From contig JBJOKS010000006.1 of the NCBI GenBank assembly GCA_046045965.1, positions 1 to 64,000 on the forward strand: DNA of 64,000 nt. The letters run 5' to 3'. Position 1 is the stretch's first letter; each line of letters begins with the position of its first letter. The position numbers and the translations under genes were made by a program. This document shows, in pieces, positions 1 to 64,000 of this stretch. The notes beneath the pieces are model-generated. The model did not search any database. It was not told the origin of the DNA and saw only the letters and a program-made list of their open reading frames with translations. This DNA comes from Cyanobacteriota bacterium. GTDB lineage: Bacteria > Cyanobacteriota > Cyanobacteriia > Cyanobacteriales > Nostocaceae.

Positions 1-935
1 ATCTGCGACTTCCAGAAGCAAGACAAGCTCAGGCAGACCTAGCACGGGAATATGGTATACATGGATTTTGTTACTATCACTACTGGTTTAATGGCAAACG
101 TTTGTTAGAACGTCCTTTTAATGAAGTATTAGCTTCAGGAGAGCCAGACTTTCCTTTTTGCCTGTGTTGGGCTAATGAAAACTGGACACGGCGTTGGGAT
201 GGACAAGAGCAAGAAATCCTCGCAGAACAGGTTTACGGAGAAGAAGATGATAGACGGCATATACAATGGCTGGCTCAAGCCTTCCAAGACCCCCGCTATA
301 TTCGCATTAATGGTAAACCGTTGTTTTTGGTTTACCGAACATCCAAAATTCCCGATCCTCTGAAAACTGCGAAAATATGGCGCGAAGAAGCATACAAACT
401 GGGTATTGGTGAGATTTTTCTCTGCAAAGTTGAAAGTTTTTATGATGAACAAGGTGATCCCAGCTTGATCGGGTTTGATGCATCAGTAGAATTTCAACCT
501 GACTGGTCACAATTGGGCTTACCACTGCAAAGGGGTAGACGCTGGCAATTGGCAAGAAAACTAGGACTATCTGAAAAAGTTTATGGAGATAACAATATCT
601 ATGACTACACAGCTGTGGTTGAGAAAATGCTGGCAAAACCAACCCCCCACTATCAGCGTTTCCCCTGTGTGACTCCATCTTGGGACAACACGGCACGTCG
701 CAAAATAAATGCTACTGTTTTCCAAAACTCTACACCCGAAACTTACAAACGTTGGTTGACAGAGGTGGTGAGAAAAACTTTACATAATAAATCCAGTGAA
801 AACATAATTTTTATCAACGCCTGGAATGAATGGGCTGAGGGCAATCACTTAGAGCCATGTCGTAAATGGGGAACTGCTTACTTGGAAGCGACGAAAAAAG
901 TGTTGCTAGACCATGAATTTATCATAACTCCATAA
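1..935 (+). CDS. WbsX-family / glycoside hydrolase 99-like domain protein (5' truncated by window)
   Basis: Frame is open from position 3 (LRLPEARQAQADLAREYGIHGFCYYHYWF); motifs CLCWANENWTRRWDG, WDNTARR and FINAWNEWAEGNHLEP are typical of WbsX. Confidence 0.85.
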   Translation, partial: LRLPEARQAQADLAREYGIHGFCYYHYWFNGKRLLERPFNEVLASGEPDFPFCLCWANENWTRRWDGQEQEILAEQVYGEEDDRRHIQWLAQAFQDPRYIRINGKPLFLVYRTSKIPDPLKTAKIWREEAYKLGIGEIFLCKVESFYDEQGDPSLIGFDASVEFQPDWSQLGLPLQRGRRWQLARKLGLSEKVYGDNNIYDYTAVVEKMLAKPTPHYQRFPCVTPSWDNTARRKINATVFQNSTPETYKRWLTEVVRKTLHNKSSENIIFINAWNEWAEGNHLEPCRKWGTAYLEATKKVLLDHEFIITP

Positions 936-1038
936 TATAATACCAAATTAATATGAAGGTAAGGATTCAGATTTCAAAAATAATTGATCGAAGATAAACG
1001 GAGATCAAGAAAATTATAAATTCATTCAATAAATTTTC

Positions 1039-2070
1039 ATGAATAAACCAATTCAATTACCATCCATTAACTCAGTTTCTGAAAATGTTAATAGACCCTT
1101 TTGGTCAGTGATGATTCCCACATATAACGGCACAAAATACTTGGAGCAAACACTAAAAAGCATCCTAGTCCAAGATCCAGGACCAGATGAAATGCAAATT
1201 GAAGTAGTAGATGATTGCTCTACTAAAGACGACCCTGAAGAACTTGTAAAAGACATAGGTCAAGGTAGAATTTCCTTTTTTAGAAACCCGCAAAATGTTG
1301 GTCTGCTACCTAATTGGGATACTTGTATTCGACGTGCTAATGGTCACTGGGTTCACATCCTCCATCAAGACGATATTGTTTTACCTGGTTTTTACAACTC
1401 TTTAAAAAACGCTGCACAAGCAGATATATCAGTGGGAGCAGCTTTTTGCCGCTATATGCACATGGATGAAGATGGTCACTGGATAGATATCTCAACTCTG
1501 GAAAGAAAAACACCTGGCATTCTCGAAAATTGGTTAGAACAAATTGCTGTCAAGCAACGGATTCAATTTGCTTCTATTGTAGTTAAGCGTAGTACCTATG
1601 AGACGCTTCGAGGTTTCTGTCCAGAAGCTGCTTCAGCAGCAGATTGGGAAATGTGGAAACGTATTTCAGCACACTACCCCATTTGGTATGAACCTCAACC
1701 ATTAGCCTGTTATCGTTTACACTCAGCTTCAGAAACTTCGCAATTAGTTAAATTAGGTAAAAATATTGCGGACTCACGGGAATCAATAGAAATTTCTAAA
1801 TCTTATTTACCTGAATCTATTGCCCAAAAAGTATCTATAAAGGCTAGAAAATTTTATGCAGATTATGCCCTTGATTCAGCACAATATATGCTGTTTACAG
1901 GTAATAAAACTACAGCTATCAACCAAATACAGGAGGCTTTTAAATGCAGATTTTCGTTGCCAGTAATTATGAAAACAATCGAAATTTTTAGATCATATAC
2001 TATATGGTACACGTATATGTCATTAAAAGAAATTAGGCAAAATATATATAAATTTGCTAAAAACAATTAA
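1039..2070 (+). CDS. Glycosyltransferase family 2
   Basis: SVMIPTYN, VVDDCSTKD, ILHQDD GT-A motifs. Confidence 0.9.
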   Translation: MNKPIQLPSINSVSENVNRPFWSVMIPTYNGTKYLEQTLKSILVQDPGPDEMQIEVVDDCSTKDDPEELVKDIGQGRISFFRNPQNVGLLPNWDTCIRRANGHWVHILHQDDIVLPGFYNSLKNAAQADISVGAAFCRYMHMDEDGHWIDISTLERKTPGILENWLEQIAVKQRIQFASIVVKRSTYETLRGFCPEAASAADWEMWKRISAHYPIWYEPQPLACYRLHSASETSQLVKLGKNIADSRESIEISKSYLPESIAQKVSIKARKFYADYALDSAQYMLFTGNKTTAINQIQEAFKCRFSLPVIMKTIEIFRSYTIWYTYMSLKEIRQNIYKFAKNN

Positions 2071-2206
2071 CTATATCTACTATATCCATGAATATTGCAA
2101 TTAAGATGCTAGTCTATACAGTCTATACATTAGATGTATGCTAAAAACTAGCAAAGCATTTTGAAGAAATAAGATAGAGATTGAAAATTTTACCCTTAAA
2201 AAACTA

Positions 2207-3268
2207 ATGAGTTCACCGATTCTTTGGTTGCGCGAAAAATTTACACACATGGGTCAATATAGTGGTTATGACCAACTATGTACCACCCTGGAAAAAGAAC
2301 ACCCCAATAATTATCATAGTGTCTGGTGCGATCGCAAAAAAACACCAAGGGGGCTGGGAAGATTGGTGTCAGGCTTGATTTCTAGCCCATCAGGAAACCC
2401 TCTTTATACCAGTGCCAGTGCTTTAGCTGAATTAAAGACTATTTGGCAAACTTATCTCCATCCCATTTCACAAATTCATATCCTTTATATTGAAGATGCC
2501 TTCCGAATAATTGGCAAAAAAAGATCCAGTATCAAATCTCGCATTATTGCCACTGCACATCAACCACCTGGTTGGTGGCGATTAATCCACTGCTATCCTC
2601 AAGAACTGGAGACATTGGATGAATTAATTGTTCTATCTAACCATAGTGTTGAATACTTTGATAAGTATTTACCGGGAAGAGTCCATTTTATTCCTCACGG
2701 TGTTGATACAGAGTTCTTTTCTCCAGATTCAAACCGATTACATTCAAGCAATCTGGAATGTATATTTGTGGGACAGTGGCTGCGTGATTTAGAGACATTA
2801 GTTGGGGTAGTTGATCGTGTTCTATCCAAGAACCCGACTATTCACTTCAACATCGTTATTCCTCATTTCAAACGTCATATTTCTTGTCTACAAAGAATGG
2901 CACGCCATACTCAAGTACGCTGGTATGCCAACCTTTCTGATCAAGCCTTGCGTGACCTCTACCGCCGATCACATTTACTGGTTTTACCCTTACTTGACTG
3001 TACAGCCAACAATGCTTTGTTAGAAGCATCCGCTTGTGGTTTGCCTGTGATTACCAATGCCTTCGGGGGGGCTTTTGATTATACCCAACCAACCTTTGCA
3101 GAATTGCTACCTGTTGGGGATGTAGTTGGTATGTCAGATGCAATTCTGGCACTAGCTGAAGATTTAGACGAGTGCCAGAAGAGAGGTGCGGCTGCCAGAT
3201 GTTTTGTTGAGGCAAATTTTACCTGGCAAAAAGTGGCAGAACAAGTTGTTAAGCTTTACTTTCAGTAG
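2207..3268 (+). CDS. Glycosyltransferase family 4
   Basis: IPHGVDTEFF, NNALLEASACGLPVI, FTWQ GT-B motifs. Confidence 0.88.
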   Translation: MSSPILWLREKFTHMGQYSGYDQLCTTLEKEHPNNYHSVWCDRKKTPRGLGRLVSGLISSPSGNPLYTSASALAELKTIWQTYLHPISQIHILYIEDAFRIIGKKRSSIKSRIIATAHQPPGWWRLIHCYPQELETLDELIVLSNHSVEYFDKYLPGRVHFIPHGVDTEFFSPDSNRLHSSNLECIFVGQWLRDLETLVGVVDRVLSKNPTIHFNIVIPHFKRHISCLQRMARHTQVRWYANLSDQALRDLYRRSHLLVLPLLDCTANNALLEASACGLPVITNAFGGAFDYTQPTFAELLPVGDVVGMSDAILALAEDLDECQKRGAAARCFVEANFTWQKVAEQVVKLYFQ

Positions 3269-3324
3269 AAGTTAATATCACCAAAGTTTTAAAAAGCTGG
3301 AAATTTTCTTGTATTGGGAGTTAC

Positions 3325-4236
3325 ATGATAGAAATTAGTGTTATTATTTGTACACGCAATCCTCGTTTAAACTACTTAAATCGTGTCTTACAAGCCCTTG
3401 AGGCTCAAACACTATCGAAAGGCCGATGGGAGTTACTGCTGATTGATAATGCCAGCGATCGCACTCTGGCTGAGGAAATTGACCTCAGTTGGCATCCTCA
3501 AGGTCGTCATATTCGAGAAGACCAACTCGGTTTAACACCTGCCCGTTTACGAGGAATCAAAGAGGCTCAAGCTGAAACTTTGGTGTTTGTAGATGATGAT
3601 AATGTTTTAGAAGTTGATTATTTAACAAATGTTCTACAAATTAGTAAGGACTATTCATTCCTGGGAGCTTGGGGAGGACAAACGATTCCTGGATTTGAGG
3701 AAACTCCTACAGAATGGACAAAACCTTTCTGGGTAGCTTTGGCAATTCGAGAATTTAATGAAGATCATTGGTCAAATCTGGTTAATCAATATGAAACAAC
3801 CCCTTGTGGGGCGGGAATGTGTATTCGTAAGTTCGTAGCCGAAAAATATGCTGAACTGGTTCAACATGACTCTAGACGGAAAAGTATGGATCGCAAAGGG
3901 GAAAAGTTGACATCCTATGGAGATTCAGATATGGCTTTTACTGCCTGTGATCTGGGTTTGGGTACAGGTCGCTTTGCTAGGTTGAAACTCACACATTTAA
4001 TGCCTCCTGAACGATTGCAGGAAGATTATTTACTGCGATTAATTGAGTCTTCTACCTACTCTGGTGTTATTGTTGAGTCCTATCGGGGCAAACTTCCCCA
4101 AGGTAGTAAATCTGGGTTAGCCAAACTTGCCGATTGGATTCGGTTCTGGCGCATGAGTCCTAGAGAAAGACGGTTTTACCAAGCTCATCAACGGGGCTTG
4201 CAGGCTGCTTTAAAAGAAATTGTTTCATCTGTCTAA
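3325..4236 (+). CDS. Glycosyltransferase family 2
   Basis: [23 protein letters not shown]. Confidence 0.9.
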
Positions 4237-4256
4237 AGGATTGGGAGAATACACGA

Positions 4257-5309
4257 GTGAACAAATTACTAGTAACAGGCTCATCAGGACTCATTGGCTC
4301 GGAAGTATGTCTTCATTTTGCTAATCTTGGCTGGCATATTCACGGTGTTGACAACAACCAAAGAGCAGTATTCTTTGGCTCTCAAGGAGATACTCGTTGG
4401 AACCAGCAACGGTTACAGTCTCTCATTAAAGGCTTTGTCCATCATGAAGTTGATATACGCGATCGCCAAAATGTCCTCAACCTAATTGATAGCATCAGAC
4501 CAGATGCCATAGTCCACACCGCAGCCCAACCTAGCCATGATTTAGCGGCTAAAATTCCCTTTGATGACTTTGATACTAATGCCGTTGGTACATTGAACCT
4601 TTTAGAAGCAACCCGTCAGTTTGTCCCTGAAGCTCCTTTTGTTCATCTCTCCACAAATAAAGTATACGGTGATGCCCCAAACGAAATTCCCATGTTGGAA
4701 TTAGAGACTCGTTGGGATTACGCTGATCCAACTTACGAAAATGGTATTCCTGAAACTTTTCGCATTGACCAATCTAAACACTCGCTTTTTGGTGCTTCTA
4801 AAGTTGCCGCTGATATTATGGTGCAGGAATATGGACGTTATTTTGGTTTAAAAACTTGCTGTTTGCGTGGTGGGTGTCTCACAGGTCCCAACCATTCCGG
4901 TGTTGAGTTGCATGGGTTTCTCAGTTATTTAGTCAAATGCAACTTAGAAGAACGCACTTACAAAATTTTTGGTTATAAAGGTAAGCAAGTCAGAGATAAC
5001 ATTCATTCCTATGATGTAGCTCGGTTTATTGAAGAGTTTATCAACAACCCTCGTTGTGGCGAAGTTTATAATCTGGGAGGTGGTAAAAATAATACTTCTT
5101 CTATCTGGGAAGCTTTTGATACAGTGGCATCTTTTACAGGTAAACCAATGCAATATGAATATGTAGACAAAAACCGTGAGGGTGATCATATTTGTTACTA
5201 TAGTGATCTGCGGAAAATGCAACAGCATTATCCCCAGTGGCAGATAACAAAAAGCCTGGATGATATTTTTAGAGAAATTGCTACCACTTGGTTAAGCAGG
5301 CTGCAATAA
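4257..5309 (+). CDS. NAD-dependent nucleotide-sugar epimerase, CDP-paratose 2-epimerase (RfbE)-like
   Basis: GTG start; TGSSGLIG Rossmann motif, [25 protein letters not shown]. Confidence 0.8.
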
Positions 5310-5335
5310 CATAGCCAAATTAGATCAACCAAATA

Positions 5336-6613
5336 ATGAGTAACTTACCTCGTCTTTTAATCGTTAGTGAACTATCTTTAAGTTTTAGCAAAGATGGTAG
5401 GAGTGCTAATCCAACTTTATTTAACCTATTTGAAAGCTATCCTGCGGAACTTTTGCTGCAATATGTTCCAAAATCAACTTTAAGGAATAACCCTCCATCT
5501 CCTCCATTTGAAGAACGTGTAACATCATTTCCATCACAATATTTGCCAGTCATCAGAAATAGGCTTGGCAATGTTTTAAATTACTTCATAAATAGAATAA
5601 ATTTACAATTCATGGAATGGCTACCAATACCTAACAAAAGCCAGTTAAATGATTTTGATCCAGAAATTATTTTGGTATGTCCGATCACACCTTTATGTCT
5701 AGTAATGGGTTACAAACTCATGATGGAATTTGACCGTCCTTTTTTAATCTATTTTATGGATGATTGGATGGCATATCGTTCCAGTAGATGGTTATACATT
5801 TTTTTGGAAAAATTAATCAACCCATATATACAAACTTTAACTCACACAATTCTCAAAAAATCAAGGGATTGGTTAATGATTAGCGAACAGCTAAAAAACG
5901 AATTGTCGTCGCGATACAAAATAACACCTCAATCGTCATTAGTTGTTCATAACCCTGTCGATTTATCTAACAAGAGTTTACCTAATTTTGAAAAAAAATC
6001 TAGTAATGATATCTTTAGAATCGCATATGCAGGTTCAATTCAAGTGATGCATTATGATGCCTTAGCTGTTGTAGCTGAGGCAGTATATCAGCTTAGATGT
6101 GAAGGTGTATCTATTGAGTTAGTAGTATATACTGCTCAAGGTTTTTGGGATTTTTATCAGACAAGATTAGAAACCTGGGAGGTGATTTATGGAGGTCTAA
6201 TTCCTTATAATGAACTAAGTGAACATTTAAAGTGCGCTGATCTGCTCTTGGTTGCCACATCATTTTTACCTGAATCTGCTCATATGGTTCGTTCTTCTGT
6301 CTTAACTAAGTTAACTGATTACATGGCTACAGGTATACCCATGATGTCTTGTGGACCTAGTTACTCTGCCTGCAATCACTTTGTTAATAAATGGGAGTGT
6401 GGTTTAGTCTGTGACACAAATAATCTGCCAGACGTTAAGGCTTTTCTTGTCACACAAATGAATAATTATTCTTTAAATCAACAAATAGCAGTAAATGCTT
6501 TTGAGGTCTTGAAAAATCAATTTGAAAAGAATAAAATTAGCAATTCTTTGTTTGATTTTATTCAACAAGCTGCTAATCAAAAATTAAATAAAAAATTATT
6601 TGATATTTATTGA
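5336..6613 (+). CDS. Putative glycosyltransferase (GT-B/GT4-like)
   Basis: IYFMDDW, IAYAGSI, TKLTDYMATGIP; located in GT cluster; AT-rich. Confidence 0.7.
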   Translation: MSNLPRLLIVSELSLSFSKDGRSANPTLFNLFESYPAELLLQYVPKSTLRNNPPSPPFEERVTSFPSQYLPVIRNRLGNVLNYFINRINLQFMEWLPIPNKSQLNDFDPEIILVCPITPLCLVMGYKLMMEFDRPFLIYFMDDWMAYRSSRWLYIFLEKLINPYIQTLTHTILKKSRDWLMISEQLKNELSSRYKITPQSSLVVHNPVDLSNKSLPNFEKKSSNDIFRIAYAGSIQVMHYDALAVVAEAVYQLRCEGVSIELVVYTAQGFWDFYQTRLETWEVIYGGLIPYNELSEHLKCADLLLVATSFLPESAHMVRSSVLTKLTDYMATGIPMMSCGPSYSACNHFVNKWECGLVCDTNNLPDVKAFLVTQMNNYSLNQQIAVNAFEVLKNQFEKNKISNSLFDFIQQAANQKLNKKLFDIY

Positions 6614-6688
6614 AAATAGATATCCAAATAACTATTTTACAATCTTGAAGCACTGTTAAACAACAAGTTATTTATTTGGTAATTCAAA

Positions 6689-7486
6689 ATGCTGAGATAT
6701 CTATCTAGAAAAATTAATTCAATCAGATTCAAAATCCTTAATAAAGGATTGACAAGAAACCAGATTGCTGTTTCTAAAGAAATCACTTTAAATGTTGATC
6801 AGGATGCTTACTATGCCTTTAGATACTTCACTGATTTTGATACAGATATGGTGAACGAGATGAAATCTTTCATTAAAAATACCAAAGACAAAAAATGTTT
6901 TCTTGATATTGGTTCACACTATGGGATATTTAGCTTAGTTTTTTCAAGTAATTCTGATACTATTGCTTTTGCAATAGAACCTTCTGCGTCTGCATATAAA
7001 ATACTTGATAATCATTGCCATCTTAACTCCCAATGTCGAATTAAAGCTTTTCAGTTAGCCTTTGGAGATTCAGAAGGAAAGTTACAAATGCAAGGTGATG
7101 TTAGCGATCATTTGGTGGTAAAAAAATCCAATAGTTCGGTAATTGAAAAGAATGAAAAAACTATCGATGTAGATGTTACAACAATAGATAGCTTTATTTC
7201 TAAACAGAATATTGTACCTGATGTTATTAAAATAGATACAGAAGGGTTTGAGTTAAATATCTTGAAAGGCGCAGTGAATTTTTTGAACAATTATAATCCT
7301 ATGATTTTTCTGGAAGTACACCCTGCCTTTTTGTGCGAATTAGGTTACTCAGTAGAAGAGTTAATTGAATTTCTAGGTACATATAAATATAAAATTTATG
7401 ATTTAAATTTCAAGTTAATACCAAATCCTCTGTCTTACTTGAGTCAAGACATTCATAGAATCATTTGCTATAAATCTTCTGAATGA
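6689..7486 (+). CDS. FkbM-family methyltransferase
   Basis: FLDIGSHYG, AIEPS, IKIDTEGFELNILKG. Confidence 0.9.
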   Translation: MLRYLSRKINSIRFKILNKGLTRNQIAVSKEITLNVDQDAYYAFRYFTDFDTDMVNEMKSFIKNTKDKKCFLDIGSHYGIFSLVFSSNSDTIAFAIEPSASAYKILDNHCHLNSQCRIKAFQLAFGDSEGKLQMQGDVSDHLVVKKSNSSVIEKNEKTIDVDVTTIDSFISKQNIVPDVIKIDTEGFELNILKGAVNFLNNYNPMIFLEVHPAFLCELGYSVEELIEFLGTYKYKIYDLNFKLIPNPLSYLSQDIHRIICYKSSE

Positions 7487-8367
7487 TGAAAGGAATAAGG
7501 ATTTTCAAAATGAATCAATCTCTAGTTTATAGTTGGAAAGAAGCAATTTCACACCTCAGCATAGATGAAAGATTTCAGCAAGCGACAAAATATATTACTC
7601 CTACAGAACATCTACATGGATTAACAATACAAAGACTTTGGGCATTGCTAGATGAGGCTTGGGATGAACTACAAGAAAACAATCAAAAGCAGCACAATAA
7701 GTTTGATTTGCCAGAGTTTTTACATCATTATTATCAACATCCAGTTTGGCTAATAAATGCAGTTTTTTCAGAGTCTGACCCAGCAACTATTCAAGATCGC
7801 CTTGCAGCAGTTCGCTTAATTTCCCACGTCCAACCCCACAAAATTTTAGACTTTGGTGGCGGTATCGGGACAGTGGCTCGTTTGTGCGCTCATGAAATTC
7901 CCGCAGTAGAATCTATAGACTTGGTAGACATTACAGAATTTAGACATACTATTCGGCAATATCTCACTCAGTACCCTGTCATCAGAGTTTTAGAAAAGCC
8001 TGAGCCTCTATACGATGCTATTGTTTGTACAGAAGTTTTAGAACATCTGATCGATCCGATCGCGGCCATAGTAGAAATTAATCGTATGTTACGAGTTGGA
8101 GGAGCTTTTGCCACCAGTTATAGTTTTGAACCAGTAATTAAATGTCACCTACCACAAAACTTTCATCTGCGAAAAATGATGTTTTGGATTATTCGTAGTT
8201 TGGGATTTGGGTTTTATGGTTTTGAGCGTCGAGGAAGTACCGTATATGGTTTTATCAAACAGTCAGAAGTGACAGCAGATAAACTTAAACTTGCTCGGTT
8301 TTTAGAATCAATATCTAGATTACCTTTACCTATTGATAGAATTTTATTGTTGTTGCGGGGGCTTTGA
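7483..8367 (+). CDS. Class I SAM-dependent methyltransferase (start may be ATG 7510)
   Basis: ILDFGGGIG, CTEVLEHLIDP. Confidence 0.85.
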   Translation: MMKGIRIFKMNQSLVYSWKEAISHLSIDERFQQATKYITPTEHLHGLTIQRLWALLDEAWDELQENNQKQHNKFDLPEFLHHYYQHPVWLINAVFSESDPATIQDRLAAVRLISHVQPHKILDFGGGIGTVARLCAHEIPAVESIDLVDITEFRHTIRQYLTQYPVIRVLEKPEPLYDAIVCTEVLEHLIDPIAAIVEINRMLRVGGAFATSYSFEPVIKCHLPQNFHLRKMMFWIIRSLGFGFYGFERRGSTVYGFIKQSEVTADKLKLARFLESISRLPLPIDRILLLLRGL

Positions 8368-9491
8368 AACTTGTGAAAACAGTTTTTTTAATCTGCTCCG
8401 GTCTTGGCAATGTACAAAGAGGCTACGAATCTTTTACACAAGAATGTTTTGAGGCTCTGCAACAAGAACCTACCAAATCTATGGAAGTAATATTATTTAA
8501 AGGAGGGGGAAAATCTCAGACTCAGGAATTTGTTTTACCTAATCTGCCGCGTGGGTTATGGCTAACGCAAAAATTGGGTAAAATATTTAATCAAGACCCT
8601 TACTTTATTGAGCAGTTTAGCTTTTGCCTCAGTCTATTACCCCACATATATCAGAAACGTCCTCAAGTTATCTTTTTTAGTGATTTTAATTTAGGAACAA
8701 TACTCTGGCATTTGCGACGTTTGACTGGCTTACCTTACAAGTTGCTTTTTTCTAATGGCGCACCCAATGGACCACCTTTTACTCGGATGGACTATGTTCA
8801 GCATTTGACTCCCACACATTACCAGATAGCTCTGAAAGCTGGAGATAACTCTAACAAACATTTTTTTGTTCCCTACGGTATTAGGATGAGCGATCGCTTA
8901 GAAATACTATCTCAGGAAGAACGAACTGCTCTGTGTGGTGCATTAGATTTGCCAAGCGATCGCCCTATAATATTATCTGTAGCTGCCATAAACAAAAGTC
9001 ACAAACGGATGGATTATCTCATTCGTGAAATAGCGCAAATTTCCGAACCCCGACCTTTTTTGCTGATGTTAGGTCATCAAGATGCTGAGTCAGTGGAAAT
9101 TGTGAATATGGGAAATCAACTTCTTGGTCAAGAAAATTTCCGAGTTAAAACCGTTCCCCTAGAACAAGTTTCTCAGTATTACCAAGTTGCAAACCTTTTT
9201 GTATTGGCTTCTCTAAGTGAAGGATTTGGACGTGTTTTAATAGAAGCAATGTCCTATGGTTTACCCTGTTTAGCCCATGATTATGAAATCACACAGTTTG
9301 TTCTCAAAGATCAAGGATACTTGGCAAATTTTGAATTACCGGGAAGTTTAACAAATCTGATTATTCAGGTTTTATCTGAAAAAGATGATGATTCTAAATA
9401 TCGCCGACATCAATCAGTTTACCAACGTTTTAGTTGGAATCAACTTCGTGTTGACTATGTGGAAATGATTAATCGTTGTGCGGATATATAG
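8364..9491 (+). CDS. Glycosyltransferase family 4
   Basis: TTG start overlapping upstream stop; SLSEGFGRVLIEAMSYGLP. Confidence 0.9.
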   Translation: MKLVKTVFLICSGLGNVQRGYESFTQECFEALQQEPTKSMEVILFKGGGKSQTQEFVLPNLPRGLWLTQKLGKIFNQDPYFIEQFSFCLSLLPHIYQKRPQVIFFSDFNLGTILWHLRRLTGLPYKLLFSNGAPNGPPFTRMDYVQHLTPTHYQIALKAGDNSNKHFFVPYGIRMSDRLEILSQEERTALCGALDLPSDRPIILSVAAINKSHKRMDYLIREIAQISEPRPFLLMLGHQDAESVEIVNMGNQLLGQENFRVKTVPLEQVSQYYQVANLFVLASLSEGFGRVLIEAMSYGLPCLAHDYEITQFVLKDQGYLANFELPGSLTNLIIQVLSEKDDDSKYRRHQSVYQRFSWNQLRVDYVEMINRCADI

Positions 9492-9611
9492 TTGCTTCTA
9501 GACAAAAAATATTTTACACGGTTGTATTTGTTGGTAATATACTATACTCACGTTTAGCTAGAAAATCAATCAGAAAGGTCAAAGTTCCCTTAATTCAAAT
9601 TTGTAAACAAT

Positions 9612-10466
9612 ATGAGTCAGATTAAGTTCAGCGTTATTATCCCCACCTATCACCGCAATGATTTATTAGCACAATGCCTAAATTGCCTCGCTCCGAGTGT
9701 GCAAACATTACCTGCGGATGAGTATGAAGTAATTGTGACTGATGATGGTTCCCAAACCACTGCCCAAGAAATGATTAAACAAGACTATCCTTGGGCAAAA
9801 TGGGTTGCAGGTCCTCGCAAAGGTCCAGCCGCAAATCGTAATAATGGGGCTAAGTATGCTCAAGGTGAGTGGTTGGCCTTCACAGATGATGATTGTTTGC
9901 CTGATCCCCAGTGGCTTGAGGGCTATGCTAAAGCGATTTTTGATGAACCTGATTGTTTAGTATTTGAAGGTAGAACTTATGTTGACCGCCCCAGAAGGAG
10001 TTTAGCTGAGACAGCACCGACTAACGAAACAGGTGGATGTCTTTGGTCATGTAACTTTGCGGTGAAAAAACAACTATTTGAGGCTTTAGGAGGATTTGAT
10101 GAAAGATTTCCATACGCGGCGATGGAAGATGTAGAATTTAGACTAAGGCTGACAAAAACAGGGCATAAATACCTTTTTGTCAAAGAAGCTTCATTGTGCC
10201 ACCCTTGGAGATATATGGGCGGATGGCAAAAAATGCAACAACATAATACATCTGTATTTATTTATTTATCTACTCACCCACAAGAATCTGCCACAATCAA
10301 TTCTATTTATTACTTGAAATTGATATTTAGGGGGTTTTTAAATGAAATGATTACAGGAATTTTTACATTGAAAGGCAAGGGAGTTAGAGAAATTTTGCTA
10401 CAGCGTATAGCTTGGTTACATATGGCTATCCTATTTATAATAAAGTATAAATCAGTAAATATATAA
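9612..10466 (+). CDS. Glycosyltransferase family 2
   Basis: SVIIPTYHR, VTDDGS, GPAANRN, FTDDDC, GGFDERF. Confidence 0.92.
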   Translation: MSQIKFSVIIPTYHRNDLLAQCLNCLAPSVQTLPADEYEVIVTDDGSQTTAQEMIKQDYPWAKWVAGPRKGPAANRNNGAKYAQGEWLAFTDDDCLPDPQWLEGYAKAIFDEPDCLVFEGRTYVDRPRRSLAETAPTNETGGCLWSCNFAVKKQLFEALGGFDERFPYAAMEDVEFRLRLTKTGHKYLFVKEASLCHPWRYMGGWQKMQQHNTSVFIYLSTHPQESATINSIYYLKLIFRGFLNEMITGIFTLKGKGVREILLQRIAWLHMAILFIIKYKSVNI

Positions 10467-10617
10467 AATATAAAATATGACTAACTCATCACCCCTACGC
10501 TAAATTCAAAATTCAAAAACAAAACTGCAAAAGCCGATGATCTAAAAACTGAAACAGATGATTGCCCTATATGCTCTCACAGTAACTAATGAAATCGCTC
10601 TCTAGCTAGGTTGAAAA

Positions 10618-11757
10618 ATGCGAATTTTACGAATCGCTGATATCCCTAAGAATCGAACAGGTGGTATGTCCCGTGCAATTTACAGCACGGGAGATATATT
10701 AATTGAGATGGGGCATCAAGTTGAATATTTAGTTAAAGACAACTTGCAGACAATCGGTTCTGATTCTCTACGGCGACGATTTACTGTACCACTGCTCATA
10801 CCCAGCCTAGTTCGTCAGCTAATTGAGAAAGGCAAACAATATGATGTGGTCGAAATTCATGAAGAATTGGCAGCTCCTTACTGTTTCATGCGCCAAATCA
10901 GGAAGGATCTCCCACCTGTAGTCATCTTCTCACACGGACTTCAAGAACGGCATCAATTAGCTGAACTAGCCTATAGAAAGCAAAAAAGTCTCCCAATATC
11001 CCTATCCCTTCGCTACTTGCAGATTACAGTTTTACAGTCCATGTATGGTGTGCGCCATTGTAATCATGTGATTGTTCTCAATTCAGAAGATACTGCTTAT
11101 CTGCAACAAGTTGGCGTGCCTGAAAATCGGATTACCCAAGGTCAGAACGGCGTTGAGCCAGAATTTCTCTTAGCAGGCCAAACAGCAGCAGAATCAGGTT
11201 TGTCTCGTTCTGGTATCTTGTTTGTGGGATCTTGGATATTAAGGAAGGGAATATTAGATATAGTTCCTGCGGTGAGTCAGGTGATGGAGCGTTATCCATC
11301 CCTTAAGTTTACCATTGCTGGCTGTAGTTTTGATGAGGAAACTGTTTTAGCAGATTTTCCTGAAGAAATTCGTTCCAGAATCCAGGTAATCCCCAGTGTA
11401 TCAACCAATGAAGAACTAATAGAGATTTACCGTCAGCATTCAATATTGCTATTGCCTTCCTATTTTGAAGGTCAACCTTTGACAATGCTGGAAGCTGCTG
11501 CTATGGGACTGGCAATTGTCACGACTAATATTTGTGGCATGACTGATTTTATTGAAGATGGGATTGATGGACTCACAGTACCAGTAGGTGATGTTGAGGA
11601 ACTTGCCCAAAGTTTGGATAAGCTAGTTAGCAATCAAATACTGGCTCGCTCTCTTGGCGAAGTAGCTCGGCAAAAAGTACAAGCCTACACATGGGAAAGT
11701 GCAGCAAAGAAGATGGCTCTTGCCTATGAGCAAGCTATAAAATCCGATTGCAAATAA
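10618..11757 (+). CDS. Glycosyltransferase family 4
   Basis: RKG, PSYFEGQPLTMLEAAAMGL, YTWE. Confidence 0.9.
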   Translation: MRILRIADIPKNRTGGMSRAIYSTGDILIEMGHQVEYLVKDNLQTIGSDSLRRRFTVPLLIPSLVRQLIEKGKQYDVVEIHEELAAPYCFMRQIRKDLPPVVIFSHGLQERHQLAELAYRKQKSLPISLSLRYLQITVLQSMYGVRHCNHVIVLNSEDTAYLQQVGVPENRITQGQNGVEPEFLLAGQTAAESGLSRSGILFVGSWILRKGILDIVPAVSQVMERYPSLKFTIAGCSFDEETVLADFPEEIRSRIQVIPSVSTNEELIEIYRQHSILLLPSYFEGQPLTMLEAAAMGLAIVTTNICGMTDFIEDGIDGLTVPVGDVEELAQSLDKLVSNQILARSLGEVARQKVQAYTWESAAKKMALAYEQAIKSDCK

Positions 11758-11792
11758 GTTTGGTTAAAAAATTACCCCTAGAGGAAATAGCA

Positions 11793-12653
11793 ATGAGTAA
11801 AAATTTATTCGATTTCATGGAACCCCAACGCTGGAATTCACCTGTAGTCAGATATTGGTGGTATCGCAAAGAATATCAGGTCATTAATTTAATTAATCGC
11901 CATCTTAATCTATTTTTAAATCAAATCAACATAAGTTCAACATCTCCTCTTTTTGTAGATATTGGATGTGGCAAAGGAACAGATTTATTTCTATACCATC
12001 ATTACTTTGAGAAAAATATTCCGGGATGGCATTTTGTCGGTGTAGAAGGAGATCCCAGTAGCATAGATAGTTTTATAGGTAATCAGAAATACTTTGGAGC
12101 TAATAACGTAGATATAATTCCTGGTAACCTTGCTAAACCTCTACCTTTTAAAACCAATGAAGTAGACCTACTATACTGCTCAGAAGTTATTGAACATCTT
12201 GAAAATCCAGAATTTATACTGGATGAAATTAAACGAGTTTTAAAACCAAATGGTTATTTGATTCTAACTACACCCAATGAACCTAACATCTTTCAGCGTT
12301 CATATTGGCTGCCTAAACATCGTGAAAAAATAAAGACAGCCATTCAACAAAATATAGATAGTAGCAGCCCTTTCACTGTAAATGTAAATGGTGAAGAAGT
12401 GACCCTACATGGACATATATCAGTTAGGACAATTAAAGAATGGGAAACTACTTTACATAAGATGGGCTTTAAAACCATTGATTACGGACGCGGAAGTGCA
12501 TTATATGGACACAATCCTATTTTTGATAATTCGTGGATTTTAGCTGCTTTCTTCCTATTAGAAGCATTGCTAGATACTTTTCCGCGACGGTTATCACGTA
12601 ATTTATCTAGTCAACTCATCGGCCTATATAGTTTGGAAGATCAATCTGAGTAA
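11793..12653 (+). CDS. Class I SAM-dependent methyltransferase
   Basis: VDIGCGKG, CSEVIEHLENP, RVLKPNG, TTPN; ATG 11793 follows a GAGGA RBS (ORF track starts at TTG 11748). Confidence 0.85.
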   Translation: MSKNLFDFMEPQRWNSPVVRYWWYRKEYQVINLINRHLNLFLNQINISSTSPLFVDIGCGKGTDLFLYHHYFEKNIPGWHFVGVEGDPSSIDSFIGNQKYFGANNVDIIPGNLAKPLPFKTNEVDLLYCSEVIEHLENPEFILDEIKRVLKPNGYLILTTPNEPNIFQRSYWLPKHREKIKTAIQQNIDSSSPFTVNVNGEEVTLHGHISVRTIKEWETTLHKMGFKTIDYGRGSALYGHNPIFDNSWILAAFFLLEALLDTFPRRLSRNLSSQLIGLYSLEDQSE

Positions 12654-12678
12654 TAAGCTGTTCCGTTTTGCAACAAAA

Positions 12679-13329
12679 ATGACTAATATCTTGTTAATCC
12701 TAGCTGTTATTATGCCCCAGCCATTAAAATTATTTGTTTATCGGCGGATAATGGGTTGGAAAATCGGCAAACAGGTGAGGATCGGTTTTAGTTATATTGA
12801 ATCTGATGAAGTTATCTTGGGTGACAATGTTCTGATCAGGCACTTCAATGTCATCCGGTCACTGAAGCATTTTCAAGTGGGAAGTGATTCCTATATCGCC
12901 AATTTTAATGAGTTTTTCGGTAACAACAGTCCGGGTACACAATGGGTTCGTGAACTGACTTTGGGAGAAAAAGTTCTGTTTATGAGCCACCATTTTATTG
13001 ATGTTGCTGGAACTGTAACTATTGGTAGCCATACGACAGTTGCAGGACGCGACACACACTTTTGGAGTCACAGCATGACCTATCCTGACGGTGTGCCAGT
13101 TCTTGCTCCGATGGATGTTCATGTTGGCAAAGGAGTTTATATCGGAGCAAGATCGACTTTGTTGGGGTGTAATATTCCAGACGGAGCGGTAGTTGGAGCA
13201 GGAAGCATAGTAAATAAAACCTTCGCACCCGAAACTAGTCGTCTATTGATTGCTGGAAACCCGGCCACAATAAAAAAGCGATACGATAGTTTACCGGTGG
13301 CTGATGCGTCTGTCCATCCCTATGATTAG
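12679..13329 (+). CDS. Hexapeptide-repeat acyltransferase
   Basis: Left-handed beta-helix repeats, VVGAGSIV, AGNPA. Confidence 0.82.
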   Translation: MTNILLILAVIMPQPLKLFVYRRIMGWKIGKQVRIGFSYIESDEVILGDNVLIRHFNVIRSLKHFQVGSDSYIANFNEFFGNNSPGTQWVRELTLGEKVLFMSHHFIDVAGTVTIGSHTTVAGRDTHFWSHSMTYPDGVPVLAPMDVHVGKGVYIGARSTLLGCNIPDGAVVGAGSIVNKTFAPETSRLLIAGNPATIKKRYDSLPVADASVHPYD

Positions 13330-13344
13330 TCCTAACTCTATTTA

Positions 13345-13580
<236 letters not shown>

Positions 13581-13583
13581 TAT

Positions 13584-14129
13584 TTATTGTCTAGTCTTTA
13601 TTACTTTAGCAGGATTACCTGCAACAACAGTATATGGCTCCACATCCTTAGTAACAACAGCCATAGCTCCAATGACTGCTCCATCACCAATTTTCACTCC
13701 TGGCAAAATGCACGCACCTGCACCAATCCAACAGTCCTCACCAATGGTAATGCCTTTTTTTGTCATGTCCATATATTGCTCTTGAATAGTTTTATCTTTG
13801 GCAATATAGGCGTGATTAATGCCAATTAATTTCACATATTGAGCAATAATGGTACTTTTTCCAATAGTGACTTCACATTCTGCCGCTATAATACTACTAA
13901 AATCTCCTATATACACTTCGTGTCCAATTTTCACATGGCAATTGTTATTGGCGTGTATGAGTACATATCGACCCAGGTCTATTCGATCCTCAAAAGTGAT
14001 AGAACTAGATGGACCAGTTATTAATTTAGCAGTGAGAGGAATTCCTACATTGAGATGCTTAAATTTAATATTATTTTTAGAAAAAATTTTAAACCGGGCA
14101 AAACGATAGAGGTGTCCTGGTAAACTCAT
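13584..14129 (-). CDS. Hexapeptide-repeat O-acyltransferase
   Basis: IGEDCWIGAGACILPGVKIGDGAVIGAMAVVTKDV, AGNPAK. Confidence 0.9.
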   Translation of the reverse strand: MSLPGHLYRFARFKIFSKNNIKFKHLNVGIPLTAKLITGPSSSITFEDRIDLGRYVLIHANNNCHVKIGHEVYIGDFSSIIAAECEVTIGKSTIIAQYVKLIGINHAYIAKDKTIQEQYMDMTKKGITIGEDCWIGAGACILPGVKIGDGAVIGAMAVVTKDVEPYTVVAGNPAKVIKTRQ

Positions 14130-14192
14130 TTGACTACACTCCTGAGAAAGAACAGAAATTTAAAAGACATGAAGATATTCACACCGACTTAC

Positions 14193-15332
14193 TTATCTAT
14201 TAGCTTCTATTGCAGCCAAGATATTTTTCGCCATGTCATCCCAAGTATAGGAGCGCAACTCTTCAGAAAAGGAACTTAGCAGCTTACTGTAGTGCTGTAT
14301 ACCATCCCGCCATCTGCTAAGTCTTGCTGCCAAATCTGCCGCATCTTCACAGTCAGGAAGTAATAAATCACTAAGATGAGAAGGATAACGTTCCCCTACT
14401 CCCGCATCAGCACTAACTAAAGCCGGTAAACCACAACACAAAGCTTCATGTACACCCAAACCATAGGCTTCATAACGCGTGGGAGCGACCAAGCAATCAG
14501 CCGCTCTTAACAAATTGGGTACATCAGAACGAAAACCTAAAAAATGAATATTGGAAATACCCGCATCAGCAGCGCGACTTTGCCACAGAGGTAATTCTGC
14601 ACCAACACCAACTACCACTAATTCAGCATCCCAGTTAGAAGATTGACATAAATGTTGCCAAGCTGTAAATAGGGTATCAAAACCTTTACGGCGATCGCCC
14701 AAAGCACCAATAAATACTACAATTGGTTTATCTATCGACCATCCTAACTGCTGACGTAGTGAGGCTTTTGCTTCTGGTGTAGCTGGATAAAAAACTTGCG
14801 GATCAATACCATAGTAAATTGTACGTAATTTTTGTTCAGGAATTGCTAATTTCTCAATCAAATCTTGTTTAGTACGGTTGGAATTGACAATAATTAGCCG
14901 CGCAGATTGTAATGCTTGTTTTTCTGCTGCTAAAAATATTTGGTGAGCAATTTCCCCTTTCCAACGATACAACAACCCAGCTTGATTCTCAGCTTGATAA
15001 GCTGCATGAACGTAATGTACCCAGTTCACATCCGGCCATTGACAATTACCACCATTAACCACCACCCGAGCACCATCTCTAGTCAGGCGCTGTGCTAAAT
15101 TACGCCCCATCCGATCCAGCACAGGACTGCTGAGTAAATCAGAATTAGCTATTTTTGGTACTTGATGGAATTTAACATGGGGATATGCTAACAACTCACT
15201 GGTGACGCGATAGGCTGCTAAATATACCTGTTCACCTTCTCTAGCCAAGTAGTCAGCCAAAGCAAAATTAGCCCTATCCATACCACCAGTTTTCACAAAA
15301 TCAGCTGCTACTAATAAATAAGACTTCATCAC
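14193..15332 (-). CDS. Glycosyltransferase family 4
   Basis: GGMDRAN, RRKG, PTRYEAYGLGVHEALCCGLP. Confidence 0.9.
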   Translation of the reverse strand: MMKSYLLVAADFVKTGGMDRANFALADYLAREGEQVYLAAYRVTSELLAYPHVKFHQVPKIANSDLLSSPVLDRMGRNLAQRLTRDGARVVVNGGNCQWPDVNWVHYVHAAYQAENQAGLLYRWKGEIAHQIFLAAEKQALQSARLIIVNSNRTKQDLIEKLAIPEQKLRTIYYGIDPQVFYPATPEAKASLRQQLGWSIDKPIVVFIGALGDRRKGFDTLFTAWQHLCQSSNWDAELVVVGVGAELPLWQSRAADAGISNIHFLGFRSDVPNLLRAADCLVAPTRYEAYGLGVHEALCCGLPALVSADAGVGERYPSHLSDLLLPDCEDAADLAARLSRWRDGIQHYSKLLSSFSEELRSYTWDDMAKNILAAIEANR

Positions 15333-16693
15333 CGCACATCCAAGGGTTTTTTACCCAAAATACTACCAGCAGCTACAAACAGTGCTGTATTCAATAACCA
15401 AAATTCCATACCACCCTGACTTATAAATATAGGGTAGTTAAAAGTTAGTGCCACCACCCCAATGTCATAGGCAAAAATCAACCCACCCCACAGTGCAAAG
15501 TCTCCTAATTTACGATTAATAGCAATATTCCAGGCAGTCTGACACGCTACATAAAGCAAAGCTGTATAAGCCAATATCAATGGCACACCCCCATCCAATA
15601 ACCATCCAGTCCACTGAATTTCTACATAAATAGGTTGGGATACCCAATATGTGTTGTCGCCAAAATAGTTATTGATAATGCCCCAACGCCCCAAACCTGC
15701 GCCCAAAGGATATTTAGGCAGTAACCCGTCTACCGTACTCTGCAAAAAATATCCCCGGTTCTGTTGGTAAACTTCTTGAGGAGAACTCGCAAATAAGCTA
15801 ATTATGCGTTGTAGAGTTGACTGTCCACCGATAGCGAGCGCCCAAAAGAATGTACCTATAAACAAGCCAGTCACACTTGATATCATCGCTGTTGCACGAG
15901 CAATTTGACCTGTTTTGAGCAGGACAAATGCCAAAAACACCATAGAAATAGCAGCCAATACCAAGACAGAACGGATTTGAGTTAGGTAGATGCAAAATAA
16001 ACCAAGACCACCACTAGCTATACCCAAAATCCTCAAAATCGTTTCTTTGTGTTTTAGTGCTATTACAATACCGAATAACAGAGCATATAAACCTGAAGTT
16101 GCAGCACCACCTGGTACATCCGTTAAACCCATTGGTCTGTATACCTGTGTACCATTAGCTAAAGTGATCAACAAGTTATCTCCACCAAACTGGTTATTCT
16201 CAATCACTGTAGAAACAGCAAACACAAATTTACCTGGATAGTAAACCTGTAACACACCAACAATGGAACTCAAAGTATTAATGCCCCACATCAGAAACAT
16301 TAAACTGTCAAAACCATTGGCTGTAATTTTTAACCTTCTAACCCAAAACAAAGGACTGAGGATGGCAAGATACATCATTGTTTGACCTAATCCTGCCGTT
16401 ACCGAATTAATATAAGGATGTAGGCCGAACTGTAACAGCATAATTGCCAACACTATTATTGCTAGTCCATTTGCTGGATGTTTCTTGCTTTCTGTTGTAG
16501 GTAGCAACACCAAGAAACATAAACCAATCCCAAAAGAGGCAACTCTTATGGGTGCTCGGATTAAACCAATTCCCGGAAATAAGAGTAATATTTGCAGGGA
16601 AAACAGGATCAGGATGAAGGTGTGCGCCCTCGTCCAGTGTAGTTTTTCCCAAATAGAAGTATTTGATAGTTTCTGGCCTGTTTTTGTAATCAC
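15329..16693 (-). CDS. Polytopic membrane protein, Wzy polymerase / O-antigen ligase-like
   Basis: GTG start; about 10 hydrophobic segments with a periplasmic loop containing PLGAGLG; sits within GT operon. Confidence 0.65.
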   Translation of the reverse strand: MITKTGQKLSNTSIWEKLHWTRAHTFILILFSLQILLLFPGIGLIRAPIRVASFGIGLCFLVLLPTTESKKHPANGLAIIVLAIMLLQFGLHPYINSVTAGLGQTMMYLAILSPLFWVRRLKITANGFDSLMFLMWGINTLSSIVGVLQVYYPGKFVFAVSTVIENNQFGGDNLLITLANGTQVYRPMGLTDVPGGAATSGLYALLFGIVIALKHKETILRILGIASGGLGLFCIYLTQIRSVLVLAAISMVFLAFVLLKTGQIARATAMISSVTGLFIGTFFWALAIGGQSTLQRIISLFASSPQEVYQQNRGYFLQSTVDGLLPKYPLGAGLGRWGIINNYFGDNTYWVSQPIYVEIQWTGWLLDGGVPLILAYTALLYVACQTAWNIAINRKLGDFALWGGLIFAYDIGVVALTFNYPIFISQGGMEFWLLNTALFVAAGSILGKKPLDVR

Positions 16694-16760
16694 TGAGTCT
16701 ACCTAATAAACTGATTGCCAAATTTGTATCATCTAAAATCCAGCATGATCAATATCAATA

Positions 16761-17240
16761 TCAATTATTTACAGATTTCTCCACACTACTATTTGTAGAC
16801 ACTGCTTTTTGTATTGGTCTTGCTGGCACACCTACTACTATTTCACCTGCTGGTACGTCCTTGGTGACTACAGCACCAGCACCAATGATTGCCCCATTAC
16901 CAATGGTTAAACTTTGGTTTCCACGTCCAACTACGATTGCCCCAGTAGAAATAATTACATCATCACCAATAACAATTTTATACTCAGAACCAACAGGCAC
17001 TTGCGCGGCTAGAGTAACATTATGATATATTTCTACACGATGCCCAATTTTGACATTACAGTGAACAACAGTACCTAATCCATAATGTCGAAGTTGAATG
17101 TCTTTTTCCATTTCTACTTCTGGCGGTAGAATCGCATGAAAAACTAAAAAGTTGATTGCTTTTAATATCCGAGCAATAAAATACAGCTTTCTTTGGTATG
17201 CCTGGGAACTTAGCCACCATAGATATGATGGGTTGAACAT
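16761..17240 (-). CDS. Serine-acetyltransferase-like polysaccharide acetyltransferase
   Basis: HYGLGTVVH, IGAGAVVTKDV, VGVPAR. Confidence 0.85.
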   Translation of the reverse strand: MFNPSYLWWLSSQAYQRKLYFIARILKAINFLVFHAILPPEVEMEKDIQLRHYGLGTVVHCNVKIGHRVEIYHNVTLAAQVPVGSEYKIVIGDDVIISTGAIVVGRGNQSLTIGNGAIIGAGAVVTKDVPAGEIVVGVPARPIQKAVSTNSSVEKSVNN

Positions 17241-17308
17241 GGTTATCCTTCATTTACTTCAAATAAATAGCTAAAGCTGCTCTACGTTTTCAATTATAAT
17301 TGAGACAA

Positions 17309-18154
17309 TTATTGTTTTAACTCTAGAAGAAAGTTAGAAGCTCCATACAAACATTCTAAATCAAGTTTATATTTTTTAATTTCAAATAACCCCTGATTGA
17401 GAATTAAATAAAAATCATACAATTCGCTTAACATTTTCCAAAAATCAAATAATATAGATTTAGTTGTGATAGAAGCCGACCCTATCTCTATTTGGATAAA
17501 TTTAATTTTTCGACTCATAATCATTTCGTATGCACCTTTAAGTGCCGATAATTCAAATCCTTCAATATCTAGCTTTAAAAAAAATATTTGATTCACACCA
17601 TTTTCGTTGCAAAAATCATCTAACTTAATAGTATTAACAGTTTCATACGATAGTGAATCATTTAAATTCGGTATCATAGTTTTGAGATATCCAAGTTCAG
17701 CCAGGCTTGCCCCAGGACATCCCTCCCAAGGAAGATACAATTTAGTGTAACTATTCTCTTCAGAAATAGCCAATTTGTGAAGTTTAAGGTTCTCTAGATG
17801 TTTATTTCTTTCTGATAAATAAGAAAAACAAGCTGAAGATGGTTCAAAAATATATAAATCAAAACTAACTGCTGCATAAGAACATACTTCTTTAACCATC
17901 TGTGAATAATCACCGTAATTTCCTCCAACGTCAAAAATTACCAAAGATTCATCAGTATTTCGCTTATTCAATGCAAATTCAAACGCTATTTTTTCTCCAC
18001 TGAGATTAGGAGGTAATTGAGAAGCAGCCGTCCTATTCATTGCGTTTAAACATAGTTTATTCAAACCATAGAAAAAATTAAAGAAAAATGGTCTTGAGAA
18101 AATAAATAGAAAAAGTTTTAGTAACTTAGTTTTAAGACTGTACTCCCACTTCAT
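17309..18154 (-). CDS. FkbM-family methyltransferase
   Basis: IFDVGGNYG, FEPS, LKLDIEGFELSALKG; very AT-rich. Confidence 0.9.
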   Translation of the reverse strand: MKWEYSLKTKLLKLFLFIFSRPFFFNFFYGLNKLCLNAMNRTAASQLPPNLSGEKIAFEFALNKRNTDESLVIFDVGGNYGDYSQMVKEVCSYAAVSFDLYIFEPSSACFSYLSERNKHLENLKLHKLAISEENSYTKLYLPWEGCPGASLAELGYLKTMIPNLNDSLSYETVNTIKLDDFCNENGVNQIFFLKLDIEGFELSALKGAYEMIMSRKIKFIQIEIGSASITTKSILFDFWKMLSELYDFYLILNQGLFEIKKYKLDLECLYGASNFLLELKQ

Positions 18155-18247
18155 GCTCTACCTGCTTAACATATATTAATGAATTGATTTTGGATTAATT
18201 TGATTGCTAAGTTACTAATTTTTTAACCTTTTTGATTAAAAACTTTT

Positions 18248-18407
18248 CTAGCGAACCTTCAAGCGTAATCTAATCTTCATACCCCAAGGAAGTCTCATTT
18301 CTATAAATTCAACATTTTTAATTTGTCCAAGAGGTAGCAACCGCTGCCAAGCAACTTTTAGCTGATAAATAAAAGTATTCCGGCTTCAAAATACCAGATA
18401 AATCCAT
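18248..18407 (-). pseudogene. Frameshifted 5' remnant of a gene, probably an FkbM-type methyltransferase
   Basis: MDLSGILKPEYFY, then a duplicated TTAT, then QLKVAWQRLLPLGQIKNVEFIEMRLPWGMKIRLRLKVR*; ATG is 12 nt downstream of the preceding stop. Confidence 0.55.
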
Positions 18408-18419
18408 AGCACCAACTGG

Positions 18420-19112
18420 TTACAATTTTTTACCCACACAAAGAATATTGTCACTAAAAGCCCGACCCCGAAACCCTAGACTTTTTGGCCAGTGCCAAGG
18501 TGTAAACGGCATACGACCAGAATTAGTGTAATCTATTTTAATATCACTCAGACCACACTCCGTAAAAATTCTTATCAGGTCAATTTCTAATAAAGCTGTA
18601 ATGTGTGCTGGGTAAAGACCGGGTGCTTCTTGAAAAGCGTTAAACTGATTTTTTATAACCAAAGTCAACTTACTCAACAAACTTAACTGATTAGGTGTAG
18701 TCACAATCACCAATCCCCCTGGTTTAGCTAACCTCACCAGTTCTCGCACAAAAGCCCGTGGATTTTCTAAATGTTCAATAGTTTCCACTGCACAGACTAC
18801 ATCAGCAAAACTATCTGGTAAAGGTGCTTTACCTGTATCCAAATTCAAGGGAACAAATTCTATTTCTGCTGGTAAATCAGGATAGCGGATCACATCTACA
18901 CCGATATAGCGGTTAGAGAGATTACCCACAAATGACCACAACCTACCACTACCACAGCCCACATCTACAAGCACACCACCATCAGGATGTAGTTGTTTTA
19001 CTGTTCTAGCTACCATTTGATAAACAGGATCACTACTACCACCAAGGCTTTGTAGCGCCCGCTTTTCCACATCCATTGATACTATTGGTTTTTCCTCATC
19101 AGATGAAATCAT
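18420..19112 (-). CDS. Class I SAM-dependent methyltransferase
   Basis: VDVGCGSG, VETIEHLENP, KPGG, TTPN. Confidence 0.88.
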   Translation of the reverse strand: MISSDEEKPIVSMDVEKRALQSLGGSSDPVYQMVARTVKQLHPDGGVLVDVGCGSGRLWSFVGNLSNRYIGVDVIRYPDLPAEIEFVPLNLDTGKAPLPDSFADVVCAVETIEHLENPRAFVRELVRLAKPGGLVIVTTPNQLSLLSKLTLVIKNQFNAFQEAPGLYPAHITALLEIDLIRIFTECGLSDIKIDYTNSGRMPFTPWHWPKSLGFRGRAFSDNILCVGKKL

Positions 19113-20233
19113 GCCACCACCTTCTGTTCAACAACTTGAGAAAGTAGACTATCAAGCCGATTTAGTTGCTTTGCTGGATGACAAAGATACTCAGCCCGCG
19201 CTTTTCCTCCTGATGCTAAAGATGCTCTTTGATCAGGATCAGAAATCAGTTTCCCTAAAACCTGACTCAAAGCATCAATATCATTGGCTGCAACCAAACG
19301 CCCACAGGTATCATCAACAATTTCCATAGCTCCACCTATAGCTGTTGTTACCACGGGTAAACCCGCATAAAGGGCTTCTACAAAAGCAATACCAAAGGGT
19401 TCTGCTCCAGTATTGGGTTGACAATGAATGTCAGCAGCAGCCAACAAGCGTGGTACATCAGTTCGCTGCCCTAAAAATAGCACACGGTCGGCAATACCAA
19501 GTTCTTGTGCTTGCTGCTTTAATTCTGCTAAATATTCTGCCTCATGGGGACGTTGTACTCCCCCAGCTATCCAACATATCCAATTGGGGATGTCGCGTAA
19601 CTGTTCCAAAGCCGAAATTAACATACTTTGGCCTTTCCAACTTTCTAAACGAGATGCTTGGACAATAACCACCGCATCATCAGGTGTATTAAGTTCGGCT
19701 CTCACTGCTTGGCGATTTAAGGCGTGATTACCAATATTTGGAGACGCTACAGGTAAATATAAAGTATCGCTGTAGGTTGAATACAGTTTTGGCACAGATG
19801 CTTGGGTGAAACGACTGTTGGCAATTACTAAATCTGGTGTCACTAACTTAGCCAAACGTTCCAGGGGATGTTCACCATTAGGCACATCATGACACCAAAA
19901 GACCAATGGTAGATTGTTAGCTTTGACAACTGACCCAAAAATTGCCTGTGGCCAGCAAGAATGACAAATTACAAGATCAAATCCTTCTTGGTTTAACAGT
20001 TGCTGGAGTTGTTGTCTAGCTCTCCAGACTGTCCAAGGACGACTTATTTTTACCTTACCCAGAATATGAACATTTGCATCTAAACTTCGCAGTTCATTGG
20101 CCAATCTCCCCTCAAAGCATAAGGCAAAGTGATGTTGCATCTGTGGACATAAACTTTGCTCTTTTGCCAGTGTCACCAGCAAAGTTTCTATCCCACCAAA
20201 TAAATTTCCTGCATGAATGTGCAAAACTTTCAT
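19109..20233 (-). CDS. Glycosyltransferase family 4
   Basis: GGIE, WKGQ, EPFGIAFVEALYAGLP. Confidence 0.9.
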   Translation of the reverse strand: MKVLHIHAGNLFGGIETLLVTLAKEQSLCPQMQHHFALCFEGRLANELRSLDANVHILGKVKISRPWTVWRARQQLQQLLNQEGFDLVICHSCWPQAIFGSVVKANNLPLVFWCHDVPNGEHPLERLAKLVTPDLVIANSRFTQASVPKLYSTYSDTLYLPVASPNIGNHALNRQAVRAELNTPDDAVVIVQASRLESWKGQSMLISALEQLRDIPNWICWIAGGVQRPHEAEYLAELKQQAQELGIADRVLFLGQRTDVPRLLAAADIHCQPNTGAEPFGIAFVEALYAGLPVVTTAIGGAMEIVDDTCGRLVAANDIDALSQVLGKLISDPDQRASLASGGKARAEYLCHPAKQLNRLDSLLSQVVEQKVVA

Positions 20234-21444
20234 TACAAATCTACTGGTTTTGGTATAACTGCATAGCTGTGTTCTTGATTCAAAACTTGCTCATAGAACT
20301 CAAAACTGCGTTGCGCCATAGTTATATGGTTAAAGTACTCGGCTCGTTTGCGGCTGGTTTTAACGAGTCTGTTTCGCAGTCCAGATTCATACAGCAGTCG
20401 TTGTGAAGCTTCAGCTAAAGCCACTGGATCGTTAATTGGTACAGTCAAACCTTCTTGTTCATGCCGACTTACCCAAGGTACACCACTACAGGGAATATTG
20501 GCATTAATTACGGGACAACCACTAGCCATTGCTTCTACTTGAACTAGCCCAAAACCCTCACTACGGACATTAGAAGGAAACCAAAGACTCGTTGCAGCGT
20601 GATAAGCACCTACAAGTTCATCTTCACTTACACGACCTAACCAAACAATACGCTTATCTACTCCTAGTTTTATCGCTAGATTTTTTAGTTCTTGTTCTAG
20701 AGGACCAACACCAATAATTACCAGTGTTCCTGATACCCGACTCAGAGCTTCAATTGCTATATGGAATGCCTTGTAATAGACTAATCTACCAACCGCCAGC
20801 CAGATTGGACCTGCTGGATATTTATCATGGAGACTATGACTGAAAGCAATAGCCTTTTTGTTGGGTTGACTGTAGTTAGAAGCATCTAGACCAAGTGGCA
20901 GATAACTCAATTTATCACTGTAAAAACGTAAAAATTTTGAACCTTGAATATAAGGTAAACTGGTTGTCAAAATTTGTGAACTTTTACTGTAAACTATATG
21001 TTCAAATGGACGTAATCCATATTTCAAAAACTTTTGTTTAATAATGTCACTGTGGTGCGTAATTACTAAAGGTAAGCGATTGCGTAGCATTGTTAAAGCC
21101 ATTAGCATTGTGGGATTAGGCGTATGCAGATGCAGGAGGGTATTGGGGTCTTTAACTATCTGACATAGTTTTTTAGGAAGTTCTGGACAAACATCAAATC
21201 GAGCCAATGATAAAAGCCGACCCATCCGCGTCACACTAACATTACCATCCATTTCTTCAACGGTATGGGTTCTCTTAGATAATCTTCCTTGCTGATCAAA
21301 AGCATTCACACAAACTACATGAACTTCTGCACCTAAAGCAGCCTGAGTTTGAGCTAGAGTTTGTACGTGAGTCTCTATCCCTCCCCTGTCTGGAGGATAA
21401 TATTTAGATAAATGAATAATCCGATAATTTGGTGTTTTAGGCAT
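20233..21444 (-). CDS. Glycosyltransferase family 4
   Basis: YYPPDRGGIE, GRLVYYK, SEGFGLVQVEAMASGCP. Confidence 0.9.
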   Translation of the reverse strand: MPKTPNYRIIHLSKYYPPDRGGIETHVQTLAQTQAALGAEVHVVCVNAFDQQGRLSKRTHTVEEMDGNVSVTRMGRLLSLARFDVCPELPKKLCQIVKDPNTLLHLHTPNPTMLMALTMLRNRLPLVITHHSDIIKQKFLKYGLRPFEHIVYSKSSQILTTSLPYIQGSKFLRFYSDKLSYLPLGLDASNYSQPNKKAIAFSHSLHDKYPAGPIWLAVGRLVYYKAFHIAIEALSRVSGTLVIIGVGPLEQELKNLAIKLGVDKRIVWLGRVSEDELVGAYHAATSLWFPSNVRSEGFGLVQVEAMASGCPVINANIPCSGVPWVSRHEQEGLTVPINDPVALAEASQRLLYESGLRNRLVKTSRKRAEYFNHITMAQRSFEFYEQVLNQEHSYAVIPKPVDL

Positions 21445-21652
21445 GGTTTTTTAAGATTAAAAGCAAAACGCCTGGTTAATCAACGAAACATGATTACGAG
21501 TCACTCTAGCCAAGTCTAAATGGACTTATTTATACTTTGATAAAGTACCCATTTTTCACTCTTAAAATCACACACCCTGATAATTTGTCAATGTGAAAAG
21601 GCTATTCTGACATCCAGAGTAGCTAACCCATAATAATGAAACGAACAATACT

Positions 21653-23236
21653 TTACTTTGTACTTAATAGGGATTGCCATGTAGCATAATTATCTTGCCA
21701 AATAGATTCTAACACGGTGTAAATGTCAGTAGCAACAGATTCATTTAAGGGAACAGATAACTGTATCCATATACAGCGGTCATCTCTGAGAACGTCCTGA
21801 CCTAAAAACCAAGGTAGCAACCGATTTAAGGTAACATCGTATTTATAACGATTTTGCATAAATTGAGATGAAGTCACAGTACCACCACCACGGGGATTGA
21901 TACAGGCTGTCAGATAAGCTTGTTTGGTGTCACTGTAAAGTGCATAGTAACCAACTCCTTTTAACTGTTTAATTTTGTTCTCGCTATCCTTAACTAAATC
22001 TTTAGCTATCTGGATTAAAAAGGGGTTTTGATCGCCTCTGGTATTAACTACATAACCCATCTGCACTGTTAGATTCTGTCCGTTTTTGAGATAGTTGTAA
22101 TCTTGTGCAAAGTCCACAATGATAGACTCATAAGTTATGAGCGGATTTTTATATGTTTGCCGACCCAGGGGCTTGAATTTAACTTGTTGCCAGTTATTGA
22201 CAGCGAGATGATCGGGAAAAATAGCAGTACCAATTGGTCGTTTGTTGGCGAATGAATAGATAGCAGTCAATATAATTCCTATCCAGGTTGCAGTAAGTAG
22301 AAAGCGCCTCTTTGGTTCTAATGTGACTGTTGTAGTAGGTTGAGGGGCTGCTGTCGGGGATAAAAATTCGACTGGCAATATCCAGTTACATAAGGCTGCA
22401 AAAGTAATAGTTGCGATCGCCATAAAAATAGTTCCCCCAGTATCTCCGTGCCAATAGTGAAACTGGTTGCGGTTGTTGACTATCACAGCTAATAAAGCGA
22501 CGCGAATACAGCCGACTAAAAATCCTGTAGCAAAGGCAGATAAAACTAATCCGCACCGCTGTTTCCAGGTCAGTGGAAAAACTACTACCATAATCAGCAT
22601 ACTCAACTGCATTAGCCACACAATCAAAACTCCGCCTGTGCAGAAATAGAGAACTTCTACTTGACCTGTAGGCAGTTTGACCAAATTCCCAAAGTGAGTA
22701 GCACCAAACCCTAAATAGTGGAGTAAAAAAGCAGATATTGTTGCAGTTACCTCATTAAAATGCAGCTGTGTAGTGAAAATTCCATTGATAAAGCTATAGG
22801 GAAAAATCATGAATAATAATAATAGGAATAAGCGCCAATAATGCCTTAATCCTGAAAAGCCAAAAGATAGTAATCCTAACCCAAAACCAGCGAGAACAGG
22901 ACCAAATCGAAATAGCATTAGGTCTAAATGCCAAAGATTTATAGGTCTAATTATGACTATAAATATCAAACATATTCCTAAAATACTAGAAAAAAAATTT
23001 GGACTATTTTCTGTCCTCTGGTTTTGCCAGAGTAAATATAAAATACCTCCCCAATATAGTGCATAAAATGCAATTTGTTCACCTTCTATTGGGTGATTTT
23101 TAATCATATCCAAATGCAAAATAGCCAAGGTGCTAAAAATCCCCAACAAATAAAATTGTTGAGTTGGCTGCCAGGAATTAAATCGGAGCAAAAAAGCTTT
23201 TTGGGCTTGCTTCAGTTTCTGATTACTGATTAACAT
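21653..23236 (-). CDS. crtA: Cyanoexosortase A (CrtA-like) fused to a C-terminal exosortase-associated (EpsI-like) domain
   Basis: Multi-TM N-terminal ~290 aa with putative Cys-Arg-His triad (VEVLYFCTG, CIRVALLA, FHYWHG); C-terminal soluble domain with YLTACINPRGGGTVT and DDRCIW; adjacent to HpsJ-like gene. Confidence 0.75.
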   Translation of the reverse strand: MLISNQKLKQAQKAFLLRFNSWQPTQQFYLLGIFSTLAILHLDMIKNHPIEGEQIAFYALYWGGILYLLWQNQRTENSPNFFSSILGICLIFIVIIRPINLWHLDLMLFRFGPVLAGFGLGLLSFGFSGLRHYWRLFLLLLFMIFPYSFINGIFTTQLHFNEVTATISAFLLHYLGFGATHFGNLVKLPTGQVEVLYFCTGGVLIVWLMQLSMLIMVVVFPLTWKQRCGLVLSAFATGFLVGCIRVALLAVIVNNRNQFHYWHGDTGGTIFMAIATITFAALCNWILPVEFLSPTAAPQPTTTVTLEPKRRFLLTATWIGIILTAIYSFANKRPIGTAIFPDHLAVNNWQQVKFKPLGRQTYKNPLITYESIIVDFAQDYNYLKNGQNLTVQMGYVVNTRGDQNPFLIQIAKDLVKDSENKIKQLKGVGYYALYSDTKQAYLTACINPRGGGTVTSSQFMQNRYKYDVTLNRLLPWFLGQDVLRDDRCIWIQLSVPLNESVATDIYTVLESIWQDNYATWQSLLSTK

Positions 23237-23251
23237 TCTTATCTCCGATTC

Positions 23252-23995
23252 TTATCCAATATTTTTATCTATCATGCGTATCCAACGAGTCATATTCCAT
23301 ATAGTAATCAAGCAAACACCTGATAGTATTGTTCCTAAATTTATTCTCACTGAATTTTTAACTAAATTTCTAGTCTGCTGTTTCTTGGCAGCATTCACAG
23401 TAGCTGAGGAAGTTTGAGCAGCTTTTTGAATTTGTTCAGATATTTTATTCTTCAATTCTTGGGTAGATTGACTAGAACCTTCTTCATTGGGGATATTTAA
23501 TATTCTAGCTAAGTTATTTAATTGTTGCGGGGAGTTGGTTGCATTCAATCTCTCAGTCACTTTTTGAAATTGCTCTTGTTGTTGCCCCTGTTGATTTATG
23601 AATTGATTATTTATATTTTTATAGAGTGTTAGACTATTATTAATCCCTAATGGTAGCATCAGCAGATAGAAAATTCCGATTAGTAAAGCAGTCCAGGATA
23701 GAAATTTTAAAATGCCGATTTGCCTTGGTTTAACTATACTGCCTTTGTTATATAAAAATATAAACGTTAATCCCAACAAAATAGACCATACATGATCTAC
23801 CATTTGTCCCATGACCTGAAATTCCCAAGCAGGATTTGTTAGCTGGGGAGGAATCAAAATACTAATGTAATCAATGAGAGAAAATATTAATAGAATATAA
23901 CCAAGAACCCGTATCAAAGGAAAAGAGAGATTCTGTATAACTTCTGTGATTTCTATGGGCTTTTGTGGCTGTTTTTCCTGGTTTTTTGTTTTCAT
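23252..23995 (-). CDS. HpsJ-like cyanoexosortase-associated membrane protein
   Basis: LIPPQLTNPAWEFQVMGQMVD motif, three TM segments, Gln-rich coiled coil, C-terminal TM. Confidence 0.78.
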   Translation of the reverse strand: MKTKNQEKQPQKPIEITEVIQNLSFPLIRVLGYILLIFSLIDYISILIPPQLTNPAWEFQVMGQMVDHVWSILLGLTFIFLYNKGSIVKPRQIGILKFLSWTALLIGIFYLLMLPLGINNSLTLYKNINNQFINQQGQQQEQFQKVTERLNATNSPQQLNNLARILNIPNEEGSSQSTQELKNKISEQIQKAAQTSSATVNAAKKQQTRNLVKNSVRINLGTILSGVCLITIWNMTRWIRMIDKNIG

Positions 23996-24506
23996 TTTTA
24001 CGTTTCTAGTAATATTTAGATAAGCTATTGCTGGATATTAATGGATTAGACTAGGTATAAAAGCGTTTCAACAAGTTGACACCTTAATATTAGCACTTTA
24101 TTAAATAAATTTACATCTATTCATTACATTGAGCTATGAGGATAAAATATTTTACTTTTTGGTATTTTTCAACCATAAATTTACTTAAAAATATATTTGA
24201 GTGGTCTAGGTGATGCACGATACTTAACTGTTGCTCAACCTTGAGAACTCTGATCGATCAATGATTCAACTGATCAATTTCCGACAAGTTACCTAAAATC
24301 CTCTTTCCATAGGCGCTTTTGCGTAGTTGTGCATAGGATTCATCTGAAAACAACAATTATTGACTAATGCTACTATATTCACTTGGTAAGTATTTCACCT
24401 TTATGATGTGCACGTCAATTATCTTCATCATAATTTTACCTGTATCTTTTTGACTCTAGACCAAAGCTGATTTTTCTCTTTACCGTATTTGATATGGTTG
24501 TGCCCA

Positions 24507-24535
24507 GACATATATGACATATATGACATATATGA
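24507..24535. repeat. 9-bp tandem repeat (GACATATAT)x3 in divergent promoter region
   Basis: Read directly; contains overlapping CATATATG palindromes. Confidence 0.85.
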
Positions 24536-24845
24536 TTGTAAAGTTTGGTGCAGTAATTTAGGCTAATGTATTGACAACTACATCAATTTTAGCCAAACTA
24601 AACAACGATGCTCAGGATGCTCAGGAATGTGTGTATTAAATATTTTTAACCGTTGTGAATCACATACCGTGTACATAAGAGATTTATAAGCTGTGCTAAT
24701 AATAGTAATCCCCATTACTAAAAATATAGTCTATTATGAAAATCCGTAAAATTATAGTGATCGCCTATCGAAAACAAACACAAAAATCAAGATTTGAGAA
24801 CCAAGAAAATCACATTCAAACTACATAAACTACATAGAGAAGAAT

Positions 24846-26927
24846 ATGGAAGAATATTTGCAGTATTTGTCAATACTTAAGCGGCGTTGGTTGCCCACTA
24901 CTATAGTTTTTTTAACTCTTTTGGCCTTGAGTATAGTTAAAACAGTCATAGAAACCCCCATTTATCAGGCAGGAGGCCAGTTGGTACTAAAAAAGAACTC
25001 TACCTCTTCCCTAACAGGAGTAGGCAGCCAACTAGGACAGTTAGAAAGTTCAGTCAGTGGTAGACCCTTGGGAACAGAGGTAGCTGTTTTACGTTCTCTG
25101 CCTTTAGCAGAAAAAACGATAAATACCCTTGGTTTCAATATCAATCCTCTAGTCTTTTTAAAAGACCTGCAAGTCAGAAACATTGAAAACACAGATATTT
25201 TAGAATTATATTATACAAGTCCAGATCCCAGAACAGCGGCTTCAGTTGTTAACACTTTGATGAAACTCTATATAGAGAATGATATAAATGCCAACCGCGC
25301 TCAAACCAGATCTGCTAGAGACTTTATTGCCCAACAGTTGCCGCTGAGAAAAGCCGCATTGCAAGCTGCTGAACGCAGATTACAATTGTTTAAACAGCAA
25401 AATAGAGTTTTAGACCTGAAAACAGAAGCTACGTCTAACCTAAGTATTATTACTACCTTGGATGGACAAGTAGCAGCAGCTAGATCCGATCTATCTGCCC
25501 AAACTGCCCGGATGCAATCAATCCAACAATTATTTGGTATAAGTTCCCAGGAGGCTGTACTGGCGGGTTTTGTGGGTGAATCTCCATCGACAACTTCGGT
25601 TCTTGTAAAGTTGCAAGATATCCAGCAAAGGATAGCTGTTACAGGTTTGCGTTTGACCGATACCCACCCGACGATGATTGACCTCAAACAAGAGGAGGTT
25701 ATCCTCAAAAAAGAACTCAAGAAACGGATAGAACAAAGCTTTATAGGTAAATCAGGACGTTTCAATGAGATCCAAGGGCCTGAAGAAATTGTACAACAAG
25801 GTGATTTACAACAAGGAATTTTGCAGCAATACGCTAATGCTGAAGCTGAACGACTTAGTTTGCAGGTAAGGCTGAAATCGTTGGCTCAAGTCATTGAATC
25901 TTACAGACAAAGGAGTAATAGCTTACCACAGCTAGAATTTCAACAACGTCAGTTGGAACGGGAAATAGCTGCAACTGAATCTAGTTACCAAAACCTTCTG
26001 GCTCGGTATCAAGAACTACAGGTAGCAGAAAACCTGCAAGTGAGCAATGCTAGGATTCTCACACCTGCCTTAATTCCAGGAGCGCCGATTAGAAGCCGTC
26101 AGTATATAAACTTACTACAAGGATTAATTGGTGGAATTGTTTTGGGGGTGGCCACTGCGCTTCTTTTAGAAAGATTGGACAATACTATCAAAACTCCACA
26201 ATCGGCCAAAGACTTATTGGGTTACACCTTATTGGGTTATATTCCTCCTTTTCCCAATGACAGTTTTACTCCAGAAGTTATTGTTAGAAATCAGCCTGAT
26301 TCACCAATTAGCGAAGCTTTTCGGATGCTGCAAACTAACCTGAGATTCTTCAACTCAGAACAATCCATTAAGGTGATTGTGGTAGCTAGTTCTGTACCAA
26401 AAGAAGGTAAATCAACAGTTGCGGCTAATTTATCCTTCTCTATATCTCAATTAGGACGCAATGTATTATTAGTAGATGCAGATTTGCGAAATCCCAGCCA
26501 ACATAAAATTTGGGAAATAGGCAATGAAGTAGGCTTGGGTAACATTCTCAAAAGTCAGGCAGATGTAGACCAGGCTTTGACTCAAATTACTCCTAACTTA
26601 GAAGTGATTACCGCTGGGGAATCAAACAATAACCCAGCTGCACTGCTCGATTCTAGTCAAATGGCTGTATTTGTTGCTCAGGTGGCACAAAGATATGATT
26701 TTGTCATCATAGATACTGCGCCGTTAACTTTGGCTGCTGATGCAACGATTTTGGGTAAATTGGTAAATGGAATTTTGTTTGTTGTTAAGCCAGGAGTAGT
26801 TACTTCTACTAGTATTTCTCTTTCTAAAGAAATGTTGGAGAAAGCTGATCAAAATGTTTTAGGTATGGTGATGAATGGCATCCATGTTAACCAACAATAT
26901 TATGCTTATGGAGAAAGTACGGTTTAG
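24846..26927 (+). CDS. wzc: Wzc/GumC polysaccharide co-polymerase and tyrosine autokinase
   Basis: Two TM segments flanking a coiled coil; SEAFRML, Walker A PKEGKS, LVDADLR, IIDTAP; C-terminal YYAY. Confidence 0.9.
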   Translation: MEEYLQYLSILKRRWLPTTIVFLTLLALSIVKTVIETPIYQAGGQLVLKKNSTSSLTGVGSQLGQLESSVSGRPLGTEVAVLRSLPLAEKTINTLGFNINPLVFLKDLQVRNIENTDILELYYTSPDPRTAASVVNTLMKLYIENDINANRAQTRSARDFIAQQLPLRKAALQAAERRLQLFKQQNRVLDLKTEATSNLSIITTLDGQVAAARSDLSAQTARMQSIQQLFGISSQEAVLAGFVGESPSTTSVLVKLQDIQQRIAVTGLRLTDTHPTMIDLKQEEVILKKELKKRIEQSFIGKSGRFNEIQGPEEIVQQGDLQQGILQQYANAEAERLSLQVRLKSLAQVIESYRQRSNSLPQLEFQQRQLEREIAATESSYQNLLARYQELQVAENLQVSNARILTPALIPGAPIRSRQYINLLQGLIGGIVLGVATALLLERLDNTIKTPQSAKDLLGYTLLGYIPPFPNDSFTPEVIVRNQPDSPISEAFRMLQTNLRFFNSEQSIKVIVVASSVPKEGKSTVAANLSFSISQLGRNVLLVDADLRNPSQHKIWEIGNEVGLGNILKSQADVDQALTQITPNLEVITAGESNNNPAALLDSSQMAVFVAQVAQRYDFVIIDTAPLTLAADATILGKLVNGILFVVKPGVVTSTSISLSKEMLEKADQNVLGMVMNGIHVNQQYYAYGESTV

Positions 26928-26943
26928 CGGTTTTCTCTATTGT

Positions 26944-28131
26944 CTAACTGTATTGTGTTTTTTGATAAATAGTCAACATTTGTTTACCTAAACGTTCGTG
27001 ACTAAAACGCTCTGTAACTGTATTCCTTGCTTGTTCTGAGATGATTTGACGTTTTTCTGGGTGATCTAGTAAATCTAAAATAGCTGCTGCTAAAGCTTTT
27101 GGTTCTCCAGGAGGAACTCCAACTGCATCATAATTATGGGTAAATAACTCTGCTGCACCACCAGCTTGGGATACTATCACTGGTTTACCACAAGCCATTG
27201 CTTCCACTATTGCCAAACCAAAGGGTTCTGGTTGGGTGCTGGCGTGAACTACAATATCCAAAGCACGGTAAATTGCTGCTATATCTTGCTGAAAACCGAG
27301 AAAATCAACTTTGTCTGCAATATTCAAATTGGCGGCTTTTTCTGTTAATTCCTGTTCGGAAAATTGGGAACCGCGAGTTTTATATATTGCTCCTCCCACA
27401 ATACAGAAACGTAGGTTTACATGAGGATGGGTTTTGATAATTTCTGATGCTGCTTCTAGGAAAATATCATGACCTTTCCAACGAGCAAAGGTAGCAACTA
27501 GTCCAACTCGTAGGGGAAGTTGGGGAGTCGTGGGAGTAGGGGAGAAGTAATTGATATCTACGGCGTTATAAATTACTTCTATTGGTAAATTTGGTAGTGT
27601 GGCTTTAGCATCTTTGGCTACAGCTTGGGAAATAGCAATTCCCAGTTGAGCGCGATCGCTCATCAATTTTAAAACCTGTGCCATTAATGGACGTGAGCCA
27701 TAGAAGTCATGAATGTGCCAAACTATAGGTATAGCATTGATTCTCGCTAATGTAGTGAGTAAATGAGTTTTAATACCGTTGGAGTGAATTAAGTCTGGGT
27801 TGAGTTCAAGGAGCGATCGCTGAAATTCTCCCAGATATTTACCCATATTGGGTAAAATCTTGACTAATCCTAATAGTAATGTCAATCCTGCTATAGCTTT
27901 ATTAGTACCTTTTAAGGCACTGTCACCAAGTTGGTTAAACTCTTCTGGCAGCTTCAGTAATTTTACTTGCACTCCTAATTTTTCCGCCTTTGCTATCAAA
28001 GGTCCCTCAGTACAAACAATGAGATGCAGTTGAATATCTGGCTTTGTATTCAGAAGCGCAGCCATAATAGTTAGTAAAACTCTTTCCGCACCACCAATAG
28101 CTCCTACCGGGTTCACAAATACAATTTTCAT
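26944..28131 (-). CDS. Glycosyltransferase family 4
   Basis: GGAE, WKGH, PEPFGLAIVEAMACGKP. Confidence 0.9.
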   Translation of the reverse strand: MKIVFVNPVGAIGGAERVLLTIMAALLNTKPDIQLHLIVCTEGPLIAKAEKLGVQVKLLKLPEEFNQLGDSALKGTNKAIAGLTLLLGLVKILPNMGKYLGEFQRSLLELNPDLIHSNGIKTHLLTTLARINAIPIVWHIHDFYGSRPLMAQVLKLMSDRAQLGIAISQAVAKDAKATLPNLPIEVIYNAVDINYFSPTPTTPQLPLRVGLVATFARWKGHDIFLEAASEIIKTHPHVNLRFCIVGGAIYKTRGSQFSEQELTEKAANLNIADKVDFLGFQQDIAAIYRALDIVVHASTQPEPFGLAIVEAMACGKPVIVSQAGGAAELFTHNYDAVGVPPGEPKALAAAILDLLDHPEKRQIISEQARNTVTERFSHERLGKQMLTIYQKTQYS

Positions 28132-29273
28132 ATATTTTCTGCACCCGCTAATTTTAAATAAGATTGGGCAATAATCTGAGCGTGATTAGACCAAGAATAT
28201 TTTTGAGCTTGACTCAGACGCATATTCAAACGAGGAGCAATAGTTGAGTTTAATAATAGCTTACTTACCGTTTCTACCCAAGCCGACACATCTGCTGTTG
28301 GGCAGTATATCACTCCTTGCCCACCCACTTCACGCAGTACAGGAATATCACTAGCAACTACTATTGCTCCACAAGCTAAGGCTTCAATTACAGGTAATCC
28401 AAAACCTTCTGCTTCACTTGTTAATAACACGGCTGATGCTCGTTGGTAAAGGGCTGCAATGGTAGCGCGTTCTAAACCCTGTAAGTGAATTATTGACTTA
28501 CTAATATTCAAGTCAGCAATTTGTTGTTGTTGGCTTTGTGTCCACTCTCCACTTACTTTAACCAGTTGTAACTCTGGATGAATACTTCGTACTTGTGCAA
28601 ATACATTTAATAAAATATCAATTCGCTTTCTGGGAATACAGCTACCAACGTGGAGGAGATAAGGAACATTACCTATTTGTTTTAATATTCCTTGGTCAAT
28701 ATTACTTTGATTCCCAGTATTAATACTAAATTCGGCGGCGATACCTAAAGGAGCTTGAACCAGACGTGATGGTTCTACCAGTTGGTAATGCTCAATTTGT
28801 TTTCTAACTTCTGCGGTAGAATAAAATACAACTGCACAGGATTGTAAACCGCGTAAAATTCTCTGAGACATGGCTTGATACCAAGCTGGTCTAGGTTCCT
28901 TTTCTGGTTCTAAAAGCGAGCGAAAAGCGTCAATATCATGACAGTATACTCCCGTCCGTTCTGGGGGTAAAACTAATGCTAAATGGGCATAGGAGTGGTC
29001 AGCAATGTGATAAAAATCGAATTCTGGCACTCTTTTTTTGAGATACTGGGGATAGTACCAAACTCGGTTAAGTAAACGGTCTGCATTATACGCAAAGTGC
29101 TTTTTACCAATTCGAGGAATGTATTGAAATCGCCTTTTGAATGTGGGAAGAACCTGTATAGCTTGAATAGATGCAGTGTGTTCAGATGGCAGGTTATTGA
29201 GTAGCATCTGAGCGCATAAATCCATGCTATGCCAGTTTTCTTCCAGGTAATCGGGGATAATAGCAAGACGCAT
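28128..29273 (-). CDS. Glycosyltransferase family 4
   Basis: PRKR, SEAEGFGLPVIEALACG, YSW. Confidence 0.9.
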   Translation of the reverse strand: MRLAIIPDYLEENWHSMDLCAQMLLNNLPSEHTASIQAIQVLPTFKRRFQYIPRIGKKHFAYNADRLLNRVWYYPQYLKKRVPEFDFYHIADHSYAHLALVLPPERTGVYCHDIDAFRSLLEPEKEPRPAWYQAMSQRILRGLQSCAVVFYSTAEVRKQIEHYQLVEPSRLVQAPLGIAAEFSINTGNQSNIDQGILKQIGNVPYLLHVGSCIPRKRIDILLNVFAQVRSIHPELQLVKVSGEWTQSQQQQIADLNISKSIIHLQGLERATIAALYQRASAVLLTSEAEGFGLPVIEALACGAIVVASDIPVLREVGGQGVIYCPTADVSAWVETVSKLLLNSTIAPRLNMRLSQAQKYSWSNHAQIIAQSYLKLAGAENI

Positions 29274-29390
29274 TTGAGTCCTATTGTTAAGGTATTGTTG
29301 ACAGCCAGTATGTCAGAGTAGAATACTGTTGTGTACAGATGAACTGATGAATAGAATAAATTAAAAAGTATAAATAATTGCGTAAATCCT

Positions 29391-30500
29391 ATGGTAATTA
29401 CAGTTATAGTGCCTCGTCTACCCCCTGCGGTTGATGGAGTGGGAGACTATGGGCTAAATTTAGCCAAACAAATGCGTCAAGATTTTGGTGTCATTACGGA
29501 GTTTATCATCGGTGATGCAAATTGGTCTAGAGAAGATTTTGTGGAAGGATTTGTAGTTAAGCAGGTAGCGAATAAATCTGAATCTGCTATGTTGAAATTA
29601 TTACCTCAAAATCAGGATTCAGAACAAACTGTGCTGCTGCATTATGTGGGCTATGGTTACGCTAGGAGAGGTTGTCCGGTTTGGTTGGTGAATGCTTTAG
29701 AAAAATGGCGAAAAGCTGGAAATAACCGCCGTTTAGTGACGATGTTCCACGAACTCTATGCTTTTGGTAAAATTTGGACAAGTCAGTTTTGGACATCACC
29801 ACTCCAAAGAAATTTAGCAGCGCGTTTGGTAAAATTGAGCGATCGCTGTATTACCAGTAAACAAGGATATGCTGAGATTATCAGTAAATTCAGTCAGGGT
29901 ACGCACTCTGATATTCCTACTTTACCCGTTTTTTCTAATGTGGGTGAACCGGAATATCTCACCCCTTTATCAGCACGTTCTCGAAGGTTGGTAATATTTG
30001 GTGGTGCTGGAACCCGTTCTCGTGTTTATCAAAAATCGCAATTAGCATTACAGCGGACTTGTCAAGAGTTGGAAATTGAGGAAATATTAGATATTGGACC
30101 TGCTCTAGATTTTGATATTACCCCAATTAATAATATTCCTGTTACTTGCTTAGGAATTAAGTCTGCTCCAGAAATCAGCAGTATATTATCAACTTCCTTG
30201 GTGGGTTTTTTTAATTACCCGCTGGAATACTTGACAAAATCAGGAATTTTTGCTGCTTACTGCGCTCATAAAGTTTTACCTGTGGGTACATGGTATGCAG
30301 GACAAGACTTAGATGGTTTGGTAGCAGGGAAACATTACTGGTTGGGAGATAGGTATGAACAGATGATGAATTTAGCCGATGGTCACATTGTGGCGGATAA
30401 TGCCTATAATTGGTATGAAAAGCATAATTTATCGGCACAAGCTCGGATTTTTACGAATTTTATAACAAACCGCAGAGGCGCAGAGAACGCAGAGGAATGA
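29391..30500 (+). CDS. Putative glycosyltransferase (GT-B)
   Basis: PPAVDGVGDY, LHYVGYGY, MFHELYA, PVFSNVGE, KSGIFAAY. Confidence 0.7.
   Translation: MVITVIVPRLPPAVDGVGDYGLNLAKQMRQDFGVITEFIIGDANWSREDFVEGFVVKQVANKSESAMLKLLPQNQDSEQTVLLHYVGYGYARRGCPVWLVNALEKWRKAGNNRRLVTMFHELYAFGKIWTSQFWTSPLQRNLAARLVKLSDRCITSKQGYAEIISKFSQGTHSDIPTLPVFSNVGEPEYLTPLSARSRRLVIFGGAGTRSRVYQKSQLALQRTCQELEIEEILDIGPALDFDITPINNIPVTCLGIKSAPEISSILSTSLVGFFNYPLEYLTKSGIFAAYCAHKVLPVGTWYAGQDLDGLVAGKHYWLGDRYEQMMNLADGHIVADNAYNWYEKHNLSAQARIFTNFITNRRGAENAEE
30468..30496 (+). repeat. Short dispersed repeat (AACCGCAGAGGCGCAGAGAACGCAGAGG type)
   Basis: Related reverse-oriented copies at 51960-51987 and 59072-59098. Confidence 0.7.
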
Positions 30501-30597
30501 AAAACACAGAGTTTTATAACCTACAAAAGCTACGGCTTTCGATAGAATGGTAAATAGACTTAAAATACATGATTATTTTTATTAAGCGTAATTCCCC

Positions 30598-31959
30598 ATG
30601 ACCATGAACCGCCGCTACCACATTACTACCTTCGGTTGCCAAATGAATAAAGCCGATTCAGAGCGTATGGCTGGCATCCTAGAAGACATGGGCTTTGAAT
30701 GGTCAGAAGATCCTAATGATGCAAACGTAATTCTATACAATACTTGTACAATTCGGGATAATGCCGAACAGAAAGTTTATTCTTACTTGGGTAGACAAGC
30801 AAAACGCAAGCATGAACAACCTGATTTAACTTTAGTCGTTGCTGGTTGTGTCGCTCAACAAGAAGGTGAAGCTTTGTTGCGTCGTGTGCCAGAATTAGAT
30901 TTAGTCATGGGTCCGCAACACGCTAACAGGCTTAAAGATTTGCTAGAGTCGGTTTTTGATGGTAATCAAGTTGTTGCAACGGAAGAAGTACATATTATCG
31001 AAGATATCACCCAACCTCGTCGAGATAGTAAAGTGACAGCTTGGGTAAATGTGATTTATGGCTGTAATGAACGTTGTACTTATTGTGTAGTTCCTAACGT
31101 GCGTGGTGTGGAACAGTCTCGCACACCAGAAGCTATTCGCGCCGAAATGGAACTATTAGGAAAACAAGGTTATAAAGAAGTAACACTGCTTGGTCAAAAT
31201 ATTGACGCTTATGGACGAGATTTACCAGGCTCTACTGCTGAAGGTCGTCACCTGCACACCTTGACAGATTTACTCTATTATGTTCATGATGTGCCTGGGA
31301 TTGAAAGGCTCAGATTTGCTACTAGCCATCCCCGTTATTTTACAGAACGATTAATTAAAGCTTGTGCAGAATTGCCCAAGGTGTGCGAACACTTCCATAT
31401 TCCCTTTCAGTCTGGGGATAATGAGCTTTTGAAGGCAATGTCACGGGGTTACACGCAGGAGAAATATCGCCGGATTATTGATACTATTCGTCGTTATATG
31501 CCGGATGCTTCAATTAGCGCAGATGCAATTGTGGGTTTTCCTGGGGAGACAGAGGAACAGTTTGAAAATACTCTGAAATTGGTGGATGATATTGGTTTTG
31601 ATTTGTTGAATACCGCTGCATATTCGCCCCGACCAGGAACACCTGCGGCTTTGTGGGATAATCAATTGAGCGAAGAAGTGAAGAGCGATCGCTTGCAAAG
31701 ATTAAACCATTTAGTTAACGTGAAAGCAGCAGAGCGATCGCAGCGGTACTTTGGCAGAATCGAAGAAGTTTTAGTAGAAGACCAAAACACCAAGGATAAA
31801 ACCCAGGTGATGGGACGCACAGGCGGAAATCGTCTCACCTTCTTTACAGGCGATATTAACGAACTGAGAGGGCAAATAGTCAAGGTGAAAATTACCGAAG
31901 TTCGTCCTTTTAGCTTGACTGGTGAACCAGTAGAAGTGCGGGAAGCGGTGACGGTTTGA
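30598..31959 (+). CDS. miaB: tRNA methylthiotransferase MiaB
   Basis: [17 protein letters not shown], radical-[22 protein letters not shown]-terminal TRAM domain. Confidence 0.96.
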
Positions 31960-32068
31960 GGTGACAGGTGACAGGTGACAGGTGACAGGTAATAGGTAAT
32001 AGGTAATAGGTAATAGGTAATAGGTAATAGTTAATTAATTTAACCCAATCCCCAGTCCCCAGTCCCTA
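31960..32068. repeat. Compound STRR array: (GGTGACA)x4, (GGTAATA)x6, then CCCCAGT-type units
   Basis: Read directly between miaB and aspS. Confidence 0.9.
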
Positions 32069-32180
32069 ATTTCCTGATTTTTCTTCACCTAAAATGATTA
32101 CAATTAGTGTTGATGCTAGATAATGGGAAAGCCTTGACATTTATTCACCCCTCTAGCCCGAAAAAAAAGAACTAATCACT

Positions 32181-33968
32181 ATGCGAACTCACTATTGCGG
32201 CGAACTCCGAAAAGAGCATATTGGAGAAACTGTTACCTTTTATGGATGGGTAGACCGTCGCCGCGATCATGGGGGCGTGATATTCTTAGATTTACGCGAT
32301 CGCTCAGGCATAGTACAAATTGTCAGCGATCCGCAACGCACCCCAGACTCCTACGAACAGGCCAACGCCATACGCAATGAATACGTTGTTAAAATCACAG
32401 GTAGAGTCACCCAACGCCCCGCAGAATCCCTGAATCCCCGCATTCCTACCGGTGCAGTAGAAATTTACGCGGATCAAATTGAACTCCTCAACGCTGTCCG
32501 CAAACAGTTACCTTTCCAAGTTTCCACCGCAGACACAGAAAACGTGCGGGAAGACTTGCGGTTAAAATATCGTTATTTAGACTTGCGACGGGAACGCATG
32601 GCGCAAAATATGCAACTGCGTCATCAAGTCATTAAAGCAATGCGTCGCTATTTGGAAGATACAGAAGGTTTCATCGAAATTGAAACCCCAGTGCTTACCC
32701 GTTCCACTCCTGAAGGTGCGCGTGATTATATCCTTCCCAGTCGCGTTAATGAAGGTGAATGGTTCGCTTTACCTCAGTCACCCCAACTATTTAAGCAAAT
32801 ATTGATGGTATCGGGTATGGATAGATACTATCAAATTGCGCGATGTTTCCGCGATGAAGATTTACGCGCAGACAGACAACCGGAGTTTACACAATTAGAT
32901 ATGGAAATGAGTTTCATGTCTGAAAATGAAATTATTGAACTCAATGAAAAGTTAGTTTGTCACATTTTCAAAACCGTTAAAGGAATTGATTTACCTCGTC
33001 CTTTTCCGCGTCTCACCTACAAAGATGCGATGAATAAATATGGAAGTGATAAACCAGATACCCGCTACGGTTTGGAATTAGTTGATGTTTCTGATGTTTT
33101 AAAAGATTCGGGTTTCAAAGTTTTTAAAGATGCAATTTCCAAAGGTGGAATAGTTAAAATTCTCCCTATTCCTAACGGTAATGATGCAATTTCTAATGTT
33201 CGCATTAAACCAAATGGTGACATTTTCAGAGAAGCAGCAGAAGCTGGTGCGAAAGGTTTAGCTTATATCCGCGTGCGGGAAAATGGAGAAATTGACACCA
33301 TCGGCGCAATTAAAGATAATTTGACACCAGAACAAAAGCAGGAAATTCTCAACCGTACAGGTGCAAAAGCTGGTCATTTGTTATTATTTGCGGCTGCTGA
33401 TGCTGGTACTGTGAATAAAACTTTAGATAGAATTCGCCAATTTGTAGCTAGGGAATTTAATTTAATTCCAGCAGATAACATTAATTTCCTCTGGGTTACA
33501 GAATTCCCGATGTTTGAATGGAATGCTGATGAAAAACGTCTGGAAGCATTACACCACCCATTTACCGCACCCCATCCTGATGATTTGCATGATTTAAAAA
33601 CCGCCCGCGCTCAAGCCTATGATTTGGTGTTTAATGGGTTTGAAGTTGGTGGTGGAAGTCTGCGAATTTATAAGCGAGAAATTCAAGAACAGGTGTTTGA
33701 AGCTATTGGTTTATCACCAGAAGAAGCACAAAGTAAATTTGGCTTTTTGTTAGAAGCTTTTGAATATGGTACACCTCCTCATGGTGGTATTGCTTACGGT
33801 GTAGATCGTTTGGTAATGTTGTTAGCTGGAGAAGAATCAATTCGTGATGTGATTGCTTTTCCGAAGACTCAACAAGCGCGTTGTTTATTAACAGATGCAC
33901 CTTCAAATGTGGACGCGAAGCAGTTGAAAGAACTTCATGTTGCTTCGACTTTTAAACCGAAAGCGTAA
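32181..33968 (+). CDS. aspS: Aspartate--tRNA ligase
   Basis: [57 protein letters not shown]. Confidence 0.97.
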
Positions 33969-33989
33969 GTGATTACAACTTTTGTTATT

Positions 33990-34025
33990 CCCTCTGCTAA
34001 GTTTTTAGTGGAGGGTTTATTTTTT
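33990..34025 (+). terminator. Rho-independent terminator of aspS
   Basis: Stem CCCTCTGCTAA/TTAGTGGAGGG (two G-U pairs) followed by a T tract. Confidence 0.7.
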
Positions 34026-34035
34026 ATGATTTATT

Positions 34036-35071
34036 TCACGCAGAGACGCAGAGGAGCAGAGAAGAGAAAAAGAGTATGGTATAAAAATATATTAGTTATA
34101 TTTGTGAGATAAGATGTCAATTCCTGATTTTCAATCTATTATGCTTCCTTTGTTGCAATATGCAGGTGATGGTAAGGAGCATTCTTTAAGAGAAGCTATT
34201 ATATCTTTAGCTGATATTTTTAATTTAAGTGATGAGGAAAAAAAGGAATTATTACCCAGTGGACAGCAAGCTGTTTTTGATAATAGAGTAGGTTGGACTA
34301 GAACTCATTTGAAAAAAGCTGGTTTATTACAAGATCCAAAACGTGGTTTTTTTCAAATTACAGAACGAGGAAAGGAAGTATTAAGTCAAAATCCTGCGGA
34401 AATTAATCTCAAGTTTCTTAATCAATTTCCAGAGTTTATAGAATTTAAAACCAGTAAAAAAGATAATGATAAATCAGAATCAGAAATAATAGAAATATCT
34501 GAAACTACTCCGCAAGAATCTATAGAATTTGGTTATCAGAAAATTAGAAAAGAATTAGAGTTAGAAATATTGAACCGTGTTAAAAGCTGTTCACCTGATT
34601 TTTTTGAACGGTTGGTAGTCGATTTATTGGTAAAAATGGGTTACGGTGGTTCAAGACGTGATGCAGGGAGAGCGATTGGTAAAGGTGGAGATGGGGGAAT
34701 TGATGGGATAATTAAAGAAGATAAATTAGGTTTAGATATTGTTTATATTCAAGCAAAAAGATGGGATAACACGGTTGTGGGTAGACCGGAAATTCAAAAG
34801 TTTGTCGGTGCTTTACATGGACAAAGAGCGAGAAAAGGTGTTTTTATAACTACTTCTAAATTTTCCCAAGAAGCTAGAGAATATGTATCTATAATAGATA
34901 GTAAGATTGTTTTAATAGATGGACAAGAATTAGCGCAATTAATGATTGATAATCATGTGGGTGTATCAACTGTCTCTATTTACGAGATTAAAAAAATAGA
35001 TTCAGACTATTTTACAGATGAGTAATCAAAAACCTCAATCTTCCTCTCTGCGCCTCTGCGCCTCTGCGTGA
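34036..35071. mobile_element. mrr cassette bounded by 27-bp inverted repeats
   Basis: 34036-34062 TCACGCAGAGACGCAGAGGAGCAGAGA matches the reverse complement of 35045-35071 at 25/27. Confidence 0.5.
34114..35025 (+). CDS. mrr: Mrr type IV (modification-dependent) restriction endonuclease
   Basis: N-terminal MSIPDFQ...NRVGWTRTHLKKAGLL; catalytic domain DGGIDG...IQAKRW, GVFITTS, LIDG. Confidence 0.92.
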   Translation: MSIPDFQSIMLPLLQYAGDGKEHSLREAIISLADIFNLSDEEKKELLPSGQQAVFDNRVGWTRTHLKKAGLLQDPKRGFFQITERGKEVLSQNPAEINLKFLNQFPEFIEFKTSKKDNDKSESEIIEISETTPQESIEFGYQKIRKELELEILNRVKSCSPDFFERLVVDLLVKMGYGGSRRDAGRAIGKGGDGGIDGIIKEDKLGLDIVYIQAKRWDNTVVGRPEIQKFVGALHGQRARKGVFITTSKFSQEAREYVSIIDSKIVLIDGQELAQLMIDNHVGVSTVSIYEIKKIDSDYFTDE

Positions 35072-35085
35072 GATATTCTTATATT

Positions 35086-35116
35086 AAAAAACAGGGGAAA
35101 ATCAAAAATCCCCTGT
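35086..35116 (-). terminator. Rho-independent terminator of aroA
   Basis: Stem ACAGGGGA/TCCCCTGT with adjacent A5 (U tract on minus strand). Confidence 0.6.
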
Positions 35117-35121
35117 CAAAT

Positions 35122-36471
35122 TTATCGACAAACTTCCTCTAAAGTGCTGGTAAAATTAGGATAAGAAATAGCCGCAGCTTCCGCACGGTGAATAGTCGTA
35201 GTACCACTAGCATTGAGAGCAGCGATCGCTAAACTCATTCCTATTCTATGATCTGTATGGCTGTCTACCTCCGCACCCATTAAAGCAGTACCACCAGTAA
35301 TTTCCATCCCATCGGGTAATTCTGTCACTTTTGCACCCATTTTATTGAGTTGTTGCGCCATCACGGTAATGCGATCGCTCTCTTTAACCCGCAATTCTGC
35401 CGCATCTCTAATAATTGTTGTCCCTTGGGCAAACGTCGCAGCTACCGCTAAAATGGGAATTTCATCAATTAATCTCGGTATAATATCCCCAGCAATAGTA
35501 CAGCTTTTTAACTGACTAGAACGCACCCGTAAATCTGCGACCGGTTCCCCAGCCACTTCTCGCTGATTTTCTAGCTGGATATCTGCACCCATCATTGCTA
35601 AAGCTTCTAAAATTCCCGTGCGGGTAGGGTTCACACCTACATTTTCCACCACCAACTCAGAACCGGGAACAATAGAACCCGCAACTAACCAAAAAGCCGC
35701 AGAACTAATATCACCAGGAACAACAACTTTTTGACCGTATAACCTCGCATTTCCTGTTACAGTCACGCTGTTAGTCTCCGGGTCTATACTTAATTCTGCC
35801 CCAAAAGCCCTTAACATCCGTTCGCTGTGATCTCGTGATAAAGCAGGTTCACTGACAGTAGTTTTACCGTCAGTGTTTAAACCAGCCAGCAAAATACAGG
35901 ATTTTACCTGCGCCGAAGCGATGGGAGAATGATAATGAATCGGTTTAAGTGCTTGTCCTTGAATTGCTAAGGGTGCTAGGGTGTTACCTTTGCGTCCCCA
36001 AATTTCTGCGGCCATTTGTTGTAAAGGTTTGACAACACGGGACATGGGACGCGATCGCAAAGAATCATCACCTGTCACCGTAAAAAACCGCCCAGGATGG
36101 GAAGCTAACAAACCTAACATCAGTCTGATGGTTGTTCCAGAGTTACCCGCGTTCAACACATCCACAGGTTCTTGAAAGTTCCCTAAACCAATACCTTTAA
36201 CCCGCACCAACTCTGTATTTAATTCGGAAATTTCCGCACCCAGCGCCCGAAAACAGTGAGCAGTGCTGCGGGGATCTTCACCCAAAAGCAGTCCTTGAAT
36301 CTCAGTTTCACCTTCAGCGATCGCACCCAACATCAAAGCCCGATGGGAAATTGATTTATCCCCAGGAACTCGGATGCGACCCTGTAGAGACAGGCCAGCG
36401 GGGGGTCGCTGAATAATTAGGTTATGAGAAGCGTTTTCTTGAGTTTCTAAAGTTATAACAGCAGCCGACAT
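35122..36471 (-). CDS. aroA: 3-phosphoshikimate 1-carboxyvinyltransferase
   Basis: [38 protein letters not shown]. Confidence 0.97.
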
Positions 36472-36866
36472 TAGTATAAACTAGCTTTTGAATAGATTGG
36501 AAATTTCTCAGTGACTTCTGATGCTGCCACTCCCTAGTATCCTACCGCTTTTCGTCGTCCGCAACTTACTCAAATCTGCCCAAGTTTAATAGATAATACA
36601 GATGAATTATGGAGTGTGGAAAATTCTAAGTTTTGACAAAAATATTCACAACCTTGATTTACAGACTGACTATACCTAGAAAAAACATCATTTTCGCGGT
36701 TTAGCTTTCGATCCTATCTTTTTGCATCTTGATTTGTCTAGATTAACAAATTAGTAGATTCGGTTAATATTAAGCAGGTTTTACTATTTAGTTGCTTAAA
36801 CTCACTTTTTAGATCACCTAGTGTTCATTTGATTTTATTCTACAGCTTCTCACACTTATTGCTCTC

Positions 36867-37379
36867 ATGCTCACCCATCACCGCAAACCTGTTTGTTTAT
36901 CAATTATTTCCACAGACTTACCAGTTTGGTCTGTTATGGAAACTGCTGGAACACTGTATCAAAAAGATACAGATCAATTTCATTTACTATTGACAGCACC
37001 ACCTCTAATTAGTTGTGAAATAGGAAGTTTACTGAGTCCAGAAGATACCCTTCATCAGACTAGAAAAAATCTTGACACACCCACCAGTCCCAGAATTTTG
37101 TGGTTGGAAATATCCCCTTACCGAGTAACTATGACTATGCAAGGTAACACTCAAGTAAGTTATCGACATTTCTGGGAACAAGGCGTTTATGGTATTAGTC
37201 GCTATTGGTTGCCCAATGAATCTTTACAACCACAAAAGCCAATTCGCTTACGTAATTTTACTAATAGCTTGAACCTCAGCAGACAAGGTTTACCAGAACA
37301 TTTGCGAATTGAGTATGAATTGTGGTCAGACAAACTCCAATTGGGACGCTATATACTGAATTTGGAAATCGACAACTGA
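36867..37379 (+). CDS. Conserved cyanobacterial hypothetical protein
   Basis: 170-aa ORF filling the gap; no recognised motif. Confidence 0.65.
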   Translation: MLTHHRKPVCLSIISTDLPVWSVMETAGTLYQKDTDQFHLLLTAPPLISCEIGSLLSPEDTLHQTRKNLDTPTSPRILWLEISPYRVTMTMQGNTQVSYRHFWEQGVYGISRYWLPNESLQPQKPIRLRNFTNSLNLSRQGLPEHLRIEYELWSDKLQLGRYILNLEIDN

Positions 37380-37408
37380 TAATTTTTAGTTGTTCAGTTA
37401 TCAGTTGT

Positions 37409-37440
37409 CCCTGTTCCCTGTTCCCTGTCACCTGTTCCCT
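37409..37440. repeat. STRR heptamer repeat (CCTGTTC/CCTGTCA)n
   Basis: Read directly between convergent genes. Confidence 0.8.
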
Positions 37441-37445
37441 ATTTA

Positions 37446-38021
37446 CTAATAACCAGGTTCGTTTCCTGGTTTCCATTTAATATTGCACCCAATACTCGGC
37501 TGTTGTTCACTTGTAACTGCTTGATCAGCCAAAACAGCTTCAATTGCTGCTCGTAAATCTGCACCTGTGACCGGTTTATTATTACTAGGGCGGCTATCAT
37601 CTAATTGTCCGCGATACACTAGGTTTCTTTGGTGATCAAATAGGAAAAAATCAGGTGTGCAAGCTGCTGTGTAAGCTTTTGCTGTGGCTTGGGTTTCGTC
37701 GTAACACAAAGGAAATTTAAATCCTAACTCAGCTGCCATTTCTTTTAATGATTCAGGTGCATCATTGGGGTAGTTTTGAGCATCGTTAGCACTAATAGCA
37801 ACAATTCCTAAATCAGTATTGAAGTAATCTTTTCCTAATTGGGCTAATTCTGTTTGAATATGCTTGACAAATGGACAATGCCGACAAATAAACATCACTA
37901 GTAATGCTTTTTTGTCTGCAAAATTAGCCAGTGAAATATTCTCTCCAGATACCACTTCTGGTAGATGAAATTCTGGTGCTTTAGTACCTAGCGGTAACAT
38001 TGTTGAAGCAGTTAAAACCAT
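37446..38021 (-). CDS. AhpC/TSA thioredoxin-family protein
   Basis: FICRHCPFV, AACTPDFF, YRGQLDDSRP, SIGCNIKW. Confidence 0.9.
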   Translation of the reverse strand: MVLTASTMLPLGTKAPEFHLPEVVSGENISLANFADKKALLVMFICRHCPFVKHIQTELAQLGKDYFNTDLGIVAISANDAQNYPNDAPESLKEMAAELGFKFPLCYDETQATAKAYTAACTPDFFLFDHQRNLVYRGQLDDSRPSNNKPVTGADLRAAIEAVLADQAVTSEQQPSIGCNIKWKPGNEPGY

Positions 38022-38085
38022 AGATTCCCCTTTGCTTAATGCTTACAACATACCATGAAATTTTTTCAAAAATTCCCAAAATTAA

Positions 38086-38105
38086 AGACGGGAATTTTCC
38101 CGTCT
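38086..38105 (-). terminator. Hairpin downstream of hli (probable terminator)
   Basis: AGACGGGAA/TTCCCGTCT inverted repeat. Confidence 0.5.
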
Positions 38106-38149
38106 CTCTAATTTTTAAACTGTTTTTTAAGCAAATTTTTAATTATTTT

Positions 38150-38365
38150 TTACAGGCTGGACAAAATTCCGATCACACCGTGTCCTGTGAATACCTCTAA
38201 TGCTATCAGTGAAATGAAACCAATCATTGCTAAACGACCGTTGAGTAGTTCTGCGTAGGGTGTAAAGCCAGTGCGATCGCCTTGTTCGTCTATATATATC
38301 TTTGGCTCAACCGCGAAGTTATTCATTTTACCTTGGTCGTCAATCATAGAACCGCTTGCACGCAT
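38150..38365 (-). CDS. hli: High-light-inducible (CAB/ELIP/HLIP) protein
   Basis: GFTPYAELLNGRLAMIGF, chlorophyll-binding ExxNxR motif. Confidence 0.92.
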   Translation of the reverse strand: MRASGSMIDDQGKMNNFAVEPKIYIDEQGDRTGFTPYAELLNGRLAMIGFISLIALEVFTGHGVIGILSSL

Positions 38366-38389
38366 TGGTTTATTTCCTTAATTTTTCGT

Positions 38390-38407
38390 TATGTAAAGAA
38401 CTGTAAC
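38390..38407 (-). promoter_or_regulatory. HLR1 (RpaB-binding) motif upstream of hli
   Basis: Minus strand GTTACAGT-TC-TTTACATA against consensus (G/T)TTACA(T/A)(T/A)-N2 direct repeat; extra half site at 38421-38428. Confidence 0.7.
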
Positions 38408-38564
38408 AATAAAATTAATATTTGTAAAGTATCTTGAGCATCTATAGCTATAAATCAAGGTAGAGATATGATCATCCATTGGGTGTAATTTCTCCCATCT
38501 TGCATAAATCAACTTTCTATCAAGTCAGTTGCTGTTTTTATAAAAATCCTTAGTCTTGAGTAAT

Positions 38565-39287
38565 ATGGATAAATTTAGAGTAGAAATTATTGCTAAAACG
38601 CCAAACCCCCAACAAGTCATTTATGCTGCAATGCACCAAGACTATACAGATGGGTTTGTTTATGATCAACGTGACTCCTGGCCTTCAGAGTCAAAATGTG
38701 GTGAAATTATTGTCAAGCAACTCCTAGCAGGAGAAAGAGGACATTACGGACCATTAGAACATCCGCAAATAATTTTTAACTGTGGTTACTTTCCTCATAG
38801 CGTGATGCAGCAAGCACGCACCCATAGGGTAGGTGTATCATTTGATGTGCAATCTTTCCGATACACTGGCAACCAGTTTATTGAAGTGGTAGAAGGTAAA
38901 AAAGATATAGAAGATGTTTTTTACTTACGTCCTGTTGGTTATTACACCGATAGACAAGGAAAAAAATATTATTATTCACCAGAAAAAAGAGCAGCAGACT
39001 TGCAATGGTGTTTAGAAGCTGCAAAACAATACAAAATAGACTTTGAAGCTGGAATGTCTGAGGAACATATCAGAGGTAAAATGCCCTTTGATTATCGTCA
39101 ACATTTTATTGTAAGTTTTAATGTTAGGTCATTTTTACATTTTTCTGATTTGAGAAATAAGAAAGATGCTCAACTAGAAATTCAAAAGTTATGTGAATTA
39201 ATGTGGCCTCATTTTGAAGAATGGATTCCTGCAATAGCTGAATGGTACAAAAAATACCGATTGGGTAAAGGAAGATTAGCACCTTAA
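38565..39287 (+). CDS. thyX: FAD-dependent thymidylate synthase
   Basis: GHYGPLEH, QARTHRVGVSFDVQSFRY, AQLEIQ. Confidence 0.92.
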   Translation: MDKFRVEIIAKTPNPQQVIYAAMHQDYTDGFVYDQRDSWPSESKCGEIIVKQLLAGERGHYGPLEHPQIIFNCGYFPHSVMQQARTHRVGVSFDVQSFRYTGNQFIEVVEGKKDIEDVFYLRPVGYYTDRQGKKYYYSPEKRAADLQWCLEAAKQYKIDFEAGMSEEHIRGKMPFDYRQHFIVSFNVRSFLHFSDLRNKKDAQLEIQKLCELMWPHFEEWIPAIAEWYKKYRLGKGRLAP

Positions 39288-39289
39288 AA

Positions 39290-39360
39290 TAAAATGGTAA
39301 TTCAAAGTATTTACTAAAGGTATAACTTTGACCAGGTTGAAGAATACGAGGACGACTCAT
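39290..39360 (-). pseudogene. Truncated 5' fragment of a cyanobacterial hypothetical gene
   Basis: ATG 4 nt after the upstream stop; MSRPRILQPGQSYTFSKYFELPF then runs antisense into thyX. Confidence 0.45.
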
Positions 39361-39364
39361 AAAA

Positions 39365-39802
39365 TCATGTACATTGATTCTGATAGATTTTTAAATTTTC
39401 AACAGACTGTAAATATTCTAACAATAACAATCTCAAGTAATCCAACACCCTAATATAATCCTTCATCTGTTCATACTTGCCATTACTGTTAAAGTAAAAT
39501 TCCCCAATTTGGGTGATACTAAAAACTCGCATTGCTTGTAATTGAGAAATTACCTGCTCCTTATTAACTATTTGAGATGTAGCTGCAATTTGACTGGCAT
39601 AACCTCTTAAATTTACTGTTAAAAGTTCAATTTCTTCTAACAGTGAAAACTCTTCATTTTCTGGTGGAAACTGAGTAGCAATTTCTTTTCTTTCACTGCG
39701 GGTATTTTGATAAGCATTGGTTAATTGTGGTAATAATTGAGCAATATTTCTCTTAATTAATTCCTGCTCATTTAAAATTGCTTCAGTCATCGTTAACTCC
39801 AT
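39365..39802 (-). CDS. Hypothetical protein
   Basis: 145-aa helical ORF; no motif recognised. Confidence 0.65.
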   Translation of the reverse strand: MELTMTEAILNEQELIKRNIAQLLPQLTNAYQNTRSERKEIATQFPPENEEFSLLEEIELLTVNLRGYASQIAATSQIVNKEQVISQLQAMRVFSITQIGEFYFNSNGKYEQMKDYIRVLDYLRLLLLEYLQSVENLKIYQNQCT

Positions 39803-39990
39803 AAGTAACTATCTTTTCGCTACCATATTTGTCTGGTCTGACAATCAGATATTCATTACCTTTTCGATATACTGCTGAACTATCTCCACGATATCCAGTT
39901 TTTGGAACTCTGACTGCTCCTTTTTTATTAAAGTTATGAGCTTTGCGTAAATACTTTAACGGGTCAATATCACTTTTCTGCTTTTGAAAT

Positions 39991-40572
39991 TTAAACCCTA
40001 GCTAAAGTTACAACACCTAACTGGTCTTGGTACTTACCCTGGCGTGCTTCGTAATTCACAGCACAAGGCGCTCCTTCCAAAAACATTAATTGTACTATAC
40101 CTTCATTGGCATAAATACGACAGTCAGCACTAGAAGCATTAGATAACTCCAAGGTCAAATAACCGCGCCAAGCCGCTTCCGCAGGAGTTACGTTTGCTAT
40201 TATACCACATCTTGCGTAAGTGCTTTTACCTATACAGATTACTGTAATATTATCTGGTATTTCTAGTCTTTCCAGCGCCACCCCAAGTCCGTAGGAATGT
40301 GCTGGAAGGATAAAATAACTACCATTTTCATCGGTATGGAGTTTCGTTGCTTCCAAGTTTTCGGGATTAAAATTTTTAGGATCAACTACAGTTCCTGGAA
40401 TATGTCTAAAAATACGGAAATCATTAGCAGATAGCCTGATATCATAGCCAAAGCTACTAAGGCCAAATGAAATTACAGGTAGTTCTTCAAAATGACGGAT
40501 TAAACTCGGCTCAAAAGGCGAAATCATACCTTTTTGAGCCATTTCGGTAATCCAGATATCGTTCTTAATCAC
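39991..40572 (-). CDS. dcd: dCTP deaminase
   Basis: GTG start; GLSSFGYDIRL, GKSTYARCG, TPAEAAWRG, YANEGI, GKYQDQ. Confidence 0.93.
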   Translation of the reverse strand: MIKNDIWITEMAQKGMISPFEPSLIRHFEELPVISFGLSSFGYDIRLSANDFRIFRHIPGTVVDPKNFNPENLEATKLHTDENGSYFILPAHSYGLGVALERLEIPDNITVICIGKSTYARCGIIANVTPAEAAWRGYLTLELSNASSADCRIYANEGIVQLMFLEGAPCAVNYEARQGKYQDQLGVVTLARV

Positions 40573-40788
40573 AAATTCACGGGTAATTCAAACCAAGTTA
40601 ATAGGATATCGTGAATTGGTATTTTCTTTAAGACCATTTATATAAAAATGTGGCTATATTGGCTAAAGCATAGACGAAAAATATTGCCATAGACTTCAGC
40701 ATCTACCTGATGTAGTGCAGCAGAACTAATTATTAAATTCTCAAAACCGTATATATTTACTTATACATTTGAGGACTTGTACTGATTT

Positions 40789-42407
40789 AAAACGAGCGCG
40801 GCAGGGTTCGAACCTGCCTCATAACCTTAAACCCTTATGATTACGTTACTCAAGGTTTACTCACATCAAACCAAGAAAACAAGTGAGTAAAAAGTGAGTA
40901 AAAAAATAGAAGTTGGTGGTGACGGTAATTTTGGCAATTTTGAAGACCTGCTTAAATACTATAAAACAGTGTCAACACAATTACCCAAAGGTATTAGCTT
41001 TAAAAAACAAGGTAAGTACCTGTATCTACAGTTTGTGCATCCAGGAACCACATCGAGATTACCAGGGAAAGTAGATTACGGTTTTAGCTACAAAGGTCTT
41101 ATCAAAGCAAAAGAGGACGCGTTTAGAGTTGCTGAAAAGTTAGATACCATAACCAGCGTTACTGACTTTTGGGAGTGGTACGAGAGAGAGATACAAGGCA
41201 AGAAGGAAGTAATTGACAATAGAATTACCTACCGCGAGATTTTTGAAAAGATACGAGATAATTATTTTTCCGGCAAACATAAAAATAATTCAAGACATAA
41301 ACGCAATAAAGCCGGAATAAGTGAAAATGCAAGCTTTAATAATGTTTACGGATATGTGTTTAAGCGGTTTACTGACTGGGATAAACAGCCTACTTGGGAA
41401 GATATCAAAGCTGTTTTATTTAGCTGGGAACAAGGAAGTAAATCTTTCAAGGATAGCTACACGGTAATCAAAAAAATTATCAGCTATTGTCCTAACAAAG
41501 ATAAGTTACTAGCTTTATTATCTGAAATTAACTACAAACAAACTGATTTTAAGGAAAAACAATCAATTAGCTTAGAGCAGTTTTTAATATGGCATGATAA
41601 AGCATTAAATGATGCTAACGATAGGTATAGAGATAACCGAGAATGCTGGTTATGGGTAGCGTCAATGTGTGTGGTTTACGGCTTACGTCCATCTGAAATA
41701 GCAGCAGCATTAAACCTCACAAAACCACCTTTTTCACCCCAAAGCATAACTCCTCTGAACTCGACGAAAAAAAGATTGGGAGTGCTGCTAATGAACTTAG
41801 TCAAGGGTGAGCTTGCGAGTTTACAAAGCCCTTGACTTAGTGAATGCAGCACGTAAAATTTAGCCGCGAGTTCAAGAGATTGTCCCTTGTAAGTCATTTT
41901 TTATTTTATTAAATGATTTTATTTAATAAATTCACTCACAAACACTAAAATCATGAGTTTCTAATAGGTCAAATGTACTATTTGCCAGGGTTTTCTCAAT
42001 AGTGAATACTTATTGATAATAAAAATACTCTGATTTGCTGTTATTTTGACCTGTACCAAATGAATATGGAAAACCACACTAGGTTAGGTGGTTTCGTTTG
42101 TTGTAGAGGAAAATAGCTGTAACTCAGATAGGGTAAGTATTCTAGCTGCCAATATGTCTGTACTAAGGTAGTATGTTTGTCCTATTGCCACTAATTTGAT
42201 GACTTGCTACTGTGAAGCATCTACTAAGTGATTACTAATACATAAGTACCATAGTATGTATGTATTGGTTGTTTACTCAATTGACCTGGTGTATAGTTAG
42301 CTGTTGAGTAAATTTTGAGTAAATTTAGGTGCAGGTTTTGTGGGTTGGGTGTGAAAATCCCGTTCCATAAGCATTAAAAAAACGAGCGCGGCAGGGTTCG
42401 AACCTGC
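40789..42407. mobile_element. Decayed integrative element at the 3' end of tRNA-Arg
   Basis: Identical 29-bp direct repeat AAAACGAGCGCGGCAGGGTTCGAACCTGC at 40789-40817 and 42379-42407 (tRNA 3' end), enclosing a truncated integrase. Confidence 0.85.
40894..41835 (+). pseudogene. C-terminally truncated tyrosine recombinase (cyanobacterial XisA/XisC-like integrase)
   Basis: WLWVASMCVVYGLRPSEI carries the first catalytic Arg box; no downstream HxxR, H/W or Tyr motifs; sequence looks unrelated after about 41727. Confidence 0.75.
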
Positions 42408-42455
42408 GACCGATTGCTTAGAAGGCAATTGCTCTATCCACTGAGCTACGCGCCC
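42383..42455 (-). tRNA. trnR: tRNA-Arg (anticodon TCT)
   Basis: GGGCGCGTAGCTCAGTGGATAGAGCA-ATTGC-CTTCTAA-GCAAT-CGGTCGCAGGTTCGAACCCTGCCGCGCTCG folds as a cloverleaf; CCA not encoded. Confidence 0.97.
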
Positions 42456-42811
42456 AAGACTAACTATCTTGGCTTCTCAAAAAGTCATCATACACCATTA
42501 TATATGTTTTGCCCAGTAACAAGCAAGATAAAATTGGAAATTTCAGAATATCAAGACTAATTTCCTACTCATTAGTCACTCGATGTACACTAAAAACGAA
42601 ACAAAGGGTATATTTCCGATATATTGTGATCTCAAGGGGGAATTTACCCATGAACGCCGATGCTCTGTAAGGCTTATGCTGGTAAAGTATTTGGCAAATG
42701 CCTGATTTTACCCGAACATAATATAAATAATTATACTTTTGGCAATCTTGCCCAAGTCCATGACATACCCCTTATCAAAACAGCCCCTGTGAGGAGTTAG
42801 TTGCTAGTGCC

Positions 42812-43471
42812 ATGTTTATTCTTAAACGCCAGGATGTTGAAATATCAACTATTCAGCACCCAACGCGGGATCAGCAGGTGCCGATCCTCCATTATCAGGG
42901 GCAAACCTTTCGCCTGATAAGTGTTTTCAAAGCCAGTCAAGAGGTCGAAGCTAAAACTCTGTGGCGATCGCTGACTGACAACCGTGGTAAAGCCTGTGTC
43001 TTGCTAGAAGAACCTGAACGCTTTAGTGTTTGGGGAAAAATTCGCTTAGAACAGCTAGACAGTGATACAGGTAGCCATAGCAATACTGAGATTTTGACAT
43101 TAGCTAGTATTTTGCTGTTGCAAGCCGTTTATCTGGATATTGAAGATTTATTAGGTAATCGACAAGCTGCTTTATTTGAAAAAGATATAACAGGGATGTT
43201 ACAGCAAAAACAATTTCCCCAAGCTTCTTCCCCAGAGTCAGCCAAATCTTTGCTAACTGTTGAGCCTTCTCAAATGCCCAAACTGCCTACTTGGCAGGAA
43301 ACTCATGTGATTATTCTCCTGGAAGAACTGCATCGACTAGGAAAAACATATTTTGGTGATACGAACTTTGCACGTCAATCAGAGGATAGGCTACAAGATA
43401 TGGCAGAAGAAGAACTATTAATATTTATCAGTTGGTTAAATCAATCTCCACTCAGTAAACTTTGGCAGTAG
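42812..43471 (+). CDS. Npun_F0813-family conserved cyanobacterial protein
   Basis: N-terminus MFILKRQDVEI...ILHYQGQTFRLI, LTDNRGKACVLLEEP. Confidence 0.7.
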   Translation: MFILKRQDVEISTIQHPTRDQQVPILHYQGQTFRLISVFKASQEVEAKTLWRSLTDNRGKACVLLEEPERFSVWGKIRLEQLDSDTGSHSNTEILTLASILLLQAVYLDIEDLLGNRQAALFEKDITGMLQQKQFPQASSPESAKSLLTVEPSQMPKLPTWQETHVIILLEELHRLGKTYFGDTNFARQSEDRLQDMAEEELLIFISWLNQSPLSKLWQ

Positions 43472-43616
43472 CATGGATATTATTTGTTTACTCACAAATC
43501 GTTCAGTGTTACTAATGTTAGTTTTTACCCTGAGAGATTAAGAGTGGCTCAATGACTGGATACCCGATCAATTACGTCAAAAATAGTGCTACAGTGCATT
43601 TACTTAGTGAAAACCT

Positions 43617-44495
43617 ATGAGTAAATCCTACGACAATTCCTACAAATCAAAGACCATTTTCACCACTCAAAAGATAATTTTGATTAGTCTTGGCTGGGCG
43701 CTGTTAGCCTTGTTATACTTTTTGTTGTTCAGCGCCAAAATCCCCGGACCCAATGGCGAAGAAGTCCGTGAAGCTTGGTATTTGCTGGGAACCAATATCT
43801 TTGAAGCTTCAGCGTACTTGGGTGCAAGTGTTCTTTGCTGGCGAAATTGGCAGAGTACCCAAATTATCAGTAGTCGAAAAGTTTGGCTGTTTATCGGCTT
43901 AGGTATGCTTGCCTATTTGATAGGTGGGATAATTTTCGGCTATATAGAAATAGGTTTAGGCGAAGAACCGGATGTGTCCATCGCTGATGTGTTTTTTGTC
44001 ATAACTTATCTCTTCCTGGGTACGGGTATGTCTCTAGCTTTGTTCTCCCGACGCATCAACTTAGAAAAATGGCAGTGGCTAGTTGTGTTCGCAATTGGCG
44101 CATTAGGGAGTTTTGTGGCTTGGTTTATTTCTCAGCAAAATTCAGCCCCCTCAGCGGAATTAGATCCTCTTTTGCAACAAATAAAACTGGTTTTAGATTG
44201 GTTTTACGTAGTTAGTGATGTACTGTTGTTAATTATCGCTACAATCATGTTGTTAGCTTTCTGGGGAGGAAAAGTTTCCCTGTCCTGGAGAATGATTGCA
44301 GCCGCAGCATTTTCGCTTTACATTGCAGATATGTGGTTTAAATATGCCACTAATTATCTTCCAGATTATCAAAGTGGAGACATACTAGAAGTATTCTGGG
44401 TGTTTAGTGGAGTGTTATTTGGTATGGGCGCTGCTCTAGAATACGAAGCATCATTGAGCCTCAAGCGGCGTACCAGTGGACGCAAACGAAGTTAA
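43617..44495 (+). CDS. Hypothetical integral membrane protein
   Basis: About 7-8 hydrophobic segments; SIADVFF, YIADMWF. Confidence 0.75.
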   Translation: MSKSYDNSYKSKTIFTTQKIILISLGWALLALLYFLLFSAKIPGPNGEEVREAWYLLGTNIFEASAYLGASVLCWRNWQSTQIISSRKVWLFIGLGMLAYLIGGIIFGYIEIGLGEEPDVSIADVFFVITYLFLGTGMSLALFSRRINLEKWQWLVVFAIGALGSFVAWFISQQNSAPSAELDPLLQQIKLVLDWFYVVSDVLLLIIATIMLLAFWGGKVSLSWRMIAAAAFSLYIADMWFKYATNYLPDYQSGDILEVFWVFSGVLFGMGAALEYEASLSLKRRTSGRKRS

Positions 44496-44501
44496 CAAAT
44501 T

Positions 44502-45497
44502 TTGGTGTCTACCGTGAGAAAATTAACAGATTCAGACAAACAAGAAATTCTCAAGTTATATAGAGAGACTGCCGAAACCACCTCGACTTTGGCAGAACGC
44601 TATGGAGTGAGCAACTCAACAATTAGCCGACTGCTCAAAAGTACCTTACCGGAAGAAGATTACGAATATCTTGTTTCCTTAAAACGCGCTGCTAGAACCC
44701 CTGAAGGCAGAGCGCAAGTAAGCTATGAACAGTTACCGCTGTTGAGTCAACCCACCACAATAGAAACAGCACCTGTAAGCAGCGATGAACCAAGCTTAGA
44801 GTTGCCAAAGGTAGAACCACAGAAACTGGTAATCAAAGAGGTTCTGCCCAAGTCCGAGCAGGTTCCACCCCCAATCCCAGCTATTAGAAGGGTGAAAACG
44901 CGCTCTTCTGCCACTGACAAACCACTATTGCCTGCAACCAAAGAAATAGAGATTGTCAGACACAAGCCCACAGAATTACCCAGCATCAAAAGAACAATTT
45001 TGGAGGATGAAACCCCAGAGGTAAATATCATTGCGACTATGTTCGATGATGATTTGCTGGACGAGTCTGATGATTTGGACGATTTAGACGATGATTTGTA
45101 TGAAGATGAGGAAGATTTTGAAGACGAGGATTTTGAGGAACCTACACCCCTAGTCACAAGACGTAGACCAGGAGAAGGAGCGGTTCAAGTGTTACCCTTG
45201 TCAGTCGCACCTTTGCCTAAAACTTGTTATTTGGTAATTGACCGGTCTGCGGAGTTAATTACTAGACCACTCAAGGATTTTGGCGATTTGGGAGCTATTC
45301 CTACTATTGAAACCCAACAGAGAACTCTACCTGTTTTTGATAACCATCGAGTTGCTAAACGCTTTTCTACCAAGCGCGATCGCGTAATTAAAGTCCCTGA
45401 CAGTAGAATGCTGCATAAGGCTAGTACCCATCTACAAGCCAAAGGCATCACCCGACTGTTAATTGATGGTCAGGTTTACTCTCTGTCTATGGTTTAG
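44502..45497 (+). CDS. Conserved cyanobacterial protein with N-terminal helix-turn-helix and acidic tract
   Basis: TTSTLAERYGVSNSTISRLLK HTH; D/E run; C-terminal LPKTCYLVIDR domain. Confidence 0.75.
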   Translation: MVSTVRKLTDSDKQEILKLYRETAETTSTLAERYGVSNSTISRLLKSTLPEEDYEYLVSLKRAARTPEGRAQVSYEQLPLLSQPTTIETAPVSSDEPSLELPKVEPQKLVIKEVLPKSEQVPPPIPAIRRVKTRSSATDKPLLPATKEIEIVRHKPTELPSIKRTILEDETPEVNIIATMFDDDLLDESDDLDDLDDDLYEDEEDFEDEDFEEPTPLVTRRRPGEGAVQVLPLSVAPLPKTCYLVIDRSAELITRPLKDFGDLGAIPTIETQQRTLPVFDNHRVAKRFSTKRDRVIKVPDSRMLHKASTHLQAKGITRLLIDGQVYSLSMV

Positions 45498-45499
45498 CA

Positions 45500-45832
45500 A
45501 TGTTGCCGCAACCAACTGATGATGGTGTTGTATTGGTGACAACTGCTACTGAGGAAGAAGCCAAAACAATTGCACAAGCTGTTGTGGAAGCTAAACTCGC
45601 AGCTGCCGTCAGTCTGTCACCGGTCTACTCTATTTACAGATGGCAGGGAGAAATTCACAACAAGCATGAATGGCAGTTGATGATGAAAACTAATTTGGCA
45701 TTATTCCCTACATTAGAAGCCAAAATTAGAGAAATTCATTCCTATCAACTGCCAGAAATTATCGCTTTACCTATTTTTAACGCTAGTCCTGCCTACCAAC
45801 AATGGATCAATGAGCAGGTACAAACAGAATAA
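45500..45832 (+). CDS. cutA: Divalent-cation tolerance protein CutA
   Basis: VLVTT...EEAKTIA, SIYRWQG, MKT, HSYQLPEII. Confidence 0.88.
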   Translation: MLPQPTDDGVVLVTTATEEEAKTIAQAVVEAKLAAAVSLSPVYSIYRWQGEIHNKHEWQLMMKTNLALFPTLEAKIREIHSYQLPEIIALPIFNASPAYQQWINEQVQTE

Positions 45833-46176
45833 ATACTTTCATGATTCTTCACTAAGTAAGACCATGTGCTTATTCTTACTGAATAATTGCTGTAAGGAAG
45901 TCAATTAACGTGATTTTTATATTTATTTACCTAACTTTTATATACAAACAGATACAATATTCCCAGTCTAAGTTTGATTTAACTAAATGTTAAGAATTGA
46001 TCACCTAAACCTTAATACACAGTAACAAAACGAAAATATACTATATATATAATATAAACTACATCAAATCTCTGGAACAATACAGGTGACAGGTGGCAGC
46101 TTTAAAACTAGAGTAAAACTTTTAAGAATGAATATCACTGATATTTATTTGTTATAGATAACAGGGAAATTAGTAA

Positions 46177-46794
46177 ATGCCTAGAAATTATAGTGTGAAA
46201 AGACTCGGTAATGGTTTAACCACTGGTACAACCACAACATCGGAGAAATTACTAGGTACTGTCAAATCATGGCAACAGCACTTAGTTGAATCCGTACCCT
46301 TTTTAATCGCTTGCGCTGTGTTTTTAAGCGTCATTAGTTTAAAAAGTCCTATTCTGCTTTTTTGTTTACTAATGGGCAGTTTAATTACAATAGTCTGCCA
46401 GCAAATTGGACAGCAGATAAATTTACCAAAAAAATGGCTAATAATATTACAAATATCGGCAGTATCCATCATTCTAAGTTTATTTTGGGTAGACTTTTTT
46501 GCTGCACCAGCATCTGCTCAATTTTTTGGTAAAGCTGAAAACTTCTTCAAAAATACATTGACACAAGGTACAGATAGCAGTAGTAATCCTCAAACAGCAG
46601 TCAGTTTAATATTCAACGTTTTACGAGCAATTTATTTACTTTATATTGCTGTTTCTCTAATTGGTGTCATTAATGCAGTTCGCAAAGATGAAGATTGGCA
46701 AAGTATTGCTAGAGTTCCGTTGATAGTAGTTGTTGCTGTTACTGTTGCGGATGTCCTCACAGGCTTTGTAATTGGTGATGGTGGCAGCAATTAA
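46177..46794 (+). CDS. T4SS first gene, VirB2/pilin-like membrane protein
   Basis: APASAQ processing-like site followed by two hydrophobic helices; position upstream of VirB3/VirB4-like genes. Confidence 0.5.
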   Translation: MPRNYSVKRLGNGLTTGTTTTSEKLLGTVKSWQQHLVESVPFLIACAVFLSVISLKSPILLFCLLMGSLITIVCQQIGQQINLPKKWLIILQISAVSIILSLFWVDFFAAPASAQFFGKAENFFKNTLTQGTDSSSNPQTAVSLIFNVLRAIYLLYIAVSLIGVINAVRKDEDWQSIARVPLIVVVAVTVADVLTGFVIGDGGSN

Positions 46795-46839
46795 TTTGTC
46801 TGTGTGATCAGATTCAGAAAAGTTTAAGTTCTAGTTTTT

Positions 46840-47217
46840 ATGTCTCAAGAACGTGATCAAGAATTTCGCCCAGTTAATCAAATATTAGGATCACAACCAT
46901 CATTAGGCCCTATTCCCGCTGATCAAATTCTACCCTGGTTGATTATTGTTCTAGTCTCATACTTTGTAATTAATGGAGTTTTTGGAGGACTATTTACAGA
47001 TGATTTTCAACGATGGTTGTGGACAGCATTAATGACAGGTTGGGGAATAGCAACTTGGTGGATTTTAAGTGGTGGTAGGAGTTGGCGATTTTTAAGTAAA
47101 TTTATTGGCGTTCCCACTTGGACAAGAGGTTTTGCTCGTTATCAAAGCTTGTTAGCAATTAACCATGAAGCAAAAAATCGGAAAACAAAACATCGGTATC
47201 GCAGGTCAAGAAAGTAG
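46840..47217 (+). CDS. T4SS VirB3-like small membrane protein
   Basis: 125 aa, two TM segments, overlaps virB4 start. Confidence 0.6.
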   Translation: MSQERDQEFRPVNQILGSQPSLGPIPADQILPWLIIVLVSYFVINGVFGGLFTDDFQRWLWTALMTGWGIATWWILSGGRSWRFLSKFIGVPTWTRGFARYQSLLAINHEAKNRKTKHRYRRSRK

Positions 47218-49912
47218 ATTAACACCATTTGAAGATGCTTTACATTTGGCGACAATGCTCCGTATTTCGCTAAATTCTAGAGATATTGGGGCTTATATTC
47301 TCAATAAAGAAAATCAAAAAGATAGGTTTTGCTTTGTCTTTGGGTTTGAATGTCGAGGCATTCATACCACTTTAAGGTCGGAACAAATAGAGACAATTTT
47401 TAATAATATTGAATCAGGTTTAAAAGATATTCCTGAAGGAGAAAAAATGACCTTGCATATAGGGTCATTTAGTTCAGATAAACAACGCCAAAAAGAATTA
47501 GGAGACTTAGTAAAGAAGACACCATCACGGGATATCAAATATTTATTGACGGCAGAAAGAGCGAGAATTCAAGAACTTACTAATTCTGGGATTCGCAAAC
47601 CGAAATTTCTGCGAATTTATGTGACTTATACGATAGAACCTAATGTAACACAAGCTAATGATTGGATTGAAAAATTTTTAGCCAAAACTGAAATTTGGTG
47701 GTTGAAATTTAAAGGAGAATTAGCAGAAGTTCAAAACCAGCGGATTGAAACTTTGATCATCAAAGCTTACCAAGAAGGTTTTTCTCGATGGGAACAATTG
47801 TTATCTAACAAAATGGGGTTAGATGTCAAACCTTTAAATGCTGATGAACTTTGGGAAGAAGCCTGGAGACGATTTAATGATACACCACCTATAGAAATTC
47901 CCCAATTACTTTATTTAGATGAAAATGGACTGCATGAACAAGTTAATTCAGAATTAGCTAGTAGCAAATTGTTGATAGAAAATGTCCACAGTACAACTTT
48001 GTTGATGGAATCTAGTGTACCCTGTGCGGATCGTCGTTGGGTGAATGTGAAAAATCGCTATATTGGAGCAATGACGTTTCTGGAAAAACCGGGAGGTTGG
48101 CCGAATAAATTTTCTCAGTTGCGTTATTTGTGGGATTTATTGGCTAGAGAAACGGTAGTAGATACAGAAATTTTTTGTCAGTTAACGGCTGCAAATCCCG
48201 CATTAGTAAAAACTACTTTACAACGAGTTTTAAAGCAGTCGAATATGACAGCAATGATGGCTCAAGAAAAAAGTAAAACTATTGATGTAAATGCTCAATT
48301 AAAGTTAAAGAAATCCGTAGCAGCACAAGAACAATTATATGAAGGTGCTGTTCCGATATATACGAGTGTAGTTATTTTTGTCCATCGTCCGACTATAGAA
48401 AAATTAGACGAAGCTACAAGATATATTGAAAACTGTTTTCAACGTCCTGCACAGGTAATTAGAGAAGTAGAATATGCCTGGAAAATTTGGTTACAATCTT
48501 TACCAATAGTTTGGGAAGGTTTGTTAGTTAAGCCATTTAACCGCAGACAATTATATTTAACCAGTGAAGTTCCGGGATTAATGCCTTTAATATTAACTAA
48601 AGCTGGAGATAAATATGGCTTTGAATTAATTGCTGAAGAAGGGGGAACACCAATACATTTAGATTTGTTTAATCAACATAAAAATTTAGCTTTGTTTGCG
48701 ACAACTCGTGCGGGTAAATCGGTTTTGGTGTCGGGAATTTTAACTCAAGCTTTAGCACATGGAATTCCTGTAATTGCGTTAGATTTTCCTAAACCTGATG
48801 GGACATCTACCTTTACTGACTATACAGAGTTTATGGAGGGAAATGGAGCGTATTTTGATATTTCCAAACAGTCAAATAATTTGTTTGAACAACCAGATTT
48901 GCGATCGCTCTCTCCAGAAGAACAACGCGATCGCCTTCTCGATTATACTGGATTCTTAGAATCAGCCTTAATGACAATGGTTTTAGGCTCATCCACTGAA
49001 AATCAACTCTTAACTCAAACCGTGCGTTCCTTACTCAATTTAGCCTTAACAGCGTTCTTTGCTGATGCCGGGATTAAGGAGCGATATAAACAAGCAATAG
49101 CTGACGGTTTTGGTAGTGCAGCTTGGCAAAAAACCCCTACTTTACAAGACTTTCTCTATTTTTGTTCTCCAGAACATCTGCAATTAGATTCTATTAGTGG
49201 CAGAGTCGATGATGCACTTAGTCAAATTCAATTGCGGTTACGTTTTTGGCTTTCTAGTCGTGTGGGAAAATCAATTTCTGCACCATCTAGCTTTCCTACA
49301 GATGCCCAACTTTTAGTTTTTGCACTGCGAAATTTATCAGATAATGAAGATGCAGCAGTTTTATCTTTAAGTGCTTATTCAGCCGCTTTGCGACGAGCAT
49401 TAAGCAGTCCAGCTTCGATATTTTTTATTGATGAAGCCCCAATTTTATTTGAATTTGATCAAATATCAGATTTAGTTGGCAGAATTTGTGCCAACGGTGC
49501 AAAAGCTGGAATCAGAGTTATTTTATCAGCACAAGATCCCGATACTATTGCTAAATCTAAAGCCTCATCAAAGATTTTACAAAACTTATCAACGAGATTA
49601 ATTGGTCGTATTCAGCCAGTAGCAGTAGATAGTTTTGTCAACATTTTAAAATACCCCCGTGATGTTATTTCTCGGAATGCGACAGAAAGCTTTTTTCCTC
49701 GGAAAGAAGGTATTTACAGTCAATGGTTGCTAGATGACAACGGCATTTATACATTCTGTCGTTATTATCCAGGTTATGAACAATTGGCTGCGGTTGCTAA
49801 CAACCCCAATGAACAAACTGCTCGTCAAGAAGCTATGTTACATTACAAGGATAAATATGAAGCAATTTCTGTATTTGCTCGGCAGTTAGTAGCTTCGCTG
49901 CGTGGTAGTTAA
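47165..49912 (+). CDS. virB4: VirB4-family T4SS ATPase (cyanobacterial MPF_C type)
   Basis: 915 aa; Walker A ATTRAGKS, PTLQDF, Walker B FFIDEAP, GAKAGIRVILSAQDP, ILQNL. Confidence 0.85.
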   Translation: MKQKIGKQNIGIAGQESRLTPFEDALHLATMLRISLNSRDIGAYILNKENQKDRFCFVFGFECRGIHTTLRSEQIETIFNNIESGLKDIPEGEKMTLHIGSFSSDKQRQKELGDLVKKTPSRDIKYLLTAERARIQELTNSGIRKPKFLRIYVTYTIEPNVTQANDWIEKFLAKTEIWWLKFKGELAEVQNQRIETLIIKAYQEGFSRWEQLLSNKMGLDVKPLNADELWEEAWRRFNDTPPIEIPQLLYLDENGLHEQVNSELASSKLLIENVHSTTLLMESSVPCADRRWVNVKNRYIGAMTFLEKPGGWPNKFSQLRYLWDLLARETVVDTEIFCQLTAANPALVKTTLQRVLKQSNMTAMMAQEKSKTIDVNAQLKLKKSVAAQEQLYEGAVPIYTSVVIFVHRPTIEKLDEATRYIENCFQRPAQVIREVEYAWKIWLQSLPIVWEGLLVKPFNRRQLYLTSEVPGLMPLILTKAGDKYGFELIAEEGGTPIHLDLFNQHKNLALFATTRAGKSVLVSGILTQALAHGIPVIALDFPKPDGTSTFTDYTEFMEGNGAYFDISKQSNNLFEQPDLRSLSPEEQRDRLLDYTGFLESALMTMVLGSSTENQLLTQTVRSLLNLALTAFFADAGIKERYKQAIADGFGSAAWQKTPTLQDFLYFCSPEHLQLDSISGRVDDALSQIQLRLRFWLSSRVGKSISAPSSFPTDAQLLVFALRNLSDNEDAAVLSLSAYSAALRRALSSPASIFFIDEAPILFEFDQISDLVGRICANGAKAGIRVILSAQDPDTIAKSKASSKILQNLSTRLIGRIQPVAVDSFVNILKYPRDVISRNATESFFPRKEGIYSQWLLDDNGIYTFCRYYPGYEQLAAVANNPNEQTARQEAMLHYKDKYEAISVFARQLVASLRGS

Positions 49913-49969
49913 TTAGGTGAGATGTCAAGATAAAAGAATGGTATAAATTCACATAGTAAAAGGGATTAT

Positions 49970-50821
<852 letters not shown>

Positions 50822-50871
50822 GTCTTACTACTGTAATTAATTGACTTTTATCAAAAACCTGTGAACCAAAA

Positions 50872-51921
50872 ATGCGACTTTATATTTTGCAAATTTTTCC
50901 AGAAATAGGTATCAATGAAACTCTGAATAGTGGTACAGAAACTGCCAGAAGTATGGCAGAAAGTTGGGATAATCAATGGTTAGATTTATTACAAAATAAC
51001 ACCAGCAATAATTTATATGGAGCGATCACAAATTTGGGTGTGTTTTTCGCTGTAGGAACTCTATTATTTTTTATGATGCAATGGTTGAAAGATGTTCTGT
51101 ACAGTGAATATTCCCGTCCTATATCGGGTTTGATTTGGCCTTTTATAGTAGTAGTTCTATTAAGTAATACGGGAAATGGTAGTATACTTTCTAGTTTGAC
51201 TTTGGGGGTAAGAAGTTTTATCAATACTGTCAATCAGCAAGTAGTGAATACAGCAGATGCTGATCAAACTTATCAACAAGCTTTAAATATGAGTTTAGCT
51301 GAAGAAGTTGCTGGTTCTTTAATTCGTCCTTGTCAGTCTTTAACAGGTGAACAACAAATCCAATGTTTTGCTAAAGCCAGTGATCAAATAGATGGACTAT
51401 GGCGAGAATATAGAAATTTATATGGTGATAAAGTTTGGATTCAAAGATTAGAAAATCAGGTAATTTCCCTAAAATTTGGCACATTGAATTTATCAGATAC
51501 TACTTTTAATTCCTTGTTGGGGAATACGGCACAGACTAGCATCAAAAACTTTTTAATTTCCTTGCAATATGCTTTTCAAAATTTGCTAGAAGCTACTATG
51601 TTACTGATAGCAGCTTTGGGTCCGATAGCTGTGGGTGCGTCTTTGTTACCTGTGGCTGGAAAGCCGATTTTTGCATGGATAACGGGGTTTCTAGCGGCGG
51701 GAATTGCCAAGATATCATTTAATATCATTGCTGCTGTCACCTCTGCTGTAGTGATTAATGGACCGGCGGAAAATCCTAATGCGAATCCTGATTTAATGTG
51801 GTTCATTATTTTTCTGGGAATTTTAGCACCTGTTTTATCCTTAGTTGTGGCTGGTGCGGGAGGATTTGCGGTTTTTAGTGCTATTAATAATACCGATGGT
51901 TTGGTAAAAGGTAGGATATAA
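50872..51921 (+). CDS. T4SS VirB6-like polytopic membrane protein
   Basis: Two N-terminal TM segments, periplasmic loop with Cys pair, C-terminal TM cluster with LLIAALGPIAVGASLLP. Confidence 0.7.
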   Translation: MRLYILQIFPEIGINETLNSGTETARSMAESWDNQWLDLLQNNTSNNLYGAITNLGVFFAVGTLLFFMMQWLKDVLYSEYSRPISGLIWPFIVVVLLSNTGNGSILSSLTLGVRSFINTVNQQVVNTADADQTYQQALNMSLAEEVAGSLIRPCQSLTGEQQIQCFAKASDQIDGLWREYRNLYGDKVWIQRLENQVISLKFGTLNLSDTTFNSLLGNTAQTSIKNFLISLQYAFQNLLEATMLLIAALGPIAVGASLLPVAGKPIFAWITGFLAAGIAKISFNIIAAVTSAVVINGPAENPNANPDLMWFIIFLGILAPVLSLVVAGAGGFAVFSAINNTDGLVKGRI

Positions 51922-52068
51922 ATCAAGACATTTAAGTTAATAATTTTCCCTTCTCTTTTCTCTGTGTTCTCTGCGTCCTCTGCGGTTAGTTTCCCAAAAA
52001 AATTAGGCTTAACTGAACCGTATTGGCATATAAATCTGAATAATATTCAATAGGATGAATATACAAAA

Positions 52069-52893
52069 ATGACAAATTTACTTAACAAGAAAAAACCCAA
52101 AGGGAATATTTTAAATACTTTTGCGATCGCTACTTTCAGTCTGCATTTATTAGTATTATTTTTATTCATTTTGCAAGGTTTAAACATTCGCCAACTCAGT
52201 TTGCGAAAACCGCCTAATTTTGTGCAAATGATTGATGGTCAAACTCCATCTGCTACTGATGACTTAGCCAGAGATCCCGAAGCAATACGCCAATTTATCA
52301 GTAAAACCATGACATCCATGTTTAATTGGTCGGGAACTTTACCAATAAACAATGTTGAAGCATCGACAAAACCACAACCAGATCCAGGAATTACAGTGAG
52401 AACATCACAGGGTGGAAATCAAAAAGTGACTACGAGTAGTTGGGTTGCTAGTTTTGCCATATCAGAAGATTTTCGTAAAGGTTTTTTAAGTGCGATCGCT
52501 CAAATGACTCCACCAGAAGTTTTCTCTAGCAACCTCAGTCAAGGAATGTCCGCAGAATTAGTCATTAAGCGAATTTATCCCCCAGAACAAATAGAAGCTG
52601 GTAAATGGAGAGTGGGAATGGTAGCAGATTTAATTCAAAAAAAACGCGCAAATGATATCAGAACAATAACCCCCTTTAATAAAGATTTATTAGTTCGTGC
52701 AGTAGATTATTATCCCTATCCCCTACCTAATATTAGCACCGATATTCAAAAAGCAATTTATAGCAATCGCGCTCAGAAATTAGAAATTTATGAAATTCGG
52801 AGTTTATGCTTAATAGATAACTATAGTAACCTGAGTGATGATAAATCAAATCCTTGCGGAAATAGCAGAACTTCTGATAGTTTTATCAGATAA
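52069..52893 (+). CDS. T4SS bitopic protein, VirB8-like (paralog 1)
   Basis: Single N-terminal TM; VQMIDG, RDPEAIRQFI, PFNKDLLVRAVD. Confidence 0.6.
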   Translation: MTNLLNKKKPKGNILNTFAIATFSLHLLVLFLFILQGLNIRQLSLRKPPNFVQMIDGQTPSATDDLARDPEAIRQFISKTMTSMFNWSGTLPINNVEASTKPQPDPGITVRTSQGGNQKVTTSSWVASFAISEDFRKGFLSAIAQMTPPEVFSSNLSQGMSAELVIKRIYPPEQIEAGKWRVGMVADLIQKKRANDIRTITPFNKDLLVRAVDYYPYPLPNISTDIQKAIYSNRAQKLEIYEIRSLCLIDNYSNLSDDKSNPCGNSRTSDSFIR

Positions 52894-52935
52894 ATAAATT
52901 TTAATTACCAATAACCAATCACCAATGACTTAATT

Positions 52936-53628
52936 ATGCAATTAGTAAAATCAGAAACTAAAAAAAGTAGCATCTTACCACTATTAGCTGTAGGAACATT
53001 TGGCTTACATCTCTTTACCCTGCTATTACTTGTATTCCACGGTTCTATGTTACAGGATTTAAAGCGACAATTAACACCCCAAAGTTTAGTACAACTTATT
53101 GATGGTCGTGCTATTAGTGTAGACCCCAAAGCAAATTATGAGCGACATCCAGAGACAATTCGCCGCTTTGTCGGTGAAACCATGACTCTCATGCTTACCT
53201 GGTCAAGACAACAGCCACCACTTACAGTATGGGACATTAGTTCACAACTCTTAGCCTCTGATTTGAAACCAAAATTTCAGTCAGAAATTACTAATTTAAA
53301 TTCTAATAATCAATTTGCCAATATTAATCAAGGAACTGAATATGTATTAGTAATAGAAAAGATTTCTCAACCTACACAGACAGCCAATGGTAAATGGGAA
53401 ATAGAGATGCTTGCCAATCAATTGACTTTTAGCGGTTATAATAATTTGGGAACATCAATTCCGTTTAATAAAAAAATCTTAATCAGAGCCATTGATCAAC
53501 CAAAAACTTCACTACCAACCAAACCACTACCGTGGCATTTAGCAGCTTACCGTCTTGGGGAAGCTAGGCTAGAAATTTACGATATATGTGACATCAAAGA
53601 TAACAAATGTTCTGTAAAATCTAACTAA
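52936..53628 (+). CDS. T4SS bitopic protein, VirB8-like (paralog 2)
   Basis: Single N-terminal TM; VQLIDG, RHPETIRRFV, PFNKKILIRAID. Confidence 0.6.
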   Translation: MQLVKSETKKSSILPLLAVGTFGLHLFTLLLLVFHGSMLQDLKRQLTPQSLVQLIDGRAISVDPKANYERHPETIRRFVGETMTLMLTWSRQQPPLTVWDISSQLLASDLKPKFQSEITNLNSNNQFANINQGTEYVLVIEKISQPTQTANGKWEIEMLANQLTFSGYNNLGTSIPFNKKILIRAIDQPKTSLPTKPLPWHLAAYRLGEARLEIYDICDIKDNKCSVKSN

Positions 53629-53696
53629 GCAATAAACTCTAAGATTCCTATCTGAGTTTGAACAGATTACTTACACATTTACACATCTATTCTCTT

Positions 53697-53728
53697 CCCT
53701 CCTGCCTTCTGCCTCCTGCCTCCTGCCT
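53697..53728. repeat. STRR (CTCCTGC)n upstream of virB10-like gene
   Basis: Read directly; explains the spurious LPSCLLPPASCL extension of the long ORF. Confidence 0.8.
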
Positions 53729-53762
53729 TGCCATAACGACAATTTTTAACGCCTACCTACTT

Positions 53763-55349
53763 ATGACTTCCTATTCACTTGAACCACAATTTTCTACACA
53801 ACCTCTCATCGAACCCAATGCTAATAAATATCAATTGGAAGTAGATACTAGAGATTGGGAATCTCAAATGGCCAGATTGGTTGGTTTTGAAGAAGAATCC
53901 CCCCAAGTCAACATTGACGCACCAGAAGCAGAAATAGACATCTTACAACCGTCCCCATCTCAGCCGCAAGAAGTTCCAACAGAACAACATCTTTCAGCTA
54001 ATCCCTTTGCTAAGTTAACCTTAGTAGGTAGTGCTACCTTGACCGTAGTGCTATTAGCTGGTGGTTTTCTATCGCAGATTATGAGTACCAGCAATCAAAA
54101 GCCCAAAAATAATCCTGTTTCTTCAACAGCAGCATTAGCACCAAAAATTGAACCCAGCCAGCAAAATTTAGCGCAGGAAATAGAGACTTTAAAAACAAAA
54201 TTGGCGCTTGCTGAACAAGCACAGGCTGTAACAGCAGCACAACAAAATTTGAGAAATAGAGCAACTTCACCGGTGGAAACTCCACGGCTAAACAACAGAA
54301 CACCAATACCTGTGCAAACTGCTTCTGCACCCCGCGTAGTCACAGTTGAGCGCATCATTGAAAAACCCTATTCTCCATTACCATCTGTCCCACCAGTTGC
54401 TGTTGTCCCGACCGTTGCACCATCAAACGACCCTCCAGAGGCCAACCCAGACACCCAACCATCTCCACCAGCTCCACCTGACCCCCTCGAAGAATGGACA
54501 AAATTAGCCAAGTTAGGTAGCTACGGTCAGGTTTACACTACTGGTCAATCTGGTGTGAATATCGCTCAAGTAGCTCCTCTTAATAATACTAATGTCAGCA
54601 AACAGCCAACCAACTTCAACCCGGAACCACCACCATCAGAGCCAGAAATTCTAGTCAGTCAAGCACAACAGCAAAACTCGAAATCAGTCAAAGTAGGAAC
54701 TAGTGCCAAAGCTGTATTGCTAACAGCTATATTTGGGGAAACGACAAAAGGAAGGAATAATGATCGGAATAATCAAAAAGATGAAAATACTGATGTATTT
54801 GTAGTGCAGTTGAAAGAACCACTAAAATCTCTGGATGGTGCGATCGCTTTACCTGCTAAGACTGAATTATTAACTCAAATTCGTTCTATTTCCGAACGAG
54901 GACTATTGCAGTTGGATGTAGTCAAAGTGATATCACAAGACAACGGCCAGCTTCAAGAAAAAAGCTTACCCAACAATGCAATTACTATTCGCGCTTCCCA
55001 AGGTAGACCGCTAGTAGCAAACAAATTTCCTAATAATGGCTCATCCATAGCCGGAATGGATGCCGGACTATTTGTTTTAGGAGGTGTCAGTAGAGCCGCA
55101 GAGTTATTAAATCGTATTGACACCCAAGTTACAACCAATTCTGGCAGCACTGTTGTTACCAACTCTAACGGCCAACGTAATCTAGCAGCGGGAATTGTGG
55201 AAGGTGGTTTAAAATCTATAGTTCCGCAAATTACCCAACGTAATCAACAAGCAATTTCTCAACTTATCCAACAAAGTAATACTAATGTTTGGTTGCTACC
55301 CGCTGGTCAAGAAGTGGAAATATATATTAATCGCACCATGCAATTTTAG
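53763..55349 (+). CDS. TrbI/VirB10-like T4SS core protein
   Basis: TM anchor, coiled coil, long Pro-rich linker, C-terminal beta domain (VKVGTSAKAVL...LPAGQEVEIYIN); ATG 53763 preferred over TTG 53658. Confidence 0.75.
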   Translation: MTSYSLEPQFSTQPLIEPNANKYQLEVDTRDWESQMARLVGFEEESPQVNIDAPEAEIDILQPSPSQPQEVPTEQHLSANPFAKLTLVGSATLTVVLLAGGFLSQIMSTSNQKPKNNPVSSTAALAPKIEPSQQNLAQEIETLKTKLALAEQAQAVTAAQQNLRNRATSPVETPRLNNRTPIPVQTASAPRVVTVERIIEKPYSPLPSVPPVAVVPTVAPSNDPPEANPDTQPSPPAPPDPLEEWTKLAKLGSYGQVYTTGQSGVNIAQVAPLNNTNVSKQPTNFNPEPPPSEPEILVSQAQQQNSKSVKVGTSAKAVLLTAIFGETTKGRNNDRNNQKDENTDVFVVQLKEPLKSLDGAIALPAKTELLTQIRSISERGLLQLDVVKVISQDNGQLQEKSLPNNAITIRASQGRPLVANKFPNNGSSIAGMDAGLFVLGGVSRAAELLNRIDTQVTTNSGSTVVTNSNGQRNLAAGIVEGGLKSIVPQITQRNQQAISQLIQQSNTNVWLLPAGQEVEIYINRTMQF

Positions 55350-55361
55350 CTGTAAACAACT

Positions 55362-56033
55362 ATGAAACATCTTCATTTGACAACAAAAACTTCAAATAAG
55401 ACCAATTTGAAAAATGATAGCGGCAAATGGATTTATAGACTCTATCTGCATAATTTTCTTCCCCATCGAGAATCTAAAATCCAAAATCCAAAATCGTATT
55501 ATCCTCATTTATTACCTCTGGCTTCCCTGGTGTTCTCAGTGGCCATGTTATTGTTGGCGGGTCGTGCTGTAGCTAATAATGCTGTTCTCCGTTCCCTGTT
55601 TTCCTGTCAAGCGCAGGGTTTATCAGGAATTGTACCAACTATTGAGGTTTCCTATCAACAAGGTACAAATTTAAGCTTTCTTCCTGCTGGTGAAACCATT
55701 AGAAAAGTTTGGTTAAATGACCCGTCACAGGTGACAATGGATTTTGATGGACCGATGTGTACGCAGTTCGGAGAAGAACCCAAACTGAGTGCAGGGGACT
55801 GTAAAAACTCAGCAGCAAATGTCATTCAACTGCGACGAATTGAAAGGCTAAAAATTCCGGGATTACCCAAAATGGACAACACACTTTTAACAGTAATTAC
55901 CGAAAGGCAAGGAAAAAACAAGCTCTATACTTTTAGAATACTATATAAAGATGTTGCGCCTGGGTATCACACGTTAGCTATTTATCAAGATTCATCTTCT
56001 AATGGGGCAAATTGTGCCAGAAGTGCATATTAA
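55362..56033 (+). CDS. T4SS VirB9-like exported protein (start uncertain)
   Basis: Signal-like segment ending GRAVA; GTNLSF..GETIRKVWLNDPS and TLLTVIT...LYTF resemble TrbG/VirB9 folds; AAAATCC repeats in the 5' part. Confidence 0.55.
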   Translation: MKHLHLTTKTSNKTNLKNDSGKWIYRLYLHNFLPHRESKIQNPKSYYPHLLPLASLVFSVAMLLLAGRAVANNAVLRSLFSCQAQGLSGIVPTIEVSYQQGTNLSFLPAGETIRKVWLNDPSQVTMDFDGPMCTQFGEEPKLSAGDCKNSAANVIQLRRIERLKIPGLPKMDNTLLTVITERQGKNKLYTFRILYKDVAPGYHTLAIYQDSSSNGANCARSAY

Positions 56034-56178
56034 TTCATATTACCTGAATCACAGAAAACTCAGTAGATGGCATCAATAGCAACCTGGACTTGAGCAGATG
56101 TTAAAATCATCTGGAACATTTCTACCCGCTATTCGACTTACAATTTAACAGTAGAACTTCTAATATGTGGTGAGAATT

Positions 56179-56715
56179 ATGAAACGCTTTCTTAAGTCTT
56201 TGGTAACAATTTCTGCTTTATCTTCCTTGGTAATTGCTCCCGCATTTCTGTCAGTTGGTAAAGCTGCTGCCGAAACCCAAAAAGGCACAGATGCCAGTTA
56301 TATTGGTGTTGGTGTAGCTGCTGGTGTTACTAATGGTGGACAAAACAACGATGCTGCTACCTTTGGTGGCAATGTCACAGGTCGTTTAAAATTGGGAAAT
56401 ACACCTTTTTCTGCACGGGGTAATGTCCTCTGGAGCGATGAAACCTCTGCTATCATTCCTGAACTTTCTGTAGATGTACCTATTGCTAATAAAACCAATG
56501 TCTTTGTTACTGGTGGCTATTCTTTTGTAGAGTCAGATGGTAGACCAACACCTTTGGGTAACAGAGATTCCGTAGTTGTAGGTGCTGGGGTAGAATCTGA
56601 AGTGACTAAAAACTTCCTCGTCTACACTAACGCTAAACTTGGACTGGGTGCATACCAAAATAGTGATGCTTCTGCTGTTAGCATCAATGGTGGTATCGGC
56701 TATCGCTTTAAGTAA
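56179..56715 (+). CDS. Small outer-membrane beta-barrel protein
   Basis: Signal peptide (KAAAE), alternating beta strands, C-terminal GGIGYRF(K). Confidence 0.75.
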   Translation: MKRFLKSLVTISALSSLVIAPAFLSVGKAAAETQKGTDASYIGVGVAAGVTNGGQNNDAATFGGNVTGRLKLGNTPFSARGNVLWSDETSAIIPELSVDVPIANKTNVFVTGGYSFVESDGRPTPLGNRDSVVVGAGVESEVTKNFLVYTNAKLGLGAYQNSDASAVSINGGIGYRFK

Positions 56716-56718
56716 GTA

Positions 56719-56780
56719 GGTGATTGGTGATTGGTGATTGGTGACTGGGTAAAAATGACTAATAACTAATGACCAATGAC
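56719..56780. repeat. STRR cluster (GGTGATT)n / (TAATGAC)n
   Basis: Read directly; the arms are partly complementary. Confidence 0.75.
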
Positions 56781-57052
56781 AACTGCTCAGGTACTTGTTG
56801 ACATAATACATATTTATAGCTATATGTCAACAGATAAAAACAAAAATATTTTGTGTTTATTTACATCTATCTACTGAACTTGCTGGTTTTGTTAAGTGTG
56901 AAATCACTAATGAAGCCGGCTTTTCACTGTGTTAAAATTAAGTTATTATTCATAATTCCAAGTGGATTTTTGGTGTTCTACCAGCAGAAAAGGTATAGCT
57001 AAATTCCTAATTAGACTTTAACTGCTGCATTATTGAGAAACATACTACTGTA

Positions 57053-58966
57053 ATGGTTAACTCTGCTCCTTCTTCCGTTAACAACCGTAAACCTTCCAAA
57101 GTCGAAGGTATCAAAGAAAATAGTAATTTTTTGCGTGAACCTGTAGCTACTGAAATTCTTGAGGATACAACCCATTTTAGTGAAGATGCGATCCAAATTC
57201 TCAAGTTTCACGGGTCTTATCAACAGGATAACCGTGATAATCGTGTCAAGGGACAGGAAAAAGATTACCAAATGATGCTGCGGACAAAAAACCCTGGTGG
57301 GTTAGTACCACCTCAGCTATATTTGGCTTTAGATACATTGGCGGATGAATATGGTAATCATACGTTAAGAGCTACTACCCGCCAAGGTTTTCAGCTACAT
57401 GGGATTTTGAAAAAGAATCTCAAAGCAGCGATCGCCACAATTGTCAAGAATTTGGGTTCTACTTTGGGTGCTTGTGGTGATATCAACCGCAACGTTATGG
57501 CTCCCCCCGCACCATTTAAAAATCGTCCAGAATATCAGTATGCTTGGGAATATGCCCAAAATATTGCTGATTTGCTTTCACCCCAAACCGGCGCTTATTA
57601 TGAAATTTGGTTGGATGGGGAAAAAGCCATTAGTGCTGAAGAACACCCAGATGTGAAAGCAGCACGACAGAAAAATGGGACTGGGACTATTATTCATGAT
57701 TCCGTAGAACCAATCTATGGTACTCATTATATGCCCCGCAAATTCAAAGTTTGCGTAACCGTTCCCGGTGATAATTCTGTAGATTTGTATTCCCAGGATT
57801 TAACATTGGTAGTAATGACCAATAAAAAAGGGGAATTACAAGGTTTTAACGTCTTTGCTGGTGGTGGTTTAGGAAGAACTCACAATAAGGAAGAAACCTT
57901 TGCGCGAGTCGCTGATCCAATTTGCTATGTGGCAAAGGATGATGTTTATGATATCGTCAAGGCGATTGTTGCTACTCAAAGAGATTATGGCGATCGCACC
58001 GACAGAAGACACGCCAGATTAAAATATTTAATCAATGATTGGGGTGTAGACAAATTCCGCACTCAAGTGGAAGAATACTTTGGTAAAGCTGTCGAACCGT
58101 TTAAACAATTACCGAAATTCAAATATCAAGATTATTTGGGATGGAATGAACAAGGGGACGGTAAACTGTTCTTGGGTATTTCCATTGATAATGGTCGGGT
58201 AAAAGATGAAGGTTCTTTTCAACTCAAAACCGCTTTACGGACAATAGTTGAACAGTTTAACCTGCCTATTCGTCTCACAGGCAACCAAAACCTGATTTTT
58301 TACGATATTTTACCAGAAAACAAAGAAGCGATTCAAGAAATTTTGGATAAATGTGGTGTTATTGCTGATCCTAGTCAAATCGCAGCCTTAACCCGCTATG
58401 CTATGGCTTGTCCCGCTTTACCTACCTGCGGTTTAGCAATTACCGAGTCAGAAAGGGCAATTCCTGGTATTTTAGAAAGAATCCGCGCTTTATTAGATAA
58501 AGTGGGTTTACAAAAAGACCATTTTGTGGTAAGGATGACAGGATGCCCTAATGGTTGCGCTCGTCCTTATATGGCAGAATTAGGTTTTGTAGGTAGCGCA
58601 CCAGAATCTTATCAAGTTTGGTTGGGTGGTTCACCAGATCAAACGCGGTTAGCTCAACCTATCATTGAAAAGCTGCACGACAATGACATCGAAAGCTTTT
58701 TAGAGCCGATTTTTGTCTATTTTAAAAAGTTCCGCAAGGGTAAAGAGAGTTTTGGTGATTTTTGCGATCGCATTGGTTTTGATGCTATCCGCGAATTTTC
58801 AGCCACTTACACACCTGGAGAACCTAGCAGCAGCGGAAAATCTCGTCATCGGGTGAGTTTACGGGATGATGTTTATGAGCAACTCAAGGAAACCGCAGAA
58901 AAGCTGAATAAACCTATGACTGAGTTGGTACACGAAGCTTTGGATAAGTATTTCCAAAGTCTGTAG
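57053..58966 (+). CDS. sir: Ferredoxin-dependent sulfite reductase with C-terminal ribbon-helix-helix
   Basis: [54 protein letters not shown]. Confidence 0.96.
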
Positions 58967-58974
58967 AACGATAT

Positions 58975-59022
58975 TCTCACGCAAAGGCGCAAAGACGCAA
59001 AGTTTTTAGTTTTTGCGTGAGA
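58975..59022. repeat. Short inverted-repeat element TCTCACGCAAA...TTTGCGTGAGA
   Basis: 11-bp perfect terminal inverted repeat with internal CGCAAAG units; same ends as the repeats flanking mrr. Confidence 0.7.
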
Positions 59023-59381
59023 TTTACAAGCAATATTAAATCTTTAGGACTTACAGCAAATATCTCCAAAACTCTGTGTTCTCTGTACCTCTGTGGTTCG
59101 TTACAATTAAGACATAAAAGACACAAAGAGAACAAAAGGGAAAAAATTTTTGATCAAATCATCGTTAAGACTTGACAAGTCGCAAATATTATTTTATGCT
59201 ATATGTTATGAGTGGGAAAGTGTGCGCCCATATATAACGGGTTTTTAATTATCAACATTATTATTTGCGATCGCATCCTGTAAATCTTTTATTTTTGACT
59301 TTTGACTTTTGACTTCCCGAAGGGTGTCCTGATGCTGACAAAAAATGTTAAATTTGCTATATATTGCTTTAAGGTTCAGGT

Positions 59382-59861
59382 ATGACGATCAGAACAATAC
59401 CATCTCTTCAACCTAACCTGTATGAAGAAGATTATTATTTATGGATAGAAACTACTCTTCAACAAATACAAAATCAAGATATTGAAAATTTAGATTGGTC
59501 ACATTTAGCAGAAGAGATAGAAGCTTTGGGAATTGAACAAAGACGAAAAGTAGAAAGTTATCTCAAGCAACTATTAATTCATCTTCTGCTTTATTGTTAT
59601 TGGGAAAGTGAAAGAGAATTTTGTCAACGGGGTTGGAAAAATGAAATTGCTAATTTTCGTGATGAATTAGAATTTTCTTGTCGTTCTAAAACACTATATA
59701 ATTATTTTTTGAGTTGTTTAGATTCTGTTTATCTCAAAGCGAGAAAACAAGCGATTCAAAAAACAGGTTTACCGAGTGTAACTTTTCCTGAACAATGTCC
59801 TTTTACTCCTGAAGAAATTTTAAATAGTGATTATTTTCCTGATTCTGACAAAAGCGTATAA
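59382..59861 (+). CDS. DUF29 family protein
   Basis: LYEEDYYLW, LDWSHLAEEIEALG, LLIHLL, FPEQCPFTPEEIL. Confidence 0.9.
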   Translation: MTIRTIPSLQPNLYEEDYYLWIETTLQQIQNQDIENLDWSHLAEEIEALGIEQRRKVESYLKQLLIHLLLYCYWESEREFCQRGWKNEIANFRDELEFSCRSKTLYNYFLSCLDSVYLKARKQAIQKTGLPSVTFPEQCPFTPEEILNSDYFPDSDKSV

Positions 59862-59865
59862 TAAT

Positions 59866-60657
59866 TTATTGTCCATGAAATTTAATCATTCTACTGTTTA
59901 CAGGTTGCACTGGACGAGCATTTACTTGATATAAACTTTGGAAAGCTGCAATTTGTTTTTCTGAAACTTGAATCGGTTCAATTAACAAATTCCATTTTAC
60001 ATTTTCACTGCATGGTGGTGTAGTTAGTGAACCACTATAACTGAAAAAAGCTTTATTTTTAGGCAATAAATTAGCAGCATTAATGGTAGAATTTTGAACT
60101 TCATTGTTTTTTTCCACTGTGGAAATATGCTGCCATATTTGAGCAATAAAGGGATTATTTGTACCTTTATTTATCATCACTCCCACAACTGCTAGTTGAT
60201 TTTTAGCATTGCGGTGAACCAAGTGCATTTCTAGAGCAGAGGCTTTATTATTAATAGTATGTTCGCTAGGTGTGTGAAAATGAAATTGGATAAGTTCATA
60301 TTCATCATCGTTAAGTTTCATGGTGCTACCTGGTTGATAATTTACTTGCACAGTATGACCATTATTCACAACTAATAAAGGTGTTGGTTGATAGTTAAAC
60401 TGTATTTTAATGGGAGTTCCTTCTACTGCATTATTGATATTAATAGGAGATTGATTTTTCCCCAGTTCACAAAGAGCAAAGTTAGGACTGATTTCTCCCC
60501 ATTGAGTAGGATTATTTGCACCTCCATAACTCCAATTTGGCTTATTTTCTTCAGCTATAACTTGTGTAGAAAACACAACCATCAAGCCTATTAAAAATGT
60601 TAAAATTATGAACAGATTGCTAGATAAAATATTTTTTACTTTCCCGCTTAATTTCAT
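59866..60657 (-). CDS. Alpha-class carbonic anhydrase, exported (EcaA-like)
   Basis: Signal peptide; WSYGG, QSPINI, QFHFHTPSEH, LEMHLVH, YSGSLTTPPCSE, NARPVQ. Confidence 0.92.
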   Translation of the reverse strand: MKLSGKVKNILSSNLFIILTFLIGLMVVFSTQVIAEENKPNWSYGGANNPTQWGEISPNFALCELGKNQSPININNAVEGTPIKIQFNYQPTPLLVVNNGHTVQVNYQPGSTMKLNDDEYELIQFHFHTPSEHTINNKASALEMHLVHRNAKNQLAVVGVMINKGTNNPFIAQIWQHISTVEKNNEVQNSTINAANLLPKNKAFFSYSGSLTTPPCSENVKWNLLIEPIQVSEKQIAAFQSLYQVNARPVQPVNSRMIKFHGQ

Positions 60658-60716
60658 AATGCTATATCTATACTTGAAAAACACTATAATCTCTCAACGG
60701 AAACAATACAAGTAAA

Positions 60717-61415
60717 ATGCAACGGATTACAATTCAATCTTCTCAACTTCAAGAAAAACAACTTTTATTAACACCCCAACAACAACATTATTTATTGCGA
60801 GTGTTGCGTTTACAAGATGGGGATAAATTTATTGCGATGGATGGTATGGGTAAATGGTGGTTAACCCAATTAACAGGGGAAACAGGAGAAATTTTAGAAT
60901 TATTAGAAGTGAAAACAGAGTTACCTGTCTCTATCACTTTGATGGTAGCTTTACCCAAAGGAAATGGTTTTGATGATGTGGTTCGATGTTGTACAGAATT
61001 GGGTGTAACTTGTATTTTACCAGTTTTGAGCGATCGCACCCTATTAAATCCCAGTCCACAAAAATTAGAACGCTGGAGACGCATAGCTGCTGAAGCTGCG
61101 GAACAGTCAGAACGCGCTTTTGTCCCCACCATATTAGAACCTATAGCTTTTAGCACCGCATTAAGTGAATGTAAAGTAAATCACCGTTATATCTGTGAAG
61201 CGCGTGGAGATTATCTGCATTTGAAAAAAGTGCTAAATAACTGCTCTGATGAAATTATAATTGCGATCGGACCAGAAGGGGGATGGACAGAGAAAGAAGT
61301 TTCAATGGCCATAAACGCAGAATTTCAGCCTGTTTCCCTGGGTTGTCGTATTCTTCGCGCAGTCACCGCTCCAATTGTAGCATTATCCTTGATTGCCGCT
61401 GCTTGTGAAGCCTAA
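60717..61415 (+). CDS. rsmE: 16S rRNA m3U1498 methyltransferase
   Basis: HYLLRVLRL, TELGV, EAAEQSER, IGPEGGW, SLGCRILRA. Confidence 0.93.
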   Translation: MQRITIQSSQLQEKQLLLTPQQQHYLLRVLRLQDGDKFIAMDGMGKWWLTQLTGETGEILELLEVKTELPVSITLMVALPKGNGFDDVVRCCTELGVTCILPVLSDRTLLNPSPQKLERWRRIAAEAAEQSERAFVPTILEPIAFSTALSECKVNHRYICEARGDYLHLKKVLNNCSDEIIIAIGPEGGWTEKEVSMAINAEFQPVSLGCRILRAVTAPIVALSLIAAACEA

Positions 61416-61483
61416 ACCGCAATACTTTGTGATAATTATTCAAAAGTGAATGTAATCTGCGGAATGTGGGTATAAATTATATA

Positions 61484-61539
61484 TCTCACGCTCCAAGATC
61501 AAAATAACGCTTTTTGCATCTTTGCTTCTAGGCGTGAGA
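61484..61539. repeat. Degenerate short element TCTCACGC...GCGTGAGA
   Basis: 8-bp terminal inverted repeat identical to the ends of the 58975-59022 element. Confidence 0.55.
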
Positions 61540-61564
61540 CATTCATTTAAGTTTATATAAAGTT

Positions 61565-62647
61565 ATGTTGGAAGAAGTTATCAACGCCTTTGAACGCCAA
61601 GACTACCAAACCGCAGCTAAATTAATTAAACCATTACTCAAACAATCACCGGAAGATCCTTGGGTGCAATTTTATCTGGCAAGGTTACAAGAAGTTTATG
61701 GAAAGCGACAAGAAGCAGAAAAAATTTATCGTCAACTGCTAAAAGTCACCATCAATAACAAAATATTATCACAAGCACGTCAAGGTTTGCAAAGAATCAA
61801 AGAATTTGAACAAGAAGAAAGACAAAAAGCTATTGTTCAAGCAACATCAGAACCAAGTAACATCGAACAGGGAATATTAGTTTTAGAACCAATTAACAGT
61901 GAACAAAAAACCATAGCTGCGCCAAAATTTGCCCAAATTATGCAAATAGATGCCTACTCAGCCCGAATGATGTTACCAAGTCGCAGTTGGAGAGTATACC
62001 GGACAGGAAAAATAGGTGAAATGCAATTTTATGGTACACAGCTACAACAAGCTGGAATTCCCTGCTTTTGGCTGAAAATATCCCAAATTCAACAAATTCA
62101 AGTATATCAAGTCAAACATTTCTCCAACTCGTCACCAAACCCCAATGTTGTATGTCTTAATTCAGAAAATAAACCTGGTTCTTTTAGTTTTGAATGGTCA
62201 GAAGTCACAGCGAGAGTTGTAGGACTATTACCTATTTTTGAACAGGTTGTAGATATCAATGTCCGTGGTAAATTAGAACGTAAAACCCAAACTCAAGACT
62301 ATGCCCAATTTTGTGATTTACACCTACCTGGAAAACGTACCATTTTGCGAATTTACGACAATGGCTATGAATTTCAACAAGGTTTAGAAATCACACCCCA
62401 AGCCACACAAAACACAATTAGAATAAACTGGAATGGTTTGATGAATTGGGTTGAGAAAAAATTACCTCTAGTTCAAGTTTGGTCAGAATTCCAGCCTTTT
62501 GGAGAAAAAGTTTTAGATCAAACAGAAGTCTTAAATCAAATTCCCTCTCATATTCAACTTTTTAGGAGAGAACAGACTAATTGGGATGCAGCATTTCAGT
62601 TATACAGTGGAATTGTATTTGTTAAAAATGCATCAACCAATTTATAG
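61565..62647 (+). CDS. Tetratricopeptide-repeat protein, conserved in cyanobacteria
   Basis: N-terminal TPR-like helices (YQTAAKLI...PWVQFYLARL...AEKIYRQLL). Confidence 0.75.
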   Translation: MLEEVINAFERQDYQTAAKLIKPLLKQSPEDPWVQFYLARLQEVYGKRQEAEKIYRQLLKVTINNKILSQARQGLQRIKEFEQEERQKAIVQATSEPSNIEQGILVLEPINSEQKTIAAPKFAQIMQIDAYSARMMLPSRSWRVYRTGKIGEMQFYGTQLQQAGIPCFWLKISQIQQIQVYQVKHFSNSSPNPNVVCLNSENKPGSFSFEWSEVTARVVGLLPIFEQVVDINVRGKLERKTQTQDYAQFCDLHLPGKRTILRIYDNGYEFQQGLEITPQATQNTIRINWNGLMNWVEKKLPLVQVWSEFQPFGEKVLDQTEVLNQIPSHIQLFRREQTNWDAAFQLYSGIVFVKNASTNL

Positions 62648-62695
62648 ATAAGGAAATTTGAGATTTTGGATTAAAAGTAGGACTTATTTTCTGTT

Positions 62696-62717
62696 TGAGG
62701 ACTAAAGTCCTCACTAC
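62696..62717 (-). repeat. REP-like element GTAG-TGAGGACT-TT-AGTCCTCA
   Basis: GTAG tetranucleotide immediately followed by a perfect 8-bp hairpin. Confidence 0.6.
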
Positions 62718-62749
62718 GAGCAATATACTCTATATTCAACAAGTTAATT

Positions 62750-62780
62750 AATCCAAAATCTAAAATCCAAAATCTAAAAT
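62750..62780. repeat. STRR (AAAATCC/AAAATCT)n
   Basis: Read directly. Confidence 0.75.
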
Positions 62781-62785
62781 TGAAT

Positions 62786-63127
62786 TTATCCAGGTACTTT
62801 CGCTTGACTTGCCATATCCAGAAAACTATTCATGTTCGCACCAGGACGACGACGACCAGAAGATGGAGTAATTAAATATTTAGTGGCAAAATTTGTTTCA
62901 GTTGCTACTGCTGGTTGTGCTGGTGCTGGTTTGGGTGCTTTAGCAGGTTCTGGTTTGGGGGTTGCTGCTTTAGCGGGTTCTGCTGTTACTGGTGCTGCTG
63001 GTGCTGCTGCTGGTTTGGTTTCTCCAGCTTCTTCTTTTAGTTCCAAGTAGTATTCATCTTTTTTGCCAAATAACCCACCGATGAAACTGAAAATACCACC
63101 GATTAAATTTTTGATAAATCCAAACAT
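62786..63127 (-). CDS. Small Ala/Pro/Lys-rich hypothetical protein
   Basis: Amphipathic N-terminus MFGFIKNLIGGIFSFIGGLFGKK, low-complexity linker, C-terminal RRRPGANMNSFLDMA. Confidence 0.7.
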   Translation of the reverse strand: MFGFIKNLIGGIFSFIGGLFGKKDEYYLELKEEAGETKPAAAPAAPVTAEPAKAATPKPEPAKAPKPAPAQPAVATETNFATKYLITPSSGRRRPGANMNSFLDMASQAKVPG

Positions 63128-63480
63128 GACAATTTCTCCTGTCTTAATATTTTGCAAGATCACCGCAATTGTTAATTATTTCAACATAATTTTACATTTT
63201 GTTGCCATAATTGCCGACGGTAATAATTTTAAGGATTTTTACTTGATCGCCTTGTAGTCATTCCTTATGGCAATTGTTATGACTTCATTACAACCATTAC
63301 CAACTGATGAATACTAGCGAAATCATTATTAAATCTTACCGTATCTATAAGCAAGATTATGAGACTTTTCTTAACAAAAATTAACAATAACTGGTTAGCT
63401 GCAAAAACTGTCATATTCTCTTGGCGGCTAGGTGAGATACTCGGTTAGATTTTCTACAGAGTTAATGCAGAATAGTTGTA

Positions 63481-64000
63481 ATGGATACTAAAAAGCAACA
63501 GCGCCATCCTGTTTTATTAGTACACGGTATTAATGATACTGGGGCGGTTTTCAATAAAATGGCGTTTTACCTCAAACAACGGGGATGGTCTGTTTATACC
63601 CTCGATTTAGTACCTAATAATGGTTCTGCACTTTTAGATAAGTTAGCACAGCAGGTAGCTGAATATGTAACCGCTACCTTTGCACCAGAACAACCATTAG
63701 ACATAGTGGGTTTTAGTATGGGGGGAATAGTCAGCCGTTATTATATTCAAAGATTGGGAGGAATAGAGAGAGTTAAGAGGTTTATTACTATTTCTTCACC
63801 ACATAATGGAACAAATATTGCATATTTAGCTTGGTTAAAGGGTGCTTTACAAATGCAGCCTGATAGTGATTTTTTAAATGATTTAAATTCTGATGTTGAG
63901 ATGTTGAAAAAATTGAATTTCACATCTATTTGGACACCTTATGATTTAATGATTGTACCTGCGGAAAGTTCAAGAATACCTTTTGGTAAAGAAGTTATTT
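63481..64000 (+). CDS. Alpha/beta hydrolase, lipase class 2-like (3' truncated; absent from ORF track)
   Basis: MDTKKQQRHPVLLVHGINDT..., nucleophile elbow VGFSMGG, ISSPHNGT. Confidence 0.88.
   Translation, partial: MDTKKQQRHPVLLVHGINDTGAVFNKMAFYLKQRGWSVYTLDLVPNNGSALLDKLAQQVAEYVTATFAPEQPLDIVGFSMGGIVSRYYIQRLGGIERVKRFITISSPHNGTNIAYLAWLKGALQMQPDSDFLNDLNSDVEMLKKLNFTSIWTPYDLMIVPAESSRIPFGKEVI

Follow-up and report, generated by a model that had tools for sequence, protein, structure and literature searches.

The window analysed here is the whole 64,000-nt stretch at positions 1-64,000 of contig JBJOKS010000006.1, from a Nostocaceae genome (assembly GCA_046045965.1, referred to as G000). Between 46177 and 56033 it carries a type IV secretion system (T4SS) operon of nine open reading frames, all in one orientation and none interrupted, with intergenic gaps of -53 to 147 nt; every frame reported in an earlier note on this DNA was found in place. 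The frames (T1 to T9) and the edges of the segment that holds them are listed below, with orthologues in Nostoc PCC 7120 given as all numbers.

45832..46176, + strand: left border of the insertion plus the non-coding stretch ahead of the operon, where homology breaks
46177..46794, + strand: T1, pilin-like membrane protein, 205 aa, four hydrophobic segments; all0471 orthologue by position
46840..47217, + strand: T2, VirB3-like small membrane protein, 125 aa, one hydrophobic segment
47165..49912, + strand: T3, VirB4 ATPase, 915 aa, with NCBIfam matches; all0469 orthologue
49970..50821, + strand: T4, exported protein rich in coiled coil, 283 aa, with a signal-like hydrophobic stretch near the N-terminus (residues 4-22)
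50872..51921, + strand: T5, VirB6-like polytopic membrane protein, 349 aa, five hydrophobic segments
52069..52893, + strand: T6, VirB8-like paralogue a, 274 aa, N-terminal transmembrane segment; all0466 orthologue by position
52936..53628, + strand: T7, VirB8-like paralogue b, 230 aa, the clade-specific extra copy; VirB8 by fold
53658..55349, + strand: T8, VirB10/TrbI-like, one transmembrane segment at 117-135; all0464 orthologue
55362..56033, + strand: T9, VirB9-like, 223-aa frame; all0463 orthologue by position, VirB9 by fold
56034..56063, no strand: right edge of the inserted segment; homology to the operon-less genome G018 restarts at 56064

Walker A (ATTRAGKS) and Walker B (IFFIDEA) motifs are intact in T3, as the earlier note had seen, and are invariant in the VirB4 proteins of all 22 loci of the clade described below; the NCBIfam matches of T3 to TraC-F (2.6e-15) and VirB4_CagE (6e-12) are weak, both lying far below the curated cut-off. 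T8 matches Pfam TrbI over residues 344-563 at an E value of 1.4e-6, also below cut-off, and its true start is probably the ATG at 53763, because nucleotide homology to relatives begins at 53758-53763. Structural comparison named two further parts. The AF2 model of T7 (pLDDT 82.6) gave 28 Foldseek matches at E<=1e-3, all of the listed ones being VirB8-family proteins (TrwG, TraM, CagV, DotI, TraE); for T9 (pLDDT 76.6, with the N-terminal ~33 residues doubtful at <50) all 8 matches at that threshold are VirB9-family (DotH, TrwF, Xanthomonas VirB9, CagX). T6 is named VirB8 as a ~30%-identical paralogue of T7. Profile searches of PDB sequences for VirB8, VirB9 and VirB10 parts returned no match. 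We regard VirB4, VirB10, VirB9 and two VirB8 proteins as confirmed in the operon, and a VirB4 with Walker A and B motifs together with VirB8, VirB9 and VirB10 parts identifies a VirB4-based T4SS.

The remaining names are looser. Among 72 homologues, the VirB6-like, VirB3-like and pilin-like proteins had no Pfam match. T1 is present in every locus of the clade and is 35.6% identical to the first gene of the plasmid module discussed next; its pilin label comes from hydropathy alone, neither Pfam nor the Atlas supporting a pilin family. The homologue of T2 in a distant, 35%-identity class is an N-terminal fusion to VirB4 (1076 aa), which supports the VirB3 naming. Atlas look-alikes of T5 carry PF07863 CtnDOT_TraJ (score 0.88 with 190 features in common), which is no more than a lead. 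A Pfam scan of T4 homologues matched no family; the protein is kept at the same position in all MPF_C classes, with 23-27% identity to the forms associated with a coupling protein (T4CP). No VirB11-like gene was found among the nine.

Plasmid pCC7120alpha of Nostoc sp. PCC 7120 serves as the MPF_C model in Guglielmini et al. 2014 (PMC4027160). Direct comparison agrees with the MPF_C-like gene order proposed earlier: pilin-like, VirB3-like, VirB4, exported protein, VirB6-like, VirB8, VirB10 and VirB9 genes follow one another in the same order, and all eight plasmid proteins are homologous to those of the operon at 24-53% identity, VirB4 being the closest at 53%. Chromosomal ICE-type MPF_C loci of Nostocaceae (L053-L055; VirB4 59-63% identical) begin with the same eight genes, likewise in this order. 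This collinear homology, and the grouping of VirB4 with T4CP-bearing loci in the cyanobacterial tree, would place the operon within MPF_C. The differences lie around this core. The plasmid has one VirB8, a ~400-aa gene and a T4CP downstream of the module, and ahead of it genes for an AAA ATPase, a MobV relaxase and an integrase, whereas the operon has two VirB8 genes and none of the others; it also falls in a separate VirB4 clade and is carried on chromosome-sized replicons. The ICE-type loci likewise have a single VirB8, and VirB9 is followed by a ~611-aa gene, a ~185-aa gene and a T4CP of 604-630 aa. The T4CP of L053 is broken.

In the VirB4 tree that joins the operon to T4CP-bearing cyanobacterial loci, the operon forms a clade of 22 rows with 100 SH-aLRT and a stem of 0.42, in a quick search as were all our trees. 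The tree comparison suggested in the earlier note thus sets the operon VirB4 apart from plasmid and ICE copies. Identity is at least 75% inside the clade and at most 63% to all T4CP-bearing MPF_C loci, and of 133 plasmid records that match, a single one reaches 75%. By tblastn, neither a T4CP nor the 400-611 aa gene that adjoins it in conjugative forms was found in any of the 22 loci; the same search recovered both in 4/4 control loci. A tandem VirB8 pair is present in 22/22. Two features mark the clade: its VirB8 genes are duplicated in tandem, and it has no T4CP. T6 and T7 homologues form sister clades (100 SH-aLRT each), which points to a single duplication, and the lone VirB8 of T4CP-type loci is nearer to T6 than to T7. 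The phylogenies indicate that the lineage is monophyletic, and we regard it as a distinct, old sub-lineage of cyanobacterial T4SS.

The two VirB8 paralogues may act together. A T6-T7 complex model reached an ipSAE of 0.80 against 0.07 for the best control, with at least 66% of contacts in common between runs and partner pLDDT of at least 79; the ipSAE mark applied is reached by 116/157 solved complexes and 2/215 mismatched pairs. The model supports predicted binding of T6 to T7, although the pass may stem from likeness to solved VirB8 oligomers.

The flanking genes are cutA (PF03091, E 2e-34), an OMP_b-brl (beta-barrel) gene and sir, and our Pfam scan agrees with the earlier assignment of all three. 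In the sister genus G018, cutA, omp and sir occur together with an ADP-ribosylglycohydrolase gene, and the operon is absent; homology to G018 ends at 45831, the cutA stop. On the left side homology restarts at 45976 for G001 and at 46113 for G014, and the upstream region has a weak promoter-like match alone, at 46086-46114. G001 has an ADP-ribosylglycohydrolase gene between T9 and omp, a gene absent from the 64-kb window and from the whole G000 assembly. These breakpoints show that the operon is a 10.2-kb insertion between cutA and the ADP-ribosylglycohydrolase site. The lack of mobility genes and att repeats noted earlier holds: no integrase, transposase, relaxase or T4CP family was found among the 57 window ORFs scanned against Pfam (16 + 41 ORFs), and no direct repeats pair the two operon borders. 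The T4CP, relaxase, integrase and border att repeats that mark a conjugative element are thus all missing from the operon. Genome-wide, G000 gave no match to PF02534, PF12696, PF10412, PF01076, PF03432, PF08751 or PF07514, in a draft of 107 contigs and 92% completeness, so plasmids may be missing from it. The same Pfam T4CP models match MPF_C coupling proteins at 1e-21 to 1e-31, and tblastn with an MPF_C T4CP query was also negative; the relaxase profiles (PF01076, PF03432, PF08751, PF07514), all unmatched, lack a cyanobacterial positive control.

All nine genes have dN/dS of 0.05-0.44 against 16 genomes and 0.05-0.27 against the congener (T1 0.10-0.26, T2 0.09-0.18, T3 0.05-0.12, T4 0.19-0.44, T5 0.07-0.19, T6 0.12-0.26, T8 0.20-0.36, T9 0.15-0.36), and are under purifying selection, by the dN/dS measure proposed in the earlier note. 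The closest relatives of the operon lie in another lineage of Nostocaceae: dS to G014 is 0.44-0.91 for operon genes versus 1.48-1.55 for rpoB and sir. AU tests, in groups named after the trees had been seen, gave p values of 4e-37 on operon data and of 0.023 and 0.0019 on species data. Tree position and low dS together indicate acquisition from another Nostocaceae lineage before the G000/G001 split, with selection since. Operon and species distances are correlated (Mantel r 0.57, with 1/5000 permutations as high).

By hand count the operon is present in ~107 of the 151 family genomes sampled, with 915-aa VirB4 frames intact in nearly all of them; in G067 the VirB4 gene has four stop codons. 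Matches lie more than 1 Mb into a contig in 21 genomes. The clade operon sits on chromosome-sized replicons and is widespread in heterocyst-forming cyanobacteria, most of which carry it, and in the genomes sampled this T4CP-less, VirB8-duplicated form, not the conjugative one, is the most widespread MPF_C member class. Because the class was not found in ~44/151 genomes (~29%), including 2/3 congeners and among these the 99%-complete G002, the operon is dispensable. Six genomes have a second copy, and this, with the transferred copy here, implies that the module still moves by some route. The domestication proposed in the earlier note is borne out in part: the operon is intact, selected and in a clade of its own, but its flanks vary between genera (the cutA-T4SS-sir arrangement, suggested as a synteny to trace across Nostocales, is common to one congener only), two of three congeners lack it, and the copy was transferred. 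Patchy presence at varying loci, held there to speak against the proposal, is the pattern we see. We read it as a dispensable, transferable but selected module rather than a fixed domesticated organelle; 'domesticated and vertically fixed' is too strong.

The orthologues in Nostoc PCC 7120 are expressed as RNA and protein under diazotrophic conditions. RNA is very low, with RPKM under 5 and 1 to 11 reads for all0463 (supplement, PMC3141674). Three proteins were detected: All0469, All0464 and All0466 have mass-spectrometry gradient profiles 26 h after step-down, with one proteomic replicate all zeros, and All0465, All0467 and All0468 have no entry in the portion of that supplement covered here (PMC11797042). 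In the main text of the literature searched, all0461-all0472 are named only as two table rows.

Taken as predicted from their sequences, the products of the nine genes make up a pared-down type IV secretion apparatus of the MPF_C type. Its sub-lineage would have lost the T4CP, two more genes that follow VirB9 and, from the upstream side, the AAA ATPase and MobV relaxase of conjugative forms, and would have gained the second VirB8. VirB4, as sole ATPase, would power assembly of an envelope-spanning VirB6/8/8'/10(/9) channel, compare TraC in F-type systems; the two VirB8 proteins probably form a hetero-oligomeric periplasmic ring, and T1 protein probably forms a surface filament on the channel. 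VirB9 is absent from 9/22 loci, so the machine either can do without this part or works in another way in those loci. Such a machine would operate with no cytoplasmic substrate receptor, which leaves three candidate jobs: a filament for contact or adhesion, an uptake channel like ComB, or export of cargo from the periplasm as in Ptl. We infer a T4CP-independent pilus or channel, and we lean towards a putative T4CP-independent host function. Within it, a surface filament or contact role is a tentative first choice, and DNA uptake and export of periplasmic cargo each seem doubtful. One sentence of Guglielmini et al. 2011 (PMC3158045) mentions cyanobacterial T4SS without relaxases and suggests protein secretion for them. 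The operon falls in the same category, 'MOBless T4SS', and the text of that paper bearing on it gives no account of the operon clade, its VirB8 duplication, spread, selection or expression.

The operon might still be a conjugation channel, supplying the mating-pair apparatus from the chromosome while a T4CP and relaxase from a plasmid or ICE act in trans. Movement of the operon between lineages, second copies in six genomes, one to five further MPF_C loci in many family genomes, and a T4CP elsewhere in 11 of 21 operon-bearing genomes are all compatible with this. But no T4CP hit occurs anywhere in the other 10, four of them near-complete (assemblies of 1, 2, 4 and 8 contigs), which argues against routine mobilisation in trans, and G000 itself has no T4CP or relaxase match. 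Moreover, every T4CP-bearing locus examined has its own full MPF set, with VirB4 at most 63% identical to that of the operon, and PMC3548315 describes a tendency of T4CPs to co-evolve with the MPF they serve. On balance we consider conjugation in trans improbable.

Helicobacter pylori ComB is a competence T4SS with VirB2/3/4/6/8/9/10-type parts and no VirD4 or VirB11, for which DNA uptake has been demonstrated. The operon resembles it in part list only, as a VirB4-only machine lacking VirD4 and VirB11. By this analogy the operon could encode a machine that pulls DNA across the outer membrane: its parts match that minimal set, with VirB4 as its one ATPase and neither a T4CP nor a VirB11-like gene, and it entered the genome free of any mobility gene. 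ComB belongs to an unrelated lineage and another MPF class, however, and the operon, known here from its genes, is not claimed as a member; the two have no apparent sequence relation beyond common T4SS folds, none of the 22 clade loci has a DNA-binding or competence gene linked to it, and VirB9 is missing from 9 of them. Uptake of this kind is accordingly a long shot. The Bordetella Ptl toxin exporter, a T4SS that takes its cargo from the periplasm, also works with no coupling protein; it keeps a VirB11-type ATPase, whereas the operon has neither such an ATPase nor a linked cargo gene. Decay of an integrated conjugative element, by chance still intact, is disfavoured and very improbable: the missing T4CP, relaxase and integrase, the patchiness within the genus, the G067 stop codons and the loss of VirB9 would suit it, but low dN/dS across nine genes, nearly all VirB4 frames intact in ~107 genomes, invariant Walker motifs, a VirB8 duplication kept in 22/22 loci and proteins detected in PCC 7120 do not.

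A T4CP-independent host function remains our preferred reading. A bolder version, to which we give little credence, is that a stripped conjugation machine with a second VirB8 became, in nitrogen-fixing cyanobacteria, a T4CP-free organelle of development or of the cell surface, turned on once nitrogen is stepped down and valuable enough to be won back by gene transfer where it had been lost. If true, it might place or export material for the envelope or surface of filaments as they differentiate, or move macromolecules from cell to cell. MPF_C is described, in the passages of PMC3548315 and PMC5587801 that treat it, as the one T4SS class with no experimental system. The operon offers a directly testable case of what a T4SS with VirB4 only can do, in the model strain Nostoc PCC 7120 (all0463-all0471). 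For studies of multicellularity, diazotrophy and the cell surface in cyanobacteria it adds a new candidate machine of the envelope, and it illustrates the loss and regain, from lineage to lineage, of a secretion operon that has no mobility gene of its own. A rearranged copy lies on an 880-kb replicon of the unicellular Gloeothece.

Nine co-oriented ORFs, spaced by -53 to 147 nt, fill 46177-56033; the T4SS operon claimed in the earlier note is real and intact. The window is laid out as follows.

1-29300: large polysaccharide-synthesis cluster with >10 glycosyltransferases, FkbM and other methyltransferases, and hexapeptide transferases
21653-23236, minus strand: exosortase EpsH-type protein of that cluster
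24846-26927: GNVR/ParA-type chain-length regulator of that cluster
34114-35025: Mrr-type restriction endonuclease gene
Upstream side of the operon: DUF7469 gene, two genes without clear family, HTH gene, cutA
46177-56033: operon, T1 to T9 (pilin-like, VirB3-like, VirB4, coiled-coil, VirB6-like, VirB8a, VirB8b, VirB10-like, VirB9-like)
52903-52936: heptamer run (GGTGATT and its complement) between both VirB8 genes
Downstream side of the operon: OMP_b-brl gene (omp), then sir
56713-56748: second heptamer run, after the omp gene
59866-60684, minus strand: eukaryotic-type (alpha) carbonic anhydrase gene

In three congeneric genomes the heptamer repeat has dozens of matches apiece. No integrase, transposase, relaxase or coupling protein (T4CP) was matched when the 57 window ORFs were searched against Pfam (16 + 41), and no direct repeats pairing the left and right operon borders were found, upholding the previously noted absence of att repeats, transposase, relaxase and VirD4. 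The GC content of the operon is not distinct from that of the rest of the window. A promoter/terminator scan gave 24 promoter-like sites, fewer than the 37.3 in shuffles, and nothing telling at the borders.

Sequence libraries barely recognise the operon proteins. T3 matches the NCBIfam models TraC-F (2.6e-15) and VirB4_CagE (6e-12), both far below the cut-offs, and T8 matches Pfam TrbI (1.4e-6), also below the cut-off; Pfam and NCBIfam searches of the window proteins gave no family match for the remainder. Pfam searches with 72 homologues of the pilin-like, VirB3-like, coiled-coil and VirB6-like proteins, and PDB profile searches with VirB9 and VirB8, were negative or returned noise. T7 and T9 were therefore folded on alignments of relatives. 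The T9 model (pLDDT 76.6) gave eight Foldseek matches at E<=1e-3, all to the VirB9 family (DotH, TrwF, Xanthomonas VirB9, CagX). The T7 model (pLDDT 82.6) gave 28 at the same threshold, and those listed are VirB8-family chains (TrwG, TraM, CagV, DotI, TraE); T6 is a paralogue of T7 at roughly 30% identity. Hydropathy of the operon proteins agrees with the expected topologies, and a homologue of T2 is joined to VirB4 as a single 1076-aa fusion in a distant class, VirB3-VirB4 fusion being a known arrangement. An Atlas search tied T5 to CtnDOT_TraJ clusters (0.88, 190 features), which we treat as a lead only. For T1 its highest score, 0.76, came with a mixture of families and was discarded as support, leaving the 'pilin' name with no family match in Pfam, NCBIfam or Atlas.

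The fusion belongs to a third MPF_C-like class, seen in the congener G001 (L032, contig C2, 6611-9841) and in G018, of the sister genus (L033, contig C2). It shares ~35% identity with the window VirB4, and both contigs also carry a T4CP match far from the fusion locus.

The gene order was earlier likened to the MPF_C module of Nostoc PCC 7120 plasmid alpha (pCC7120alpha), and eight genes are indeed the same and collinear, at 24-53% protein identity. The plasmid module differs in having one VirB8 rather than two, in running on into a gene of roughly 400 aa and a T4CP, both absent from the window operon, and in the AAA ATPase, MobV relaxase and integrase upstream. Relatives' loci at 52-63% VirB4 identity have the conjugative layout of pCC7120alpha. 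ICE-like MPF_C loci were also seen within multi-megabase contigs (L053-L055, on contigs C1 of G075, G165 and G050), with three copies on one 6.8-Mb contig of G075 and two in G165; the T4CP of L053 is in pieces.

Neither a T4CP nor the gene adjoining it was found at any of 22 complete loci of the window's VirB4 clade (the window, L013-L028, L048-L050, L052 and L123), whereas the same tblastn search found both in 4/4 control loci. We also looked for the missing parts in trans. The genome of the window, G000 (92.2% complete, 107 contigs), has one VirB4, no match to three T4CP or four relaxase families, and no tblastn match to an MPF_C T4CP; coupling proteins of MPF_C loci are detected by the Pfam T4CP models (1e-21 to 1e-31). 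Ten of the 21 operon-bearing genomes from the survey of relatives gave no T4CP match, assemblies of 1, 2, 4 and 8 contigs included.

A VirB4 tree, proposed earlier as a check, grouped the 22 sampled members into a single clade (100 SH-aLRT, stem 0.42) that is separate from, and sister to, the T4CP-bearing clades; it came from a quick LG+G4 search, and the other trees are quick ones too. All 22 VirB4 proteins of the clade share the same Walker A (ATTRAGKS) and Walker B (IFFIDEA) sequences, and all 22 loci carry two VirB8 genes. In the VirB8 analysis (L123 left out) the two paralogues split into sister clades with 21 rows apiece (100 for each, 94 at their junction), which points to the gene having been duplicated once, at the base of the VirB4 clade. 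VirB9-like genes were not found in 9/22 loci, and genome-wide searches of five of these nine genomes returned paralogue-locus copies only.

Among 41 relatives, 20/24 genomes of the family have one VirB4 at 77-96% identity, a class present in 0/16 genomes that belong to the order but not to the family. Sampling 151 genomes evenly across the family gave, among the matches listed, VirB4 at >=75% in about 107 (hand count), the next identity class beginning at 63%, a second copy at 75-77% in six operon-bearing genomes, and a match >1 Mb into a contig in 21; the VirB4 of one genome contains four stop codons. Elsewhere in the phylum, 1/219 genomes from other families (G354) has a copy, at 80%. The 75% level is reached by only 1 of 133 plasmid records with a VirB4 match, and this is the linear replicon Cy782201 (880 kb) of Gloeothece verrucosa PCC 7822. 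A 'heterocyst-only' reading was ruled out because this unicellular nitrogen fixer has a rearranged member and G354 a split copy; in both, the operon is interrupted between VirB4 and the fourth gene and its genes are rearranged. The Gloeothece locus (L123, 138980-161721) is circularly permuted, with genes 4-8 then 1-3, both VirB8 present and VirB9 absent. The candidate out-of-family orthologue in G354 is basal in the VirB4 tree, yet nested in the VirB8 trees.

A reading of the operon as fixed and vertically inherited at cutA-sir is unsupported: flanks vary by genus, the insertion is absent in G018 and G002, and dS and trees agree with transfer. Each flanking gene is common to at most two loci, and conserved neighbours were discarded as a cargo clue.

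Gene order at the cutA site
G018 (from the sister genus; lacks the operon): HTH, cutA, ADP-ribosylglycohydrolase on the minus strand, omp, sir
G002 (congener, 99% complete; lacks the operon): HTH, ADP-ribosylglycohydrolase, TnpB-like gene, omp
G001 (same genus): cutA, operon, ADP-ribosylglycohydrolase, omp
G000 (window): cutA, operon, omp; ADP-ribosylglycohydrolase lost

These orders indicate that the operon came in as an insertion of 10.2 kb (45832-56063) between genes ~80 bp apart. At the G002 site (L047, contig C8) cutA is gone, and the TnpB-like ORF (3369-4493, 374 aa) was named from its translation.

The species tree (rpoB + Sir) places G000, G001, G002 and G018 beside G006, G007 and G021 (99). 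A seven-protein operon tree puts G000 and G001 within the G014/G022/G019 group (100) and elsewhere follows the species tree. AU tests, with groups named once the trees had been seen, reject either placement when it is tested on the opposite data set (operon p 4e-37; species p 0.023 and 0.0019). Between G000 and G014, rpoB and sir have dS of 1.55 and 1.48, vs 0.44-0.91 for operon genes; between G000 and G001, operon and reference genes are alike (0.32-0.56). Outside the genus, Nodularia has the nearest named proteins (92%). The trees, AU tests and dS lead us to place the acquisition in the common ancestor of G000 and G001, with a lineage near G014 and G022 as the source; the operon has been kept since. 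Operon and species distances are correlated (Mantel r 0.57; as high in 1/5000 permutations), so inheritance has mostly been vertical, with some transfer between lineages. In the family genome G005 (93% complete, 6% contamination), rpoB and sir matches on contigs C6 and C4 are split or have in-frame stops, owing perhaps to assembly quality or to interruption of the genes themselves.

Nei-Gojobori dN/dS, another of the proposed checks, was 0.05-0.44 over all nine genes against 16 genomes, and 0.05-0.27 against the congener G001.

dN/dS of window genes vs 16 genomes
VirB4: 0.05-0.12
VirB6-like: 0.07-0.19
VirB3-like: 0.09-0.18
pilin-like: 0.10-0.26
VirB8a: 0.12-0.26
VirB8b: 0.16-0.35
VirB9-like: 0.15-0.36
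coiled-coil protein: 0.19-0.44
VirB10-like: 0.20-0.36
rpoB (reference): 0.02-0.04
sir (reference): 0.05-0.10

The reading of the operon as a T4SS with a host function that would work without a coupling protein has good support. With VirB4 as sole ATPase and no substrate receptor, the remaining task would be assembly of an envelope-spanning scaffold and probably of a surface filament. A complex model of the T6 and T7 periplasmic domains scored 0.80 vs 0.07 for the best control, a mark reached by 116/157 solved complexes and 2/215 mismatched pairs; runs had >=66% of contacts in common and partner pLDDT >=79. This supports binding of the two VirB8 proteins through these domains, and the pass may be partly owed to VirB8 oligomers already solved. 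Contact or adhesion, DNA uptake in the manner of ComB, and export of periplasmic cargo in the manner of Ptl are the candidate roles.

The parent class, MPF_C, is already known: it was defined on a plasmid module, and the available portions of Guglielmini et al. 2013 and 2014 (PMC3548315, PMC4027160) state that no experimental knowledge of it exists. A 2021 survey was restricted to plasmids. Available portions of Guglielmini et al. 2011 (PMC3158045) give one sentence to relaxase-less T4SS in cyanobacteria, and those of Cury et al. 2017 (PMC5587801) hold no MPF_C data. No description of the T4CP-less, VirB8-doubled clade was found in the literature searched, which excluded subscription journals.

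The PCC 7120 orthologue of the window VirB4 is all0469, and the nine window genes in order correspond to all0471 down to all0463, in agreement with gene lengths (Flaherty et al. 2011 supplement, PMC3141674). In the RNA data of that supplement the remaining operon genes shift about two-fold or less, and all values are low. The available portion of Simm et al. 2015 counts all0463 with the genes restricted to heterocyst formers, and PMC10406281 (Table 1) reports a predicted FurC box upstream of all0465; all0461-all0472 are otherwise unnamed in the main text of papers searched outside subscription journals. Metatranscriptome runs X1 and X2 contain 0.79 and 0.27 of sampled words and were not counted as expression evidence. 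The R-DeeP supplement (PMC11797042) covers filaments harvested 26 h after nitrogen step-down; All0465, All0467 and All0468 are not among its entries listed, and its ctrl2 row holds zeros throughout. Gradient profiles were seen in three of the four listed rows for All0469 and All0464, and in one of the four for All0466.
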